NCBI GenBank assembly: GCA_963836755.1
Contig: CAWIKF010000001.1
Location: 103,506 to 167,505, forward strand
Source of the DNA: an uncultured Verrucomicrobiae bacterium
GTDB lineage: Bacteria > Verrucomicrobiota > Verrucomicrobiia > Chthoniobacterales > Chthoniobacteraceae
DNA: 64,000 nt
Direction: 5' to 3'
Shown here: positions 1 to 64,000 of the stretch, in pieces
Position numbering within the stretch: the first letter of the stretch is position 1
Layout of the letters: the number at the start of each line of letters is the position of its first letter
Notes under the pieces: generated by a model
Told to the model about the DNA's origin: nothing
Seen by the model: only the letters and a program-made list of their open reading frames with translations
The model's database searches: none
Translations under genes and position numbers: made by a program

Positions 1-60
1 ATACTCGGCGGAAAACACTGCTGCCCAAACCTTGGAAGCATACAAGTTTGCGTTGAACTG

Positions 61-975
61 ATGTCCTCACCGCAAAAAGCTCATTCCGCGACAGTGCTGC
101 TTTCGATAGTGATTGTGACCTATCAATCGCGCGCTGAGATCGGAGCGTGCCTCGAATCAATTCCGCAGGAACTTTGTGGTGAGCCTGTGGAAGTCATCGT
201 AGTGGACAACGATTCAAAGGATGGCACTTTGCAAGCCATTCGTGAGGCTTATCCTGGGGTCAACGCGAGTTCCTCCGGCGCAAACCTAGGATTCGGACGT
301 GCGAACAATCTGGGAATTAGTTATGCCAGAGGCAGGTTCGTTCTATTTCTAAACCCAGACACCATCCTGAATCGAAACGCGCTGGAAGGCTGTCTTCAGC
401 GGCTAATGTCAGAGAGCGACATCGGCATTATTTCGCCGAAACTATTGCTCGAAACTGGTGAGATGGACTTGGCATGCAGGCGCTCCGTGCCGACGGTTTG
501 GGATGGCTTCATGCGGGCTTCAGGACTGGCCCGCATCTTTCCGCGAGTGCGTTTGTGCGCGGGTTATAACCTGACCTATTTGCCGGAGAATGAAACCTAC
601 TCCGTTGGCGCGGTGAATGGTGCATTCATGATGATCCCTCGCCGCGTCCTGGACGAGATCGGGCCGTTCGACGAAAAGTTTTTCATGTATGGGGAAGACC
701 TTGATCTCTGTCACCGCTGCAGCCTCGCCGGATACAAGGTGATCTATGACGGGCGTTACGCCGTCATCCATCTGAAAGGCCGCAGCTCTAGCAAGGATTA
801 TCGCGTAATGTCCCAGCAGGTGTTCGTGGGAACAAAACAGTTTTACCTAAAGCACTTCAACCGCGATAGCTCGCGATGGGTCCGATGGAAGTATGTGAGC
901 TTGTTCTGGTTGTGGAGCACCTATGCGATGATCGCGGGCAGTTTGACGCGGCACAAGGGCGCGCGCCCCGTCTAG
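61..975 (+). CDS. Family-2 glycosyltransferase (rhamnosyltransferase-like, GT-A fold)
   Basis: 304-aa ORF. IVIVTYQS...VDNDSKDGT nucleotide-sugar binding start, NPD (DxD-like) and YGEDLDLC motifs typical of GT2 enzymes. Confidence 0.85.
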   Translation: MSSPQKAHSATVLLSIVIVTYQSRAEIGACLESIPQELCGEPVEVIVVDNDSKDGTLQAIREAYPGVNASSSGANLGFGRANNLGISYARGRFVLFLNPDTILNRNALEGCLQRLMSESDIGIISPKLLLETGEMDLACRRSVPTVWDGFMRASGLARIFPRVRLCAGYNLTYLPENETYSVGAVNGAFMMIPRRVLDEIGPFDEKFFMYGEDLDLCHRCSLAGYKVIYDGRYAVIHLKGRSSSKDYRVMSQQVFVGTKQFYLKHFNRDSSRWVRWKYVSLFWLWSTYAMIAGSLTRHKGARPV

Positions 976-989
976 CGCAGGATAGGCGA

Positions 990-2528
990 CTAGTAAGCGT
1001 TATCGCGCTGGAAGAAAGTCATCAGCATGATTTGCAGATCGAGCATGATGTTCCAGTTCTCCAAATAGAAGAGATCGGCACGGATGCGTTCAGTGAGATC
1101 CGTGTCGCCGCGGAGACCTTTGACCTGCGCCCAGCCGGTAATGCCTGGCTTCACGTTGTGCCGCGCGTTGTAGTGCGGAATCTCCTGCTTGAAGTTTGCG
1201 ATCAGCTCCGGCCGCTCGGGGCGTGGACCAACGAGGCTCATTTCGCCCTTCAGCACGTTCCAAAACTGCGGGATTTCGTCGATATTCCATGCGCGCATGA
1301 AAGCTCCGATCCGAAGTCGTCTGGGATCATCACGCTGTGCCCATCTTGCCCCCGTTTCTTTTTCAGCATCCATGCGCATGCTGCGGATTTTGATGATGTC
1401 AAAGGACTCACCATTGCGCCCCATGCGACGTTGACGGTAAAAAATGGGCCCCGGCGATTCGAGGTATACCAAGCTTCCAAAGATCGCAATCAAGGGGACT
1501 GAGATAGCTAGTCCTATGAGTGCGCCGATTGCATCGGTAAGGCGTTTGGCGACGACGTTAAAGGTCCTATCGAGCGGTAACTGCGAAACGCCTAACACTG
1601 GGATGCCGCTCACTGTCTCGAGTTCGAGGCCTGAGATGAGGATTTGGAAGTAGGATGGGATGACTTTGAATTGCACCATCTCTCTCTCACACAGATTGGC
1701 CAGTCCCACGACTTCTCCTTTGACCACGTTCAAGTCCGCAAGAATCACGATATCTACGCCGTGACGGTGCATCAGTTGAGCGATATCTTGATACTCCCCG
1801 AGCACCGGCACATGTGGGTGATAGCGAAAGCGTGCATTCATTGAAGCCACGCACCCAGCGACTTCGTAGGAGGACATTTGCCCCATATCAAAGCTTCGGG
1901 CCAGGCGTTCCGACTCTTCATTCCAGCCGACAAAAAGAATCCTCTGACGGAGGCTCGTTGCGATGGAGGACTTGGCAAGGACGCGATGAAAAATGCAGCG
2001 CCAGACCAGCAAGAAAGTTAGCGCATTGAATGCAGAAATAGAAACGAAGACACGGGAGATCGGCGGCTGAAACTTAAAGATCACGGAGAAGCCAAGAAAG
2101 CCCACATACCAAAGCAGCGTCGCTTTGATGATGACCATCGCTACCTTCCGAAATTGCAGGAGTTTGTGACGCTCATAGACTTGGAAGTAGGCAAGCATCA
2201 AAACCAGCAACAGACAGCCGCAGGCAATGTAGCCGGCATAGTCGGCAAAGTTGACCTTCGCGATCACACCATAGTGCCTCATGACCGTGAAAAAGCGGAC
2301 CCAGAAGCCGGCCACCAATGCGCATAAGATGACGGCGCTATCGCAAAGCAGGCTGGTGATGACGAGGCGTTCAGCGAGTGTGCGGGACCCTCGACTCGAG
2401 AGTCTTTCCTCTGAGAAAGGAGCAGTAGAAACTTCTGCTACATCTGCCGCGCCGGTTTCCAGTGCAAAGGCAGGAGCCAAGGCTCCTTCCGACGTGTCCA
2501 AACAGCTTTCGTTTTTTGAAATAAACAT
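990..2528 (-). CDS. Polyprenyl-phosphate glycosyl-1-phosphate transferase (bacterial sugar transferase, WcaJ/EpsB-like initiating enzyme)
   Basis: 512-aa ORF with N-terminal TM helices and a C-terminal sugar-transferase domain (GPRPERPE, KPGITGWAQV, DLFYLENW). Convergent with the GT2 gene. Confidence 0.9.
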   Translation of the reverse strand: MFISKNESCLDTSEGALAPAFALETGAADVAEVSTAPFSEERLSSRGSRTLAERLVITSLLCDSAVILCALVAGFWVRFFTVMRHYGVIAKVNFADYAGYIACGCLLLVLMLAYFQVYERHKLLQFRKVAMVIIKATLLWYVGFLGFSVIFKFQPPISRVFVSISAFNALTFLLVWRCIFHRVLAKSSIATSLRQRILFVGWNEESERLARSFDMGQMSSYEVAGCVASMNARFRYHPHVPVLGEYQDIAQLMHRHGVDIVILADLNVVKGEVVGLANLCEREMVQFKVIPSYFQILISGLELETVSGIPVLGVSQLPLDRTFNVVAKRLTDAIGALIGLAISVPLIAIFGSLVYLESPGPIFYRQRRMGRNGESFDIIKIRSMRMDAEKETGARWAQRDDPRRLRIGAFMRAWNIDEIPQFWNVLKGEMSLVGPRPERPELIANFKQEIPHYNARHNVKPGITGWAQVKGLRGDTDLTERIRADLFYLENWNIMLDLQIMLMTFFQRDNAY

Positions 2529-2845
2529 GATGTCCCTAAAACCCTGTCATGCCCCATCAAATTGATTGGGCGCGTTGGACCCAGATTTTAGAGATTTCGC
2601 CAACGCCGTCAAGGGCGATCATATAGTTTTAATATTTTTATAGCCTCGCAATAAACATGACCATTTTCAAGACAGCCGCTTTCTCAATATCGCCGAGTGG
2701 GGGCGTTCTAAAAACGAGCGTCGGCATCAAAAATTGTTGCCATCCGGCCGAAACTCCCGCTATCCTCTCGAAACTTGATCGCGATTGATTCGCATCTGCC
2801 GCTGCAAATGCACAGTTGCGAGGGAACGAAGATCGAGTTGGAGAT

Positions 2846-2918
2846 GCGGGTGTAGCTCAGTTGGTAGAGCACTACCTTGCCAAGGTAGACGTCGCGAGTT
2901 CGAGTCTCGTCACCCGCT
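2846..2918 (+). tRNA. tRNA-Gly (anticodon GCC)
   Basis: 73-nt cloverleaf folded by hand: acceptor GCGGGTG/CACCCGC, D arm GCTC-AGTTGGTA-GAGC, anticodon arm CTACC-TTGCCAA-GGTAG, T arm GCGAG-TTCGAGT-CTCGT. CCA not encoded. Confidence 0.93.
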
Positions 2919-3270
2919 TATTCTTCTTCGCCGAGGCGGCTACTGCCCCGTAACATTTAAATCGACAAAAGCGGCATTTGGGGGAACCGCGAATGTTGAT
3001 GACAGCGTTCCCGCTCCCTCCTCACCCGGCGAGGCCGACGGGGACTGGAAAACGCTTTTTTTCAGCCGCTCTAAAAAGTAAACGGTGAAATGCCCCGAGT
3101 TACGAAGCTCTTCCGCCGCAGGTTTTCAGCTTTGCGTTTGCTGGACCCGAAGGCAACATGGACTTCCGCCGAGCAATCTGATTTCGAATTGCCGTTTCCG
3201 TTTTGCATCGGATATTAGGTCGGATAACATGCGGAACTGAATCGCTTGAGAGAGCCGTTCACCGAGGATT

Positions 3271-3343
3271 GCCGGCATAGCTCAGTTGGTAGAGCAGCTG
3301 ATTTGTAATCAGCAGGTCATCGGTTCGAGCCCGATTGCCGGCT
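3271..3343 (+). tRNA. tRNA-Thr (anticodon TGT/UGU)
   Basis: 73-nt cloverleaf: acceptor GCCGGCA/TGCCGGC, D arm GCTC-AGTTGGTA-GAGC, anticodon arm GCTGA-TTTGTAA-TCAGC, T arm ATCGG-TTCGAGC-CCGAT. CCA not encoded. Confidence 0.93.
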
Positions 3344-3960
3344 TACTCGGAGTTGGCACTTACTCAAGTTGCCAGGATTGATTGAGAAATCAGTGCCACT
3401 AAAAAGACCTTTTATATAACAATTATACTTATTCCCCCGCTGTTCGAACAAATGACGACGATCCCGATGCCCACATCTCCTCTGTTTGGATACGATAGGA
3501 TAGTCGCCGGCAATTTTGTTTAACAGGCGCACTTTGAGTGAACCATTCATCCCGGTCCTCGTGTCGCCCAGTCGCCGGCACCCGTATGAACCCGATCTGC
3601 GCGTTTTTCGGCAACTTGCGTCACAGCGGCCACCGCGCCGGAAAAGCCGACTCCGGGCCGCGCTTGCGCCATTCTCCCATTCGCCCTTTCCCCGGAGCCG
3701 GTTTTTCAACCACGCGCTTATTTTACGCAAGTGACATAGGACATTGGCTGTCCCAAGCTCCAAAAATCTGCATGTCATTTTTTTCGGCTCGGGCGGCAGA
3801 TGTCCTACCCCGCGCGGCCACGCCCGATTCCTATCGACAACTTCATAGAGCGCGATCGCGGGATTGCTCTTCGCGAGGATGTCGCCAGAGAAAGCCATCA
3901 AGTTGAATGGACAAACAATGTTCGGCACCAGCAATCCTCGCTTCAGTCTTAATTGAGTAA

Positions 3961-5049
3961 ATGAATCTTGTTCGGGAAACCGGTTCGCGCTTGCCTGTCA
4001 GCACAAAGGCAGATACCGGGTTGGACGTGCGAAGTCCAACATCTGCCATGCGTCGAAGTGCAAAACGCAAGACCGCCTTTCATTCGCGACCACCGCTGGA
4101 GCGCATGATGCGGTTACATGAGAAGCTCAAAGCCGGTAAATTTCCCAACTGTCGCAAGCTCGCCGAGGAGCTGGAGGTCTCTTCGAAAACAATCCAGCGT
4201 GACATCGATTTCATGCGCGACCGGCTCAATCTGCCGATCGAATACGACCAGCTCCACTTTGGCTTCGCCTACACCGAGCCGGTGACGAGTTTCCCGAGCA
4301 TTGAAGTTTCGGAAGGCGAAATCGTAGCTCTGTTCGTGGCGCAAAAAGCGATGGAACAATACAAAGGCACGCCGTTCGAGAAGTCGCTCAAGACGGCGTT
4401 TGAAAAGATCAGCGAGGGACTCCAGGACACTATTGATTTTCATTGGCACGAAGTGGATTCGGCAATCTCGTTTCGCGGGATTGGGAAGAGCATCGCGGAC
4501 ATCGAGTTATTTGAAATCGTGAGCCGTGCTGTGCTCAAATCGCACGAGCTGGCGTTTGAATACAAGAAGCTCCATGGATCACAGCACGAGTCTCGACGTG
4601 TGCAGCCTTACCACCTCGGCTGTGTGGAAAATCAGTGGTATCTTTTCGGCTTCGATCTCGTGCGCCAGCAACGCCGGACCTTCGCGCTGCCACGGATGCG
4701 AAAGCTCCGTGATACAGGCGCTAGGTTCAAACGCCCGGCCGATTTTTCAATCACCAAACATCTGGGCGACAGTTTTGGCGTGTTCACGGGCAACGGAAGG
4801 CGCCGTGTCCGGATCCGTTTCGACGAATTTGCCAGCCGGCTTGTGAGCGAGCGCCAGTGGCATCCATCGCAGAAAATCAAGCAGCTTCGCAACGGCGAGA
4901 TCGAGCTCACTTTGGACCTCGGCGGTCTCGAGGAAATCGAGCGCTGGATTCTGAGTTGGGGCATACATGCGCGTGTGTTGGAGCCACGAGCACTGATTGA
5001 TCAGGTTCGGAACGTCGTGGACGTGATCAGGAAAAATTACGAGAGTTGA
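3961..5049 (+). CDS. HTH + WYL domain transcriptional regulator
   Basis: 362-aa ORF; ATG 4048 is the more likely start. N-terminal winged HTH (FPNCRKLAEELEVSSKTIQRDIDFMRDRLNLPIEYD), central WYL-type domain (RRVQPYHLGCVENQWYLFGFD) and a C-terminal extension. Confidence 0.85.
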   Translation: MNLVRETGSRLPVSTKADTGLDVRSPTSAMRRSAKRKTAFHSRPPLERMMRLHEKLKAGKFPNCRKLAEELEVSSKTIQRDIDFMRDRLNLPIEYDQLHFGFAYTEPVTSFPSIEVSEGEIVALFVAQKAMEQYKGTPFEKSLKTAFEKISEGLQDTIDFHWHEVDSAISFRGIGKSIADIELFEIVSRAVLKSHELAFEYKKLHGSQHESRRVQPYHLGCVENQWYLFGFDLVRQQRRTFALPRMRKLRDTGARFKRPADFSITKHLGDSFGVFTGNGRRRVRIRFDEFASRLVSERQWHPSQKIKQLRNGEIELTLDLGGLEEIERWILSWGIHARVLEPRALIDQVRNVVDVIRKNYES

Positions 5050-5320
5050 CGGCGCCGGCGGGAACCTCGGTCGCAGACAAGCGCGAACTCACCCTGCACG
5101 AGAATCGGCGCGGATGAGCGTCCCTGGATAACCGCCCGAAGTTTCTGGAACTTGTGGTGAACGTGTTCCGCGGTGAGCCAGCGCTGTTTGGGTCTGCGGT
5201 TTGGATAATGTGTCGTGTTCATGCGCGCTAAGATTCGCACGACCAGTGGGACATACGTTGTCCCACAGGAGGGAAAAAGAAACGCATCGCGCCCATCGAC
5301 GCTTTCGCTCGATTGCAGAA

Positions 5321-5338
5321 CAGTGCCCGCGGGCACTG
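5321..5338 (-). terminator. Candidate terminator hairpin downstream of the HupE-like gene
   Basis: Perfect 18-bp palindrome CAGTGCCCGCGGGCACTG, 27 nt past the minus-strand stop at 5365. The trailing T-run is weak (TTCTGC). Confidence 0.3.
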
Positions 5339-5364
5339 ACACGGTCGCGGTCAGGATTTATCCG

Positions 5365-6555
5365 TCACGTTGAAACGTTGACTAGGAGACGTTGAACGGT
5401 CCACACCGCCGCCGTGATCGCGATGAGGCTGGAGGCGGGAATTACGATGCAACGCCGATACCAAGGACGATGACGAAACCAGCCCACGACCAGAAAGGCG
5501 GCGGTGATGACTGCAAGCTGCCCGCACTCGACGCCCACGTTGAAGCCGATCAGTCCGGTCAGGAAATTATTCCGGGCCAGGCCGACTTTGGCAAAGGCAC
5601 TGGCAAAACCCAGGCCGTGAATGAGCCCGAAGGAGAAGACAATCAAGGGTCGCCACGGTTTGAGTTCGCCGGTGCAAATATTTTCCACGGCGATGTAAAC
5701 AATCGAGGCGGCAATGAGCGGCTCCGTGATCGACGACGGAAGGCGGATGACGCCGTAAATGGAAAGGCCCAACGTGATGGAATGGGCTACGGTGAAGGCA
5801 GAGACCTGCCAGAGAAGAGCGGTGAGACGGTTACTGAGCAAGAAAAGTCCCAGGACAAAGAGGATGTGGTCCAGGCCTTCGGGAACGATGTGGCGAAAGC
5901 CGACCACGACGTAGCGACCGAAATTAGTCAGGTGCGAAGCAGTTCCAGTCGGCGGAAGCCTCAGTTTGATATCGCTGGAATACTCGCCTGCGGCGACAGG
6001 CTCGTCGTGACTTTCGCCATTGGGCAGCTCGTAGACATGGACCGTGTCACCGAGGACGTAGGGCAGACGGATGGAGATGGTGTGTGCGTTCGCAGGCAAA
6101 GTGCCGGAGAAAGAGATATCTCCAGGCATCAAAATTCTCGGCTGGATTTTGCGCGCGAGGACCTCATCGACTTCAGCCAAACCGGGCATTTGCCACGAGG
6201 TGGGGACGACATCCCCGGCATCGGTGCGGATTACGACTTCTCGCCGGAAGCGATCGCCGGAATCGGAGAGCATCTGGCCCAGGTTCGCCCGCGGGCCATT
6301 CAGCAGGGCTTCGAGTTGCTCATTGGTAGTGGCGGCAGAAGTTTGTTCGAGCGCGTAGGAGAGGATGTCGATATTCACGTTCGCCCGAAAGTTCCCGGAG
6401 GGCTCGATCTCGATTTGCAGGGTGGTGAATTGCGCCGGGTGGGCCAGCGCCGACTGTGTCAGCAGCGCAAACAGGCCCAGTGTTCCGGCCACGACCCAGG
6501 ATTTACTCACCGCTCTTTTGCGACTGGCTGAAGAGCGCCTTGACTTCCTTTTCAC
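5365..6555 (-). CDS. HupE/UreJ-family membrane protein with a periplasmic N-terminal domain
   Basis: 396-aa ORF. Signal peptide (LFALLTQSALA-HP), a soluble part of about 200 aa, then HupE/UreJ-type TM region (LDHILFVLGLFLLS, TVAHSITLG, HGLGFA). ATG 6555 overlaps the GH38 3' end by 53 nt. In-frame GTG 6510 overlaps only its last 8 nt. Confidence 0.8.
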   Translation of the reverse strand: MKRKSRRSSASRKRAVSKSWVVAGTLGLFALLTQSALAHPAQFTTLQIEIEPSGNFRANVNIDILSYALEQTSAATTNEQLEALLNGPRANLGQMLSDSGDRFRREVVIRTDAGDVVPTSWQMPGLAEVDEVLARKIQPRILMPGDISFSGTLPANAHTISIRLPYVLGDTVHVYELPNGESHDEPVAAGEYSSDIKLRLPPTGTASHLTNFGRYVVVGFRHIVPEGLDHILFVLGLFLLSNRLTALLWQVSAFTVAHSITLGLSIYGVIRLPSSITEPLIAASIVYIAVENICTGELKPWRPLIVFSFGLIHGLGFASAFAKVGLARNNFLTGLIGFNVGVECGQLAVITAAFLVVGWFRHRPWYRRCIVIPASSLIAITAAVWTVQRLLVNVST

Positions 6556-9500
6556 TCAACGCGCCGCGGCGCAAAGTAAAGTTTTTGATGCTGCCCTCAA
6601 AAGCGTGTTGGTGTTCCCACGGATCGGTCGCGCCCACACTAATGATAGGATCGGCATCCGCCCCAAATCGGGCATGGGCCTTGCCGATGGACTCGCCATC
6701 TTTATACAAGGCGACATTATCTCCGTTGAAGGTAACCGTCAGCATTTGCCAGCGTCCCACGTCGAGCGGCGAATTCGTCTTCACGTTTTTTCCACCATGC
6801 CAAAATTCGATGCCATCCGGGTAAACGGCGAGGTAACGGGCACCGGCAGCGACGCTTGTTTTGTCCTCAGCTTTTCCGAAGCCAACAAGAATCACCCGCT
6901 GCTCCGGCTTGGCTTCGGCCCTGACGAATACGTTCATGGTCCACGCATCTTTTTGGTGCACCGGAAGGTCCGATACGGGCTTGGTGACAGTCTCCGCAGG
7001 TAACTTCGCAGCGGCGAGGCTGTAGATGATATTGTCGGCCTTGAACGGCTTCGTCACCGGCACCATCTGATTCGCGGCCGGCGCAGTGTCCTTGATTCCA
7101 TGCAGTGCGACGGTGTAGGAAGTGCCGGAAATCAGGGGGCTGTCGAACACGAGGGTGGCGGTCATTCCATCCGGGGAAAGGCTGACCGTCGTTACGGGCG
7201 CAGGCGGCTGAATGGTGTAGTTCTTCGCGTCCGATGCAGTGGCGTTGTCTAACGGTTCAGAGAAGGCAAGAATCAGGCTTTTCGCCTTGTCGGTGAAGGC
7301 GCTGAGGAGCTGGGGCGGATTGGTGTCGTGGATGTTGATCATGCCGCGAGTGATCGGCCCTTGCCGGCCACCTGTATCGATTTGCCGGACGGCGATGTTG
7401 ACCGTATCAGCCTTGTAAAACGGACCATCGTAAACCGGGGATGCCGCAGTCGGATCGCTGCCATCGAGCGTGTAGTGCAGATCGTGCGGGTGATAGTAGA
7501 GCGGCGGGATGAGCGAGATCTTCGTCGCATTCGCGAAGGTCTGGCCCGCCTGCGGAATAATCGGCGCGCCGCCCATTAGGTGATCGGCTAGCGTGTCGTA
7601 TAGCGGCGCTGCGGGAGGAGTCGCTGCGGGCTGGCGGCTGACGCTGACCGCAAAGACGCGGATTTTTGGATTGTCCGGCAAGGTCAAATTCTTTGCTCCC
7701 TTGGGCAGGTCGTAACTGAGTTGGAAAAGATACGAAAACTCATAGTATGCGTCACCTTGGGGCGTGTTGTGATGAGTGGCGAACCAGGCTACGGGCGTGC
7801 GCTTGATGAAGCCCGGCGTAAGGCCAATCGGCGGGTCCTTATGCTCAACATTGAAGGCGTCGGCCTGCGCTTCCGAATATGCTCCCGTGTCTGCCGGATC
7901 CCAGACTCGGTTATCCCATTGGCCGATGAAGCCGGTCCAATTCGGCACGTCGAAGGGGTGGTCCGCGTTCCCGATCTTGATCTGGCTGGACGCATCGCCA
8001 TCGGCAGCGACGAGCAAATGGACGCGGTTGAACTCGCCGGCTGGTATTTCGAGCTTTTGGCCATGGGCAGCGAGTGCGTTCCTGGCCCCGTTCGCGATGG
8101 GGCCGAGCTTGAATTCAACGCCCTCGCGCGTGAGCTGCTGCGGGAACATTTCCGCCGGATAGGTTCCTCCATTCCCATCCATTGCGCCATCGTCGCGCTT
8201 CGCTCGGGAACTCGCGACATCCGTGTCGTAGGCGAGCGGCACGGACTGGCTGGTCACGGCTTCGACTGCCGCAGTGGGCGGAGCAAGCTTAATAGCGAAA
8301 GCGCGAAGTCCGTAACCTTTCATGTCAAAACTGAGCGCCCCATTCGTGACCGTCGCGCTGCCGACGGAGCGCTCTTGCGCGTCAATTTCCCGAGCGGCCG
8401 TGATGGCCGTGGCACCGTGAAGGAGCAGGCCGGTGGCAGGTTTGCCGGTAAGTTCCTTAAACCTGACGACGATTTCCTTGGAGTCCTCCGCCTGCTTGAC
8501 GGCCATGATCTGGACTTGGTCGCTGCCGAGGGAAAGTAACGAAAAAGTTTTACCCAAGGCACCGGCGTGAGCTGCGGGTAGGAAGGCCCGAAGCGGCTGA
8601 TTCAATCGTGCGGCCTGCGTAGGGGTGTGGCCTGCAACCCAGTCACGCTGATGAGCAGCCAGAGCCAGGAGAATTTCATGCCGCCCGATGTCTTGACTTG
8701 CTTGATCGTTCGGCCCGCGCCCTGGGGCTGGCGTATAGATCATGGTCGTCCGAAGCGTATGATCATCGGGTTTGTCTGATCCGTATTTGGAATCGTTTAA
8801 AACCGATACACCGAACGCTCCTCCCGTATCGGTGAGATCCATCCACTGTTGCTGGGACATCTCGAAGCATTTCGGGTTGTTGTTGCCGCGCTTCACAACG
8901 CCAACCTTGTCCTCAAACGCACCGTCCGGATTACCGGCGGCAAAATGAAAATCTGCGCGCAGGCTCGCTTCCAATGAACGCCAGTCGATGTTGTTGAGGA
9001 TCTCCACGCGATCACCCGCACTGCCCGCGGCCAGACGAATTTCCTGAGTGAAAACGGAATTTTCCGTTACTCGTTTCACCTCGAGTGTCACTCGCGCCGG
9101 GCCATTTTCCGCGATGCGGAACTTGGCAGGACCACTGACATAATTGCGTGCGGGTTTTACGCGGTCTTCGTAATACATGTTCCAAGAGGGATACGCCGGG
9201 GGATTTTCCGGGTTGATGGAGAGACGCGCCGGAGCGGAAAGCAACTCGCGCTTGAGCGATTTATCAAAGATTGACGCGATATCTCCGGCGGCGTTCAACG
9301 TGACGCGGTAGCGGGCATTCTCCAGCGAGTTTTCGGTGACATTCAACTTGGGCTCGGAGATAGGGCCTGCGCCCGGGCGCAAATCGTAGATGGCGTAGCC
9401 GAGGGAGGGTGCCTTGGCGATAAAGAGCACTTTCAGTGAGTTGCTGTCGTGAGCAAGAATCTGGGTCGGCACGGGTTGACCTTGGGAATCGTAGGCTGTG

Positions 9501-10837
9501 ATCGAGGCGGGCACGTCTCCCTTGAAGGGGATACTGGCCTCGACCGCGTCTTCGCGTTCGATTGCCAGGGGATTGTAGACCGCGACTGGCGTGCCCTGCG
9601 CACTGGTATCCATGCGGGAGATGACTGCAGCGGAAGCCGTTTCCGTAACGGAAGCGAATTGGTTCAGGGCCAGCACCTCGTCGTTCCACGAGTATTCGTA
9701 AGCTTTCGGCACGCTCGTGCCGGGCATGATGTCGTGCATTTGTGAACCCAAGACGAGGTCCCATCCTTGGTAGAGTGGGTCATAAGGGTAGGCGAAAGCA
9801 CCAAGCCAGGAAGCGGTCGTCGCCGCCCCTTCGGCTGCAGCCGCAAGTTGCTCGTTTTTGCGGTTCCAACGCTTCATGTAAGCCTCCGAACTGAGCGATC
9901 CAGCCGAGTGATTGACCAACTCGAGTTCGCCCGTATAGGTGGGTAATTTGGCTGCGTCAGCGGGCGTGAGATCGCGGAAGATTTGATCGGAACTGCCTTC
10001 GATGACCCGCACCGGGCCGCCGCTGACCAGCGCGCGCTCCACCCAATCGACCGTGGATGCCTTGGCGGCGCCGCCTCGATCACCGATGCCAAAATATTTG
10101 AAGTCGGCGTAAATGCCGGAATTGTCCCCGTCCTCGGTAATGCGCTTGAGCCACATCGGGCTCTTGCTGAGGTCCTCGTTGATTTGATTGCCGTAGCCGC
10201 CCGGGTTCAGCGCGGCCATCACTGATGAGCCATCTGGGCCATACCAGACACCGACATTGAAAGGTATGCCCACGGCCGAGCCCCAAGTCAGTTTTTGGGT
10301 GGAGAATCCCTTGAGGCCGCCATGCGCCATGATCGTCGGCAAAGAGGCGGGAAAACCAAAGCAATCCGGCAGGATGAAATCGTCATTTTGCTTTCCGAAC
10401 TCGTGCTCGAAGAAATGATTTCCGTAAAGAAAGTGGCGGGTGACCGATTCGAGTGAGGGGATGTTGACGTCGCATTCATCGACTGATGATCCCGATGGCA
10501 CCCACCGACCTTCGGCCACATATTTTATCACCTTCGCATAATCCTCCGGATAGTATTCCTTCATGAATTCGTAACGGCGCGAGCCAGTGAAGTTGAAGAC
10601 GTAGTTGGGATACTTTTCCAGAAGAGGAAAATTCTGCTCCATCGTGTTCAGGATATAGTCCCGAGTGGTTTGCGGATAAGTCCAACGCCACTCCGTATCC
10701 AAGTGGGCGTAACCCATGATATAGAGGTTTTTGTCGTGCGCGAAGTCAACCGGTTTGAGAGGTAACTTTTTATAGTCCTCGCCTAGGAGCGAAACGGTGG
10801 TGAGGCAAAGACCAACAATCAGGATGGAAAATTTCAT
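6503..10837 (-). CDS. GH38 alpha-mannosidase with C-terminal CHB_HEX_C-like, Ig-like and LamG-like modules
   Basis: 1444-aa ORF with signal peptide and GH38 N-terminal signature (MGYAHLDTEWRWTY, QMHDIMPGTS). Extra C-terminal modules recognised by HYTLDGSDPT (chitobiase-C-like), an Ig-like repeat and a concanavalin/LamG-like end. Confidence 0.88.
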   Translation of the reverse strand: MKFSILIVGLCLTTVSLLGEDYKKLPLKPVDFAHDKNLYIMGYAHLDTEWRWTYPQTTRDYILNTMEQNFPLLEKYPNYVFNFTGSRRYEFMKEYYPEDYAKVIKYVAEGRWVPSGSSVDECDVNIPSLESVTRHFLYGNHFFEHEFGKQNDDFILPDCFGFPASLPTIMAHGGLKGFSTQKLTWGSAVGIPFNVGVWYGPDGSSVMAALNPGGYGNQINEDLSKSPMWLKRITEDGDNSGIYADFKYFGIGDRGGAAKASTVDWVERALVSGGPVRVIEGSSDQIFRDLTPADAAKLPTYTGELELVNHSAGSLSSEAYMKRWNRKNEQLAAAAEGAATTASWLGAFAYPYDPLYQGWDLVLGSQMHDIMPGTSVPKAYEYSWNDEVLALNQFASVTETASAAVISRMDTSAQGTPVAVYNPLAIEREDAVEASIPFKGDVPASITAYDSQGQPVPTQILAHDSNSLKVLFIAKAPSLGYAIYDLRPGAGPISEPKLNVTENSLENARYRVTLNAAGDIASIFDKSLKRELLSAPARLSINPENPPAYPSWNMYYEDRVKPARNYVSGPAKFRIAENGPARVTLEVKRVTENSVFTQEIRLAAGSAGDRVEILNNIDWRSLEASLRADFHFAAGNPDGAFEDKVGVVKRGNNNPKCFEMSQQQWMDLTDTGGAFGVSVLNDSKYGSDKPDDHTLRTTMIYTPAPGRGPNDQASQDIGRHEILLALAAHQRDWVAGHTPTQAARLNQPLRAFLPAAHAGALGKTFSLLSLGSDQVQIMAVKQAEDSKEIVVRFKELTGKPATGLLLHGATAITAAREIDAQERSVGSATVTNGALSFDMKGYGLRAFAIKLAPPTAAVEAVTSQSVPLAYDTDVASSRAKRDDGAMDGNGGTYPAEMFPQQLTREGVEFKLGPIANGARNALAAHGQKLEIPAGEFNRVHLLVAADGDASSQIKIGNADHPFDVPNWTGFIGQWDNRVWDPADTGAYSEAQADAFNVEHKDPPIGLTPGFIKRTPVAWFATHHNTPQGDAYYEFSYLFQLSYDLPKGAKNLTLPDNPKIRVFAVSVSRQPAATPPAAPLYDTLADHLMGGAPIIPQAGQTFANATKISLIPPLYYHPHDLHYTLDGSDPTAASPVYDGPFYKADTVNIAVRQIDTGGRQGPITRGMINIHDTNPPQLLSAFTDKAKSLILAFSEPLDNATASDAKNYTIQPPAPVTTVSLSPDGMTATLVFDSPLISGTSYTVALHGIKDTAPAANQMVPVTKPFKADNIIYSLAAAKLPAETVTKPVSDLPVHQKDAWTMNVFVRAEAKPEQRVILVGFGKAEDKTSVAAGARYLAVYPDGIEFWHGGKNVKTNSPLDVGRWQMLTVTFNGDNVALYKDGESIGKAHARFGADADPIISVGATDPWEHQHAFEGSIKNFTLRRGALSEKEVKALFSQSQKSGE

Positions 10838-11015
10838 AGTTTAAGACATTTGAGGGCGAAGCTGGGATCAACACTAACCCGGGATATCGGAAAAAGTTTC
10901 GCGAGTATTTGCCGCCGAAGTGATTATGCGAAGATATTTTTCTGAGGTGCCACCGGCCAGCGGGTGAATCGACTCCCGTCTTTTTCAATGAAGACCTCGA
11001 CGCACAGGAGCAACA

Positions 11016-13421
11016 GTGTTAAGACTAACCGTGTTGCTCGATATGAAACCTCCAATGCCTTTTCGCATCGTCAGGGGACTTTTGCTCGTAGGATTCTTAA
11101 CCCTGTCTTGTAGCGCGTCAAAGGCCAAAGACCCTGCAGATTACGTCAATCCGATGATTGGGACTTCTAGCATGAATCCGACAAAGGAGGAGAGAGCCCG
11201 ACTTCCGCAAATGGACCCGAACTTTGATGGGTTTCATGGCAAGCTTTTTCCCGGTGCATGCACGCCTGCGGGAATGGTGCAGCTTAGCCCAGATACCATC
11301 ACCGGCGGAGATAATGGCGCCGGTTATTGTTATCCGCACTCAACAATACAAGGCTTCAGCTTTCAACATATGAGTGGCGTAGGAGCGAACGGGGACTTGG
11401 GAAATTTCATGGTGATGCCCACGACGGGTCCACTCCAAACGTGGTATGGTGAAACGGACAGGCCCGGAACCGGCTACCTTTCCTCCTATACAAAAGGCAG
11501 CGAGGTCGCCAAGGCCGGTTACTATGCGGTCACCCTGGATGATTACAAAGTAAGGGCTGAGATGACCGCGGCTCCCCGCAGCGGCATTCTGCGCTTTACG
11601 TTTTCCAAGGATCCGGCGGCCCGGATTCAGATCGACTTGGCTCGACGGATCGGCGGCACATCACTTCATCAAACGGTGAAGGTAGTCGACGATCATACAA
11701 TTGAGGGAAAGATCGACTGCACTCGTCAGGGTGGCGGCTTTATGGGCGGCAAGGTGGCCTATTCACTTTACTACCACGCGGAGTTCAGCCGGCCGCTGAA
11801 AAGTTTCGGAGTTTGGAGCGCCACTTTACCGGCTAACTACAAAGCGCCAAGCACGGCAAAGCCGGAATTTGTTAAAGCCTGTCAGGCTGCCGAAAAGCTG
11901 CCGGGATGCCGGGAGAAGGAAGGCGAGCACCTTGGCTTTTATGCTGAATTCCCAACCGAAGATAAGGACGTGATTATGCTTAAAGCTGGCATTTCGTATG
12001 TCAGCATCGACAACGCCCGCGCCAATCTCGCCGCGGAAATACCCGCTTGGGATTTCGACGCTGCACGCCAGCAGGCGCACGACCTTTGGGTCAAAGCTCT
12101 CAATCGCGTGTCGGTAGAAGGAGGCACCGAGGATCAAAAAACCATTTTCTACACCTCGATCTATCACGCGCTAGTCGATCCGCGGATTTACTCCGACATC
12201 AATGGCGACTATCCCGGCGCCGACGGCAAGGTCCATCAGGCGAAAGGCTTCATCAAACGCACTGTTTTCAGCGGCTGGGATATCTATCGCAGCCAGTTTC
12301 CATTATTGACGATCATTGCTCCAGATATCATTAACGATCAAATCAACAGCGTGGTCGATCTGGCTGAGCAGAACGGCACCCATTATTTCGATCGCTGGGA
12401 ATTGTTCAATTCCTACACCGGATGCATGTGCGGAAGCCCGGAGGTGATAGTGATCAATGATGCCTATCAAAAGGGCATTCGTAACTTCGACGTGGCCAAA
12501 GCCTACGAATACTCGGTCAATACCTGCAACAAAGACGGCAACAAACCCGGTTCGCATGGAGTCTCGGTTCCTTTGGAAAACAATTTTGCGGCTTGGAACC
12601 TATCGAAGTTGGCCGCTTCTCTCGGGAAAGCCGATGATACGAAAAAGTATTTGGATCGGGCGCAGGAGTATCATCTCCTCTTCAATCCCGATGCGCCGTG
12701 GACCTATGACAAGTCAGGCAAGACGGAGCATCGCGATTGGAAAGGTTGGTTTTGCGATAAGGACAAGAACGGAAATTGGGTGCCATGGGAGGGGCTTACT
12801 TCCGGCAAGGGCGGGATGGAATCGACCATTTTCCAGAACGGCTGGTTTGTCCCTCACGATATTCCCGGTTTGATCCAACTTCTCGGCGGTAAGGACCAGT
12901 TCGTGGCCAAGCTGAGCGATTTCTTTGACCGCACGCCCAAGCTCAACAGGTGGAACTCTTACTACAACCAGTCCAATGAGCCGAGTCACCTCATTCCGTT
13001 TCTTTTCAATCGGGCCGGCGCGCCTTGGCTGACGCAAAAATGGGTGCGTCGCATTTGCACGGAAGCCTACGGGGCTAGTCCGAATGGACTTAGCGGCGAC
13101 GATGACGAGGGCCAGGTCTCGGCTTGGTATGTTCTTGGCGCAAGCGGCCTGGCTCAGGCTTGCCCGGGTGATCCCCGTTATGAGATTTTCACTCCGCTTT
13201 TCGACAAGGTTACTTTGAATCTCAATGCCAAATACTCAAAGGGAAATGCCTTTGTCATCACAGCCAAGAACAATTCTCCCGAAAATGTTTACATCCAATC
13301 GGCTACGCTCAACGGTCAACCGATCAACCGCTGCTGGTTGAGTTATTCTGAAATAACGGATGGGGGAACACTCGATCTCATCCTAGGTCCTCAGCCGAAT
13401 ACGAGTTGCGGCGTTCAATAA
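11016..13421 (+). CDS. GH92 alpha-mannosidase
   Basis: 801-aa ORF. Starts at GTG 11016; ATG 11043 gives a lipoprotein-like signal ending LTLSC. GH92 hallmarks SNEPSHLIPFLFNRAGAPWLTQKW and GLSGDDDEGQVSAWYV. Confidence 0.9.
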   Translation: MLRLTVLLDMKPPMPFRIVRGLLLVGFLTLSCSASKAKDPADYVNPMIGTSSMNPTKEERARLPQMDPNFDGFHGKLFPGACTPAGMVQLSPDTITGGDNGAGYCYPHSTIQGFSFQHMSGVGANGDLGNFMVMPTTGPLQTWYGETDRPGTGYLSSYTKGSEVAKAGYYAVTLDDYKVRAEMTAAPRSGILRFTFSKDPAARIQIDLARRIGGTSLHQTVKVVDDHTIEGKIDCTRQGGGFMGGKVAYSLYYHAEFSRPLKSFGVWSATLPANYKAPSTAKPEFVKACQAAEKLPGCREKEGEHLGFYAEFPTEDKDVIMLKAGISYVSIDNARANLAAEIPAWDFDAARQQAHDLWVKALNRVSVEGGTEDQKTIFYTSIYHALVDPRIYSDINGDYPGADGKVHQAKGFIKRTVFSGWDIYRSQFPLLTIIAPDIINDQINSVVDLAEQNGTHYFDRWELFNSYTGCMCGSPEVIVINDAYQKGIRNFDVAKAYEYSVNTCNKDGNKPGSHGVSVPLENNFAAWNLSKLAASLGKADDTKKYLDRAQEYHLLFNPDAPWTYDKSGKTEHRDWKGWFCDKDKNGNWVPWEGLTSGKGGMESTIFQNGWFVPHDIPGLIQLLGGKDQFVAKLSDFFDRTPKLNRWNSYYNQSNEPSHLIPFLFNRAGAPWLTQKWVRRICTEAYGASPNGLSGDDDEGQVSAWYVLGASGLAQACPGDPRYEIFTPLFDKVTLNLNAKYSKGNAFVITAKNNSPENVYIQSATLNGQPINRCWLSYSEITDGGTLDLILGPQPNTSCGVQ

Positions 13422-13440
13422 CAGCCTGCTACCTTTATCC

Positions 13441-15705
13441 ATGCACAAGATATCGCGGATCATATTGGCGTGGCTCATCGTTTCCGTGTCCATGCGGGCT
13501 GACGAAGCGAATCCAACGAGCTCTCCAGCGCTTCTAAAGTATGTTAACATTCTTCAGGGAGTTGACTCCACCAGAGGGTTATCGCACGGCAATACCCTTC
13601 CTCTGGTTGGTATGCCCTGGGGAATGACCGATTGGACTATTCAGGATCCAAAGGCGTTCTTGAATCCCAAGGGCAAAGTTTCGGGTTTTCGCGCCACCCA
13701 TGAACCGAGCCCTTGGATGGGAGACTACGGCCAATTCGTCCTGATGCCACAGAGTGGTGTGTTAGCGATGGACACCAAATCCCGTGCTTCTGAATACGAT
13801 GCCAGTAGTCTTGTCTTGGAGCCTGATTATGAACGGGTTGATTTCACTAAATACCGGGTCACCTCGGAACTAACTCCCACCGAGAGATGCGCTGTTTTTC
13901 GTCTTACCTACCATCAGGGTGATACCGGCAGGTTGCTTTTCAATGCTTCTGGAGGATCTGAGATCCAGATTGAGGGCCGCACCATCAGGGGCTCGAGTCG
14001 AATCACTCATATCACTCATGGAGTTGGTCCTGGGAACTCTTCTCATTTTTTCGTCATCGAATTGGACCGCGAGATTACTAAGAATGACACTTTCATCAAC
14101 AACATCGCGACGGGTGCGAGTTCTGCGACGGGAAATAATGCCGCGGGTTACGTAGAGTTTAAGATCACTCCTAATGTCCCAGTCGAAGTGCGGGTGGGGA
14201 CCTCCTTCATCAGTTGGGAACAAGCGGAGCAAAATCTCCAGTCTGAAACCTCCCGAGGATTCGATGCGGCACGTTCCCTGGCGCACAAAACGTGGAATGA
14301 CAGCCTAGGTGCAATTTCAATCGATGCCAGCGAGGCTCAGAAACGGACTTTTTATTCCTGTCTCTATCGAGCCCAAATGTTTCCCCGCCGTCTCTACGAG
14401 TTAAATTCAGCAGGAAAACCGATCCATCATAGTCCCTACGATGGAAAGATCCATGAGGGCGTTTTGTATGGAGATATCGGTATCTGGGACGCGTTCCGGA
14501 CAACCTTCCCGTTGATCACTATTCTTTACCCCTCGCAAGTCGCTGAGATTCTTCAGGGCTTTCTCAACGCTTCCAAGGAGGGAGGCTCGCTGCCAGAATG
14601 GCCCAGCCCAGGATATCGCGATTGCATGATCGGTGAGCACTGCGCGGCTATCTTTGCCGACGCGGTCGTCAAGGGCATAACCGGGTTTGATGTGGCAAGC
14701 GCATACCAGTCGCTTAAAAAAAGCGCTTTCGAGCCGCCTGCACATGGTGTGCTGGTGAGAAGGGGTTTGGGCGATTACATGAAGCTCGGTTACATCCCGA
14801 ACGGAGCCAGCACGTATGCCCTCTCCGCCACTCTCGATTATGCATACGATGACTGGTGTGTCGCGCAGATCGCCAAGCAGCAGCACGAACCCGACGTTTA
14901 TCAGTCGCTCATGAAGCGCTCCCAAAATTATCGTTTCCTCTGGGATCCCAAGGTGGGTTTTATGCGTCCTAAGAATGCCGATGGCCAATGGGTTGAGCCC
15001 TTTGATGAATTTGCCTGGGGAGGCTCCTATGCAGAGAGCGGCCCCTGGCAAAGCAGCTGGTTTGTGCCCCACGATCCGGCAGGCTTGATCGGTCTGATCG
15101 GCGGGCCGGAAAAGATGACGGCAAAACTAGATGCCATGCTGGCAATACCGCCTACTTTTCACGTGGGCGGGTATGGCCACGTCATCCATGAAATGACGGA
15201 AATGGCCGCGGCTCATTTTGGGCAATATGCTCAGTCTAATCAGCCGTCCTTCGATAATCTCTATCTTTTCACCGCAGCTGGGCAGCCGTGGAAGACGGAA
15301 TACTGGACGCGGCGCGTTTGTGCGGAGATGTTCGATTCTAGCCCCAGGGGTTTTCCCGGCGATGAAGATAATGGGTCGATGGCTAGCTGGTTCATCCTTA
15401 GCTCCGTTGGTCTCTATCCATTTTGTCCTGGCACTTCGACCTACCTCTTTACCAGCCCTCAATTTTCTAAAGTCACCTTGCATCTCCCCAGAGATAGAGA
15501 GTTTGTCATCACGGCTCCGACCAACAGTGACAAAAATGTCTATGTGCAAAGCCGCACCTTAAATGGCAGCGACTACACACAGACAGGCATTCCCTACAGC
15601 GAGATTATGCAAGGTGGCGTAGTGAATATGGAAATGGGGCCAGAGGCGAAGACCCGTTCGGTGGAGGCCCATGATTTGCCCTACTCGGCAACTCCGTATA
15701 AATAG
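13441..15705 (+). CDS. GH92 alpha-mannosidase (second paralogue)
   Basis: 754-aa ORF with signal peptide. SNQPSFDNLYLFTAAGQPWKTEYW and GFPGDEDNGSMASWFI motifs. 19 nt downstream of the first GH92. Confidence 0.9.
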   Translation: MHKISRIILAWLIVSVSMRADEANPTSSPALLKYVNILQGVDSTRGLSHGNTLPLVGMPWGMTDWTIQDPKAFLNPKGKVSGFRATHEPSPWMGDYGQFVLMPQSGVLAMDTKSRASEYDASSLVLEPDYERVDFTKYRVTSELTPTERCAVFRLTYHQGDTGRLLFNASGGSEIQIEGRTIRGSSRITHITHGVGPGNSSHFFVIELDREITKNDTFINNIATGASSATGNNAAGYVEFKITPNVPVEVRVGTSFISWEQAEQNLQSETSRGFDAARSLAHKTWNDSLGAISIDASEAQKRTFYSCLYRAQMFPRRLYELNSAGKPIHHSPYDGKIHEGVLYGDIGIWDAFRTTFPLITILYPSQVAEILQGFLNASKEGGSLPEWPSPGYRDCMIGEHCAAIFADAVVKGITGFDVASAYQSLKKSAFEPPAHGVLVRRGLGDYMKLGYIPNGASTYALSATLDYAYDDWCVAQIAKQQHEPDVYQSLMKRSQNYRFLWDPKVGFMRPKNADGQWVEPFDEFAWGGSYAESGPWQSSWFVPHDPAGLIGLIGGPEKMTAKLDAMLAIPPTFHVGGYGHVIHEMTEMAAAHFGQYAQSNQPSFDNLYLFTAAGQPWKTEYWTRRVCAEMFDSSPRGFPGDEDNGSMASWFILSSVGLYPFCPGTSTYLFTSPQFSKVTLHLPRDREFVITAPTNSDKNVYVQSRTLNGSDYTQTGIPYSEIMQGGVVNMEMGPEAKTRSVEAHDLPYSATPYK

Positions 15706-15745
15706 CGGGTAGTTTAGTCAAAGTCCCGTGCCCGAGTTTTCATCG

Positions 15746-16531
15746 CTAATCTGACGAACGCGGGACGGTCAATCGCTTGATGCCTTCCACAGTAAAGTCG
15801 GCGTCGGTGTAAGTCACATCATGCCGGATGCGAGAGCCATCGAGTTCGGTGGATGAACCGGGTCGCGGGCCGCGCACGGTAAGATTTGCAGGGATCTGAT
15901 GGCCGGCGTCGGCGACGACTCGGGTAGTGTCGATGCGGCGGAGTAATTGCCCGGAACTAGAATATTTCTCGACGCGGAGTGGGACGATGCGCCGTGTGTC
16001 GATCCAGCTTCTCACGCTGCCATAGGTGGAGCGTTCGCCTTTGCCGGGCTTTGATTCGAGGATCTGGCAGTTCACGCCGTCCACGTCTTCGGCACCGACT
16101 ATCGCCTGCCGGTCCCACGCGAAAAAGTTCTCGACGATGTCTTCATACGAAAGGTCGCTGCCGAGCAGCGATGCTTTCACGTCTTCGATTGCGCGTAAGG
16201 TGTCCGGCGGCACGAAGGCGGAACCGCTGGCCGGGCGGTTGCCGATCTTCCGCAGCAGCACGGACTCGCCTTTGCGCTCTTTCGGGAAAAGGACCTGATA
16301 GACGACTTCGGTCGCGCTCGCGGTGCGGCGCTGTTTGATCTGAAGCTGGAGAGTTTCCTCCGCGGCGCCTTTGATGTCCATTTTCAAACGCACATAAGAC
16401 GCGCCGCCCTGCTGGAGTGCGCTGAGGCGGGAGGCGAGTTCGCTTGCACTGGCCGGTGCTGCGTCGCCGGCGGCATGCACCTTGAAAGCGATAGCGACGC
16501 TCATGATCGAGATCAGACGGAAGGAGTTCAT
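15746..16531 (-). CDS. LolA-like outer-membrane lipoprotein-sorting family protein
   Basis: 261-aa ORF with signal peptide and the LLGSDLSYEDI motif typical of LolA-like (PF17131-type) proteins. Last gene of the PKS/ABC operon. Confidence 0.75.
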   Translation of the reverse strand: MNSFRLISIMSVAIAFKVHAAGDAAPASASELASRLSALQQGGASYVRLKMDIKGAAEETLQLQIKQRRTASATEVVYQVLFPKERKGESVLLRKIGNRPASGSAFVPPDTLRAIEDVKASLLGSDLSYEDIVENFFAWDRQAIVGAEDVDGVNCQILESKPGKGERSTYGSVRSWIDTRRIVPLRVEKYSSSGQLLRRIDTTRVVADAGHQIPANLTVRGPRPGSSTELDGSRIRHDVTYTDADFTVEGIKRLTVPRSSD

Positions 16532-16544
16532 ACGATTTGATTCG

Positions 16545-17660
16545 TCAGCCCTGCAGCGCGTGGCTCGGTGTCAGCCGAGAGCTGCGCCACGCGGGATAGA
16601 GGCCGCTGAAGACTCCGACGACGACAGCGATGGCGACGGAGGTGGCGAGGAGGCGCGGGTTCAAGTCGGGTTCGAGCAGCCCGCGGATGGCGGGTGTATT
16701 GACGAGAACTTTTACGCCGACGATTCCGATCAGCGCTCCGCCGATGCCGCCGAGAAATCCGAGCAGCGCCGACTCCAACAAAATCATGCGGACGATGCGG
16801 CTGCGTTTCCAGCCGATGGCGAGCAGGACGCAAATTTCCTGTGTGCGCTCGAACACGGTCATCAGCATCGTGTTCATCACACCGAGCACGCCGACAAGCA
16901 CGGCGAGCAGCGACGTGCCCCAGCTCATCGCGCGAATCATTTTGTAAGCCTGGCTGTCCCGGATGTGTTCGCCAGCAACGACGGCGCGCGCCTCGGGCAC
17001 CACGCTGGTGATCTTTTCGCAAAGCGCGGTTACTTCGTCTTTCGTCGTGCCGGCTGTGACGCGCAGGTCGATGATGTTGATCTTGCCTTCGTTACCCGTG
17101 AGCGACTGGAGCAGCGGCAGCGAGAGAATGACCGAGCCATTCTCGACCACTGCGCCGCCGTCCACGATGCCGACGACTGCGAGCTCCTCGGTTTCGAGCT
17201 GGAGCTTTTCCCCGACTTTCTTTTGCAAGATTTCCGCCGCGGTCTTGCCGAGCACGACAGCTTTCTCGGCCGCGTCCTTTGGCATTCGGCCGGACACGAG
17301 CTTGAGATTATTCCACGAAAAGCCTCTCCACTGCCGTGCGGAGACGATCATCATGTCGGCCTTTTCAACGCTCATCAAATCGACGAGGAGTGCACACGTT
17401 TCCGCGACGTGCGGCAACGGCGTGATGCGCTCGACGACGGACGCCGGGAACGGCTTCGGCGTGAGTGCGCTGCCCATGTTGCTCACCACCACGTCGGTGC
17501 CGCGCATTTTCATGCCCGTCTCCCAGCTCGTCTCGAAGCCGCGCGAAATCCCGACCAGCGCGACAACGGCGGCGATGCCGATGGAGATGCCGACGATGGT
17601 CAGCCCGGTGCGAACCGGACGCCGCATGAGTCCGCGAGTGACGACGGTGAGAAAAGTCAT
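16545..17660 (-). CDS. ABC transporter permease, FtsX/MacB-like
   Basis: 371-aa ORF: N-terminal TM, large periplasmic loop, C-terminal FtsX-type three-TM bundle. ATGA overlap with the ATPase stop. Confidence 0.88.
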   Translation of the reverse strand: MTFLTVVTRGLMRRPVRTGLTIVGISIGIAAVVALVGISRGFETSWETGMKMRGTDVVVSNMGSALTPKPFPASVVERITPLPHVAETCALLVDLMSVEKADMMIVSARQWRGFSWNNLKLVSGRMPKDAAEKAVVLGKTAAEILQKKVGEKLQLETEELAVVGIVDGGAVVENGSVILSLPLLQSLTGNEGKINIIDLRVTAGTTKDEVTALCEKITSVVPEARAVVAGEHIRDSQAYKMIRAMSWGTSLLAVLVGVLGVMNTMLMTVFERTQEICVLLAIGWKRSRIVRMILLESALLGFLGGIGGALIGIVGVKVLVNTPAIRGLLEPDLNPRLLATSVAIAVVVGVFSGLYPAWRSSRLTPSHALQG

Positions 17661-18358
17661 GATTGGTTGAGCCCGTCGGCGGCGATGCGTCCGTCCTTCA
17701 TCTCGATGACGCGGGCGGCCTGGCGAGCGATTCCCATGTCATGCGTCACGAGGATGAGCGTGAAATTTTGCTCGCGCCGCAAACGCACGATGAGGTCGAG
17801 AACGATCGCGGCATTTTCGCTGTCGAGATTGCCCGTCGGTTCGTCGGCAAGCAGCACCGATGCGCCATTCGCGAGGCTGCGCGCGATCGCGACACGCTGG
17901 CGTTCGCCGCCGGAAAGCTTCGCGGGAAAATGGTGCTGCCGTCCTTCGAGACCGACGAGCTTGAGCAATTCCGACGCGCGCTGTTTTCGCTCGGAGGCGG
18001 AGCGCTGTGTTTCGAACATCGGGATCTGCACATTCTCGATCGCCGTGAAAGTTGGCAGCAGATGAAAAGCCTGAAAGATGAAGCCGATCTCGTGCGCGCG
18101 GTAGGAGGCTAGGTCGCCATGCGCCGCCAGCGAGGCACCGCGATAGCGCAGCTCGCCGGAGCTGGGATGATCGAGTGCGCCGAGCATTTGCAGCAGCGTG
18201 GATTTTCCCGAACCACTCTGCCCGACGATCGCCACGAACTCACCCTGACTGATACGAAAGTCTACGCCGCGGAGTGCCTGCACCTGCCCATCGTCGTATT
18301 CCTTTTTCAGTCCAATCGCTTCGAAAACGCAGGCCGCGCCGTCAGTGGGAGACGGCAT
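17657..18358 (-). CDS. ABC transporter ATP-binding protein (LolD/MacB type)
   Basis: Walker A GQSGSGKST, signature LSGGERQRVAIARS, Walker B LLADEPT. ATG 18358 shares one base with the desaturase TGA (TGATG). The track ORF extends to 18415. Confidence 0.92.
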   Translation of the reverse strand: MPSPTDGAACVFEAIGLKKEYDDGQVQALRGVDFRISQGEFVAIVGQSGSGKSTLLQMLGALDHPSSGELRYRGASLAAHGDLASYRAHEIGFIFQAFHLLPTFTAIENVQIPMFETQRSASERKQRASELLKLVGLEGRQHHFPAKLSGGERQRVAIARSLANGASVLLADEPTGNLDSENAAIVLDLIVRLRREQNFTLILVTHDMGIARQAARVIEMKDGRIAADGLNQS

Positions 18359-19347
18359 CAGTTCAATGCCTGCTTCGCCATTTCCTGTCGCGTCGTTCTC
18401 GTCACTCCCAGCCACTGCGCGCCAACGCGCGGGTCTGGCAAATTGACGAAGAGGTCGTGCAGCGCCGCGCGAAAGGTGCGAAAGGGCGGGCGGTCTTCCG
18501 GCGCCGTCGGTGCGAGCGCCTCGACGTGCTGCGGCAGCTCGGGATGCGGCAGGCCGCTGCGCCAGTGATGCACGCCGTGATATGGCTCGTGGAGCAGCGT
18601 GAAGCAGATGAACTTTGCCTGCCAGCCTTCGGCGATAATGCTGCGCGTCGAGCTATTCACGGTGGCGCCGGTGAGGCCGACGTGTTCGACGTATTTGCGC
18701 AGGCTCTGCATATTCGCCGCAAGCCACGCGGGGATGAAATACATCCACCAAAAATATTTCCATGAGCCAAGCATCGCGTCCGTCGTGAGGATCGCCGTCC
18801 ACACCACCGCGATGATCGCGAATTCAATCCAAATCCGCCGGCGCAATTTCTTGTTCCGGATGGGCGAGCCTTTCCGCAAAAAAGTTCGCATGAAAAGGAA
18901 CGGCGTGAAAAAAATTCCCATCGCCAATTCGAGCAGCGCGGCGCCGACGCGTATCCACCGCGGCTTCTGCGGATGCACGAAAGGCCACAGCTCCTCATCG
19001 CGCTCAGACGCGAGGTAGGCGTGGTGCAATTGGTGCGCCGCGCGGTAGAGGCTGAAGCTCATCAGGCTGAAGACACCGAGGATGATGCCGCCAATTTCAT
19101 TGAGCTGCCGGTTCTTGCGCAGCAGCCCGTGCGAGGCCTCGTGAAAGCCGATCAACAGCCCGTGCATGAGGTGGCTCACCATGAGCGCGAGCGGCACGGC
19201 GAGCCAGTAGTTGTTGCGATATAACGCGAACACGAGTGCGGCTTGCATGAAAAAGAAAAGCGCTTCGAGCACGGCAAAAGCCGCCCGGCTGATCCAGTGC
19301 GGTTCGTGCGCTTCGACTGTTTGCTCGGCGGTGATGGCGGTATGCAT
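18358..19347 (-). CDS. Membrane fatty-acid desaturase family protein
   Basis: Three His boxes HEASHG, HQLHHAY, HGVHHW plus TM helices. ATG 19347 lies 5 nt after the upstream stop. The longer track ORF (to 19623) runs through the upstream gene. Confidence 0.88.
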   Translation of the reverse strand: MHTAITAEQTVEAHEPHWISRAAFAVLEALFFFMQAALVFALYRNNYWLAVPLALMVSHLMHGLLIGFHEASHGLLRKNRQLNEIGGIILGVFSLMSFSLYRAAHQLHHAYLASERDEELWPFVHPQKPRWIRVGAALLELAMGIFFTPFLFMRTFLRKGSPIRNKKLRRRIWIEFAIIAVVWTAILTTDAMLGSWKYFWWMYFIPAWLAANMQSLRKYVEHVGLTGATVNSSTRSIIAEGWQAKFICFTLLHEPYHGVHHWRSGLPHPELPQHVEALAPTAPEDRPPFRTFRAALHDLFVNLPDPRVGAQWLGVTRTTRQEMAKQALN

Positions 19348-19351
19348 CGCT

Positions 19352-20701
19352 TCAGGTGGTGAGAACGGCCGCTGGAACGTCTTCCGGCAGGCATGCTTCG
19401 ACCAACACAGTCTCGAATAGCCGCGCGAGATTTTCCACGTCGGATTGTGGAAAAAGTTTCGGGCGGAAAAGCCATACGACTTCGAGTTCGTCCTCTTGCT
19501 CAGTGATTTCGCACGCGAGGTGAAAGCGCGCCGTGCCCGTCGAGCGCATCCGCAGTTTCGCCGAGAGGCCGGGCAGCTCGATGTCGGGCACCGGATGATT
19601 CTGCAAAGCAAAGCGCACTTCAAAAATCGGGTTGTGGCCCGGCGCTGCCGAATCGCCGAGTGCGCGCATTAACTCGGCAAACGGCATCGCATTCGCGAAG
19701 CAATCGACGGTCGTCTGATGCACCGCGCGCACGCTTGCGGGAAACGGTCGCGCGTGATCCGCGCGTCCCCGCAGCGGCACTATCCCAGCGAAGTATCCCA
19801 TCGTTTCGTCGAGAGATTGCTTCGTGCGATTCGCTACCGGCGTGCCGACGACGATGTAGTCCGCACCGGTCCAGCGCGAGAACGCTAGCTGAAATGCCGC
19901 CAGCAGCGTGCTGAAGAGTGTCGCGCTGCAACGGCGCGTGAGCTCGCGCGCGGCGCTCGCGAGGTCGGCAGGGAAATGGTTGACGATCCGCTGCGGCGAC
20001 CCCGACGCAGTGTCCGATCCTTCAAGATGACTCCAAAGCCGCCTATGCCCCGCGAGGTGCGATTTCCAAAATGCCACGCGCGCCTCCATCTGCGATGGCT
20101 GCCAAAACGCGCGTTCAGCGGCGCCCCACGCGGTGTAGCTTTGCGCCACGGTCGGCAGCGATTCGTTGATGCCGCGCACGCGCTGGAAGTAGGCGAGGCA
20201 AAGTTCCTGGATGAAAAGCCCGAGCGTCCATCCATCAGCGATCGCATGGTGAATCGCGAAAACGAGCACGTGGTCGTCCGGCGCGCGGCGCAACAGTTCG
20301 ACGCGATAGAGCGGCCCTTGCAACAGATCGAACGGCTTGTTGAAAATCTCCCGCGCAATTTCCTCGACGGCCTCAGGCGAGCACTGCGACGGCGACAATT
20401 CGCGGAAGCGAAAACTTACTGGACCATCCTCGCGGATCATTTGCAGAGGTCGATCTTTGCCCGGAAGAAAAGAGACACGCAGCGCTTCCTGTCGCTGGAC
20501 GACTTGCAGCAGCGCGCCCTTGCCATCCTCGGGGGTCACCTTGCCGCGCACTTCGATGAGGCAGCAGATATGGTTCGCGACATCCGCCGCAGGCACTGGC
20601 GACGCCTCCCACAATTCGCGCTGCGGAAAGGTCAGCGGCTGGAGGCGGATTTCGCCGCGCTCCAGTTTCTGTTTCAAGAGTGCGCGTTTGTCGGCGGACA
20701 T
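19352..20701 (-). CDS. Free-standing condensation-domain protein (NRPS C / PapA-like acyltransferase fold)
   Basis: 449 aa from ATG 20701. Intact HHAIADGW (HHxxxDG) motif at about 20227-20255. No A, T or TE domain attached. Confidence 0.85.
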   Translation of the reverse strand: MSADKRALLKQKLERGEIRLQPLTFPQRELWEASPVPAADVANHICCLIEVRGKVTPEDGKGALLQVVQRQEALRVSFLPGKDRPLQMIREDGPVSFRFRELSPSQCSPEAVEEIAREIFNKPFDLLQGPLYRVELLRRAPDDHVLVFAIHHAIADGWTLGLFIQELCLAYFQRVRGINESLPTVAQSYTAWGAAERAFWQPSQMEARVAFWKSHLAGHRRLWSHLEGSDTASGSPQRIVNHFPADLASAARELTRRCSATLFSTLLAAFQLAFSRWTGADYIVVGTPVANRTKQSLDETMGYFAGIVPLRGRADHARPFPASVRAVHQTTVDCFANAMPFAELMRALGDSAAPGHNPIFEVRFALQNHPVPDIELPGLSAKLRMRSTGTARFHLACEITEQEDELEVVWLFRPKLFPQSDVENLARLFETVLVEACLPEDVPAAVLTT

Positions 20702-20708
20702 GACTGGG

Positions 20709-23700
20709 CTAGCGCGCGGCGCCGTGCGGATCGACGTTCTCGTCCGTGGTCGTTTCCGCACCGAGCAGGCTCTCGATGTCCTCGTCGGAAAGCGATTCGA
20801 GATCGACCTCCTCGGTCGCCACGACTTCGGCAGGCGCTGCGGCCGGTGCCGGCGCGGCCGCCGTGGTCTTGCCGCCCATGTGGCCGGCGATGAGCGTGGC
20901 GATCTGGCCAATGGTGCGGGCGCGCATAAGGCTCGTTGGGGGAAGGGCGACGCCGGTGGTTGCTTCGAGCGAATTCTCGATTTCGACGCCCATTAACGAA
21001 TCCAAACCGAGATCGGTCAGCGGTTGGTCGTCGCGAAGACTGTCCGGTTTCACGCGCAGGACGGAGCCGACGACTTCGCGCACGGCGGCAGCAATGATCG
21101 GCTCGCGTTCATTTGCTGGAGCTGATTCGATCTTATTTCGCCAGTCGCTCGTCACGCCGCCGCCTTCCTGATTTTCGACGGATGAGAGGATGCGTTCGAG
21201 CAGCGGATTTTCGGTCATGCTGCGGAAGAACTGCCGCCACTTCGCCCAATCCACGCGGATCGCGGCGACCTGCGTATTGCCGGCGACGAGCGACGATTCG
21301 AGGATCGACATCACTTCGCCTGGCGAGAGTTCAGTCGTGCCTTGCCGCGCGAGGAATTCGGCGACGCGTTCGTTGCGCGCAACGTAGCCTTCGCCGCCGA
21401 GCACGCCCCAGTTCATCGTGAGCGCGGGCAGGCCGAGTGCGCGACGGTGATGCGCGAGCGAGTCGAGGAAGGCATTGGCCGCGCCGTAATTTCCCTGCGC
21501 TGGATTTCCGAAGATGGTCGAGATGGACGAGAACATGACGAAGCAATCGAGCTTCATGTCGCGCGTGCCTTTGTGCAGCAGCCATGCGCCGTAGGCCTTC
21601 GGCGCCATGACGGTGCGCATCCGTTCGCGGTTGAGCGCGGCGAGCGGCGCGTCGTCGATGACCATCGCGAGATGGAAGACCCCGCGCAGCGGTTGATCGC
21701 CCGCGCGAATTTCCGCAAGCAGTCGCGCGATGTCTTTGTCCGAGCCGGCGTCGGCTTTCACCACGCGCACGCCGATGCCGCGGTCGCGCAGGCTTTGCAC
21801 GAAGGCTTCGCGTCTCGGGTGTCGCGGCGCCGCTGCGGCTGCTGAGCACGAGGTGCCGCGCGCCGCATTTCACCAGCCATTCGGCGAGCACTTTGCCGAA
21901 GCCGCCGAACGCGCCGGTGATGAGATAGCAGCCGTCCGGCTTGATCGCGAACGGCGGCGGGAGCGGTTCGCCGCGGCGCGGCACGAAGGCTTCGGGGAAT
22001 GACGACGACGACTTTGCCGATGTGCTTGCCGCTCGCCATGAGCCGGAACGCGGCGTCGATGCGGCACGCCGGGAAGGCGCGGAACGGCAGCGGGGCGAGC
22101 GCGCCCTTTTCCACGAGCGCGGCGATTTCGCCGAGCATGTCGCGCGTGAGCGATTCGTCGCCGCTGAAGACGGCGTCCATCGCGACGACGTGGAAGGAGG
22201 CGTTGCGGCGCAGATTCCACAGCGGGATGCGCGAGTTTTGGTAGATGTCGCGCTTGCCGATTTCGATGAAGCGGCCGAACTCCGAGAGGCACGAGAGGCC
22301 CATCGGAATGGCTTCGGCGGCGAGTGCGTTGAGGACGACATCCACGCCGCGGCGGTCCGGTGAGTTCCATCACGGCTTCGGCGAAATCGCCGCGGCGCGA
22401 ATCGATCACGTGCTTCACGCCGAGCGTTTCAAGCAGGGCGCGCTTGGTCGCGCTGCCGGCGCTGGCGATGACGGTCGCGCCGAGATGGTGCGCGATCTGA
22501 ATCGCCGCCATGCCGACGCCGCCCGCGCCCGCGTGGACGAGAATCGTTTCGCCCTTGCGGATGCGCGCGACGTTTTTCAGCGCGTGCCACGAAGTCATGA
22601 AGACGACTGGCAGCGTCGCCGCTTCCTCGAACGAAAGCTTGCCGGGGATGCGGCGCACATCGCCGCCGCGCGCGAGCGTCTGCGTGGCGAGGCCGAAGAC
22701 GGCGAGGCCGAAGACGCGGTCGCCGGGCGCGACGTGCGTGACGTCGCTGCCGACCGCGCGGACGATGCCGCCGATTTCGTCGCCGAAGATGCGCGCGTCC
22801 GGAGCTTCGCCGGGGTAAAGCGCGAGCGCCTTGAGCACATCGCGGAAGTTCATGCCCGCGGCTTTGACATCAATGAGCACTTCATTCGGCGCGCACGCTG
22901 GCAGTGCGAATGGCGCGAAGCGCAGCGTGTCGAGGTGGCCGCGCTCGCGCGATTCCAGGCGCAGCGGGATTTCTGGCGCGAGCGTTTGCTGCACGGTCGG
23001 GCGGCCGCGCGAGAGGCGCTGCACGTAGCGCGCGTCGCCGCGGAAGGCGACTTCGCGCTCGATGTCGGCGCGCTGCAATTCGCGCCAGAGCAAGGCGGCA
23101 TCAGCCTCGGAAGGCGACGGCGGCAAGTCGATGCCGCGGCAGGCGAGATTCGAGTATTCGTTGAGGATGACGCGGAAAAGTCCGACGGCGGGCGCTTGCG
23201 CGACGGTCGTGGCGAACGGCTCGCGGCCCACGGCTTGCGCGCCGCGCGTGATAGCGTCGATGCGCACTTTGCCGCCGGGGTTTGTAGCTTCGAGCGCCTG
23301 CGCGAGGTGCAGCAGCGCGTCGGTGCCCATGAGCGCGTCGGCGGGTTCGGCGGGAGCGTCGAGATTCCACAAATAGACGATGCGCTCGACCGGCGGTTCG
23401 AGGAGCTGCTTCAAATCTTCCGGTGCCTCCGCGCGCAAGACGGTGCGGCAGCGGGCACCGGCGGCGCGAATCTGCGCGGCGAGTTTTGCGCCGAGTCCGG
23501 CGGCATCGGCGAAGATGAGCCAGGATTTTTCGGCGGGCGCATCGGTCGGTGTGGACGCGATGGGCAGTGTGGACCACGCCTTTCGCGCGAGGGCACAGAA
23601 CTGGCCCTCACCGCCGGTCGGACCGATGAGGCCGGGGAGCGATGCGGTCTCGCTGAAGCCCACGCCCAGCAGCGCGCGCTCCCACTGCGCGCGGTCGAGC

Positions 23701-26700
23701 AGCGGCTGCTCGGGGCGCAGATCGCGGTCGGTGAAACGCCACCAGCCGCTGGTGAGGCCGAAGACGGTTTCGGTCCAAAGCATCGGCGTCGAGGTGTCCA
23801 TGAAGACGAGGCTGCCGCCGGGGGCGAGCAGGTCGCGCAGGTGGCCGAGCGTCGCGCGCACGTCGCTCACGGCGTGGAGCACATTGGTGCCGATGACGAA
23901 GTCGAACGAGTCCGCGGCGAGGTCTTGCTCGGTGCCGGATTTTTCGAGGTCGAAAATCTTGCACTCGACTTCGGGAAACGCGGCGAGCTTTTGCATCGCG
24001 CCGGGGAAGAAGCCCGCGGACACGTCGGTGAATGTGTAGCTGTGCAGTCCGCGCTGGAGCAGCGGGAGGACGTGCGCGGCGAGGCCGGCGGTGCCGCCGC
24101 CGACTTCGAGGATGCGCAGGCCGCGGCCCTCGGGCAGATGGCGCTCGGCCTCCTGCAACGTCGCGGCGATGGCCGCGAGCCACTGGCTGGTGTAGAGGCC
24201 GTCGCCGTAAAATTGGTCGAGCAAGTCTGCATTGGAGCCGGCGAAGAGCACTTGAACGGCTTCTTTTTCACCGCGCAAAATCGGGCCCAGTTCGGCGCAA
24301 TTTCCGGCGCAGAGCAGCGCCTCGGGAAGGTGGCCGGACTGCGAGCCGACGAACGCGCGCATTGTCTTCGTCGCGTTTTTCGCGGCGGTGGAAAATGTGG
24401 GCGTCGCGCGGTAGGCGTCGGCTTCTTTTGTCAAAAGTCCGCGCTTCACGAGTGTGGACATGAGGCGCTCGAAAACGGGCTGCATCGCGGCGGCGACCTT
24501 GAGCGACTTCGCGCTGAATTTTCCGCGTGCGCCCATGTCGCGCAGGCCGCGCGCGAGCTGTGATGCGGCGAGGTCGTCGCCAGCGCACATTGCGGCTTGG
24601 AGTTCTTCGCGGCCGCGCGTGGCGAGGACTTCGTCGAGCGCGTGTGCGGCGGCGGCGTGGAGTTGTTCGAGCGGGAGTGGCTTGGACGGAGTGGGCGCGA
24701 CGGACGCGGGCGTGCGTTCCCAATCGACGTGATAAAGCACGTCGCGCGTGCCGCCTGAAACGCCTGCGCGGCGGATGCCGGCGACGCTGATGGCGCGGAA
24801 GCCATCGACGAGCACGCACGGCTGGCCGGCGTCGTCGTAGATGCCGAGGCGGCCCTCGAAGAATTCGTCGTTGCAGTGGACTACGCTCGCGCGCACGCGC
24901 GCCGACGCGCCGGGCGTGCGGAGGAAAAGGATGCGTCCGAAACGCACCGGCAGCTTCATGCTCGAGCCGCGCGTCTCGACCGTCGAGCGGCCCGCGGAGA
25001 GGACGTGCAGCGCGCCATCGAGCAGCACGGGGTGCAGCGGATATTCGTCCGCGCGCTTCGCGATTTCCTCCGAGAGCGCGACGCGGCCCTGCGATTCACC
25101 CGCCGCCGCCGAGAGCTCGCGGACCGATCGGAACTCATCGCCGTATTTCAAGCCGAGGTCGGCCATGTAGCGGTAGAATGCCTCGACCTCGACAGGCTGC
25201 AGCGACGGATTTGCGTCGAGCGTCGAGTGGGCAAACGGCGACTCGGTGCGCTCGCCGCGCATCGAGCCGACGACGTGCAGCGACCACGACGCGCTGTTTT
25301 CAAAGCGGCTCTGAATGGCGAACGTGCGCTCGTTTTGATCGTAGGAAAACTCGATGCTCACGCCGGACGCGGGCTCGGGCAGGATGAGCGGTTTCCGGAT
25401 TTCGAAATCCTCGACGACGAACGCGCGGCCCTCGAACAACTGCACGCCGGCTTCGAGCACCAGCTCGACGAATCCGGCGGCGGGGAAGATGACATGACTG
25501 TCCACTTTGTGGTCCTTGAGGAAGGCCATGTGGCGCGCGTCGAGGCGCGCGACCCACGTGGGCGTGGCGCGCGGCAGACGGACATCGAACATGCCGCGTC
25601 CGCCGGGCGCGAGGCGGCCTTCGCGCCAATCGGCGGCTTCGTTCCACCAGCGCGCTTTGTCCCACGCGTAGGCGGGCAGCGCGAGCAGGCGGCGCGAGGG
25701 CGTCATCGCGGCGAAGTCGAGTGCGACGCCGGCGCGGTGCAGGTCGGTCGCGGTTTCGAGCAGCGACTCGTGCTCGCGTTCTCGGCGGGCGGAGGAAAAG
25801 ACAGGCGCCTTAGTGGTGCGCGCGGCGAGACATTCGTTGATGGATTGGACGAGCGCGGGATGCGCGCCGATTTCGAGCCACACGTCCACGCCGAAATCCG
25901 CGAGCGCATTCACCGCGGGCGCAAACTGCACGGGCTGCCGCACGCCGCGGCCCCAGTGCTCTGCGTCGCACGTTTCGCCCGCGCAGCGTTCGCCGGTGAC
26001 GGTGCTGAAAAATGGAATCGTGTCCGGCTGCGGCGCGAGATCGGCGATGGCAGCTTCGAGTTCCTCGGACGCGGGCCGCATGAGCGGGTGATGGAACGGA
26101 TGATCGACGCGCACGAGCCGCGCGAAGACGCCTTGCGGTTCCAGTTCGGCGAGCATCGCTTCGAGCGAAAGGCGCGGGCCGGCGAGGGTCAACGAACGCG
26201 GGCCGTTGATCGCGGCGATCGTGACCGTGCGGTCGTGGCGCGAGATGAGCGTGCGCGCTTCGTCTTCGCCGAGGCCGACGGCGAGCATGGTGCCTTCGCC
26301 GCGCGCGCAGCCATCCATGAAACGCGAACGCAGCACGATGACGCGCGCGCCTTCCTCAATGCTGAACACACCGGCAACGCACGCTGCGGCGATCTCGCCA
26401 ACGCTGTGCCCGACCACCGCCGCCGGCTCGATGCCCCACGAACTCCACAGCGCCGCGAGCGACACCTGCATCGCGAAAATCGCGGGCTGCGCGACTTCGG
26501 TGCGGTGCATTTGCGACGCCGCTTCGTCGCGCGCGAGTTCGTCGAGCAGCGAAAATTTCGCCCACGGTTTCATTGCGACGGCGCAGCGCTCCATCGTTGC
26601 GCGGAAGACCGGTTCGTGCCGCATAAGTTCGCGGCCCATGCCCCACCATTGCGGACCCTGGCCGCTCATCACGAAGGCCACGCGCGGCGCGTGCTCGGGG

Positions 26701-28300
26701 CGCGGGGTGAAGCTCGTGCGCGCCTTCACCGTCTCGCCTTTGACCCCGAATGCGTCGAGTTCCTGCACCAATTCGGGCATCGAATTCGCGATGACGGTGA
26801 GGCGGTGCTGATGATGATTGCGGCGCGCGCCGAGCGAGTAGACGAGGTCGGGCAGCATCGGCGAATCACCGTTGGCGTGCGCGCGCTCGTCGAGCCACTT
26901 CGCGAGCTGGAGCGCGGTGCCGCGCAGCGCTTCTTCCGAACGCGCGGAGAGGACGATGGGCCAAGGGCGTTCGACGGGTTCGTCGGCATGTTCATGGTGC
27001 GGGCGATGCGGCGGCTCCTCGAGGAGGACGTGCGCGTTCGCGCCGCCGAAGCCAAATGAGTTCACGCCCGCCATGCGCGGCCCGACCGTTTCGGGGAAAG
27101 GCTCGAGCGTGGTGTTTACGCGGAGCTTCAGCTTCTCGAAATCGATGTTCGGATTCGGCGTTTCAAAATGGAGATTCGCGGGAATCTGCCGGTGCTTGAG
27201 GACGAGCACGGCTTTGACGAGGCCGGCGACGCCCGCGGCGGTTTCCAAGTGGCCGAGGTTCGTTTTCACCGAGCCGATGACGAGCGGCTCCGTGCGGTCG
27301 GCGCAGAGTGCTTCCGCGAGCGCGTGAGCCTCAATCGGATCGCCGACCGCGGTGCCGGTGCCGTGCGCTTCGACGAAGCCGATCCGCGAGGGCGCGACGC
27401 CCGCGAGCTCGCAGGCGTCCTTCACGAGCTGCGCCTGCGCCTCGGGGCTCGGGAGCGAAATGCCGTTCGTGTGGCCGTCTTGATTCAGCGCGGTCGCGAC
27501 GATGACGCCGTGGATCGGGTCGCCGTCGGCGACGGCCTGCGAGTAGCGCTTGAGCAGCACCATGCCCGCGCCTTCGCCGCGCACGAAGCCGTTCGCGGAG
27601 GCGTCGAACGCCTTGCACTTTGCCCTCGGGCGAAAGCATCGACGCCTGCGAAAAGCCGATGAAGCCGCCAGGGGTGATCATCACCGTCACGCCGCCCGCG
27701 AGCGCGGTGTCGCCGCGGCCGGAGCGGATGTGCTCGCACGCCGCATGCACGGCGGTGAGCGCGGACGAGCATGCCGTGTCCATCGCGACGCTCGGTCCGC
27801 GCAGGTTCAGGCAGTAGGAAATCCGGTTGGCGGCGATGCTGTGCGCGCTGCCCGTCGGCGAATGCGCGGTGATGCCCGTGCGACTCCCACGGCGTGCCTT
27901 GGATCACTTGGTAATCATTGTGCGAAATGCCGACGAACACGCCGATGTCGGTGCCGTTTTCAAAATCGAGAACCAAACCTGCGTCTTCGATCGCCTCCCA
28001 GGCCGTCTCAAGAAGGAGACGTTGCTGGGGATCGACGTAGGGCGCCTCGCGCGGTGAGATCCCGAAAAACTGCGGGTCAAACTGATCGATGCCATCAATG
28101 AAGCCGCCGCGCCGCGCGACTGACTTTCCGACAATTCCTGGCTCGGCATCGTAAAAACGCTCGACATTCCACCGATCGGGCGGCACGTCGCCAACGGCCT
28201 CGCGACCCTCGACTAAAAGTTTCCAGAGCGCGTCCGGGTCGTTGACTCCTCCGGGAAATCGGCAACCAATTCCGATGATGGCAATGCGGTCTTTGGGCAT
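20709..28300 (-). pseudogene. Type I polyketide synthase KS-AT-DH-cMT-ER-KR-ACP, frame broken at five points (pseudogene or indel errors)
   Basis: One gene reconstructed from track ORFs 27485..28300, 27331..27783, 21870..27584, 21758..22345, 21331..22341 and 20709..21800. Anchors: DTACSS (Cys 27772-27774), GHSVG (26397-26411), HKVDSHVIFPAAG (~25478-25515), ILEVGGGTAGL (~24085-24115), LVHAGAGGVGM (~22510-22542), ITGAFGGFG (~21901-21930), LGLDSLMG (Ser 20997-20999). Frame switches at ~27871-27885, 27618-27622, 22348-22360, 21994-22003 and 21806-21816. Confidence 0.88.
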
Positions 28301-28469
28301 AAACTTTTAGCGTGCTGGAAGCGCGCGATTCACAGGTCGCAACACGGTTTCGTCAAGGTTCGATTTTTGTGCGGAGTTTTCAAAGCCTCCGCCTATTGGA
28401 CCTTGGTCTTACTCCGCTGGCACAAGAAACCCGTCGCCAACCAATGGCGTCCGCGTTAGAGGAAGAAAC

Positions 28470-30404
28470 ATGTGCGGCATCGCAGGCATTCTTGATCTCT
28501 CCGCGCGACGCACGGTGCCCGGCGAGATTGCCCGACAAATGGCCCGCGCCCTCGTGCATCGCGGTCCGGATGAAGAGGGTTTTCATTTCCGACCCGGCCT
28601 CGCGCTCGCCTCGCGCCGGTTGAGCATTGTCGGCCTCGCGGATGGGCAGCAGCCGGTGACGAACGAGGACGGGAGCGTTGTCGTGGTTTTCAACGGCGAA
28701 CTTTTCGATCATCTCGAAAAACGCGCGGAGCTGGAGGCGCGCGGACATCGATTGGTGAAGCACTGCGACACGGAGATCATTCCGCACCTTTGGGAGGAAC
28801 ATCAGCACGCGATGTGGGAGCGGCTGCGCGGGCAGTTTGCGATTGCGCTTTGGGACGAGCGACGACGGCGGCTCGCGCTCGGCCGCGACCGCTTCGGAAT
28901 CTGTCCGCTCTACTGGACGCGGCAGGGCGACTGGCTGCTCTTTGCGTCGGAAATTAAGGCGCTGCTTGCGTCGGGGATGGTGCCCGTGCGGCCGGACCGG
29001 CGCGGCATCGATCACATTTTTTCTTTCGCCGCGCTGCCGGGACCGATCACGTGCTTCGAGGGCGTGCAGTTGCTGCGCGCCGGGCACTACCTCGACATCG
29101 CGCCGGGCGGTGAAATCGTGGAGCGGGCCTATTGGGAAATGGATTTCCCCGACCATGGTGACGAGGAGCGCGGTGACGATCCGCGGAAACTCGTGGATGA
29201 ATTTGAGCGGGTCCTACTGCGTGCGGTGGATACGCGGTTAAAAGCGGACGTGCCGGTCGGCTCGTATCTGTCCGGGGGCGTCGATTCCAGCATGATCGCG
29301 GCGCTGGCCTGCCATTTGAAAGGCTCGGCAATCAACACCTACACGATTCGCGTGGATTCTCCCGAGCTGGACGAACTCGATGCTGCCAACCTCGTCGCGC
29401 GGCACATCAAGACAAAGCCGCCGGTCGTGCAGGAGTTTCGCGACAAGGACGCGGTAAATACTTATCCCGAGCTGATCCGAGCCGCCGAAGCGCCGGTGAT
29501 CGATACGTCGTGCGCGGCGCTGCTGCAGCTCGCGCGGCGCGTGCACGAGTGCGGGCAAAAAGTTGTGCTCACCGGCGAGGGCGCAGACGAATGGCTGGTC
29601 GGCTACCCATGGTATAAGGCGGCGAAGGTGATGGAGTATCTCGACATTCTGCCCGGCGTGCGGCTGAGCGACATGGCGCGGCGCAGCTATCTGCGGCTGA
29701 ACAAAGTGCCGCAATACCCGCGCGAATTTCGACGCGATGCCGAAGCTGCGGTTGGCGGCCCGAATGCGTGGATCGATTCCTACGGCCTGCTCGGCCTCTC
29801 AAAGCTCCGCTTTTACTCCGACTCGATGCACGCCATCCGCGAGCGGGCGAGGCCGTGGGAAGATTTGCAGATGCCGCTCGAACGCGCCAAGCGATGGCAT
29901 CCGCTCAACCGCGGCATCTGGATCGCGGGCCGCGTCACGCTCGCGGGACATTTGCTTCAGGCGAAGGGTGATCGCGTGTCGATGCATTCCTCCGTGGAAG
30001 TGCGGTATCCGTTTCTCGACGAGGAAGTTTTCGATTTCACGTCGCGCCTCGATCCGATGTGGAAATTGCGCGGCTTTCGCGACAAGCATCTGCTGCGAAT
30101 GCTCGCAGAGCGGTGGCTGCCGGCGTCAGTTTATCGGCGCCAAAAGGTCATCTTCCGCGCGCCGCTCGACAGTTTCCACATGGACCCGGAGCCGCCTTAC
30201 GTGGCGCAGCTTTTGAGCGAAGAATCGCTCTTGCGCACCGGCTACTTTGATCCCATCGCGGTGCAGCATTGGCGGCGCGCCTTTCGCCAAATGCGGCCGG
30301 GTTCATTGCCGCGGCTCTCGATTGAAGGCGGCCTCGCGGCAGTCGTGGCGACGCAGCTTTGGCACCACCTCTACATTGACGCTAGCCTCGCTGAACTGCC
30401 ATAG
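28470..30404 (+). CDS. asnB: Asparagine synthase (glutamine-hydrolysing) family amidotransferase
   Basis: 644-aa ORF. N-terminal nucleophile MCGIAG and PP-loop SGGVDSS. Divergent from the PKS with a 169-bp intergenic region. Confidence 0.9.
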   Translation: MCGIAGILDLSARRTVPGEIARQMARALVHRGPDEEGFHFRPGLALASRRLSIVGLADGQQPVTNEDGSVVVVFNGELFDHLEKRAELEARGHRLVKHCDTEIIPHLWEEHQHAMWERLRGQFAIALWDERRRRLALGRDRFGICPLYWTRQGDWLLFASEIKALLASGMVPVRPDRRGIDHIFSFAALPGPITCFEGVQLLRAGHYLDIAPGGEIVERAYWEMDFPDHGDEERGDDPRKLVDEFERVLLRAVDTRLKADVPVGSYLSGGVDSSMIAALACHLKGSAINTYTIRVDSPELDELDAANLVARHIKTKPPVVQEFRDKDAVNTYPELIRAAEAPVIDTSCAALLQLARRVHECGQKVVLTGEGADEWLVGYPWYKAAKVMEYLDILPGVRLSDMARRSYLRLNKVPQYPREFRRDAEAAVGGPNAWIDSYGLLGLSKLRFYSDSMHAIRERARPWEDLQMPLERAKRWHPLNRGIWIAGRVTLAGHLLQAKGDRVSMHSSVEVRYPFLDEEVFDFTSRLDPMWKLRGFRDKHLLRMLAERWLPASVYRRQKVIFRAPLDSFHMDPEPPYVAQLLSEESLLRTGYFDPIAVQHWRRAFRQMRPGSLPRLSIEGGLAAVVATQLWHHLYIDASLAELP

Positions 30405-30407
30405 GCG

Positions 30408-31178
30408 TCACGGCAATTTCTCGAGGATCTCGCGCCCGCGCTGCTTCGTCTCCGGATCATCCTTTTCTGTATCAGGCATCGAGAGGCCCTTGGTGATGAA
30501 GTTCCTCGCTTCCGCGGTTCTGCCCATCGCGGCATAGGTGCGACCGAGCTCGATGTAGTGCATGAGTCGATTCGGATTGAGCTCGATTGCTTTCTCGAAG
30601 CACTTCTCCGCATCTTCGTATTTTGCATGTGGCAGCTTGCCGTAGAGCATCTCCACCAGAGCGCGCTTTACGGTGCTCACATTGGCGACGTTGAAATACC
30701 AGCGACCGAGGACATGCCAGCCGAAGTCGTTCGTCGGGTCGAGCGCGATCACCTTGTCGGCAGCCGCTTTGATCACGCTCGAGTTGGCAAACTGCTCCTT
30801 GTTGCTTTCAAATGGCAACAGCTTTCCGAGGCTGATGGCCAGCGCGAGGTGCGCCTCCGGGTCGTCCGGTGCTAGCGTCACCGCACGCTGCGAATACTCC
30901 ACCGCCGTCTTGCCAAGCTCCACTTTTGCTTGGCGCTTCGTCGCGTCACTCATCAGATGCCGATATTGCCGCGCGATGCGCACCAGCAGGCGCGCGTTGT
31001 CTGGGTCCAGCTTTTCTGCCGGAAGATAAAAGTTCAGCGCCGCGGCCGGCTGTAGCTTGTCGTAAAAAACGTCGCCCTTTTGAATCAATTCCGTTGCCGA
31101 AACCGCACCGTTTCCCGTGCTCGCGAGTGCCAGCGCAGCCACTGCCGAGAGAGTGTAGACGAGAAAGGCGGGGCGCAT
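30408..31178 (-). CDS. Secreted TPR-repeat protein
   Basis: 256-aa ORF with signal peptide and repeated helical TPR-like units (AxxxFxKAIELNP type). Confidence 0.65.
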   Translation of the reverse strand: MRPAFLVYTLSAVAALALASTGNGAVSATELIQKGDVFYDKLQPAAALNFYLPAEKLDPDNARLLVRIARQYRHLMSDATKRQAKVELGKTAVEYSQRAVTLAPDDPEAHLALAISLGKLLPFESNKEQFANSSVIKAAADKVIALDPTNDFGWHVLGRWYFNVANVSTVKRALVEMLYGKLPHAKYEDAEKCFEKAIELNPNRLMHYIELGRTYAAMGRTAEARNFITKGLSMPDTEKDDPETKQRGREILEKLP

Positions 31179-31267
31179 GTCTTCGTAAGTCGGGGTCGGC
31201 TCTATTGATCATTCGTCGTCGCGGACTCCACCATCGAAAGTTCATCACGCCGACAATTTTTCAATGC

Positions 31268-32560
31268 TCATTTCTTCACCGCCGCCTCCACGAACCGGCC
31301 CGCGTTTAGAAGCTCCGCTTCGCTCAGCCGCGGCCCGATCAATTGCAGGCTCGCCATGGGAAAGTGGTCATGACGCAGGGGAACCGGCACAGCCAGCGCG
31401 GGGTTGCCGGCGAAATTTGCCGGCACCGTATTTTGAAGCTGGAGCGTGATCGCTTCCATAATTCCTACTTTGAAATTGAGGGAATATACTGGCGGCGGCT
31501 TCTGCATCGTGGGCAGCGCAATGAAATCTACTTTCTTGAAAATCTCCTTCAGTGTGTGCTGCCACGCGGCTTGTCTCGCGAGAGCCTGACGGTAAGAGGT
31601 CCGGTAGGCTACCCGCCCTGCGAGGATTACCACCTTTGACCGAAGGCTCACTCCCAGCGCGTAGCGGTATTGGCTGTCGCTCAGCCAGGCTCCGGTGGCG
31701 GCAATGGCATTGCCATCTTTTTTTGCTTGCTCCCATTTGTTGGAAAAATCTTCGTCCAGCGGGATCACCTGAAAGCCCGCCTTGGCCAGCGCATGGTCCA
31801 CGGCAAGGTCGACCTTCGGGTCCGTGTTATTCAGCTTTAGGCGTCCGATCCGGATAGTCGCCGCAGAAGGTTTGGCGACTTTCGCCGCTTCATATTTGGC
31901 AGCGAAATCATTCTCCAGCAGTTCCATGCCCTGCACGGTGCGGGTGATATCTTTTGCCATCGGGCCGACGGTATCGAGGTGCTTCGGCTCGATCGGATGA
32001 ATTCCTTTGAGAGAAACCAGGCCATGCGTCGTCTTCAAACCCACCACGCCGCAGCAAGCCGACGGCACTCGGATCGAGCCAGCCGTGTCCGTTCCGAAAG
32101 CTACGTCCGCCATTCCGCTCGCCACTGCTACCGCCGAGCCGCACGATGAACCTCCGGGGATGAGCTGTCGCAAGTGGTTGAATGGATTTTTTGGCGTTCC
32201 GAAATAATCGTTGATCCCGGACGGAGAGATCGCGAACTCAGTCAGATTCGTCTTGCCTACGAACTGCACACCGCGCTGCCGCGCAATCGCCAGACACGGC
32301 GCGTCCTTTTCTGCCGGCTTATGGGATTTCGCAAAAAGCTCCGAGCCCGCCGTGGTCACCACGCCCTTCATGTCGATGTTGTCCTTTACCGCCAGCCGCA
32401 GAGCGTGGCTGCCATGCGGCGGAGGCCAGTAGGCGATGAATGCGCGATTGCCCGAAAGTCTCGAATGAAAGCGCGGCAATATTGAACAACCGCCAAATAG
32501 GACGATTGATGCCAGCCCGACCGAAAACAATCTAAAGAAAGCGGGGCGAAAATCCTTCAT
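31268..32560 (-). CDS. Amidase-signature family amidase, probable lipoprotein
   Basis: AS motif GGSSCGSAVAVASG. ATG 32560 gives a signal ending LFGGC. The track ORF extends to 32797. Confidence 0.85.
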   Translation of the reverse strand: MKDFRPAFFRLFSVGLASIVLFGGCSILPRFHSRLSGNRAFIAYWPPPHGSHALRLAVKDNIDMKGVVTTAGSELFAKSHKPAEKDAPCLAIARQRGVQFVGKTNLTEFAISPSGINDYFGTPKNPFNHLRQLIPGGSSCGSAVAVASGMADVAFGTDTAGSIRVPSACCGVVGLKTTHGLVSLKGIHPIEPKHLDTVGPMAKDITRTVQGMELLENDFAAKYEAAKVAKPSAATIRIGRLKLNNTDPKVDLAVDHALAKAGFQVIPLDEDFSNKWEQAKKDGNAIAATGAWLSDSQYRYALGVSLRSKVVILAGRVAYRTSYRQALARQAAWQHTLKEIFKKVDFIALPTMQKPPPVYSLNFKVGIMEAITLQLQNTVPANFAGNPALAVPVPLRHDHFPMASLQLIGPRLSEAELLNAGRFVEAAVKK

Positions 32561-32786
32561 GCTGTTGCGCGATGCTACGTCCCCGCCGCGACAAAGCCAA
32601 GAATTTGTCAGGTCTGCAGCCGACTCTCCCCGACCCCAAACCAAAGTGAATAAAGACGCTTCGCGCTCGGAGTAGCGGTTTGCGTCCCGGTCGGTGCGAT
32701 GATGAGACGGTGGAGATTTTGCAATTGCACGGCTTGGCGCGCGAGGGTTTTTGCGCGAGGGTGCGGCGGTGATTGCTGAAACAAAA

Positions 32787-33875
32787 ATGCCGATCAAGGC
32801 TTTGTCTTTCGAAGAAATCGAGGCGCGCTTGCTGGCGCTCGGGCAGAAGAAGTATCGCGCGAAGCAGGTGGTGCAATGGCTTTATGAGAAGCGGGTGAGG
32901 TCGTTCGCGGAGATGAGTGATCTGCCGGCGGCGTTGCGCGAGCAGCTGGCTGCGGAGTTTTCGTTCGATGAGTTGACGCCGGTGCGGAAGACGGGGTCGC
33001 GCGATACGACGCAGAAGTTTTTGTTTCAATTGGGCGACGGGAGTTTGATCGAGTCGGTGCTGATCCCGGCGTCCCCAGCGCTGTATAGTGAGACGTCGGA
33101 TCGGCGGACGATCTGTGTCTCGACGCAGGTCGGGTGCGCGTATGGGTGCAGGTTTTGCGCGAGCGGGCTGGATGGATTTTCGCGGAATTTGAGCGCGGGG
33201 GAAATTGTAGAGCAGATTTTGCGGGTGGAGGAGAGCAGCGGCGAACGGGTGGATAATGTGGTGTTCATGGGGATGGGGGAGCCGCTGGCGAATTTCGAAA
33301 ATCTGTGCCGGGCGCTGACGATCATTAATGCGCACTGGGGAATTGGGATCGGTGCCCGCCACATCACGGTCTCGACGAGTGGGCTGGCGCCGCGGATTCG
33401 CGAGCTGGCGGAGCTGCCGCTGACGGTGCGGCTGGCGATTTCGCTGCACGGGGCGACGGATGAGGTGCGGGAAAAAATCATGCCGGTGAACCGGAAGTAT
33501 CCGCTGGCGGAGCTGCTCGATGCGTGCGGTTTTTGGATGCGCAAAAAACGGAAGGGGCTGACGTTTGAATACATCCTCATCCACGAGGTGAATGACACGG
33601 CGGAGCAGGCGCACGCGCTGGCGCGGCACGCGGTGCGACTCGGCGCGAAGGTAAATTTGATCCCATACAATACGGTGGAGGGTTTGCCGTGGGAGCGCCC
33701 GCCGGTGCCGCGGCAGGAGGCGTTTTTGCGCATTTTGAGAAACGCGGATGTCGTGGCGACGATTCGCCGCGAGAAGGGTCACGATATCGACGCGGCGTGC
33801 GGGCAATTGCGACTGCGGACGGCGCGCGAGCTCGCCGGCGACAAATCTTTTGCAGAAAGCGCGAACGAGCATTAA
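32787..33875 (+). CDS. rlmN: 23S rRNA/tRNA (adenine-C2)-methyltransferase RlmN, radical SAM
   Basis: CAYGCRFCASG radical-SAM cluster motif and GMGEPLAN. Start taken at ATG 32787. Confidence 0.92.
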   Translation: MPIKALSFEEIEARLLALGQKKYRAKQVVQWLYEKRVRSFAEMSDLPAALREQLAAEFSFDELTPVRKTGSRDTTQKFLFQLGDGSLIESVLIPASPALYSETSDRRTICVSTQVGCAYGCRFCASGLDGFSRNLSAGEIVEQILRVEESSGERVDNVVFMGMGEPLANFENLCRALTIINAHWGIGIGARHITVSTSGLAPRIRELAELPLTVRLAISLHGATDEVREKIMPVNRKYPLAELLDACGFWMRKKRKGLTFEYILIHEVNDTAEQAHALARHAVRLGAKVNLIPYNTVEGLPWERPPVPRQEAFLRILRNADVVATIRREKGHDIDAACGQLRLRTARELAGDKSFAESANEH

Positions 33876-33884
33876 CTAGAAGCG

Positions 33885-34529
33885 ATGGCCGACGACGAGC
33901 CGCCAGCACGGATGTGGGATGAATACGATTGGGAGCGCTTTCTGCAGCAGCAGGATCGCAAGACGGAGCGTTACATGGAGCTGCTGGAAAAATACATCGA
34001 TGATCCGAATCGCGACCAAATCATCGCGTGCGAGATGGGCTGGCATCATCTGCTCAATGACGAGGAGATGGAGGATATCGATTCGCAATTTTCGGAGGAG
34101 ATGAAGTCGCTGGCGGCCGAGGAAGACATGGATCTCGACGCAGAAGCGGAGGCGTTCGAGGCGCATCCGCTGTATCAGGCATCATTCGCGCTGACGGTCT
34201 GGCTGGATCAATTTTTCGACGACAACGGCGATCTGCAAAATCACCCGACCGCAGTGAAGCTCGCGACGCAATGCGCGATCGCGAGCGCGAAGCTCGCGGC
34301 TGCGCTCAGCGATGACGATGTGGATGAAATCGGGATGACGATCGCGTATTTAAAACGGGCGCTGAAGGCCGTGACGAACGCGATCGACGCCGGCGCGCAA
34401 TTAAAAAAAGAAATCAATCTCAGCACCGCGCGGTGTGCGTCGCTCAACCATCGCCTGTTTCAGATTCGCGACCGAATCATCGCGCTCATGGGCGAATACC
34501 GCTGCGAATGGCGCCGGCGCCAAGGGTGA
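33885..34529 (+). CDS. Acidic hypothetical protein
   Basis: 214-aa ORF, 10 nt after rlmN. Codon usage matches its neighbours. No motif recognised. Confidence 0.5.
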   Translation: MADDEPPARMWDEYDWERFLQQQDRKTERYMELLEKYIDDPNRDQIIACEMGWHHLLNDEEMEDIDSQFSEEMKSLAAEEDMDLDAEAEAFEAHPLYQASFALTVWLDQFFDDNGDLQNHPTAVKLATQCAIASAKLAAALSDDDVDEIGMTIAYLKRALKAVTNAIDAGAQLKKEINLSTARCASLNHRLFQIRDRIIALMGEYRCEWRRRQG

Positions 34530-34569
34530 AAATTTTTCGAATGAAGTCCCTGCGGCTTCGTCAAACACC

Positions 34570-35190
34570 GTGCCGTTAGCAGCTGAACCCGTAGCCGAGC
34601 CGCTCTCCACGGCGGCCGAGGACGCCGTGCTGGTGGCCCGCTGCCAGCGTGGCGACACGCAGGCTTTTAATGAGCTGGTTACCAAGCATCGCCAAAAAGT
34701 TTACGCAATGATTTACAACATGGTTCGCAACGAGCAGGACGCGTGGGACCTCGCGCAGGATGGATTCCTGAAGGCGTGGAAATCGATCGCGCGTTTCCGC
34801 GGCCAGTCCTCTTTTTACACGTGGCTCTATCGCATCATGATGAACGTCACGATCGATTGGGTGCGCAAAAAACGCATCGAAAGCCAAGCGGAATTTGACG
34901 AGACGCTTGGGCTGCGCGGCGTCGAGGCCGGCGCGGTGACGGCGCCAAAACAGGACGCACTGCCGTTAAAAAAAATGGAGCAGGTGGAGATTCGTGCACG
35001 CATCGATGCGGCGGTGGAAAAGCTGACGCCCGAGCATCGCGCGGTGATTTTGATGCGCGAGATGGACGGCCTCGAATACCAGGAAATCGCCGACGCGATG
35101 GAATGCTCGATCGGAACGGTCATGTCGCGCTTGTTTTACGCCCGCAAGAAACTGCAGGTCCTGCTGAAAGACGTTTATGAAAACATTTGA
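34570..35190 (+). CDS. ECF-type RNA polymerase sigma factor (sigma-70 family group 4)
   Basis: Region 2 (AFNELVTKHRQKVYAMIYNMV, DLAQDGFLKAW) and region 4 HTH (EYQEIADAMECSIGTVMSRL). The track ORF starts at 34435 inside the previous gene; in-frame GTG 34570 is my preferred start. Confidence 0.85.
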   Translation: MPLAAEPVAEPLSTAAEDAVLVARCQRGDTQAFNELVTKHRQKVYAMIYNMVRNEQDAWDLAQDGFLKAWKSIARFRGQSSFYTWLYRIMMNVTIDWVRKKRIESQAEFDETLGLRGVEAGAVTAPKQDALPLKKMEQVEIRARIDAAVEKLTPEHRAVILMREMDGLEYQEIADAMECSIGTVMSRLFYARKKLQVLLKDVYENI

Positions 35191-35686
35191 GGAAAAATTC
35201 ACCGCATGGATTGACGGAACTTTGCCCGCACCGGAGCTCGCGGATTTCGAGCGCGAACTTTCCGCGAGGCCCGATGCCGAGTCCGAGCGATTCGCCGCAA
35301 AGCGGCTTGGCGGCTTGCTTCGCGAGCACATGGGAACGCCGCGGCTGAGCAACGAAGATTTTTTCAATCATCAGCTGATGCAGCGGATTGAAGCGGAGCA
35401 GCCGCGCGAGGAGCGCGCGCCGCTACGGACACTTTTCTGGACTTTGCCGCGCATGGCGTGGACCGGGGCGCTCTGCATGGTGCTCGCTGCGGCGCTTTAT
35501 CGCGTCACGGTTCCGAAGACGCAAAAGCAGGTCGCGTCGAGCCAGCAATACGTGGCCAGTATCCTCAACGCGCATGCCGACGATCCGGACGTTTCTGCCA
35601 CCGCGTATCACGACCAAGACGAAAACGTGACGGTGCTCTGGCTCGACGGATTGAACTACATTCCCGCCGACCGGAAGCTAAAGTAA
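35177..35686 (+). CDS. Putative anti-sigma factor (single-pass membrane protein)
   Basis: 169-aa ORF overlapping the sigma gene by 14 nt. N-terminal cytoplasmic helix region and one TM (MAWTGALCMVLAAALY). Confidence 0.6.
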   Translation: MKTFEEKFTAWIDGTLPAPELADFERELSARPDAESERFAAKRLGGLLREHMGTPRLSNEDFFNHQLMQRIEAEQPREERAPLRTLFWTLPRMAWTGALCMVLAAALYRVTVPKTQKQVASSQQYVASILNAHADDPDVSATAYHDQDENVTVLWLDGLNYIPADRKLK

Positions 35687-35689
35687 CCG

Positions 35690-36127
35690 ATGCGCGCGAC
35701 GATTCTTCTTTGCGCGCTCAGCGTGTTTTTGCCGCTGCAGTTTGTGCGCGCGGCAGCGCCGAGCGTCTGGAGCGGACTCGTGCTCGCGACGAACGAAGAT
35801 CATCCGAAGGAAGCTCCGCTCGAACTGCGGAAGTTTAAAACAAAGCTGGAAAATGTTTTCGGCTACAACCAGCTCGAATTGATCGGCCAGCACACGGAAT
35901 CGATGGACGATCCGCTCGAGCATTGGCTCATCCCGAGCAAGAATTTCTGCCTGCGAGTGGATGCGAAACCGCTCTCGAAAATCGGCTGGCCGCTACGGCT
36001 CCAGATTTTCGAGGACAAAAAATTGCTCGCGCATTTCGATGCGAACCTCGGCCCGCAAAGCCCGTTGTTTATCCGCGGCCCGCTTTACGCCGGCGGACAG
36101 TTGATCATCATTTTGCTGGTTAAGTGA
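35690..36127 (+). CDS. Secreted hypothetical protein
   Basis: 145-aa ORF, 4 nt after the anti-sigma gene, with a signal peptide. No motif recognised. Confidence 0.5.
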   Translation: MRATILLCALSVFLPLQFVRAAAPSVWSGLVLATNEDHPKEAPLELRKFKTKLENVFGYNQLELIGQHTESMDDPLEHWLIPSKNFCLRVDAKPLSKIGWPLRLQIFEDKKLLAHFDANLGPQSPLFIRGPLYAGGQLIIILLVK

Positions 36128-36156
36128 AAAGCAGCCGCCGCGAGCGCGGACGATTT

Positions 36157-37479
36157 TTAAATCGCGAAATCGTTATACTCCGGCTTCACCAGCTCGACGG
36201 GCGGATTCAACATTCCAGCGGCAACGGTGTGATTCGTCCCTTGCTCGATCAGGATGAATGAGCCGGTCAGCCGGTTCGCCGAGTAGCCGTCGAAAACCAG
36301 CGGCCGCGCCGCGCGCAGGCGAATTTCGCCGATGTCGTTGAGCGCCAGTTCCGCTGGTTCGGGCTCGGGTTCGAATGTGGAAATATTGATGCGGTTTTCG
36401 ATTGATTGAACAATTGCCTGCACGGTTTGCGACGTGTGCTTGAGGAAATATTTTCGCCCGCGCTGAAGCGGCCGCGGATTCATCCAGCAAATTTTTGCAT
36501 GCAGATCAGTGCTCATGCCGGGCAAATTTTCGACGCCGATGATCGTGTCGCCGCGGCTGATATCGAGATCGTGCTCGAGCGTGATCGTCACCGATTGCGG
36601 GCAAAATGCCTCGGGCAAAATTTTCTCGTGCAGCCGAATTTCCTTCACCGTGCTGCTCCAGCCGCCGGGCAGCACCATTACTTTTTGACCAACTTTTACG
36701 AGGCCGCCGGCGATTTGTCCGCTAAAGCCGCGGAAGTCGTGCAGCTTCGGATCGCGCGGATGATTCGGGCGATTGACCCATTGCACGGGCAGGCGAAACG
36801 CGGTCATGTTCCAGTCGCTCGCGATGTGGATCGTCTCGAGATGCGCGAGCAAAGCGGGGCCTTCATACCACGGCGCGGCCGAAGTTTTTTCGACTACGTT
36901 GTCGCCATTGAGTGCGCTGATCGGGATGAATTTTACATCCTTGAAAATGTTGAGCCGCGGCAAAAACGCTTCGACTTCGTCGCGAATTTTCAGAAAGCGT
37001 TCCTCGCTCCAATCGACGAGATCCATTTTGTTCACGGCGATGACGAGATGCGGAATGCCGAGCAGCGCCGCGAGGTAAGTATGCCGCCGGCTTTGCTCGA
37101 TCACGCCTTGTCGCGCGTCGATGAGCACGATGGAAAGATTGGCCGATGACGCGCCGGTGACCATGTTGCGCGTGTATTGGACGTGGCCCGGCGTGTCGGC
37201 GACGATGAACTTTCGGCGCGGCGTCGCGAAGTAGCGGTAGGCGACGTCAATGGTGATGCCTTGTTCGCGCTCGGCGCGCAATCCGTCGGTGAGATTCGCG
37301 AGATTGATCGCGCCGCCGCCGGTGATGTCCGCCGAGCGTTCCATCGCCTCGATTTGATCCTCCATCAAAGATTTCGAGTCGTAGAGCAGCCGGCCGATGA
37401 GCGTGGATTTGCCGTCGTCCACGGATCCGCAGGTGTTAAAACGAAGTATGTCGATGGGATGATGCGCCGGCGCGGTCAT
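36157..37479 (-). CDS. cysN: Sulfate adenylyltransferase subunit 1 (GTPase), no APS-kinase domain
   Basis: G1 motif CGSVDDGKST, DTPGH, NKMD. 440 aa. Confidence 0.93.
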   Translation of the reverse strand: MTAPAHHPIDILRFNTCGSVDDGKSTLIGRLLYDSKSLMEDQIEAMERSADITGGGAINLANLTDGLRAEREQGITIDVAYRYFATPRRKFIVADTPGHVQYTRNMVTGASSANLSIVLIDARQGVIEQSRRHTYLAALLGIPHLVIAVNKMDLVDWSEERFLKIRDEVEAFLPRLNIFKDVKFIPISALNGDNVVEKTSAAPWYEGPALLAHLETIHIASDWNMTAFRLPVQWVNRPNHPRDPKLHDFRGFSGQIAGGLVKVGQKVMVLPGGWSSTVKEIRLHEKILPEAFCPQSVTITLEHDLDISRGDTIIGVENLPGMSTDLHAKICWMNPRPLQRGRKYFLKHTSQTVQAIVQSIENRINISTFEPEPEPAELALNDIGEIRLRAARPLVFDGYSANRLTGSFILIEQGTNHTVAAGMLNPPVELVKPEYNDFAI

Positions 37480-37480
37480 T

Positions 37481-38383
37481 TTAAAAATAGCCCTGCTTTT
37501 TCCGATCCTCCATCGCCGCCTCGGATGTTTTATCGTCGGCGCGCGAACCGCGTTCCGTCACGCGCGCGGCAGCGATTTCCGCGATGATGTCATCGACCGA
37601 TTGCGCGGGCGATTCGACCATGCCGGTGCTGATGATGTCGCCGATGGTGCGGACGCGGACGATGAGCTCGCGCACTTCCTCGTTCGGTTTTGGCGGCAGC
37701 AAATCGTTCACGGGTAGCCACTGGCCGGCGCGTCGCACGCACTTGCGCGGATGGCTGAAATAAATCGTCGGCACTTCGAGATTTTCCTCGCGGATGTATT
37801 CCCACACGTCCATTTCCGTCCAGTTCGAGAGCGGAAAAACGCGCATGTGTTCGCCCGGATTTACGCGCGCGTTGTAAAGATTCCAGATTTCCGGCCGCTG
37901 ATTTTTCGGATCCCATTGGCCGAACGAATCGCGAAAGGAAAAAAATCTTTCCTTCGCGCGCGCCTTTTCTTCATCGCGCCGCGCGCCGCCAATCGCGCAA
38001 TCGAAACCGAACTCCTCGATCGCCGCGAGCAGCGTCGGGATTTGCAAACGATTCCGACTGATCTCGCCCGGCGCGGGCACTGCGATTCCCTGTGCAATTG
38101 CGTCGTCGACTTTGCGCACGATTAATTTCGCGCCGAGTTCGTGCGCGCGTTTGTCGCGGAAAATATTCAGCTCGGGAAAATGATGACCCGTGTCCACATT
38201 CAGCAGCGGCATCGGCAGCTCGGATGGCCGGAATGCTTTTTCCGCGAGCCGCAGCAGACAGATCGAATCCTTGCCGCCGGAAAACATCAGCGCCGGATGC
38301 TCGAATTCCGCGGCGACCTCGCGCATCACGTGAATCGCCTCCGTTTCCAAATATTGCAGATGATCTAAATGATAAGACTTCAT
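37481..38383 (-). CDS. cysD: Sulfate adenylyltransferase subunit 2
   Basis: 300-aa PAPS-reductase-fold protein (FSGGKDS PP-loop), 1 nt upstream of cysN. Confidence 0.93.
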   Translation of the reverse strand: MKSYHLDHLQYLETEAIHVMREVAAEFEHPALMFSGGKDSICLLRLAEKAFRPSELPMPLLNVDTGHHFPELNIFRDKRAHELGAKLIVRKVDDAIAQGIAVPAPGEISRNRLQIPTLLAAIEEFGFDCAIGGARRDEEKARAKERFFSFRDSFGQWDPKNQRPEIWNLYNARVNPGEHMRVFPLSNWTEMDVWEYIREENLEVPTIYFSHPRKCVRRAGQWLPVNDLLPPKPNEEVRELIVRVRTIGDIISTGMVESPAQSVDDIIAEIAAARVTERGSRADDKTSEAAMEDRKKQGYF

Positions 38384-38422
38384 GGAATGGCGCGCGCGAT
38401 GGCGCGGGATTTCCTCGCCGCG

Positions 38423-39085
38423 TCAGCTCACGGCTTCCGCGGCCTTCCCGCCCCACGCCGCGTGCAGGCCGCACTCGCGCTTTTCATCGGCCTTCGCGGG
38501 ATCGAAATAATCCCACTCATTCGGCAGGCCGTGCGCGGCGAGATACGATTCCATTTCCGCGTCGTCGAAATAAAAAAACGGGCTGACTTTCAGCGCGCCG
38601 AAATTTTTGTCCTCGGAAACAATGTCGAGCTCAGCGCGATTCGGATTTTGCACTTTGCGCAAAGCCGTCAGCCAGACGGTCGGCGCGAGTTCTTTCATGC
38701 CGCGCTGAAATGGCTCGAGCTTGAAAATGGCGCTGAATTCTTTCAGCGCCGCTTCATTTTCCGGCGTCGGAATTTCGCCGTGAATCGCGTCGCGATGCGC
38801 GGCCGTCATGCGCGGGACGAATGCCTTGATGTTTAAATTCAGCAACTTTTTCAGCTCTTCCGCGTGGCGATAAGTCGCCGGCCGGTTGTAGCCGTGATCG
38901 ACCCAAAGCACCGCAATGTCCGGCTGCGCCTGGACGCAAACGTGCAAAATCGCCGCTTCGTATGGACGAAAATTTGTCGAGACAATCGCGCGACCGGGCG
39001 CAACTGCGAGCGCCCATTCCACGATTTCGCGCGGCGATTTTTCGCGCAGTTCCGCATTTGCGCGGACGATTTGATCCGGAGACAT
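38423..39085 (-). CDS. cysH: Phosphoadenosine phosphosulfate reductase family protein
   Basis: 220 aa with C-terminal ECGLH catalytic motif. Only two Cys in total, so no CC...CxxC Fe-S ligand set. Confidence 0.88.
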   Translation of the reverse strand: MSPDQIVRANAELREKSPREIVEWALAVAPGRAIVSTNFRPYEAAILHVCVQAQPDIAVLWVDHGYNRPATYRHAEELKKLLNLNIKAFVPRMTAAHRDAIHGEIPTPENEAALKEFSAIFKLEPFQRGMKELAPTVWLTALRKVQNPNRAELDIVSEDKNFGALKVSPFFYFDDAEMESYLAAHGLPNEWDYFDPAKADEKRECGLHAAWGGKAAEAVS

Positions 39086-39104
39086 TTTGCGAGCGGCGAT
39101 CCTT

Positions 39105-41109
39105 TTAAGCTTCCGTCAATTGCGGCAGCGATTCGGCCGCTGCAACGACGGCGTCGGCGGTGATGCCGAGCTCTTTCATCACGGTTGCGCCCGGAGCGCT
39201 GAGGCCGAAGCGATCGATGCCGACAACTTTTCCGTCGAGCCCGACGTAGCGATACCAAAGATCGCTGACGCCCGCTTCGATCGCGACGCGGCGGCGGCAA
39301 CTCGATGGCAAAACTTCCTCGCGATAGTCCGGCGATTGCCGATCAAAACGTTCGAAGCACGGCATTGAAACGACGCGCGTCGAGGCGCCAAGCGTCTTCG
39401 CGGCGGCCACGGCGTGCTGCAATTCACTGCCGCAGGAAAGCAAAATTGTCTCGAGCGGCTCGGTTTCTTTCACGGCAACGTAGCCGCCTTTCGCAACGCC
39501 TTCGCGTCGATCCGCGACGGAAATTTCGCTGAGCATCGGCACGACCTGGCGCGTGAGTGCGAGCAAAGTCGGGCCGTCCGTGCGCTGCATCGCCGCGACA
39601 AATGCGCCCGCCGTTTCCTCCGGATCGGCCGGACGAATGACATCGAGATGCGGAATCACGCGCAGGCCGCTCACCGTTTCGACCGGCTGATGCGTCGGGC
39701 CGTCCTCGCCGACGCCGACGGAATCGTGCGTGAAAATGTAAGTGACCGGCAGCCCCGCGAGCGACGCGAGGCGGATCGATGCGCGACAGTAATCGGCGAA
39801 AACCAAAAACGTCGCGCAGCTCGGGCGGAAGATGCAGTCGTAGGCAAAGCCGTTGCAAATCGCGGCCATGCCGTGCTCGCGAATTCCGAAGCGGATGTTG
39901 CGGCCGCTCCAGTTATCCGGCGAAAAATCTTTGTCGGAGTTGATGTAGTTCAACGTCGAGCCGTGCAGATCGGCGCTGCCGGAAATCAGCAGCGGCATCG
40001 CCTCGGCGATCGGCTGCAGCACTTCGCTGCCGGCTTTGCGCGTCGCGAGTTTTGCGTCGGCGGCGAACGGAGGAATTTTTTCCAGCAGATCCGCCGGAAC
40101 ATTTTTTTCGAGACCGGAATCGAGCAGCGCGGCGAGTTCCGGATTCGCTTTGCGCCAGGCGCGATACGTCTCATTCCATTTTTCATAGCCGGCGACAAGC
40201 TGCTGCTTGCGCTCGAGGAAAAATTCGCGCGTTTCTTTTGAGACAAAAAAATGTTCGTCCGCCGGAAGGCCGAGCTCGACGCGATCTTTGTCCACAAATT
40301 TTGCGCCGCCTTCGCCGTGCGCCTTTGCGGTGCCGGCGACTTCGGGAATGCCTTTGCCGATCAGCGTCCGCGCGATGATCACCTGCGGCTTGCCAGTCGC
40401 CGCTTTCGCTTTCTCGATCGCCGCGTGGATCGTCTCGAGATCGTTGCCCTCGATCGTCTGCACTTCCCATTCGATTGCCTCGAAACGCTTCGCGGCGTTT
40501 TCGCTTTGCGTGGCATTCGCCATCGCGTCGAGCGTCACGTCGTTCGAGTCGTAAATGAGGATCAGGTTGTCGAGTTTGAAATGCCCGGCGAACGCCATCG
40601 CTTCCATCGCGACGCCTTCCTGCATGCAGCCGTCGCCGGCGAGGCAGATGATGTGGTTGTCGAAAATTTTGTGCTCGGCCGATATTGAAACGCGCCGCGG
40701 CCATTTTCTGCGAAACAGCGTAGCCGACCGCGTTGCCGACGCCCTGGCCGAGCGGGCCCGTCGTCGCTTCGACGCCGTGCGTTTCAAAAGATTCCGGGTG
40801 GCCAGGCGTGTGGCTGTGCAACTGGCGGAAGCGCTTCACGTTTTCCATCGGCACGTCGAAGCCGGAAAGATGCAGCCATGAATAAAGGAACATCGAGCCG
40901 TGGCCGGCGCTGAGCACGAAGCGGTCGCGGTTGATCCAGCGCGGCTCGTCGGGATTGAAGACCATCGCGTGGCCATAAAGCACCGCGCCGATTTCCGCGC
41001 AGCCGAGCGGAAGCCCGAGATGGCCGGATTGGCACGCATGCACGGCGTCCATGGCGAGCCCGCGCGCTTCGTTTGCGGCGCGGGAGAGAGCTGTCGTGTT
41101 CATTTTCAT
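39105..41109 (-). pseudogene. tkt: Transketolase with one frame break
   Basis: N-terminal part in the frame of ORF 40183..41145 ([16 protein letters not shown]) up to AARFN. The rest is in the frame of ORF 39105..40787 ([22 protein letters not shown] onward). The switch lies within 40674-40687. Confidence 0.9.
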
Positions 41110-41249
41110 AAATGGGGAGCCGAGATTAAAACGCGCCCGCCGCAAGTCAAGACGGAGCGGTTTTGATTTCGCCGCGCGGTTTTTCTATTCTGGAAAAATC
41201 TCCGCGCGAAAAAATCTAAAAATGCGAATCCCAAAAATCCTGAATCCCG

Positions 41250-42089
41250 ATGCTCGTCTGGCGAAAACTTAGCTCCGCAAAATGGGAGGACGCGTGGATG
41301 GAACGGCTTAGCTGCATCGATCCGCAGCGCATCGTCATCAGCAATTTTGCCGGCGCGAAAACGATCCGCATCGAGGCTTACGACATTTCGCCGCGCGACG
41401 CGAAACAGCTTGTGAAGCACTTTGGCGGGCAGGTGAGGGAAATGAAGCGCCGCGACTTTGTCGCAGAGCACGCCGCGCTGCGGCCGCCGTTGCGCATCCG
41501 CGACAAACTCCTCATCACCCGCACGCACGAGGAAAAAGAAAAACTTCGCGCGCAATTTCCGCGGCGGCACGTGCTCGTCATTCCCGCGGCGATGGCATTC
41601 GGCACGGGCGAACATGCGACGACTGCGACTTGTTTGCGGTGGCTGTGCAAACTGGCTGCGGAGTTTTCCGCGCCATGGGATCTGCTCGATCTCGGCACCG
41701 GAAGCGGCATTCTCGCGCTGGCGGCAAAAATGCTCGGCGCGCGCCGCGTCGATGCAGGCGACTTTGATCCCGACTGCATCCGCATCGCGCGCGACAACTT
41801 TGACGCCAACGGATCGGCAGAAATCCATCTCCGCCAGCTCGACGTCACGAAATGGAAGCCGACGCGGACGTGGGATTTGGTCAGCGCAAATCTTTTCAGC
41901 AGCGTCCTGATCCGCGCCGCGCCGCAAATTTCGCGGGCGCTCAAACCGCGCGGCGCATTTCTTTTTTCCGGCATTCTCCGCGAGCAGGAGCGTGATTGCG
42001 TGCGAGCGTTTGAACGCGAAAAAATGCACGTCGAGCAAATCATTCGCAAAGGAAAATGGGTGACCGGCCTCGCGCGGCGCCGGTCCTGA
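41250..42089 (+). CDS. prmA: Ribosomal protein L11 methyltransferase
   Basis: AFGTGEHATT and LDLGTGSGILALAA SAM motif. Confidence 0.88.
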   Translation: MLVWRKLSSAKWEDAWMERLSCIDPQRIVISNFAGAKTIRIEAYDISPRDAKQLVKHFGGQVREMKRRDFVAEHAALRPPLRIRDKLLITRTHEEKEKLRAQFPRRHVLVIPAAMAFGTGEHATTATCLRWLCKLAAEFSAPWDLLDLGTGSGILALAAKMLGARRVDAGDFDPDCIRIARDNFDANGSAEIHLRQLDVTKWKPTRTWDLVSANLFSSVLIRAAPQISRALKPRGAFLFSGILREQERDCVRAFEREKMHVEQIIRKGKWVTGLARRRS

Positions 42090-42142
42090 AATTCGTTTGA
42101 CGTGCCGCGCGGCGTGCCGCTAACGTGCCTCCCCTTTTCGCC

Positions 42143-43306
42143 ATGCCAGAAGAACTCAGCTACGTCATCCTCACGCCATATTCGATGCGCAAATCGCGCA
42201 CCGGCGGGATCATCGCCCGGCTCATCTCACGCACCGGACTCGATCTCGTGCGCGCGCGGATGTTCGCGCCGAGCAAGGAATTGACGGAGAAATACGCGGA
42301 GACGATCGTGACCGACCCGGAGCCGCGTCATCGCAAAACGCAGGAGCAGGTGCGCGATTACGTTTTGCAGAATTTTCAGCCCGACGCTTCCGGCCAGCGG
42401 CCGCGCGTTTTGTTCCTCGTCTTCCGCGGCGAAAATGCGATCGCGCGCATCCGCAACGTCGTCGGCCACATCGTCAATGAACGGACGAGCGGCGAGACGA
42501 TTCGCGACACGTTCGGCGATTACGTCACGAACAAAAACGGCGACGTCACGTATTTTGAACCGGCCGTGCTCGCGCCGCCCGATGCGCAATCGGCCGAGCG
42601 GAATATGAAACTTTGGGCCGAATATTCCGACCGTGACGGCGGCCTGCTCGACGACGTGGTGCAGCACTCGACCGGCGCCAACGTCCAGAAAACGCTCGTG
42701 CTCATCAAGCCGGACAATTTCCGCTTTCCAAACGCACGGCCCGGCGGCGTCATCGATCTTTTTTCACGCACCGGCCTTTATATTATTGGCTTCAAAGTCC
42801 ACCGCATGAGCGTCGCGCAGGCCGAGGAATTTTACCGGCCCGTGCTCGACGTCCTGATGGAAAAACTCAAGGAGCCGACCGGCGTGCGCGCGCGACTCTC
42901 GATCGAAAACGAAATCGGACTCCCGCTCACCGAGGAGGTCCAGCGCAAGCTCGGCGAATTGCTCGGCCCGATCGCCGGGCGTCAAAACTGGGAGTCAATC
43001 GTGCAGTTCATGGCGGGGTTGAAACCGAGCGAATGCCCCGCCGATCGCCGCAACGATCCGGGAACGGAAAAATGCATTGCGCTCGTTTATCAAGGCGTTG
43101 ATGCCGTGCGAAAAATCCGCGAGGTTCTCGGCCCGACCGATCCTTCCAAGGCGCCTCCCGGCTCGATTCGCAAGGAATTTGGCCAGACGATCATGGTCAA
43201 TGCCGCGCACGCATCCGATTCCGCCGAGAATGCGGAGCGCGAGATGAAGATCGTGCAGATCGACGAGAATAATCTGAAGCCGTTGATCGAAGTTCAATTT
43301 GCGTAA
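42143..43306 (+). CDS. Tandem nucleoside-diphosphate-kinase-like protein
   Basis: About 387 aa. Second half carries TLVLIKPD...GPTDP...GSIRKEFG...NAAHASDS (NDK catalytic His context). First half is NDK-like but lacks the His. Confidence 0.7.
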   Translation: MPEELSYVILTPYSMRKSRTGGIIARLISRTGLDLVRARMFAPSKELTEKYAETIVTDPEPRHRKTQEQVRDYVLQNFQPDASGQRPRVLFLVFRGENAIARIRNVVGHIVNERTSGETIRDTFGDYVTNKNGDVTYFEPAVLAPPDAQSAERNMKLWAEYSDRDGGLLDDVVQHSTGANVQKTLVLIKPDNFRFPNARPGGVIDLFSRTGLYIIGFKVHRMSVAQAEEFYRPVLDVLMEKLKEPTGVRARLSIENEIGLPLTEEVQRKLGELLGPIAGRQNWESIVQFMAGLKPSECPADRRNDPGTEKCIALVYQGVDAVRKIREVLGPTDPSKAPPGSIRKEFGQTIMVNAAHASDSAENAEREMKIVQIDENNLKPLIEVQFA

Positions 43307-43341
43307 ATCAAAAATCGTTAAAACTTAAAAATCCAAATCTC

Positions 43342-44505
43342 ATGACCATTTCATCCCGCGCCAGCAGCCTCACCCCATCGCTCACTCTTTCCATCGACAG
43401 CAAAGCGAAAGCCATGAAAGCCGAAGGAATCGACGTGTGCGGTTTCGCCGCCGGCGAGCCCGATTTTGACACGCCCGAGCACATCAAAACCGCGTGCATC
43501 GACGCGATCAAATCCGGTTTTACAAAATACACGCCGAGCTCCGGCATGCCGGAATTGCGTGCGGCCATCGCGGAAAAATTTCTCAAGGACAACCAGCTCG
43601 AATACAAATCGCACCAGATCATCGTTAGCAACGGCGCGAAGCAATCGTGCTTCAACGCAATCGCGGCGACGTGCGAACCGGGCGACGAAGTTTTGATCCC
43701 GACGCCGTATTGGCTGAGCTATCCGGAGATGGTGCGGCTCGCCGGCGCGGAGCCGGTGTTCGTCCAGACGGCCCAGGAAAACGGCTGGAAAATGACCGCA
43801 GAGGATTTTGAAAACGCGATGACGCCGCGCACAAAAATGGTGATCATCAATTCGCCCGGCAATCCGACCGGCTCTGTTTACACGCGCGAGGAACTTTCCA
43901 AGATCGCCGAGGTCGCGATTGAGGAGGACATTCTCATTCTCTCGGACGAAATTTACGAAAAGTTGACTTACGACGACGCGGAGCATGTCAGCATCGCGTC
44001 GCTCTCGCCGGAAGCTCACGACCTGACAATCACCGTGAACGGCTTCAGCAAAGCCTACGCGATGACCGGCTGGCGTCTCGGCTATCTCGGCGCGCCCGAA
44101 CCAATCGCGAAAGCGATCGATTCCATCCAAAGCCACAGCACCTCGAATCCATGTTCGTTCGCGCAAAAAGGCGGCCTCGCCGCGCTCCGTGGCGATCAGC
44201 AGGCGGTCTCAGACATGCGCGATGAGTTCAACCTTCGCCGCGATTATATGTTTGATCGGCTTTCAAAAATGAATGGCATCAGCGCGGTCAAACCGCTCGG
44301 CGCATTCTACATTCTCGCGAACATCAGCCGCCTCTCGCTCACGTCGCAAAATTTCGCCGACCGTTTGCTCAGCAAGGCAAACGTCGCCGTCGTCCCCGGC
44401 ATTGCTTTTGGCGACGACCGGACGATCCGTTTCAGCTACGCGACGAGCATCGATATCATCAAAACCGGTCTCGACCGGTTCGAAGATTTCTGCCGGACGC
44501 TGTAA
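43342..44505 (+). CDS. Class I PLP-dependent aminotransferase (aspartate aminotransferase-like)
   Basis: 387 aa. NGFSKAYAMTGWRLGY Schiff-base lysine motif and INSPGNPTG. Confidence 0.9.
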   Translation: MTISSRASSLTPSLTLSIDSKAKAMKAEGIDVCGFAAGEPDFDTPEHIKTACIDAIKSGFTKYTPSSGMPELRAAIAEKFLKDNQLEYKSHQIIVSNGAKQSCFNAIAATCEPGDEVLIPTPYWLSYPEMVRLAGAEPVFVQTAQENGWKMTAEDFENAMTPRTKMVIINSPGNPTGSVYTREELSKIAEVAIEEDILILSDEIYEKLTYDDAEHVSIASLSPEAHDLTITVNGFSKAYAMTGWRLGYLGAPEPIAKAIDSIQSHSTSNPCSFAQKGGLAALRGDQQAVSDMRDEFNLRRDYMFDRLSKMNGISAVKPLGAFYILANISRLSLTSQNFADRLLSKANVAVVPGIAFGDDRTIRFSYATSIDIIKTGLDRFEDFCRTL

Positions 44506-44509
44506 AAGT

Positions 44510-44659
44510 TCAGCGCAAAATCGCCAGCCCAAGCAGGCCGGTGATGATCAAATAAATCGCGACGATGTAGTTGAGCAGCTTTGGCGCGATCAGAATCAAA
44601 ATTCCGGCGATCAGCGCCACAAGCGGCCCGAAGTGAACGACATGCAGGTGCATGAACAT
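44510..44659 (-). CDS. Small membrane protein, DUF3096-like
   Basis: Hand-translated 49-aa ORF below the track cut-off: MFMHLHVVHFGPLVALIAGILILIAPKLLNYIVAIYLIITGLLGLAILR. Two hydrophobic helices. The LLNYIVAIYLI core resembles DUF3096 from memory. Confidence 0.55.
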   Translation of the reverse strand: MFMHLHVVHFGPLVALIAGILILIAPKLLNYIVAIYLIITGLLGLAILR

Positions 44660-44726
44660 CGTTCGTGAATCGGCTGCTTCGCGAGCGCATCGCGCGCGGA
44701 ATTTGCGAGCTTTTAACGCATCGTTA

Positions 44727-44817
44727 AATGTTCACGGCGTAAACATTGATGCCGATGAATGTGCATATTTTCTTGTTTTGTGAACATATCCGGCGTGATC
44801 TGTTCATGACGTGAACA
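44727..44817. promoter_or_regulatory. Cluster of TGTTCA/TGAACA inverted-repeat half-sites upstream of and overlapping the fic start
   Basis: AATGTTCAC-GGC-GTAAACATT at 44727-44747 (one mismatch). GTGAACA at 44780-44786. Perfect TGTTCA-TGACG-TGAACA at 44801-44817 covering the GTG start at 44811. Confidence 0.5.
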
Positions 44818-45917
44818 CGTTCAATCGCACCAAACCTTACAACGATCTGCCATTGCTGCCGCCGCGCGGCACGCTGGAAACAGTGCCCGTGCTGAAGGCG
44901 GCGACGCGCGCGCATCGCCGGCTGGCCGAGCTGAAAGGCCGCACGAACACCGTGCCGAACCCGACGATTTTGCTGAACACAATCGCCCTGCAGGAAGCAA
45001 AGGCGAGCTCGGAAATCGAGAACATTTTCACGACGAACGACGAACTTTACCGCGGCATGAGCATGGAGGCGCTGAGCGCGAGCCCGCACGCGAAGGAAGT
45101 TTTGCATTACAACGAAGCGCTGTGGCAGGGCGCGGAAACGCTGCGCAAAAGCGAAGTTTTTTCCACGAACCTCGCGGTTAAAGTTGTCAACACCATCAAG
45201 GAAAACGACGCGGGAATTCGGAATTTGCCCGGCACGCAGTTGATCAATCCGAACACGAAGGAGGTCATCTACACGCCGCCCGACGGCGAAAAGCGCATCC
45301 GCAATTTGCTGCACAATTTCGAGAAATTTGCGAACCAGGGCGGCGACGATCTGGACGCGCTCGTGAAGATGGCGATCCTCCATTATCAGTTCGAGGCAAT
45401 TCATCCGTTCCACGACGGGAATGGCCGCACGGGCCGGATCCTGCTGATTCTTTACCTGTTGCACGAAAAGTTGCTCGACCAGCCGATCCTGTTTTTGAGC
45501 CGTTACATCATTGAAAACAAAACACGTTACTATCGGTTGTTGCGCAGTGTGACGGAGGAGGGCGCGTGGGAGCAATGGATTCTGTATCTCCTGCACGCCG
45601 TGGAAATGACGGCGCATGAAACGTGCGAAAAAATCAACGCGATCGCCGAGCTGCTGGTCGCGATGATCGAGGAAGCGCGCGTCAAACTGCCGAAGCGAAT
45701 TTTTTCCAAGGAATTAATCGAGCAGCTTTTCGTGCAGCCGTATTGCAAAATCAAATTCCTCGAGGAAGCCGGCATCGCGCGGCGCGTGACAGCGTCACGC
45801 TACTTGCACGAGCTGGAAATGGCGAAGCTGGTCCGCGTGCAAAAAGTGGGCACGGAAATGCTTTTCATCAATTTCCGGCTCGTCGATCTGCTCGGCGGCG
45901 AGTCGCGTAAACGTTAA
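44811..45917 (+). CDS. Fic/DOC family protein (Fido domain, probable AMP-transferase) with internal inhibitory helix
   Basis: 368 aa with Fic motif HPFHDGNGRTGR. N-terminal SSEIEN matches the (S/T)xxxE(G/N) auto-inhibition motif. C-terminal wHTH-like tail. Confidence 0.9.
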   Translation: MNTFNRTKPYNDLPLLPPRGTLETVPVLKAATRAHRRLAELKGRTNTVPNPTILLNTIALQEAKASSEIENIFTTNDELYRGMSMEALSASPHAKEVLHYNEALWQGAETLRKSEVFSTNLAVKVVNTIKENDAGIRNLPGTQLINPNTKEVIYTPPDGEKRIRNLLHNFEKFANQGGDDLDALVKMAILHYQFEAIHPFHDGNGRTGRILLILYLLHEKLLDQPILFLSRYIIENKTRYYRLLRSVTEEGAWEQWILYLLHAVEMTAHETCEKINAIAELLVAMIEEARVKLPKRIFSKELIEQLFVQPYCKIKFLEEAGIARRVTASRYLHELEMAKLVRVQKVGTEMLFINFRLVDLLGGESRKR

Positions 45918-45924
45918 CGCGCGT

Positions 45925-47301
45925 TTAAATATGAATCGCGCGACCGAAGGCGGCTTCGGTCGCTTCCTTCACCGCTTCGCTCAGCGTCGGGTGCGCATGG
46001 ATCGTCGCCTCGATCTCCTCGTGCGTCGCCTCGAGCGTGATCGCAAGGCCGAGCTCCGCGATCAGCTCCGTCGCTTCCGCGCCAATGATGTGCGCGCCAA
46101 TGATTTCACCGTGCGGCTCGCCAATGAGCAGTTTCACGAAACCTTCGCTCTCGCCCACTGCCAGGGCTTTGCCGCTGGCCTGAAATGGGAATTTGCCGAC
46201 TTTGAATTTGAGCCCTTTTTCTTTCGCCGCGCGTTCGGTGAGACCGACGCTCGCGACTTGCGGCTGGCAATAGGTGCAGCCGGGAAACGTGGTTACTTTG
46301 CGCGGAGTTCCTTTGTTAAACATTCCGTCAACGGCTTGCGTCGCCTCGTAACTCGCAACGTGCGCGAGCCACGGCGGTCCGATGATGTCGCCCGCGGCGT
46401 AAACGCCGGGCACGCTCGTCTCGTATTTGTCGTCGGTTTTGATGTAGCCGCGCTCAGTCAAATCAAGTTTGACGCCACCGGGCAGCAGCGGCGCAACACC
46501 GATTGCCACAAGCGCGACGTCGGCTTCGATGATTTCGGATGTTTTGCCCTCGACGGAGATTTTGACGCCATTTTCCGTGACCTCGGTCTTCGTTGTTTTC
46601 GTGCTGGTGAAAATTTTGATGCCGGCTTTTGTCAGCGATTTTTCCAGCAACACGCTTACTTCCGTGTCTTCGACGGGAAGAATGTTCGGCATCATTTCCA
46701 CGACGGTGACTTCCGTTCCGAATGCGTTGTAAAAATACGCGAACTCGATGCCGATCGCGCCGGCGCCGATGATGACCAACGACTTCGGCTGTGGATCGAG
46801 CACCATCGCTTCGCGGCTGCCGATGACGGTCTTGCCGTTGAAATCCAAGCCCGGCAATTGCCGCGTGACGACGCCGGTTGAGACCAAAATCTTCGGCGCG
46901 GTGTGCGTTTCTTCCTTGCCGTCCTTGCTTTTCACCGTGACGGAACCGGCCTTTGGAATCGACGCTTCGCCGCGCAGGTAGTCGATTTTGTTTTTCTTGA
47001 AAAGGAATTCGATGCCGCCGGCGAGCTTGTCGGCGACGTTGCGGCTGCGCTTGATGACCTTGCTCCAGTCGAAGCTCAGGTTGTCGAATTTGAAGCCGAA
47101 ATCTTCGGCGCGGTGGCTCATTAGATGAAAAAGCTCCGCATTGCGCAGCAGCGATTTCGTCGGGATGCAGCCCCAGTTCAGGCAGGTGCCGCCGGCGCGT
47201 TCTTTTTCCACGCAGGCCACTTTCTTTCCGAGCTGCGCGGCGTGAATCGCGCCGACATATCCCGCTGGGCCGCCGCCAATGACAATGAGGTCGTAATTCA
47301 T
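45925..47301 (-). CDS. lpdA: Dihydrolipoyl dehydrogenase
   Basis: GGGPAGY FAD motif, redox-active GGTCLNWGCIPTK and a C-terminal HAHPTLSE interface motif. Confidence 0.95.
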   Translation of the reverse strand: MNYDLIVIGGGPAGYVGAIHAAQLGKKVACVEKERAGGTCLNWGCIPTKSLLRNAELFHLMSHRAEDFGFKFDNLSFDWSKVIKRSRNVADKLAGGIEFLFKKNKIDYLRGEASIPKAGSVTVKSKDGKEETHTAPKILVSTGVVTRQLPGLDFNGKTVIGSREAMVLDPQPKSLVIIGAGAIGIEFAYFYNAFGTEVTVVEMMPNILPVEDTEVSVLLEKSLTKAGIKIFTSTKTTKTEVTENGVKISVEGKTSEIIEADVALVAIGVAPLLPGGVKLDLTERGYIKTDDKYETSVPGVYAAGDIIGPPWLAHVASYEATQAVDGMFNKGTPRKVTTFPGCTYCQPQVASVGLTERAAKEKGLKFKVGKFPFQASGKALAVGESEGFVKLLIGEPHGEIIGAHIIGAEATELIAELGLAITLEATHEEIEATIHAHPTLSEAVKEATEAAFGRAIHI

Positions 47302-47416
47302 AGGAACAACAAAGATGCGTGCGGCGGCGGAGCGTCGTCAAAGGATTTGTCGCGACGAAAGCGGAGATCGCCGCGACGGAGCTCGTGAACTTTTACTGCA
47401 AACGCGATTCGCGTTC

Positions 47417-47881
47417 TTACGTCAAATCGAGCGAGTCGAGCAGCGCGCCATTGATGCGGCCGGTCGGGGCGAGGCCGTGATCGCGTTGATAGGAAGCGAT
47501 CGCTCCGCGCGTGCCTGGCCCGATGACGCCATCGACCGCGCCATAGTAATATCCTTCGTGGCGCAGACGGCGCTGCACGTCGACGACGACGTTTGCCCCG
47601 ACGACTGTGGCTTGATAGACGGGCCGTGAATAATAAACCGGCTCGTCGTAAAAATATGGATTGTAGGAGTAGCCGCCGTTGATGAAGACGACGCTGTCGT
47701 GGCGATGATAGCGATTCCACCAATCGCGGTCGTGGTGATCGTGGTGGTCGCTGTCATGATGATCGTCGTGGTGATCATCGTGGTGGCTGTCGTGATGATC
47801 GTGGTGATCGTAGGCGTTTGCCGAGCCGATGAAAGCGAGGCTGGCTGCGGCAGCGAGTGACGGGAGATTAAAAAGTTTCAT
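47417..47881 (-). CDS. Secreted His/Asp-rich protein with C-terminal peptidoglycan-binding (PG_binding_1-like) domain
   Basis: 154 aa from ATG 47881 with a signal peptide. Tract YDHHDHHDSHHDDHHDDHHDSDHHDHHD (nt ~47726-47812). C-terminal LRHEGYYYGAVDGVIGPGTRGAIASYQRDHGL. Confidence 0.75.
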   Translation of the reverse strand: MKLFNLPSLAAAASLAFIGSANAYDHHDHHDSHHDDHHDDHHDSDHHDHHDRDWWNRYHRHDSVVFINGGYSYNPYFYDEPVYYSRPVYQATVVGANVVVDVQRRLRHEGYYYGAVDGVIGPGTRGAIASYQRDHGLAPTGRINGALLDSLDLT

Positions 47882-47931
47882 TGGTTTCTTTTCGACGGGA
47901 CATTGTCCTTCGTATTCAAAATCGGATGGCG

Positions 47932-48489
47932 TCAATTTTTTGCGTGGTCGCTCCACTCAGCCGCGACGCTCCGTTTTTGCTGCGAATGATCGTGGTAAAA
48001 AAGACGCCGGTTCTTGCAGCCGTATTCGTGGAGCAGCTTCGTCACTTTTACGTCAAAGCAGCAATACTCCGCGATCTCGAGCAGACGGCCTTCGCGGAAC
48101 CATTTGATCGCGTCGATTCCGCCTGCGGTTTTTCCCGTGCCGAGCGTCGCCTGCGCGAGCGCGTTGAGCGCGACGCGATGCCCGAGGCGCGGCTCGAGAT
48201 CAGCGAGGATATCGAAACTGCAAAGCTGGTGCTTCAAGTCGAGCACCGTGTAACCCATCAGCACCTCGTAATCGAAATTGACCGTGTTGAAACCGATGAC
48301 CAAATCCGCGCGCAAGAGCTGCTCGATCAAATCATCGACGCGCTTTTCCGGGAACACCCGATATTCGCCGGTGCGCGTGCTGTAAGTGACGCCGACGGAC
48401 ATTCCCATGTCGCGTTTTTTTTGCCAGCCGCCCGCGTCATTAGCCGTCCGTTGCGTTTCGAGATCAAAGTAGACGATGTCGCGAGCCAT
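47932..48489 (-). CDS. RNase H-fold 3'-5' exonuclease-like protein
   Basis: 185 aa. Exo motifs YFDLET, GFNTVNFDY and YCCFDV. Confidence 0.65.
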   Translation of the reverse strand: MARDIVYFDLETQRTANDAGGWQKKRDMGMSVGVTYSTRTGEYRVFPEKRVDDLIEQLLRADLVIGFNTVNFDYEVLMGYTVLDLKHQLCSFDILADLEPRLGHRVALNALAQATLGTGKTAGGIDAIKWFREGRLLEIAEYCCFDVKVTKLLHEYGCKNRRLFYHDHSQQKRSVAAEWSDHAKN

Positions 48490-48519
48490 GCAGCCTTGTA
48501 AAAAAGTGCGTGCGCGATT

Positions 48520-49746
48520 TCAAGCTTCGCTCAACTCCACCGACTCGCCGACAGGTGCTGGCGAAGTGCGGAAAAGTGTGAGCACAAGCACGAACGCGAC
48601 CAGGAGCAGCAGTCCGCTGAGCGTAAACGGAGTGCGACCGTAGCGTGAACTGATGTCAAACGTGGCCACCCAGCCGCCGATCGCCGGCCCGACCGCGCGG
48701 CCGAGGCTGCCGGAACTTTGCATCAGCCCGAGCGCGCGGCCCTGCCAGCGCTTGTCCACGCTGCGCGAAAGCAGGCCGTTGAGCGTCGGCGTGAGGAAGC
48801 TGTTGCCGATCGCGAGCCCAGCGCTGGCGGCCAAAAGCGCAGTGATGCCGCCGAGTTCCTTGCTCACAGCCAGCGCAAAAAGACTCAGCGCCAGCAGGAT
48901 CGCGCCGAATGCCGCGAGCTTGCGTTCGCCATATTTTTTCACCATGTGCCGGATCATTCCGCCCTGGATAATGACGCCAATGACGCCGATTCCCGCAAAG
49001 ACATAGCCGGTGTGTTTCGCGTCAAAACCGAAGCGGTGGTCCATGAAGAGCGCGTAAAGCGCCGTCATGATGGAGAAGCCGGTGATGAGGAAAAAATAGA
49101 TCGCGATGACTGTCGTGAGGATCTGGCGGTTCGAGTGCTGCAACACGTCGCGGATTGGCTGACGCTGCGCGGGATGCGATCGATGTTCAGCGTCGAGGCT
49201 TTCGGGCAGCCGGAAAAAAATCCAGATCGCGTTTAAAACCGCGAGCGCAGACGCGAAATAAAATGGCGCCGAATAGCCGTAGCGCCCGCTGAGCAATCCG
49301 CCGATCGCGGGGCCAAAAATAAACCCGAGGCCGAACGCTGCGCCGATCAACCCCATCGCGCCCGAGCGCTCCTCCGGTGTCGTGATGTCCGCGATGTATG
49401 CTTGAGCCGTTCCGATATTCCCGCCGGAAATTCCATCGATGATTCGCGCCGCAAAAAGCATCGCGAGCGTCGTCGCGGCGCCCATGATGTAAAAGCCGAT
49501 CGCCGATCCGATCACGCTGATGATGAGCACCGGCCGGCGTCCCACGCGGTCCGAAAGTTTTCCCCAAACCGGTGCGCCGAGAAATTGCACAGCCGAATAA
49601 ATGCCGACGAGAAAACCGTTCATCACCGACGAAGCGCCAAAGTGCATCGCATAAAGCGGCAGCACCGGGATTACGATGCCGAAGCCGATCATGTCGATGA
49701 AAATGGTCAGCAAAATAATGCTGAGCTGTGTCTTTTTAGTAGCCAT
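48520..49746 (-). CDS. MFS transporter (drug:H+ antiporter-like)
   Basis: 408 aa, about 12 TM, with the GKLSDRVGRRPVL loop motif. Confidence 0.88.
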   Translation of the reverse strand: MATKKTQLSIILLTIFIDMIGFGIVIPVLPLYAMHFGASSVMNGFLVGIYSAVQFLGAPVWGKLSDRVGRRPVLIISVIGSAIGFYIMGAATTLAMLFAARIIDGISGGNIGTAQAYIADITTPEERSGAMGLIGAAFGLGFIFGPAIGGLLSGRYGYSAPFYFASALAVLNAIWIFFRLPESLDAEHRSHPAQRQPIRDVLQHSNRQILTTVIAIYFFLITGFSIMTALYALFMDHRFGFDAKHTGYVFAGIGVIGVIIQGGMIRHMVKKYGERKLAAFGAILLALSLFALAVSKELGGITALLAASAGLAIGNSFLTPTLNGLLSRSVDKRWQGRALGLMQSSGSLGRAVGPAIGGWVATFDISSRYGRTPFTLSGLLLLVAFVLVLTLFRTSPAPVGESVELSEA

Positions 49747-49782
49747 TGAAATGAGAGCTGCGGGAACTTTGACGCGCAGCGC

Positions 49783-49995
49783 TCAATGGCACCCGCAACC
49801 GCCGGAGCCGCATGAATGCTTGCTCGGCGCCGAATCCGGCGATCCTTTTTGCACGAAGCCATAGCCGCCGCTGATCACGCGCCGCACCGGCTCGCCCGTC
49901 TCCGGATCCGCCGTCAGCGGCGCATCGCGCATGCTTTGCTTCAGCTCGAAACGGCGCTTCGTCTGGCCGGTCGTCTCGTAAACATAGATGGGCAT
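49783..49995 (-). CDS. FmdB-family-like small protein lacking the zinc-knuckle cysteines
   Basis: 70 aa from ATG 49995: MPIYVYETTGQTKRRFELKQSMRDAPLTADPETGEPVRRVISGG...SCGSGGCGCH. Confidence 0.6.
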   Translation of the reverse strand: MPIYVYETTGQTKRRFELKQSMRDAPLTADPETGEPVRRVISGGYGFVQKGSPDSAPSKHSCGSGGCGCH

Positions 49996-50131
49996 GCGGG
50001 AAAATTTAGACGATGCGCGAGCGGTGTCAAAGCTCTCATCCGCGCGCTGCGGCGTGTCGATTTCCGCCCGTTTTTTGCGCACGTGGAAAATCTTGCACTT
50101 TGCGCGTGAACCTTTGAACTTGTGCGCACTG

Positions 50132-50836
50132 ATGCTCTCCGAAATCGCGCAGTTGCTCGTTCTCCAGGATCGTGATCGCAAAATCCGCACGCTGCGGATG
50201 GAGCTAAAAATGGTGCCGCTAGAGCGGGGCGATCTCGAAACCAAACTCGCTTCGCAGCGCACGCAGCTCGACGCCGTGAAACAAAAAGCGAAGGAGATTG
50301 AGGTCGAAAAGAAAAAACTCGAGGTCGAGGCGCAGTCAAAACGGGACTCGATCGCGAAGTTTAAAACGCAGCAATTTCAGACGCGCAAAAACGAAGAATT
50401 TCAGGCGCTGGGAAATGAGATCAGACATTTCGAGTCGGACATCCAGGCGGTCGAAGATCGTGAACTTGAACTGATGGACGACGCGGAAAAATTGAAAACC
50501 TCGAACGCGGCGGCGGAAAAAGATTTCGCGCAAATCAAGAGCCGCATCGACGCGCAGCTCGCGGATTTGGATGCGAAAATCCAGTCGATCGAGACGCACC
50601 TGAAGGAGCTGGAAACCGAGCGCGCCGGCCTCGCCGCAAAGGTCGATGAAGATTTACTGGACCGCTATGATCGCCTGTTTGCGAGCAAAGGCGACGCGGC
50701 CGTCGTGCCGCTCGAGCACGAGGTTTGCATGGGTTGCCACATGAAAATCACGACGCAGACTGTGTTCCGCGCGAAGGCGGAAAAAGAGGTGGTGAACTGC
50801 GAGCAGTGCGGCCGGATTCTCTATCTCGCCGACTAA
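50132..50836 (+). CDS. Coiled-coil protein with C-terminal C4 zinc ribbon (COG1579-like)
   Basis: 234 aa from ATG 50132. Long heptad-rich region, then CMGCHMKI...CEQCGRILY. Confidence 0.7.
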   Translation: MLSEIAQLLVLQDRDRKIRTLRMELKMVPLERGDLETKLASQRTQLDAVKQKAKEIEVEKKKLEVEAQSKRDSIAKFKTQQFQTRKNEEFQALGNEIRHFESDIQAVEDRELELMDDAEKLKTSNAAAEKDFAQIKSRIDAQLADLDAKIQSIETHLKELETERAGLAAKVDEDLLDRYDRLFASKGDAAVVPLEHEVCMGCHMKITTQTVFRAKAEKEVVNCEQCGRILYLAD

Positions 50837-50839
50837 AGT

Positions 50840-53470
50840 TTACCGCAGGTTTCCGCCGTCCTCGCGCAACACGTTCTCGGCCGTCGGCGCCGTGATCGGC
50901 GATGGCGTCGCAACCGCCGGCGGTTGCGGTTCGGCGGGCGAAGGCGCCGGAGTTTCGGTCACGATCATCGTCGGCGCGGTCTGGATGAAAAGCGCGACGT
51001 CATCAGTATATTTTTCCTGCGTCTGCGCCGCCTCCACGAGCAGCGTGCGGCCGACGCGCGCCATGCCGAACTCAAATGCGAAAACGCCGTTGAGCCAGTT
51101 CCGGTCCGCGATCAAATCGGGCGAAGATTGATGCTGCGCAAAATATTCGCCCATCTGCAAAATCGTCTCCGGCGGCAGCTCGGTCCACGCGATCGGAATG
51201 TAGCCGTAGGGCGTCGCCATCTCCATTTCGCTTGGCGAGGCAACCTTGACGCCGCCCGCGACGGTCACTCCATTTTTTTTGAAAACCGGCAGCGGATAGC
51301 CGCTGTAGTTGATGTCGCGCACGAGCGTTTTTTTGAACTGATCGAGCCACGTCGCCTTTTTTAACATGGTCGCACGTTCCGTTTCGACTGCGCTGTTGCC
51401 GCTGATTTTGGCGGCTTGCACCGCCGCCAGCGCTGCGGGGAAATCGTAGTCTCTCCACGCCGCGGCGACTTTCGCCTTCGCGGCATTTAATGTTTTCACG
51501 GCCCCGTCCCTTTCGCTGGCGATTTGTCGCGCCTGGTTTTGTTCCAGCTCCGTGAAATGCCGCCGCAGATTTTTCAACATCGTTGCGGTCGTCTCCGCCA
51601 TTTTGCCGTGGACATGCGTGCTCAAACTTTCGAGCGCTTTCAACGCGGCCGCGCGCTGCTCGGGCGTGCTCGCCGCCTTGATCTGGTCGTTCACCTTTTC
51701 ATATGCGTCAAAGTCAGCCGCGTATTTTTGCGCGAGCGGCTTGTATTCAGCGATCCACGCATACGGCTCGGCGGGATTTGAGCCGAGAAAAGTTTGCAGC
51801 AAAACATTCGCATCCTCGAAGCGCCCAAGCTCCCAATCTTTCGCGGCGAAGATGAACGGCGCGAGTGCGCCGCAGCTCGTGAGATCAAAGTTCTTCGCGG
51901 CATCAGGCGGCACGGAAGTCTTGCCTGCTGCAAGCTTCGCGACCGCTGCGAAGAATTTTCCCAGCGCCGCATCCAGCGGTTTCTCTTCAGGAAAAAACGC
52001 TTTGTCCGCGAGCGCCTTGAAAGCGGAATTCGCATCCACCGCGCGGCCCGCGAGCCACGCGCTGAAGCCTTCGTGCAGGATGATCCAATTCTCCAGCGGC
52101 TGCGCGATATCCGGCTGGTCCTGCAGCGTCGTCAACGCATCCTCGGCTCCCTGGAAATTTCCGTCCAATAGCTGCATTCGCGCGGCTTGATAACCGATGG
52201 CACCTGTCTGCTGCGGCATCCCTCCGGCCGCGGCGATGGCTCCTTTGTTGAACAACTTTGCGCGGTAAATGTAGACGAGCGCTCCGCCCGCGAGCATCGC
52301 GAGGATGAGGATCAGGCTGATGATGCCCATCACTTTTTGCTGTTGCTCGCCTTCCACCACGACACGCGCTTTTTGTCGCTGCGGCTTCGCTGCGGCCTCG
52401 AGTAATTGCGCGCGTGCATACTGCAAGTGCTCCAGCAGTTCGTCATACGTTTGATAACGGCCTGCTGGATCTTTGTGCAGCATGCGATTGATGACAAAAG
52501 CGGTTGCGCTCGCCACGTTTGGCGCGAACGCCTGAAGGCTGACCGCCTTGCTCTTGATGTGCTTCAACGCAACCAGAGACGCCGTTTCCGCCTCGAACGG
52601 CGGTCGCCCCGCGAGTGCGTGAAACAATGTGCCGCCGAGCGAATAAATGTCGCTGCGAAAATCCTCCGGCTCGTGATTCAACTTTTCCGGCGCAACATAA
52701 TACGGCGTGCCCCAGACTTCGCCGCGCTCCTCCGCCTCATGCTCCGCGAGCAGCGCCAGCCCGAAATCCACGATCTTCGCCGTGTGCGCATCTGCGAACA
52801 AAATATTGCCCGGTTTCACATCGCGATGGATCAGGCCTTTGTTGTGCGCCGCTTGCAAACCCTGCGCGATCTGGATGCCGACTTCGAGCACCTGCGCCTC
52901 TCCGACGCGCCCCTGCAGATTCATCAAATCATCCAGCGAGCCTTTGTCCACGGCCTCCATCGCGATGTAAAACAAACCGTGGTCCGAGCCGAACGAGAAA
53001 ACTTTGACCACATGCGGATGATTGACGGACGCGGTGATGCGCGCCTCGCGCTCAAATTTCGCCAGATATTCCGTGTCCGAACTGTATTCCTTTCGCACCA
53101 CTTTGAGCGCGACGATGCGGTTTAAGTTCACGTCGTTCGCCTTGTAAACCGCGCCCATTCCGCCCGCGCCGAGCAGCTCGACCAGCGCGAAATTTTTTAA
53201 CTGCGTCCGCGCGCGCATCAACGTCCCGCACATCGGACAATGCACCTGCGCGAACGGCTCCTCGTCGCTCACATCGAGCAGCGCCGCGCAGTTCGGACAT
53301 GGCTGCAACACCTGTTCGCCAGCGGCTTGCGGCGCCGGTTCCGCATCTTCCACGAGCTCTTCCGCGTATTGCTCGACGTATTCCTCCGCATACTCGGGAG
53401 CGGCCTCGCCCGGCTCGGCAAACTCCTCCGGCTCCGGCTCGGCTTGGGGATCTTCAGGCTCCTCGGGCAT
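50840..53470 (-). CDS. Ser/Thr protein kinase with N-terminal zinc ribbon, one TM and a large C-terminal extracytoplasmic region
   Basis: 876 aa. CPNC...CPMCG; kinase motifs GAGGMGAVYKA, HRDVKPGN, DFG, APE; TM at IISLILILAMLAGGALVYIY. Confidence 0.9.
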   Translation of the reverse strand: MPEEPEDPQAEPEPEEFAEPGEAAPEYAEEYVEQYAEELVEDAEPAPQAAGEQVLQPCPNCAALLDVSDEEPFAQVHCPMCGTLMRARTQLKNFALVELLGAGGMGAVYKANDVNLNRIVALKVVRKEYSSDTEYLAKFEREARITASVNHPHVVKVFSFGSDHGLFYIAMEAVDKGSLDDLMNLQGRVGEAQVLEVGIQIAQGLQAAHNKGLIHRDVKPGNILFADAHTAKIVDFGLALLAEHEAEERGEVWGTPYYVAPEKLNHEPEDFRSDIYSLGGTLFHALAGRPPFEAETASLVALKHIKSKAVSLQAFAPNVASATAFVINRMLHKDPAGRYQTYDELLEHLQYARAQLLEAAAKPQRQKARVVVEGEQQQKVMGIISLILILAMLAGGALVYIYRAKLFNKGAIAAAGGMPQQTGAIGYQAARMQLLDGNFQGAEDALTTLQDQPDIAQPLENWIILHEGFSAWLAGRAVDANSAFKALADKAFFPEEKPLDAALGKFFAAVAKLAAGKTSVPPDAAKNFDLTSCGALAPFIFAAKDWELGRFEDANVLLQTFLGSNPAEPYAWIAEYKPLAQKYAADFDAYEKVNDQIKAASTPEQRAAALKALESLSTHVHGKMAETTATMLKNLRRHFTELEQNQARQIASERDGAVKTLNAAKAKVAAAWRDYDFPAALAAVQAAKISGNSAVETERATMLKKATWLDQFKKTLVRDINYSGYPLPVFKKNGVTVAGGVKVASPSEMEMATPYGYIPIAWTELPPETILQMGEYFAQHQSSPDLIADRNWLNGVFAFEFGMARVGRTLLVEAAQTQEKYTDDVALFIQTAPTMIVTETPAPSPAEPQPPAVATPSPITAPTAENVLREDGGNLR

Positions 53471-53530
53471 CTGCGCGGTAAGCTAGTTTAGCATTTGCCA
53501 TTTTCCAATTTCTAACTTTGAGTCGCCGCC

Positions 53531-54436
53531 ATGCCGGAGTTTCGTGTCGAGAAAAGCGAATCCGGCGCGCGCCTCGACCATTTCCTCGCGCAAAAACTGC
53601 CGCAATTTTCGCGTTCGCGCATCCAGTCCTTGATCAAATCCGGCCACGCGCTGCGCAACGGCCGCGCCGAAAAATCCGGCGTCAAAATCAAAATCGCCGA
53701 TGTGGTGACGATTGACGAACCGCCTGCGCAGCCGGTCCGCGCCGAGGCCGAGAATATCCCGCTCGATGTGCTTTTTGAAGACGCCGACCTGCTCGTTGTC
53801 AACAAGCCGGCCGGTCTCGTCGTGCATCCGGCTGCCGGGAACCAGTCGCACACGTTGGTTAACGCGTTGCTGCATCATTGCAAAGAGCTTTCCGGCATCG
53901 GCGGCGAACAGCGGCCGGGCATTGTTCACCGGCTCGACAAGGAAACCAGCGGCTGTCTCGTCATCGCGAAAAACGACATGGCGCACGCAAATTTATCGCG
54001 CCAATTTGCTGCGCGGGCCGTCACAAAAATCTATCTCGCGCTTGTCGCCGGTCATTTGAAAAACAAACGCGGCGTGATCGAAAACGCCATCGGGCGTCAT
54101 CCGATTCATCGAAAAAAAATGGCCGTCACCGCACGCGGTCGGGCGGCAAAAACGGAATTTCGCGTCGTCGAGGAGCTCGCACATTGCTCGCTTGTCGAGT
54201 GCGTTTTGCACACCGGCCGCACGCACCAGATCCGCGTGCATCTCAAGCATCTCTGCCATCCAGTGCTCGGCGACAAACTTTACGGCGCAAAGCTCGCGGT
54301 CAATTTTCCGCGCCAGATGCTGCACGCGTGGCGACTTGGTTTTGCGCATCCGCGCACGCAGGTTCGCATGAATTTTCGTGCGCCGCTGCCGAACGATTTT
54401 ATAAATGCCGGCGTCCACTTTTCCGACGATGAATGA
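53531..54436 (+). CDS. rluD: RluA-family 23S rRNA pseudouridine synthase (RluD-like, S4 domain)
   Basis: S4-like N-terminus and catalytic HRLDKETSG. Confidence 0.88.
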
Positions 54437-55169
54437 TTTCCAAAACGCGCTGCAAGTCGTGCACGATTCGCTCGTGCGCCTGCGCGATGCCGGCGTGCCG
54501 CTGCACGCGTCCCGCGCGGCTTTGGAAAATCTCGTCCGGCCGGTTCCGACGATTGACACGCGGATCAAGGCGCTGCGGGACCGCGCGCTCGTTTGCGTGA
54601 AATGTCCGCACCTTGCCGAGACGCGCACGCAGGTCGTTTTCGGCGTCGGGAATGTCGAGGCGGAATTGATGTTCGTCGGCGAAGCGCCGGGCGCGGATGA
54701 AGATTTGAAAGGCGAACCTTTCGTCGGGAAAGCCGGTCAGCTCTTGACGAAAATCATCGTGGCGATGGGATACACGCGCGACGAAATTTACATCGCGAAC
54801 GTCCTCAAATGCCGCCCGAACACGCCGCCCGGCGAGAGCGGCAATCGCCGGCCGACGCGCGTCGAAATGGAAACTTGCCTGCCGTATTTGCGCGAGCAGA
54901 TCGAGATCATCCGGCCGCGCGCGATGGTCGCCCTCGGCGCGGTGGCGATGGAGGGATTGCTCGGGCGCGTCGAGCCGATGGGCGCGCTGCGCGGGCGCTG
55001 GCACGACTTTGACGGCATCCCGCTGATGGCCACATTTCATCCCGCGTATCTGCTGCGAAACCAATCGCTCACGGAAAAGCGCAAAGTCTGGGAAGACATG
55101 CTGCAAGTGCTGGAGCGGCTTGGCAGGCCGATCAGCGAGAAGCAGCGGAACTTTTTTCTGCCGAAATAG
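54429..55169 (+). CDS. Uracil-DNA glycosylase, family 4
   Basis: [23 protein letters not shown] and HPAYLLR motifs, with a CPxL...C cluster region. ATG 54429 overlaps the rluD stop by 8 nt. Confidence 0.88.
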
Positions 55170-56142
55170 CGCGCGCCAATGCGTCGAGCTGACGGTTTGA
55201 AAATGCCGCGCGCGCTGCGCGAAACATCAGTGCGCGGACTTCGGCGCGGGAAACTTTGATCCGCTCGTCCGTCTCCAAAGGCGGGTGCGCGCGCAGCATC
55301 GCCAGCGTCCGGACGCCAATCGCCCACGGCAGGATGCACGCGAAACGGAGCCGCCAGCTTCGCACCGACTCGATATACCGCCGCGCCTCCGCGAGATTTT
55401 TCTCCGCGCGGTCGATCCACTTTTCCACGACTGCGCGCGCGGCCGATGCTTTTGCGAAAATGTTACCGGCGTTAACACCTTGCGCCGCCAGCTCGTCCGC
55501 CGGCAGATAGCAGCGGCCGTTCTGAAGATCGGCGCGCAGGTCGCGCAGAATGTTCACAAGCTGCAAGCCCTGACCGAAGCCGCGGCCGAGCGCGCGCATC
55601 GTTGCGGCATCGAGCCGCGCGTAGCTGCGCAGATGCCGAAAACAGATCTGCGTCCAGAATTCGCCGACGCAGCCGGCCACCAGATACGTGTATTCCTCGA
55701 GCGCCGCCGCATCGGGCAGCGCGGAAACTTTTTCCGAATCGGCGAAGCGCCGCAAGTCGAGTTCCTGCCCGCGAACGATGATGCGCAAAACTTCGACGAT
55801 GTCCGCGCGATCCGCTTCAGCACAGGCTCGCAGCGCATCGAGGCATTCGCCGGCGCTCTCGATCAGTCGCCGCTCCGAGACATTCGACGGCACGATTTCG
55901 CTACGCAAACTTTGCAGTTCAGATTCATTCGCACCGGTCTCGATCATTGCGCCAAAAGCGACCAGATTTTTCAAACGCACTTCCACCGGAGCGTCCGGCG
56001 AATCAGCAATCGTGTCGCTCGCCCGCGCCAGCAAATACGCCAGGCCGACCGGCTCGCGCAGCGGACGCGGTAGCGCGCGGATCGTGAGATAAAACGAGCG
56101 CGAGACCGATTTCAGCACGTCGCCGATGAGTTCCGCATTCAT
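55132..56142 (-). CDS. Squalene/phytoene synthase family enzyme (squalene-synthase-like)
   Basis: 336 aa. SRSFYLTIRALP, first Asp-rich ARASDTIAD, second region NILRDLRAD. ATGA overlap with the upstream gene. Confidence 0.8.
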   Translation of the reverse strand: MNAELIGDVLKSVSRSFYLTIRALPRPLREPVGLAYLLARASDTIADSPDAPVEVRLKNLVAFGAMIETGANESELQSLRSEIVPSNVSERRLIESAGECLDALRACAEADRADIVEVLRIIVRGQELDLRRFADSEKVSALPDAAALEEYTYLVAGCVGEFWTQICFRHLRSYARLDAATMRALGRGFGQGLQLVNILRDLRADLQNGRCYLPADELAAQGVNAGNIFAKASAARAVVEKWIDRAEKNLAEARRYIESVRSWRLRFACILPWAIGVRTLAMLRAHPPLETDERIKVSRAEVRALMFRAARAAFSNRQLDALARAISAEKSSAASR

Positions 56143-57194
56143 CGGACGCCTACTTTTTTCAAATCAATCCGCTCGCTCGCGCACTGCCCCATCCCCGCCG
56201 CGGCCGCCGTTTGCAGATAGCTCCCGCGTTTCGCCAGCTTCGGCAATCGCGCCTGTGCCCGCCATTCATCGATCTCGCGCAATGCCGTCGCATCAAGTGC
56301 GACTGGATCACGACTCGCAAAAATCGTCGCGTAATTCCACGCGTAATTCGGCTGAAAATCCGGCCCGCCCGCGAATTGCGCGATGAGCCCGTCCACGATA
56401 TTCAGCACCACCTTTCGCCCGACGTGTTCATCGCGATAAAGTTCGACCAGAGACGGATCTGGCTCCTGCGCAAATCGGCGCCAGTTGTCGAGATTCGGGA
56501 TGGTGACGTTGTATAAACAGCCGGCGACACCACACGATTCCTCGCTGCTCAAAACCGGCACGTTGATGATCTTCGTGACCGCGCACAAAACGCGGCTCCA
56601 GTGGCTCTCGTCGCCGAATTGCTCTGGCTCATCATCCGACGGGGTTCGCCTGTTTCTGCGGCTGAACAAAGCATCGCCCCAGATCAATCTGCCGACCACG
56701 GGCGACGAGAAAATCGCCTTCAAATTATAGCCGGTGATCGGCTCGATCGCGCGCACAGCGAAATCTCGCGGTGGTCGCGCGAAGCCCGCCGCTACCATGT
56801 CCGCGCGATCCCAAACCACGATATTCTTCGTCGGCACGCCCGCGCGCGAGATGCCCTCGGCGATCGCATCCACCACCGCGCGATGCGTGGAAAAAAGCGG
56901 CCCGCCACGCGCAGAAACTTTGATGCCAACACGATCCGCGGGTTGCACGAGCGAGCGCCACGCCTCATCGAGGTTTGGCTTTTCCGTCACCGCGAGCACC
57001 AGCGCATCGACCATTGCACGCACCACCGGCGCATTTTCCTGATAGTTTGAAATCGCGTCCGAATCCTGCGCAAAATAAACCGTCGCCCGCGGCGCGGAAT
57101 CCTGTGCGAGGCAAACCGAACCGGCAGAAATCCCGAGCAAAATCCAGGCGCGCAACACAGCGCAGACGATGTCCGCGCCCGCGCCGAATTGCAA
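56139..57194 (-). CDS. Secreted DUF362-like protein
   Basis: 351-aa ORF with a TTG start in the track; in-frame GTG giving MLRAWILLGISAGSVCLA is also possible. My recollection of the DUF362 pattern is weak. Translationally coupled to the squalene synthase gene. Confidence 0.45.
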   Translation of the reverse strand: MQFGAGADIVCAVLRAWILLGISAGSVCLAQDSAPRATVYFAQDSDAISNYQENAPVVRAMVDALVLAVTEKPNLDEAWRSLVQPADRVGIKVSARGGPLFSTHRAVVDAIAEGISRAGVPTKNIVVWDRADMVAAGFARPPRDFAVRAIEPITGYNLKAIFSSPVVGRLIWGDALFSRRNRRTPSDDEPEQFGDESHWSRVLCAVTKIINVPVLSSEESCGVAGCLYNVTIPNLDNWRRFAQEPDPSLVELYRDEHVGRKVVLNIVDGLIAQFAGGPDFQPNYAWNYATIFASRDPVALDATALREIDEWRAQARLPKLAKRGSYLQTAAAAGMGQCASERIDLKKVGVR

Positions 57195-57235
57195 ACGCGC
57201 CCTTGCCGTGTCGAAAAGTCGCTCGAATCAAAGTT

Positions 57236-57332
57236 GGCCACGGATGGACACGGATGAAACACAGATGCGGATTGCTCACAGCCTTTCCTATTTTTTTCCA
57301 TATCCGTGGTTCATCTGGGTGCATCCGTGGCC
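57236..57332. repeat. 97-nt imperfect palindrome built from CACGGATG/CATCCGTG motifs
   Basis: Left arm GGCCACGGATGGACACGGATGAAACACAGATGCGG (from 57236) pairs with right arm CCATATCCGTGGTTCATCTGGGTGCATCCGTGGCC (57298-57332). The outer 11 bp are perfect. A loop of about 27 nt contains T7. Confidence 0.7.
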
Positions 57333-57437
57333 TAAGACCTCTCGAACGCAGCGAAAGAGTGGAAAGGCGAACCGCGCCGCTTTTCCGATGGAGCAATTTG
57401 CTACGATGAATACCCTCCGGACTGCGATGCCGGAGTG

Positions 57438-57630
57438 TTTTGCTGCGTCATCGCAGCTATTTGCACCTTGACGGAGCTTTTTGCTCCGGTGGTGCAGTAA
57501 ATTGCTGCGTGCTCGCAGCTTTTTGCATCCATGCCGATGCTCCGCGCTGCGATGTCGAACCTTTTTGCTGCGAGATGAGGCTTTTTGCTCCGAGGTCGGA
57601 GCTCCGAGGATGTTCCGCTATGCTTTTTGC
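57438..57630. repeat. Array of about ten degenerate 20-21-bp units, each a T-tract + GC core (TTTTTGCTSCG) followed by a short hairpin
   Basis: G of the TTGC core at 57442, 57463, 57483, 57504, 57525, (57546 degenerate), 57567, 57587, (57608 absent), 57629. Hairpins include GCTGCG-TCAT-CGCAGC (57442-57457), GGAGC-TTTTT-GCTCC (57473-57487), GCTGCG-TGCT-CGCAGC (57504-57519), GCATC-CATGCC-GATGC (57525-57540) and CTCCG-AGGT-CGGAG (57588-57601). Confidence 0.75.
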
Positions 57631-57689
57631 TCTGATTTCCGACCGGTCTTCTCTGTAAACGGACCTCGCGACGGCTCGCGCGAGGCTGC

Positions 57690-58199
57690 TTAAGCCGTCG
57701 CTGGAAGAGCGGTCGCAGCAGCAGCCGCCGCCGCAGCAGCCGCCTTGCGTCGCCCGGGGAAAAACGCGCTCATTTTATCGAGCAAACCCTTGAGGCTGTC
57801 AGGCGCGCTAATCTTAAGAATGCTGTAAACGCGCAGGGCGAAATTCGCGAGATCGACGCCGATGGCCATCTCCGTGTCGCTGGCCGCCTCCGCCAGCTTC
57901 GCGACGCGGGCAAAGTAGGGGCGGCATTGATCGAGCGAAGCCAGGTCGGCCTGCGCTTCCGCCGTGCCGGAGCCGGCCGGGATGTTATTGGGATTCTGCA
58001 CCGCCGCCGTCACCGAATCGCGCACCAACTGCTCGCGTGAGGTGCCCATCTTGAAAAGGTGGGAACGCTGATCGCCGGTCAAGGAAACAAGATGCGGCAG
58101 GAACTTTGTTTCCAAAGTAGTGAGTGCAGCATCGATGGCAGTCAAATCCGCTGCCGGGATGCTAAGGGAAACAAGGTTTTCGTTGGGGTTGGATGGCAT
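57690..58199 (-). CDS. Hypothetical helical protein with Ala-rich basic C-terminal tail
   Basis: 169 aa from ATG 58199, ending GRRKAAAAAAAAAATALPATA. No motif recognised. GC-rich codon third positions like the host genes. Confidence 0.5.
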   Translation of the reverse strand: MPSNPNENLVSLSIPAADLTAIDAALTTLETKFLPHLVSLTGDQRSHLFKMGTSREQLVRDSVTAAVQNPNNIPAGSGTAEAQADLASLDQCRPYFARVAKLAEAASDTEMAIGVDLANFALRVYSILKISAPDSLKGLLDKMSAFFPGRRKAAAAAAAAAATALPATA

Positions 58200-58326
58200 G
58201 CGCAAGCGGTAGCAAGCCGTCAAGTGCTAGGTCAAGGACTAAATGGGATTCTTTTTCAAGCGAGAGCCAACCTTCCCTTGTCGCACAGCGCAGCTTCTGC
58301 CATACAGCTTTCGAATCCGATAGTTT

Positions 58327-58657
58327 ATGAACGACTACTTGCGTGAGATCAAAGCCGCGTCCATCGACGCGACCAGGTTGAGCGTTGAGCTAAAGGACGG
58401 CTTCGCCTTCGAGCCGTGCCGCTGAACTTCTATCCCACGCTGCTGCTCGCAACCGATGAGTAGAACAGGCGATGGAAGTAAGTCCATACTCCCTGCATTG
58501 CGGAAGGGAGCTCACGACACTTGCGATCTGGGTAAACGAAGGTCTGCTGACAAGGCGCAAAAGAACATCTGAAGCTCGCGAGAAAGCATGGCAGCGTTCC
58601 GGCAGCACCGGTGAACAACCCACTAAGGCCGGCTGTTTCTCCGCCAATGAGCTATAA
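58327..58657 (+). pseudogene. DUF2442-like gene relic (two frameshifts plus an in-frame TAG)
   Basis: Pieces in three frames: MNDYLREIKAASIDATRLSVELKDGFAFEP / PLNFYPTLLLATDE-TAG(58461-58463)-NRRW / EVSPYSLHCGRELTTLAIWVNEGLLTRRK. They follow the remembered DUF2442 pattern (...FPRLL.ATPEQR..YEIS...GIHW.ELDEDISV.GLL). Confidence 0.55.
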
Positions 58658-58987
58658 CCGAGGTTTTTAGACCAGATGGAGACGGAAGGCAGTGGACCTG
58701 CTGCAATCGACTGCATGGCATTTACTCACTGCGACGGATTGCGGGCATGTTGAAGGCGAGAAATGGCACGAAGCTGCGAGAAAGCATGGCAGCGTTCCGC
58801 TGCGCCAGGACGGGCGGCGTGAACATGGGGACAAGGACGGTGCTTATTTCATAGCGAAGAACGAATCGTTGTAACTATCTTCGACTGCTATCGAAAGCAC
58901 GAACTCGAAAGAAATGTGCGTGCTCCTATTTTATCAATCTCTTCAAACCGCCATATTCCGTCTCCCTCCCATTGACCAAACTGACTT

Positions 58988-59110
58988 ATGAACCGACTCT
59001 ACTATGGCGATAACCTGGATGGTGTTGCGCGATCGGAAGAACTTTTCGGATGAGTGCGTGGATTTGATCTATCATCGATCCGCCGTTCAACTCGAAGCGC
59101 GATCAGCAAA
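58988..59110 (+). pseudogene. N-terminal fragment of an N6/N4 DNA methyltransferase (DPPF motif), frameshifted and truncated
   Basis: ATG 58988 MNRLYYGDNLD, then +1 shift, VLRDRKNFSDECVDLIY, then another shift, IDPPFNSKRDQQT-stop. No AdoMet-binding half follows. Confidence 0.7.
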
Positions 59111-59191
59111 CATGACAGCGAGTATGAAATTAGGAGACCTCGCTAACTACGCTCAAGTATTCAGCTTGCCGCTGACGGTTTTTTTTGGTGG

Positions 59192-59689
59192 GTGACGGCA
59201 GATCGCTTTTCAAGATTTTGGAAGCAAAGAGGCAAGCTGATCCTTCTAGTTCTTTTTCTCGTAGCCATAGTTGCAGCGAAGCGGATCGGGTGGTTAAACC
59301 AGCAAGCTCCAATCTGGCTTCTAGGGTTGCTGCTCGCATGTTGCGTTCTGATTATGTGGTTCTACCAAAAGGTCGGTAGTATTCCTGCTAGGCAACCTTG
59401 TTCTTCTGGGAATGTGGAGGGCGTAGAATGGAATTGGCGAATCGTCTATGGCAGGTTTCTTGAAAACAGTCTTGTTCCTATTTGTCCGAATGCCTCGTGT
59501 CGCTGCCAATTAGATCACGAAAGAGTGGAATACGTTGGAAACGAGCAAAGCTACCGGCGTGTCGATCATGTGAAGCTAAAATGTCGTCGTTGCGGGTTTA
59601 GCCGCGTTTTCGAGTGCAACTGGATCGACCTGTTGCATGATATTCGCATTGAGGTCGAGAGACGTTTTCGAACGGAGGAATATCATTAA
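59192..59689 (+). CDS. Hypothetical two-TM protein with a C-terminal Cys-cluster (zinc-ribbon-like) domain
   Basis: 165-aa ORF with a GTG start. TMs LILLVLFLVAIVAA and IWLLGLLLACCVLIMWF. CPNASCRC...KCRRCG. Hand-counted 60-nt lines at 59221 and 59401 give 27/60 and 29/60 G+C. Confidence 0.5.
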   Translation: MTADRFSRFWKQRGKLILLVLFLVAIVAAKRIGWLNQQAPIWLLGLLLACCVLIMWFYQKVGSIPARQPCSSGNVEGVEWNWRIVYGRFLENSLVPICPNASCRCQLDHERVEYVGNEQSYRRVDHVKLKCRRCGFSRVFECNWIDLLHDIRIEVERRFRTEEYH

Positions 59690-59711
59690 CCTACTGCAAG
59701 CAACCAGCTAA

Positions 59712-60530
59712 CTAAGCTTTGCGCTTCGTATCTTTGACGCCTGCTTTGCGCACGGGGGCTTTTTTTGCACCGTTGCCGTCTAGCGTGGTTTGACCGGATT
59801 TGGGCGTCGCTTTTACCACTTGGAAGTCTTGCAAGGCGGGTGACTCGACGACGGTGATTTCGGCGTTGTCGTTCCATGGGGCTTTGACGTCTTTCTCGCC
59901 CTGGTCGCCTTCGCCGGTGGAGTCGTTATACCATTGGTCGACGATTCCTGGCGTGGGCGGGATGAGTCCGACTGCGAGCGGCGGTTTGCCGAGGCTGTCG
60001 AGGGCTTGCATGAAGGCGCGCATGTGGGTGATCTCGCGGGTCATCAGGAATTGGAGCGCTTCCTTGGTGCCGGGGTCGTCGCAGAAATTGATGAGGCGTT
60101 CGTAGACGATCTTCGCGCGCGCCTCGGCGGCGATGTTGCTCCGCAGATCGACGTCGAGTTCGCCTGTTACTTTTAAATAATCGGCGGTCCACGCGTCGCC
60201 CATGGAGTTGCAGAGCGCGACGCCTCCACCGCCCGCGATGGCGATGAGCGGATCGTGCTCGGCGGCATCGGCGTCGGTTTTCATCGGTTTCAAATGCATG
60301 CGCGCGAGCGTGCCGATGATTTCGAGATGGCTGAGCTCCTCGGTGCCGATGTCCATGAGGAGGTCTTTGCAGGCAATGTCCTCGCAGTTGATGCCCTGGA
60401 TGGAGTATTGCATGGCGGCGGCGAGTTCGCCGTTGGCGCCTCCGAATTGCTCGAGCAGCATATTGCCAAAGCGCGGCTCGGGACGGCCGACGCGGACGGT
60501 GAACATGAGTTTCTTGATGTGATGATACAT
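59712..60530 (-). CDS. Manganese catalase family protein
   Basis: 272 aa from ATG 60530. FGGANGELAAAMQYSIQG and GTEELSHLEIIG di-Mn ligand motifs. Confidence 0.9.
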   Translation of the reverse strand: MYHHIKKLMFTVRVGRPEPRFGNMLLEQFGGANGELAAAMQYSIQGINCEDIACKDLLMDIGTEELSHLEIIGTLARMHLKPMKTDADAAEHDPLIAIAGGGGVALCNSMGDAWTADYLKVTGELDVDLRSNIAAEARAKIVYERLINFCDDPGTKEALQFLMTREITHMRAFMQALDSLGKPPLAVGLIPPTPGIVDQWYNDSTGEGDQGEKDVKAPWNDNAEITVVESPALQDFQVVKATPKSGQTTLDGNGAKKAPVRKAGVKDTKRKA

Positions 60531-60677
60531 GGGAGTGCGAGTTCTAGATTTTGATCCGAGCCGAAATGGCCGCGGCTGCAGGGGAAACGGCGCGTGGCTT
60601 TTGGCCGGTCGTAAAAAGATGGATCGACGACGTTTCGAAACGTCTCCAATCGGAAGCCGCATTCGCGGGCAGCGTGG

Positions 60678-62558
60678 CTATTGCATCGCCGCGGGCGCGT
60701 CGGCGGAGAGGGAGATCGGCGGGCAGTAGGTGCCGATGAGTTCGCGTTTCCACCATGCCTCGGATTCGCCGGAGCGGGTGAATTTGTAATCGTAAACAAG
60801 CGCGCGGACGTAGCGCGGCGGCTTGTTTGGAAAGGGGTTGTGCCCGAGCAGGTCGAGCACTTCGGGCGTGCCTTCGAGGAGGCGCTCGAGGAAGTTCACG
60901 AACCACGGATTGTCGCGGACGGTGCCGAGCGAGGCGAACCACATTTGCCAATCGAGCCGCGGCTGATGCGGCGCGACGAGGCGCGGACGACGCCAGACGT
61001 CGCCGGGTTTCCATTTGAACTCGTAGGCGGTCCACGCGACGCCGTCGTTGCTGCCTTCGACGATGATTTCCGGCCGGCTCGTGGTCATGACGGCGAAGAG
61101 GCCGTAGCTGTTGAAGCTGCGCAGGGGGGCGACGGCGTTGTAGAGCCGCATGAGCGGCGCGGGCCAATGGATGTCGAGGTCGAATGCGCCGAAAAGCTGC
61201 ATCGTGGTGACGGCGACGCTGGTGGCCGCGACGGGGCCGGCGATCCAGGGCGACCAGCCGCCAGGGCGCTTGAAAGCTGGGCGCGCGAGCTTTCGCCATC
61301 GCGCAGGCCATGCGTCGTCATCGATGAGCAGAAGGCAAAGGCCGGCGGTGAGGTAATTGAAAAAGCAGTAGTTGCCGCTGATGGCGATCATGGCTTGCAG
61401 GCCGAGCATTGCGGCGCAGCCGAGACGCCGGACGCGCGTCGGCCCGATCATGGTTAAGGGCGCGCCGAGCTCGATGGCGAACATCACGAGCACGGAAAAT
61501 TTTTCCCAATCGAGCGGCGATTGGTTGAGATACCAGCTCGTCCAGATCGGCAGCGGCTGCGTTTCGTAGTGGTAGTTCAAGGCGGTGAGCGCGCGCCATG
61601 TCTGCACGCCATTCTCGCTCGGCGGCGCGTTGAGTTTCACCACGCCCGACTCGAACATGAGCCGGAAAAGCAGCCACAACAAAGCGAGATGCGCGATCTT
61701 TGTCCCGCTCCCGCTCACTCGCCAATCGGGCAGCAGGCGCAACGGCGGGACGAGGAAAATCGCGAGAAATCCGGTCTCCAAAAGCAGCGCGTCCCATTGA
61801 TAACCGAGGAAGGTCTGGCCGACCACTGAGAGCGAAAGATAAAGCGCCCAGAGCAAAATCAGCGACAGGCACGGCAGGAAGTTGAAGACGACCGCGAGCG
61901 ACAAAACCGCGCCGGCCACGCAAAGAAAAATCAAAAACACGTCGTTTACACTCCACCAGCAAACTGTTGGCAGCAGCCAATGGCGCTCGGGGCCGAGTTG
62001 CGCCCGCGCAGCATTGAGATAATCCGCCGCCGGCAGGATGCCGTGCCGCCCGATCAACCCGCGCACTTGCACGAGCAGTGAAAGAAACGCGACGAAGTAA
62101 ATCGCGCCGAGCAGTCGCAGAAAAACCCAGCGAGCAATGAAAAATGTGGGCCGGCGAAAACTGCTTCCCCAAAGCACGCGCGTGAAAATGGAAAATGTCA
62201 TCCGATGCGCTGCGATGAAGCGGTAGGCGATGCGCGAGATTTTTGAAAAACCGGGAATCCGTCGCAAAGCCCGCAGCCAGAACGGCTCGCTTCCCGAAAT
62301 CTCGAACGCACGAAATACAGCGTCCGAGCCGGCGGTCACCGTGCCGTCGGGCTCGATGAGCTGCACGGCGTGTTCAAAATCGCGATGCGGGATTTCCGGA
62401 AAGCGCTCCGCGACCTGCTGCGAGCGGCGATAATCGATGCGCCGGCCCGTCCGCTCCCGCCAGCGTGCGATCCAGAAACGGCAGAAATTGCAATCGCCGT
62501 CATAAACCATCAGTGGTTCGCGGGGCGGGCGCCGCACGCGTTTTTGCGAAATGCTCAT
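60678..62558 (-). CDS. Fusion of a DCC-type thiol-disulfide oxidoreductase (DUF393) domain and a lipase-maturation-factor-like polytopic membrane domain
   Basis: N-terminal VYDGDCNFCRFW (DCC motif), then about 10 TM with GYQWDALLLETGFLAIF typical of LMF-family proteins. ATG 62558 preferred over the TTG at 62582. Confidence 0.7.
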   Translation of the reverse strand: MSISQKRVRRPPREPLMVYDGDCNFCRFWIARWRERTGRRIDYRRSQQVAERFPEIPHRDFEHAVQLIEPDGTVTAGSDAVFRAFEISGSEPFWLRALRRIPGFSKISRIAYRFIAAHRMTFSIFTRVLWGSSFRRPTFFIARWVFLRLLGAIYFVAFLSLLVQVRGLIGRHGILPAADYLNAARAQLGPERHWLLPTVCWWSVNDVFLIFLCVAGAVLSLAVVFNFLPCLSLILLWALYLSLSVVGQTFLGYQWDALLLETGFLAIFLVPPLRLLPDWRVSGSGTKIAHLALLWLLFRLMFESGVVKLNAPPSENGVQTWRALTALNYHYETQPLPIWTSWYLNQSPLDWEKFSVLVMFAIELGAPLTMIGPTRVRRLGCAAMLGLQAMIAISGNYCFFNYLTAGLCLLLIDDDAWPARWRKLARPAFKRPGGWSPWIAGPVAATSVAVTTMQLFGAFDLDIHWPAPLMRLYNAVAPLRSFNSYGLFAVMTTSRPEIIVEGSNDGVAWTAYEFKWKPGDVWRRPRLVAPHQPRLDWQMWFASLGTVRDNPWFVNFLERLLEGTPEVLDLLGHNPFPNKPPRYVRALVYDYKFTRSGESEAWWKRELIGTYCPPISLSADAPAAMQ

Positions 62559-62598
62559 CGCTGCAAAGAAGTTACGCAGCAAGCCGCCGCCACGCGTG

Positions 62599-64000
62599 TC
62601 AACGCACGATGCCGTCGCCGAGCCAATCGAAGGATGGCGTCAAAACTTTTTGCGCAAGCCGGTATCCGCGATGGTCCGCGTTGTGCGAAATGTCGTTAAA
62701 CAGGGCGTTGATGCGCAACCGCGCGGTGCGGCAGAAAAAATCGACGAGCGACAGCATTTCGTCCGCGTTTTCCTTTTCGCAAAGCAGCGCCTGCGCCCGC
62801 GCGCATGTCGCGGCAATCGCGAAAAATTCCGTGCCGATATCGACGAATCGGCCAAGCAAAACCTGCTCGCGTTCCAGCTTCGGGCCATATTTTGCCATCG
62901 CGTGAAAAAGTGCGCGCGCGAGCCGTTTCGAGCCGCTCGCCACGCCCCGCATGTGCCGCGCGAGACGCGGATGAAAAGCGTCGCCACCGCCGAAAACCGG
63001 CAGCCACTGGCGCGGATACCAACCGGCGTAAAAGCCCGTCGCGCCAAGCGCAGCCTTGATTCGCGCGGAAATGGGAAGTTGCGAATTCATCATCGGCGCG
63101 CCGATTTTTAAATGCGGATCGAGCGCCTCGCGCGCGATGAAAAGCCGCATGATTTCGCTCGAGCCCTCGAAGATCGTGTTGATGCGTGAATCGCGAAAAA
63201 GTCTTTCGACCGGCACCGGCTCTTCGCCGCGCGCCGCGAGCGACTGCGCGGTTTCGTAGCCGCGTCCGCCGCGAATCTGCATCGTGTCGTTCGTGATTTC
63301 CCACGAGCGCTCGGTCGCCCACAATTTGCACAGCGCCGCTTCCAGCCGCACGTCCGCTTTTTTGTCGCGATCGACAATGCTCGCCGCAAAAAGCGACATC
63401 GATTCCATCGCGAAAATGTTCGCGGCCATGCGCGCGATTTTGTCCGCGATCGCTGCGTGCCGGCCGATCGGCGCGCCCCATTGCACGCGCTCTGCCGCCC
63501 ATTTGCGCGTGATTTGAAGACAACGTTTCGACAACCCGACGCAAGCCGCCGGCAGCGTGAGACGGCCGGTGTTCAACGTTGTCAGCGCGACGCGCAGCCC
63601 TTTTCCTTCCGCTAGCAAAATGTTTTCACGCGGCACACGAACGTTTGTAAAACGAACGACAGCATTATAGAGCGCCTTCAATCCCATGAAGCGGCAGCGG
63701 TGCGTGACCTCGATGCCCGGCGTGTCCATGTCGAGCAGGAACGCGGTGATCTGGTTGCGCCCGTTGCGCGGCGGCGTTTTCGCCATCACGACGATCACGC
63801 CAGCCTTCACGCCGTTCGTGCACCAAAGTTTTTCGCCATTCAAAATGAAATGGTCGCCGTCCGGCTCCGCATGCGTTTCCATCTTCGCCGGATCGCTGCC
63901 GACTTTCGGCTCGGTCAGCGCGAATGCGGAAATTTCTCCGCCGGCCACGCGCGGCAAAAAACGCCGCTTTTGCTCCTCGGTGCCAAACATGATCAGCGGC
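62599..64000 (-). CDS. Acyl-CoA dehydrogenase, long form (5' end outside the window)
   Basis: GTEEQKRRFLP, FALTEPKVGSDP and IFEGSSEIM motifs. The frame stays open to the window edge. Extended C-terminal helical domain. Confidence 0.88.
   Translation of the reverse strand, partial: PLIMFGTEEQKRRFLPRVAGGEISAFALTEPKVGSDPAKMETHAEPDGDHFILNGEKLWCTNGVKAGVIVVMAKTPPRNGRNQITAFLLDMDTPGIEVTHRCRFMGLKALYNAVVRFTNVRVPRENILLAEGKGLRVALTTLNTGRLTLPAACVGLSKRCLQITRKWAAERVQWGAPIGRHAAIADKIARMAANIFAMESMSLFAASIVDRDKKADVRLEAALCKLWATERSWEITNDTMQIRGGRGYETAQSLAARGEEPVPVERLFRDSRINTIFEGSSEIMRLFIAREALDPHLKIGAPMMNSQLPISARIKAALGATGFYAGWYPRQWLPVFGGGDAFHPRLARHMRGVASGSKRLARALFHAMAKYGPKLEREQVLLGRFVDIGTEFFAIAATCARAQALLCEKENADEMLSLVDFFCRTARLRINALFNDISHNADHRGYRLAQKVLTPSFDWLGDGIVR

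Follow-up and report, generated by a model that had tools for sequence, protein, structure and literature searches.

A conserved Verrucomicrobiota gene block, probably for an envelope lipid on a polyketide-type acyl chain

A locus in a 64,000-nucleotide stretch of DNA from an uncultured Verrucomicrobiae bacterium (the window) most likely makes a methyl-branched polyketide chain, joins it to a head group and moves the product to the outer envelope. Six minus-strand genes (15746–28300), for a type I polyketide synthase (PKS), a condensation (C) enzyme, a desaturase-family enzyme, an ABC ATPase, an FtsX-type permease and a LolA-like protein, are separated by spacers of 4–13 nt or joined by stop/start overlaps (Table 1). 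Most related loci show this order again, so the arrangement is real and far beyond chance. No published description of the locus or its product was found.

Table 1. Features of the locus in the window
Feature	Coordinates	Strand	Length	Basis
Secreted LolA-superfamily protein	15746..16531	-	261 aa	Pfam LolA_like PF17131, E 1.7e-25
MacB/LolC-type permease	16545..17660	-	371 aa	Pfam MacB_PCD + FtsX
ABC ATPase, LolD/MacB-like	17657..18358	-	233 aa	ABC_tran; ATG overlaps desaturase stop
Membrane di-iron FA_desaturase-family enzyme	18358..19347	-	329 aa	Pfam PF00487, E 8.5e-31
Free-standing NRPS-type condensation enzyme, soluble	19352..20701	-	449 aa	Pfam Condensation, E 9.5e-61
Type I PKS, KS-AT-DH-cMT-ER-KR-ACP	20709..28300	-	2528 aa once repaired	Pfam, three ORF pieces; collinear tblastn
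Divergent PKS/AsnB intergenic region	28301..28469	.	169 nt	Sequence read
AsnB-type glutamine-dependent amidotransferase	28470..30404	+	644 aa	Pfam GATase_7 + Asn_synthase
Secreted TPR protein, signal peptide	30408..31178	-	256 aa	TPR families + RMD1-3
Amidase-signature enzyme, probable lipoprotein	31268..32560	-	430 aa	Pfam Amidase, E 5e-68

Layout and Conservation of the Block

Direct reading of the ORFs and junctions bears out the original prediction of a single tightly packed co-directional unit. The PKS stop (TAG, 20711–20709) is followed after 7 nt by the ATG of the C enzyme at 20701, the stop of the latter (TGA, 19354–19352) after 4 nt by the desaturase ATG at 19347, and the permease stop (TGA, 16547–16545) after 13 nt by the LolA-like ATG at 16531; the sizes of 8, 5 and 14 nt first given for these junctions were coordinate differences. 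A TGATG comprises the desaturase stop and the ABC start at ATG 18358, and an ATGA at 17660–17657 overlaps the ABC stop with the permease start. The GTG at 18415, which would open a longer ABC ORF, is probably unused. Promoter and terminator evidence at the locus speaks neither for nor against such a unit. The C enzyme and AsnB are predicted to be cytosolic, the desaturase and permease membrane-bound, and the LolA-like protein, TPR protein and amidase exported.

Conservation of the gene order in relatives, which the original prediction had left to be checked, is found across Chthoniobacterales, Verrucomicrobiales and Pedosphaera-type genomes, with order-bearing genome and metagenome loci from Chthoniobacterales, Udaeobacter, Terrimicrobiaceae, Prosthecobacter, Luteolibacter, Akkermansiaceae and Pedosphaera. 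The PKS adjoins the C enzyme in 74 of 76 loci, and the full downstream module, with the LolA-like gene as its last, is found in 48 of 56 related loci. The other eight lack a complete transporter module directly after the desaturase: two (L003 and L010) carry a ~7-kb insertion and end before the LolA-like gene, and six show no adjacent transporter. In variant loci a patatin-like phospholipase and a PGAP1-like hydrolase are inserted within the transporter part, consistent with a lipid context. The cluster is intact on a contig that encodes exactly the C protein named by NCBI as Chthoniobacter flavus, and Prosthecobacter MAGs contain it as well. The boundaries of the block follow from the window's flanking genes, for which related loci have no counterpart.

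The Polyketide Synthase and Its Frame Breaks

All motifs quoted in the original prediction are found in the sequence, and an HMM check with Pfam returns the PKS domain order as first read, with the cMT as Methyltransf_12; as also predicted, no TE or R domain is present, and Pfam finds nothing past the ACP, which is followed only by a ~70-aa tail. The catalytic PKS residues are invariant among 74 intact orthologues, including ExGxG, the D and the His of NVLH in the cMT, which is apparently active to judge from these residues. The AT motif is HPFH, the ACP also matches the SdgA HR-PKS ACP family of Pfam, and an acidic motif, VDLEALSDEDIDxLLG, is conserved at the C-terminus.

The PKS reading frame changes near 27881, 27621, 22358, 22003 and 21809, each time through one inserted base when set against an intact orthologue of 2556 aa (collinear tblastn). 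Carrying out the repair that had been called for, deletion of the five bases, gives one uninterrupted 2528-aa ORF, 79% identical to that orthologue. We regard the five breaks as most likely Nanopore-type consensus errors of the assembly, so that the organism itself probably has an intact gene. That it is a true pseudogene in this genome, within an inactive or decaying locus, seems unlikely, even if five frame-shifting insertions within 7.6 kb, none of them inside a long homopolymer, face just one other clear break in the remaining ~56 kb; because five of the six clear breaks thus fall within 12% of the window's length, we leave some weight on genuine decay here. Every change is a +1 insertion and none a deletion, the corrected frame is free of stops, all domains are kept, and the identity to the intact orthologue is retained. 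The five genes downstream are intact in the window, as are AsnB, the TPR protein and the amidase upstream. Transketolase, elsewhere in the window, has a break of this kind too. Among related loci, PKS breaks are confined to 5 of 13 Nanopore-only MFD MAGs against 0 of 66 other loci (hypergeometric p ~6e-5, hand calculation); the MFD-LR MAGs are Nanopore-only and Medaka-polished (PMC12313526). CCGAG lies beside three of the six sites and hints at a systematic basecalling error, as a motif picked after the fact.

The Condensation Enzyme

The stand-alone C enzyme has the intact HHxxxDG motif originally described, within an HHAIADGW of which H151, H152, D156, G157 and W158 are invariant in 105 orthologues. 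Its basic N-terminal helix, KRALLKQKLE, is likewise invariant and, with the conserved PKS tail, suggests a docking pair. In PDB sequence and profile searches, Txo2, TycC and the PsoA C domain are the solved structures closest to it; the matches listed, all 55 for the single sequence and the best 60 of 62 for the family profile, are solely elongation-type C domains of NRPSs and the C domain of a PKS-NRPS hybrid, with PapA5 and VibH absent. The PsoA C domain matches at 2e-29 with the single sequence and at 8e-37 with the profile, SgcC5 at 8e-23 (single sequence), and the LovB CON domain distantly. The original parallel with PapA5 therefore does not hold by sequence, and kinship with PapA5 is rejected: at this level the likeness is an analogy of role and not family membership. 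The family is well separated, its nearest outside relatives being ~25–32% identical. NRPS-type C domains normally take carrier-bound aminoacyl acceptors; the block encodes no such acceptor, and Pfam finds no amino-acid-activating domain or PCP in it.

Desaturase and Export Module

The His boxes of the desaturase-family enzyme (HEASH, HQLHH and HGVHH) are invariant in 79 orthologues; a hydropathy scan gives it four hydrophobic segments, and the DesA, GntB and CrtW models match it weakly. For the export genes that follow, the predicted MacB-type permease and LolA-superfamily protein stand, with no protein of the module reaching a curated LolD, LolC/E or MacB cut-off. Walker A, signature and Walker B of the ATPase are conserved in 70 orthologues; it scores 247 bits on LolD TIGR02211 (cut-off 308) and 183 on the DevA family model (cut-off 296), with MacB, DevA and bacteriocin-exporter models matching at similar levels. 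The permease scores 60 bits on lolCE TIGR02212 (cut-off 362) and shows one N-terminal and three C-terminal hydrophobic segments flanking a large periplasmic domain (hydropathy scan). The LolA-like protein has a signal-like N-terminus without a lipobox; its PDB matches 4Z48, 9TP6 and 3BK5 are uncharacterised LolA-superfamily or 'outer membrane lipoprotein-sorting' proteins, and Pfam does not assign it to a canonical LolA family. The block contains no gene for a membrane-fusion adaptor or a TolC-like protein.

Upstream Partners

The conserved block exceeds six genes, usually including AsnB and in many loci the TPR protein and the probable lipoprotein amidase. AsnB diverges from the PKS over exactly the 169 nt originally read, and this linkage extends to relatives, where it is divergent in 41 of 48 genome and 49 of 57 metagenome loci. 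No sigma-70-like site was found within the intergenic region, nor any 8–9-mer widely common to it and 81 related intergenic regions. AsnB scores best with generic asparagine synthase (TIGR01536, 414 bits, cut-off 267), near the PEP-CTERM-associated amidotransferase model (TIGR03108, 395 bits, cut-off 817); with its Cys2 and PP-loop SGGxDS conserved across 117 orthologues, the enzyme looks active. The TPR protein, with an N-terminal hydrophobic segment (3–22), lies near AsnB in 48 of 63 metagenome loci and moves together with it in a rearranged locus (L009). The amidase, starting at ATG 32560 with the N-terminus MKDFRPAFFRLFSVGLASIVLFGGC, reaches no NCBIfam equivalog cut-off, that of GatA included; its Lys and two Ser motif residues (K, GGSS and GTDTAGSIR in the window) are invariant in 42 orthologues. 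It lies near AsnB in 33 of 41 loci in two different arrangements, and its link is weaker because its identity between loci is 28–49% and its position changes.

Comparison with Known Systems

The locus is best read as analogous to the mycobacterial PDIM and cyanobacterial heterocyst glycolipid systems. As in PDIM and sulfolipid synthesis (Mas or Pks2), a fully reducing type I PKS with one module would work iteratively to make methyl-branched chains (the Pks2 model gives the intact orthologue 1208 bits), no TE is present, a free-standing HHxxxDG condensation-fold enzyme (there PapA5 or PapA1-2) would off-load the chain, and reaching the outer layer would require an ABC transporter of its own and a periplasmic carrier of LolA/LolB fold, a step that in mycobacteria involves LppX, DrrABC and MmpL7 (PMC11539658). 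Unlike those systems, the methyls would be supplied by SAM through an in-line methyltransferase, alongside a malonyl-type AT, and not by methylmalonyl-CoA, the C enzyme is NRPS-type, the transporter is MacB/LolC-type and not DrrABC-type, a FadD-type loader and an RND/MmpL transporter are missing from the block, a desaturase, AsnB, TPR protein and amidase are added, and the host is a Gram-negative verrucomicrobium.

The locus shares with LolCDE and MacAB-TolC a cytoplasmic ABC ATPase with a four-helix FtsX-type permease bearing a large periplasmic domain (MacB_PCD), and with LolCDE-LolA a soluble periplasmic LolA-superfamily carrier. It differs from Lol in the single permease gene seen in the window in place of LolC and LolE and its PF17131 carrier, and from MacAB-TolC in having no MacA-type adaptor. 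Since its transporter genes, unlike those of Lol, sit inside a lipid-biosynthesis operon, the cargo is presumably lipid and not lipoproteins. The heterocyst system (HglE-type PKS with DevBCA-TolC) likewise combines a PKS-made envelope lipid with a MacB-family ABC exporter, whereas the locus has no DevB adaptor or glycosyltransferase, another PKS architecture and a C enzyme replacing reductive release. Fungal highly reducing PKSs (LovF/LovB type) and animal FAS have the same domain order; in contrast to the fungal enzymes, this PKS is bacterial, its C enzyme is separate with an intact active site, and its context is an export module. Among stand-alone or hybrid C enzymes, VibH, SgcC5 and the PsoA C domain draw their acyl group from a carrier protein, as would the C enzyme here, with the difference that its donor would be a PKS ACP with a long reduced chain. 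The acceptor of VibH is a free amine.

Proposed Pathway and Alternatives

We infer the chemical steps, namely a methyl-branched chain, ester or amide release, desaturation and envelope delivery. The synthase would iterate, as mycocerosic acid synthase and fungal highly reducing PKSs do, from a probable acyl-CoA primer, extending by malonyl units, as its AT motif suggests, with alpha-methyl branches from SAM. Its acidic tail would dock the basic helix of the C enzyme, which would shift the chain from the ACP to a nucleophile without a carrier; with an amine, the most likely case, an N-acyl amide lipid would result. The desaturase-family enzyme may desaturate or hydroxylate the product or acceptor at the inner membrane, where the ABC/FtsX pair would extract the lipid, as LolCDE does lipoproteins, and pass it to the periplasmic LolA-like carrier for the outer membrane. 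AsnB may add a carboxamide to the head group or starter unit, and the periplasmic amidase and TPR protein may process or assemble the lipid outside the cytoplasm.

Stand-alone HHxxxDG acyltransferases beside Mas-type synthases form esters in mycobacteria, and the C enzyme could similarly, in the manner of PapA5 or wax ester synthase, place the chain on a hydroxyl of a diol, lysophospholipid or glycolipid. The missing activating domain and PCP would suit such an ester, as would the patatin-like phospholipase of variant loci, which could yield lyso-lipid acceptors; we hold it doubtful, for sequence places the C enzyme with the amide-forming C domains of NRPSs and with that of the PKS-NRPS hybrid PsoA, the PDB matches listed lack PapA5 with the family profile too, and the conserved AsnB and amidase neighbours point toward amide chemistry. 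PKS-associated AsnB-type amidotransferases make amide starters or amidate polyketide carboxylates, as with the AsnB-type OxyD of oxytetracycline biosynthesis. AsnB might thus act first, providing a malonamyl-type starter and a terminal carboxamide that the periplasmic amidase could later unmask; its place as the PKS's most conserved partner, with a promoter region in common, and the predicted export of the amidase agree with this order of events, which is nevertheless distinctly improbable, as the sequence does not tie AsnB to OxyD-type enzymes, its best model is the generic one, and the precedent comes from type II PKS systems.

Against an envelope lipid stand the carrier-bound acceptors normally used by NRPS-type C domains, of which the block encodes none, and transporter scores under the curated Lol and MacB cut-offs. 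The product might instead be a specialised metabolite released from the cell, namely a surfactant, signal or antibiotic of lipoamide or lipoamino-acid type, with ABC/FtsX as its MacB-type efflux pump. This reading would account for a PKS with an NRPS-type C domain, typical of secondary-metabolite clusters, for the similar matches of the ATPase to MacB, DevA and bacteriocin-exporter models, for a GC content above that of the left flank, and for two copies in some genomes. It is unlikely given the strong synteny and the 60–90% protein identity within the 80 best loci per query, drawn from several orders, which would be unusual for such products, the missing adaptor and TolC-like gene, and a periplasmic LolA-superfamily carrier that suits hand-over of hydrophobic cargo inside the envelope. 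Weighing these points, we find it reasonably probable that Verrucomicrobiota conserve the locus as a pathway to an envelope lipid with a polyketide-type acyl chain. Hundreds of Verrucomicrobiota from soil and freshwater retain the block with very little change, and identities of 60–84% for the C enzyme and 73–90% for AsnB in the 80 best loci per query, with few duplications, suit an envelope function passed on vertically better than a secondary-metabolite cluster of patchy occurrence.

Organization and conservation of the locus

The lipid locus of the window is a real, strongly conserved and functionally coherent feature, which most likely directs the synthesis of a polyketide-derived envelope lipid with a dedicated export route. 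Reading of the ORFs revealed six co-directional minus-strand genes, encoding a polyketide synthase (PKS), a free-standing condensation enzyme (C enzyme), a desaturase, an ABC ATPase, an FtsX-type permease and a LolA-like carrier, separated by short spacers or joined by stop-start overlaps. Divergent from them, 169 nt upstream of the PKS, lies the amidotransferase gene AsnB, with the Pfam domains GATase_7 and Asn_synthase. The original prediction had described these six genes, their junctions and the divergent AsnB, and was right in all essentials, although its gene set forms the core of a larger block, often of nine genes. The conserved block runs from the LolA-like gene (15746) to the start of the amidase gene (32560), since the genes that flank it in the window (to the left those for GH92 mannosidases, to the right RlmN-like, ECF sigma and CysN/D genes) have no counterpart in the related loci. 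The ABC product from its ATG is 233 aa long; the orthologue in L001, a contig with an intact 2556-aa PKS orthologue, is called at 237 aa. The GC content is 62-68% in the lipid block (16000-30000), being highest in the PKS, 52-54% in the GH92/GH38 mannosidase genes to the left (10000-16000) and 58-60% in the right flank, a contrast that might reflect protein composition or an old transfer.

Features of the window, with gene junctions as read directly from the DNA
Feature	Position	Strand	Remarks
tRNA-Gly(GCC)	2846-2918		in a gap of 788 nt separating a sugar transferase gene from a small ORF
tRNA-Thr(TGT)	3271-3343		in the same gap
Mannoside-degrading run	6503-15705		GH38 alpha-mannosidase of 1444 aa bearing lectin and Ig-like domains, plus two GH92 alpha-mannosidases; not related to the lipid block and not present in related loci
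Six co-directional genes	15746-28300	minus	PKS to LolA-like gene
FtsX / LolA-like junction	stop TGA 16547-16545, ATG 16531	minus	spacer 13 nt
ABC / FtsX junction	17660-17657	minus	ATGA stop-start overlap
Desaturase / ABC junction	ABC ATG 18358	minus	TGATG stop-start overlap
C-enzyme / desaturase junction	stop TGA 19354-19352, ATG 19347	minus	spacer 4 nt
C enzyme	19352-20701	minus	449 aa
PKS / C-enzyme junction	stop TAG 20711-20709, ATG 20701	minus	spacer 7 nt
PKS	20709-28300	minus	
AsnB	28470-30404	plus	
TPR gene	30408-31178	minus	
Amidase gene	31268-32560	minus	
ECF sigma factor with two small downstream ORFs; CysN/CysD-like sulfate adenylyltransferase pair	34435-38383		not conserved beside the lipid block in relatives
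Transketolase gene	39105-41184	minus	one +1 break near 40679; N-terminal ~140 aa in one frame, remainder in another
Coding-like segments	47932-48519 and 47417-47956	minus	abutting in different frames with a 25-nt overlap; either a further frame break or two overlapping genes (47417-48519); product of the second with a peptidoglycan-binding-like C-terminus (weak HxsA and SleB matches)
Tet(A)-like MFS gene	48520-49746	minus	
Coding-like segment	49783-50148	minus	directly upstream of the MFS gene in the same frame, one stop codon between; no family match
Ser/Thr protein kinase gene	50840-53470		876 aa; not conserved beside the lipid block in relatives

Gene order in related genomes, a check that the original prediction had set, turned out to be conserved. 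Database relatives of the C enzyme number more than 2000; among the best 120, identity is 68-100% and length about 449 aa, and the few of these named by source are labelled Chthoniobacter. A genome scan with the C enzyme (one genome per GTDB species) gave 391 stretches with a relative, and the best 80, which were inspected, show 60-84% identity and all belong to Verrucomicrobiota, including Chthoniobacter/Chthoniobacterales, Candidatus Udaeobacter, Terrimicrobiaceae, Prosthecobacter, Luteolibacter, Akkermansiaceae and Pedosphaera. As mapped by tblastn with the window proteins, the PKS lies directly upstream of the C enzyme in 74 of 76 loci, the desaturase, ABC, FtsX and LolA-like genes follow it in order in 48 of the 56 loci long enough to show them, and AsnB is divergent upstream in 41 of 48 genome loci. 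In the same line, a metagenome-contig scan with AsnB as the query (295 relatives, the best 80 at 73-90% identity) found the PKS divergent beside AsnB in 49/57 loci, a TPR gene nearby in 48/63 and an amidase gene in 33/41. The last two occur in two arrangements: that of the window, with both genes on the minus strand, and another on the plus strand, with amidase followed by TPR. In one related locus (L009) AsnB is found at the far end of the operon, with the TPR and amidase genes moved along. An intact copy of the locus is carried by L001, a contig whose C protein is exactly the one named Chthoniobacter flavus by NCBI, and the locus is also present in Prosthecobacter MAGs.

Several variants of this arrangement were observed. 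Four related loci (L003, L010, L011 and L016; positions 13057-19974 in the latter) carry three genes inserted between ABC and FtsX, which encode a protein of 370 aa without Pfam match, a patatin-like phospholipase (1285 aa) and a PGAP1-like alpha/beta hydrolase (567 aa), the last two being further lipid-handling genes. Some MAGs hold two PKS-C-desaturase copies on different contigs (L010 and L020, L048 and L057, L059 and L078), and MAG LS1_sbin.21 has the patatin-containing variant as one of its two. Two FtsX-type-sized genes stand in tandem in L009. Five other loci (L041, L049, L050, L062 and L075) keep PKS-C-desaturase with no transporter genes directly downstream, where ORFs compared by size only had no obviously common arrangement.

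With regard to expression signals, a promoter scan of the window gave one promoter-like site, outside the region of interest, and terminator-like sites numbered 24 in the window against 17.9 ± 4.2 expected, with nothing usable among them. No k-mer was common to the PKS-AsnB intergenic region of the window and most of 81 related regions, and Rfam and tRNA scans had no match near the lipid locus.

The polyketide synthase and its reading frame

Pfam searches with the three ORF pieces of the PKS retrieved, in order, ketoacyl-synt N and C, Acyl_transf_1, PKS_DH_N/PS-DH, Methyltransf_12, ADH_N/ADH_zinc_N, KR and PP-binding, and no thioesterase (TE) or reductase domain after the ACP, so that the HMMs confirm the order KS-AT-DH-cMT-ER-KR-ACP without a release domain that had been read from motifs. 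The protein is a type I fully reducing PKS (Mas/FAS/HR-PKS-like, with KS, AT, DH, ER, KR and ACP in order in a single module), collinear with the intact 2556-aa orthologue and endowed with an in-line C-methyltransferase (Methyltransf_12, E 4e-15). All its catalytic positions are invariant in an alignment of 75 sequences (74 intact orthologues and the repaired window protein), namely C177, H312 and H350 of the KS, S632 of the AT, H930 and D1094 of the DH, the GGVG of the ER, K2233, S2256, Y2270 and N2274 of the KR and S2433 of the ACP, together with the ExGxG (E1398, G1400, G1402), the post-I acidic D1425 and the NVLH histidine H1475 of the cMT. Malonyl-specific ATs carry the motif HAFH and methylmalonyl-specific ones YASH. 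The motif here is HPFH, nearer to the former, which suggests a malonyl-type AT; the methyl branches would consequently come from the cMT. At its C-terminus the PKS has a variable Ala/Pro linker followed by a conserved acidic motif (VDLEALSDEDIDxLLG), and the N-terminus of the C enzyme bears an invariant basic helix (KRALLKQKLE), which may together form a docking pair.

The PKS gene of the window lacks an uninterrupted frame and is spread across three long ORFs plus two short frame segments. Nucleotide alignment located five uncompensated 1-base insertions, near 27881, 27621, 22358, 22003 and 21809, none of them in a long homopolymer, and the L001 orthologue aligns collinearly across the five frame changes. 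Deletion of the five bases, a repair already advised in the original prediction, restored a single ORF of 2528 aa with no internal stop and 79% identity to that orthologue. These breaks are most likely Nanopore assembly artefacts, and a real pseudogene in the source genome appears improbable, because every break is a +1 change, deletions and domain losses are absent, the corrected frame is free of nonsense codons, the other eight genes of the block are intact, the transketolase gene shows the same defect and, among relatives, breaks are found only in MFD metagenome bins, of which the MFD-LR ones are Nanopore-only and Medaka-polished (PMC12313526). Frame changes affect 5 of the 79 related loci covering the PKS (L003, L023, L026, L034, with seven changes, and L077), all among the 13 in Nanopore-only MAGs named MFDxxxxx.bin, and none of the 66 loci from other sources, which include two Illumina MFD..._ilm_asm bins (hypergeometric p ~6e-5 for this confinement, by hand calculation). 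The C protein of the window also has a 100% identical database counterpart on a 776-kb NCBI/ENA contig, a length compatible with an assembly of that kind. Programmed frameshifting was rejected, as the five sites have no common slippery sequence and the orthologues read straight through.

With the repaired ER-KR segment as query, no match over its full length exceeded 89% identity and one partial match reached 93% over 64% of the query; numerous short fragments of the PKS, on ENA/NCBI contigs of great length, also came up. On the coding strand, CCGAG adjoins three of the six frame breaks (27621, 21809 and 40679); these could be basecalling errors at a methylation motif, although CCGAG was picked post hoc and has 232 occurrences over the two strands of the window. 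This GC-rich PKS gene, repeatedly broken by indels in Nanopore-only MAGs, would be mis-called a pseudogene.

The condensation enzyme

The C enzyme scores 206 bits with PF00668 (cut-off 30.6, E 9.5e-61), the match spanning profile positions 5-433 of 456, and its HHxxxDG motif is invariant in 105 orthologues, as in NRPS condensation domains. Single-sequence and profile comparisons with the PDB retrieved the NRPS C domains of Txo2, Txo1, TycC, bacitracin synthase, PvdL and LgrA, as well as the stand-alone enzyme SgcC5, the C domain of PsoA, a PKS-NRPS hybrid, and, as a distant match, the LovB CON domain. PapA5 was absent from the 55 single-sequence matches and the best 60 of 62 profile matches, VibH was not among the listed PDB matches even with the profile at E up to 10, and PF00668 being the sole Pfam match, the protein falls outside the PapA family (PapA5/PapA_C). 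The likeness to PapA5 advanced originally survives in its setting, a stand-alone HHxxxDG enzyme beside a TE-less Mas-type PKS (74/76 loci), and fails as sequence kinship, the matches listed being essentially C domains of the NRPS type. The link is thus one of analogy only: such matches lower the case for a PapA5 relative, not that for an enzyme which off-loads a TE-less Mas-type PKS as PapA5 does.

In a 50%-identity representative library, the nearest outside relatives of the C enzyme are NRPS megasynthases about 25-32% identical, in a list swamped by multi-C megasynthases with additive scores that shows outside identity only. Given this distance, the single Pfam family and the NRPS-type PDB matches, the family is, by sequence, a well-separated clade of free-standing NRPS-type C enzymes, a class that tilts the predicted chemistry towards amide formation. 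Pfam detected no adenylation domain or PCP in the conserved block of the window, whose junctions are too tight for a small carrier gene, and the genome may hold one elsewhere. Since the block encodes neither, the acceptor is probably a free or membrane-bound nucleophile. The AlphaFold model of the enzyme is mediocre (pLDDT 67, pTM 0.57).

Transporter and accessory enzymes

The export genes match ABC_tran (ATPase), MacB_PCD and FtsX (permease) and LolA_like PF17131 (carrier). A MacB-type (type VII) ABC transporter is recognizable in the FtsX four-helix domain and MacB periplasmic core of the permease, with the ABC ATPase in the adjacent overlapping gene, and the ABC motifs are conserved in 70 orthologues. 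The best score of the ATPase is with LolD (247 bits, cut-off 308), followed by MacB and DevA, and the permease scores 60 bits with the lolCE model (cut-off 362). The curated thresholds for LolD, LolC/E and LolA are therefore not reached, the carrier matching PF17131 only and, among PDB sequences, LolA-superfamily structures without characterised function. By sequence criteria the architecture is MacB/Lol-like, with no protein belonging to the curated Lol or MacB families. Neither a membrane-fusion adaptor (MacA/DevB) nor an outer-membrane channel was found in the window block; related loci were compared by tblastn with the window genes only.

The desaturase belongs to FA_desaturase (PF00487), with about four membrane helices and three His boxes that are invariant in 79 orthologues. 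Its best curated models, DesA, the GntB hydroxylase and the CrtW ketolase, all remain far below their cut-offs, and comparison with the PDB gave no meaningful match. AsnB is an asparagine synthase B-type protein (TIGR01536, 414 bits, cut-off 267) with the catalytic Cys, a class II GATase and a PP-loop domain, Cys2 and SGGxDS of the PP-loop being conserved in 117 orthologues; with 395 bits against a cut-off of 817 for TIGR03108, it is not an XrtA/PEP-CTERM amidotransferase. The amidase carries the amidase signature (PF01425, 230 bits), whose catalytic Lys and two motif Ser residues do not vary across 42 orthologues, and its N-terminus ends in a lipobox-like LFGGC. Identity with GatA was discarded (184 bits, cut-off 481). 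Hydropathy and inspection of N-termini predict the C enzyme and AsnB to be cytoplasmic, the desaturase and permease to lie in the membrane, and the LolA-like and TPR proteins to be exported.

Proposed pathway and its alternatives

From gene content and order, intact active sites, predicted locations and conservation, a pathway can be proposed. The synthase would iteratively make a reduced, methyl-branched acyl chain, which the docked C enzyme would move onto an amine or, less likely, a hydroxyl. The desaturase-family enzyme is predicted to modify the lipid, and the ABC/FtsX pair to extract it and hand it to the LolA-like carrier bound for the outer membrane. AsnB may add a carboxamide, and the exported amidase and the TPR protein may act on the lipid in the periplasm. 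The sketch of the original prediction is in this regard reasonable but unproven. Because conservation is both broad and tight, the product is more probably a structural lipid of the envelope than a metabolite secreted by particular strains, and a secreted specialised metabolite as the product of the locus seems unlikely. More tentatively, the system might be a Lol-like pathway for a small lipid instead of lipoproteins, in which a LolD/LolC-type extractor and a LolA-superfamily carrier would convey an N-acyl amide lipid, derived from a polyketide and methylated from SAM, to the outer membrane, as a standard envelope component of the carrier lineages. A cytoplasmic amidotransferase and a periplasmic amidase lipoprotein would then act in a cycle, by which the lipid is masked and unmasked, or remodelled, on the two sides of the inner membrane.

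Roles in the export of mycobacterial PDIM and sulfolipid have been described for DrrABC and LppX (PMC11539658). The PDIM/sulfolipid system, with its Mas/Pks2-type iterative PKS, PapA condensation-fold acyltransferase, DrrABC and the LolA/LolB-fold lipoprotein LppX, is the nearest functional analogue of the locus, other reference points being the DevBCA export of heterocyst glycolipids and Lol lipoprotein trafficking. In comparison with these three systems, only the present locus combines an in-line cMT with an apparently malonyl-type AT, the layout of fungal HR-PKSs, and it differs further in its NRPS-type C enzyme, the pairing of a LolC-type permease with a PF17131 carrier, the desaturase and the AsnB/TPR/amidase trio. 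A full-text search of incomplete coverage found no description of this gene combination or of verrucomicrobial PKS clusters; given that coverage, the cluster may well stand as an anonymous T1PKS in genome-mining surveys. A review of aminolipids mentions only OlsF and GlsB homologues for Verrucomicrobiales.

Implications

The locus would exemplify the use of LolA/MacB-type machinery in the trafficking of a lipid and not of proteins. It would also be a bacterial counterpart of the fungal-type C-methylating HR-PKSs, with a chain released by a trans-acting NRPS-type C enzyme without a carrier-bound acceptor. If cultured Chthoniobacter or Prosthecobacter strains hold the locus, lipidomics and genetics could test the question directly. 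Members of the Verrucomicrobiota, Chthoniobacterales and Udaeobacter in particular, rank with the most abundant bacteria of soils, and little is known of the chemistry of their envelopes. Conservation of this degree implies a class of lipids not yet described, and one that may be widespread in soils.
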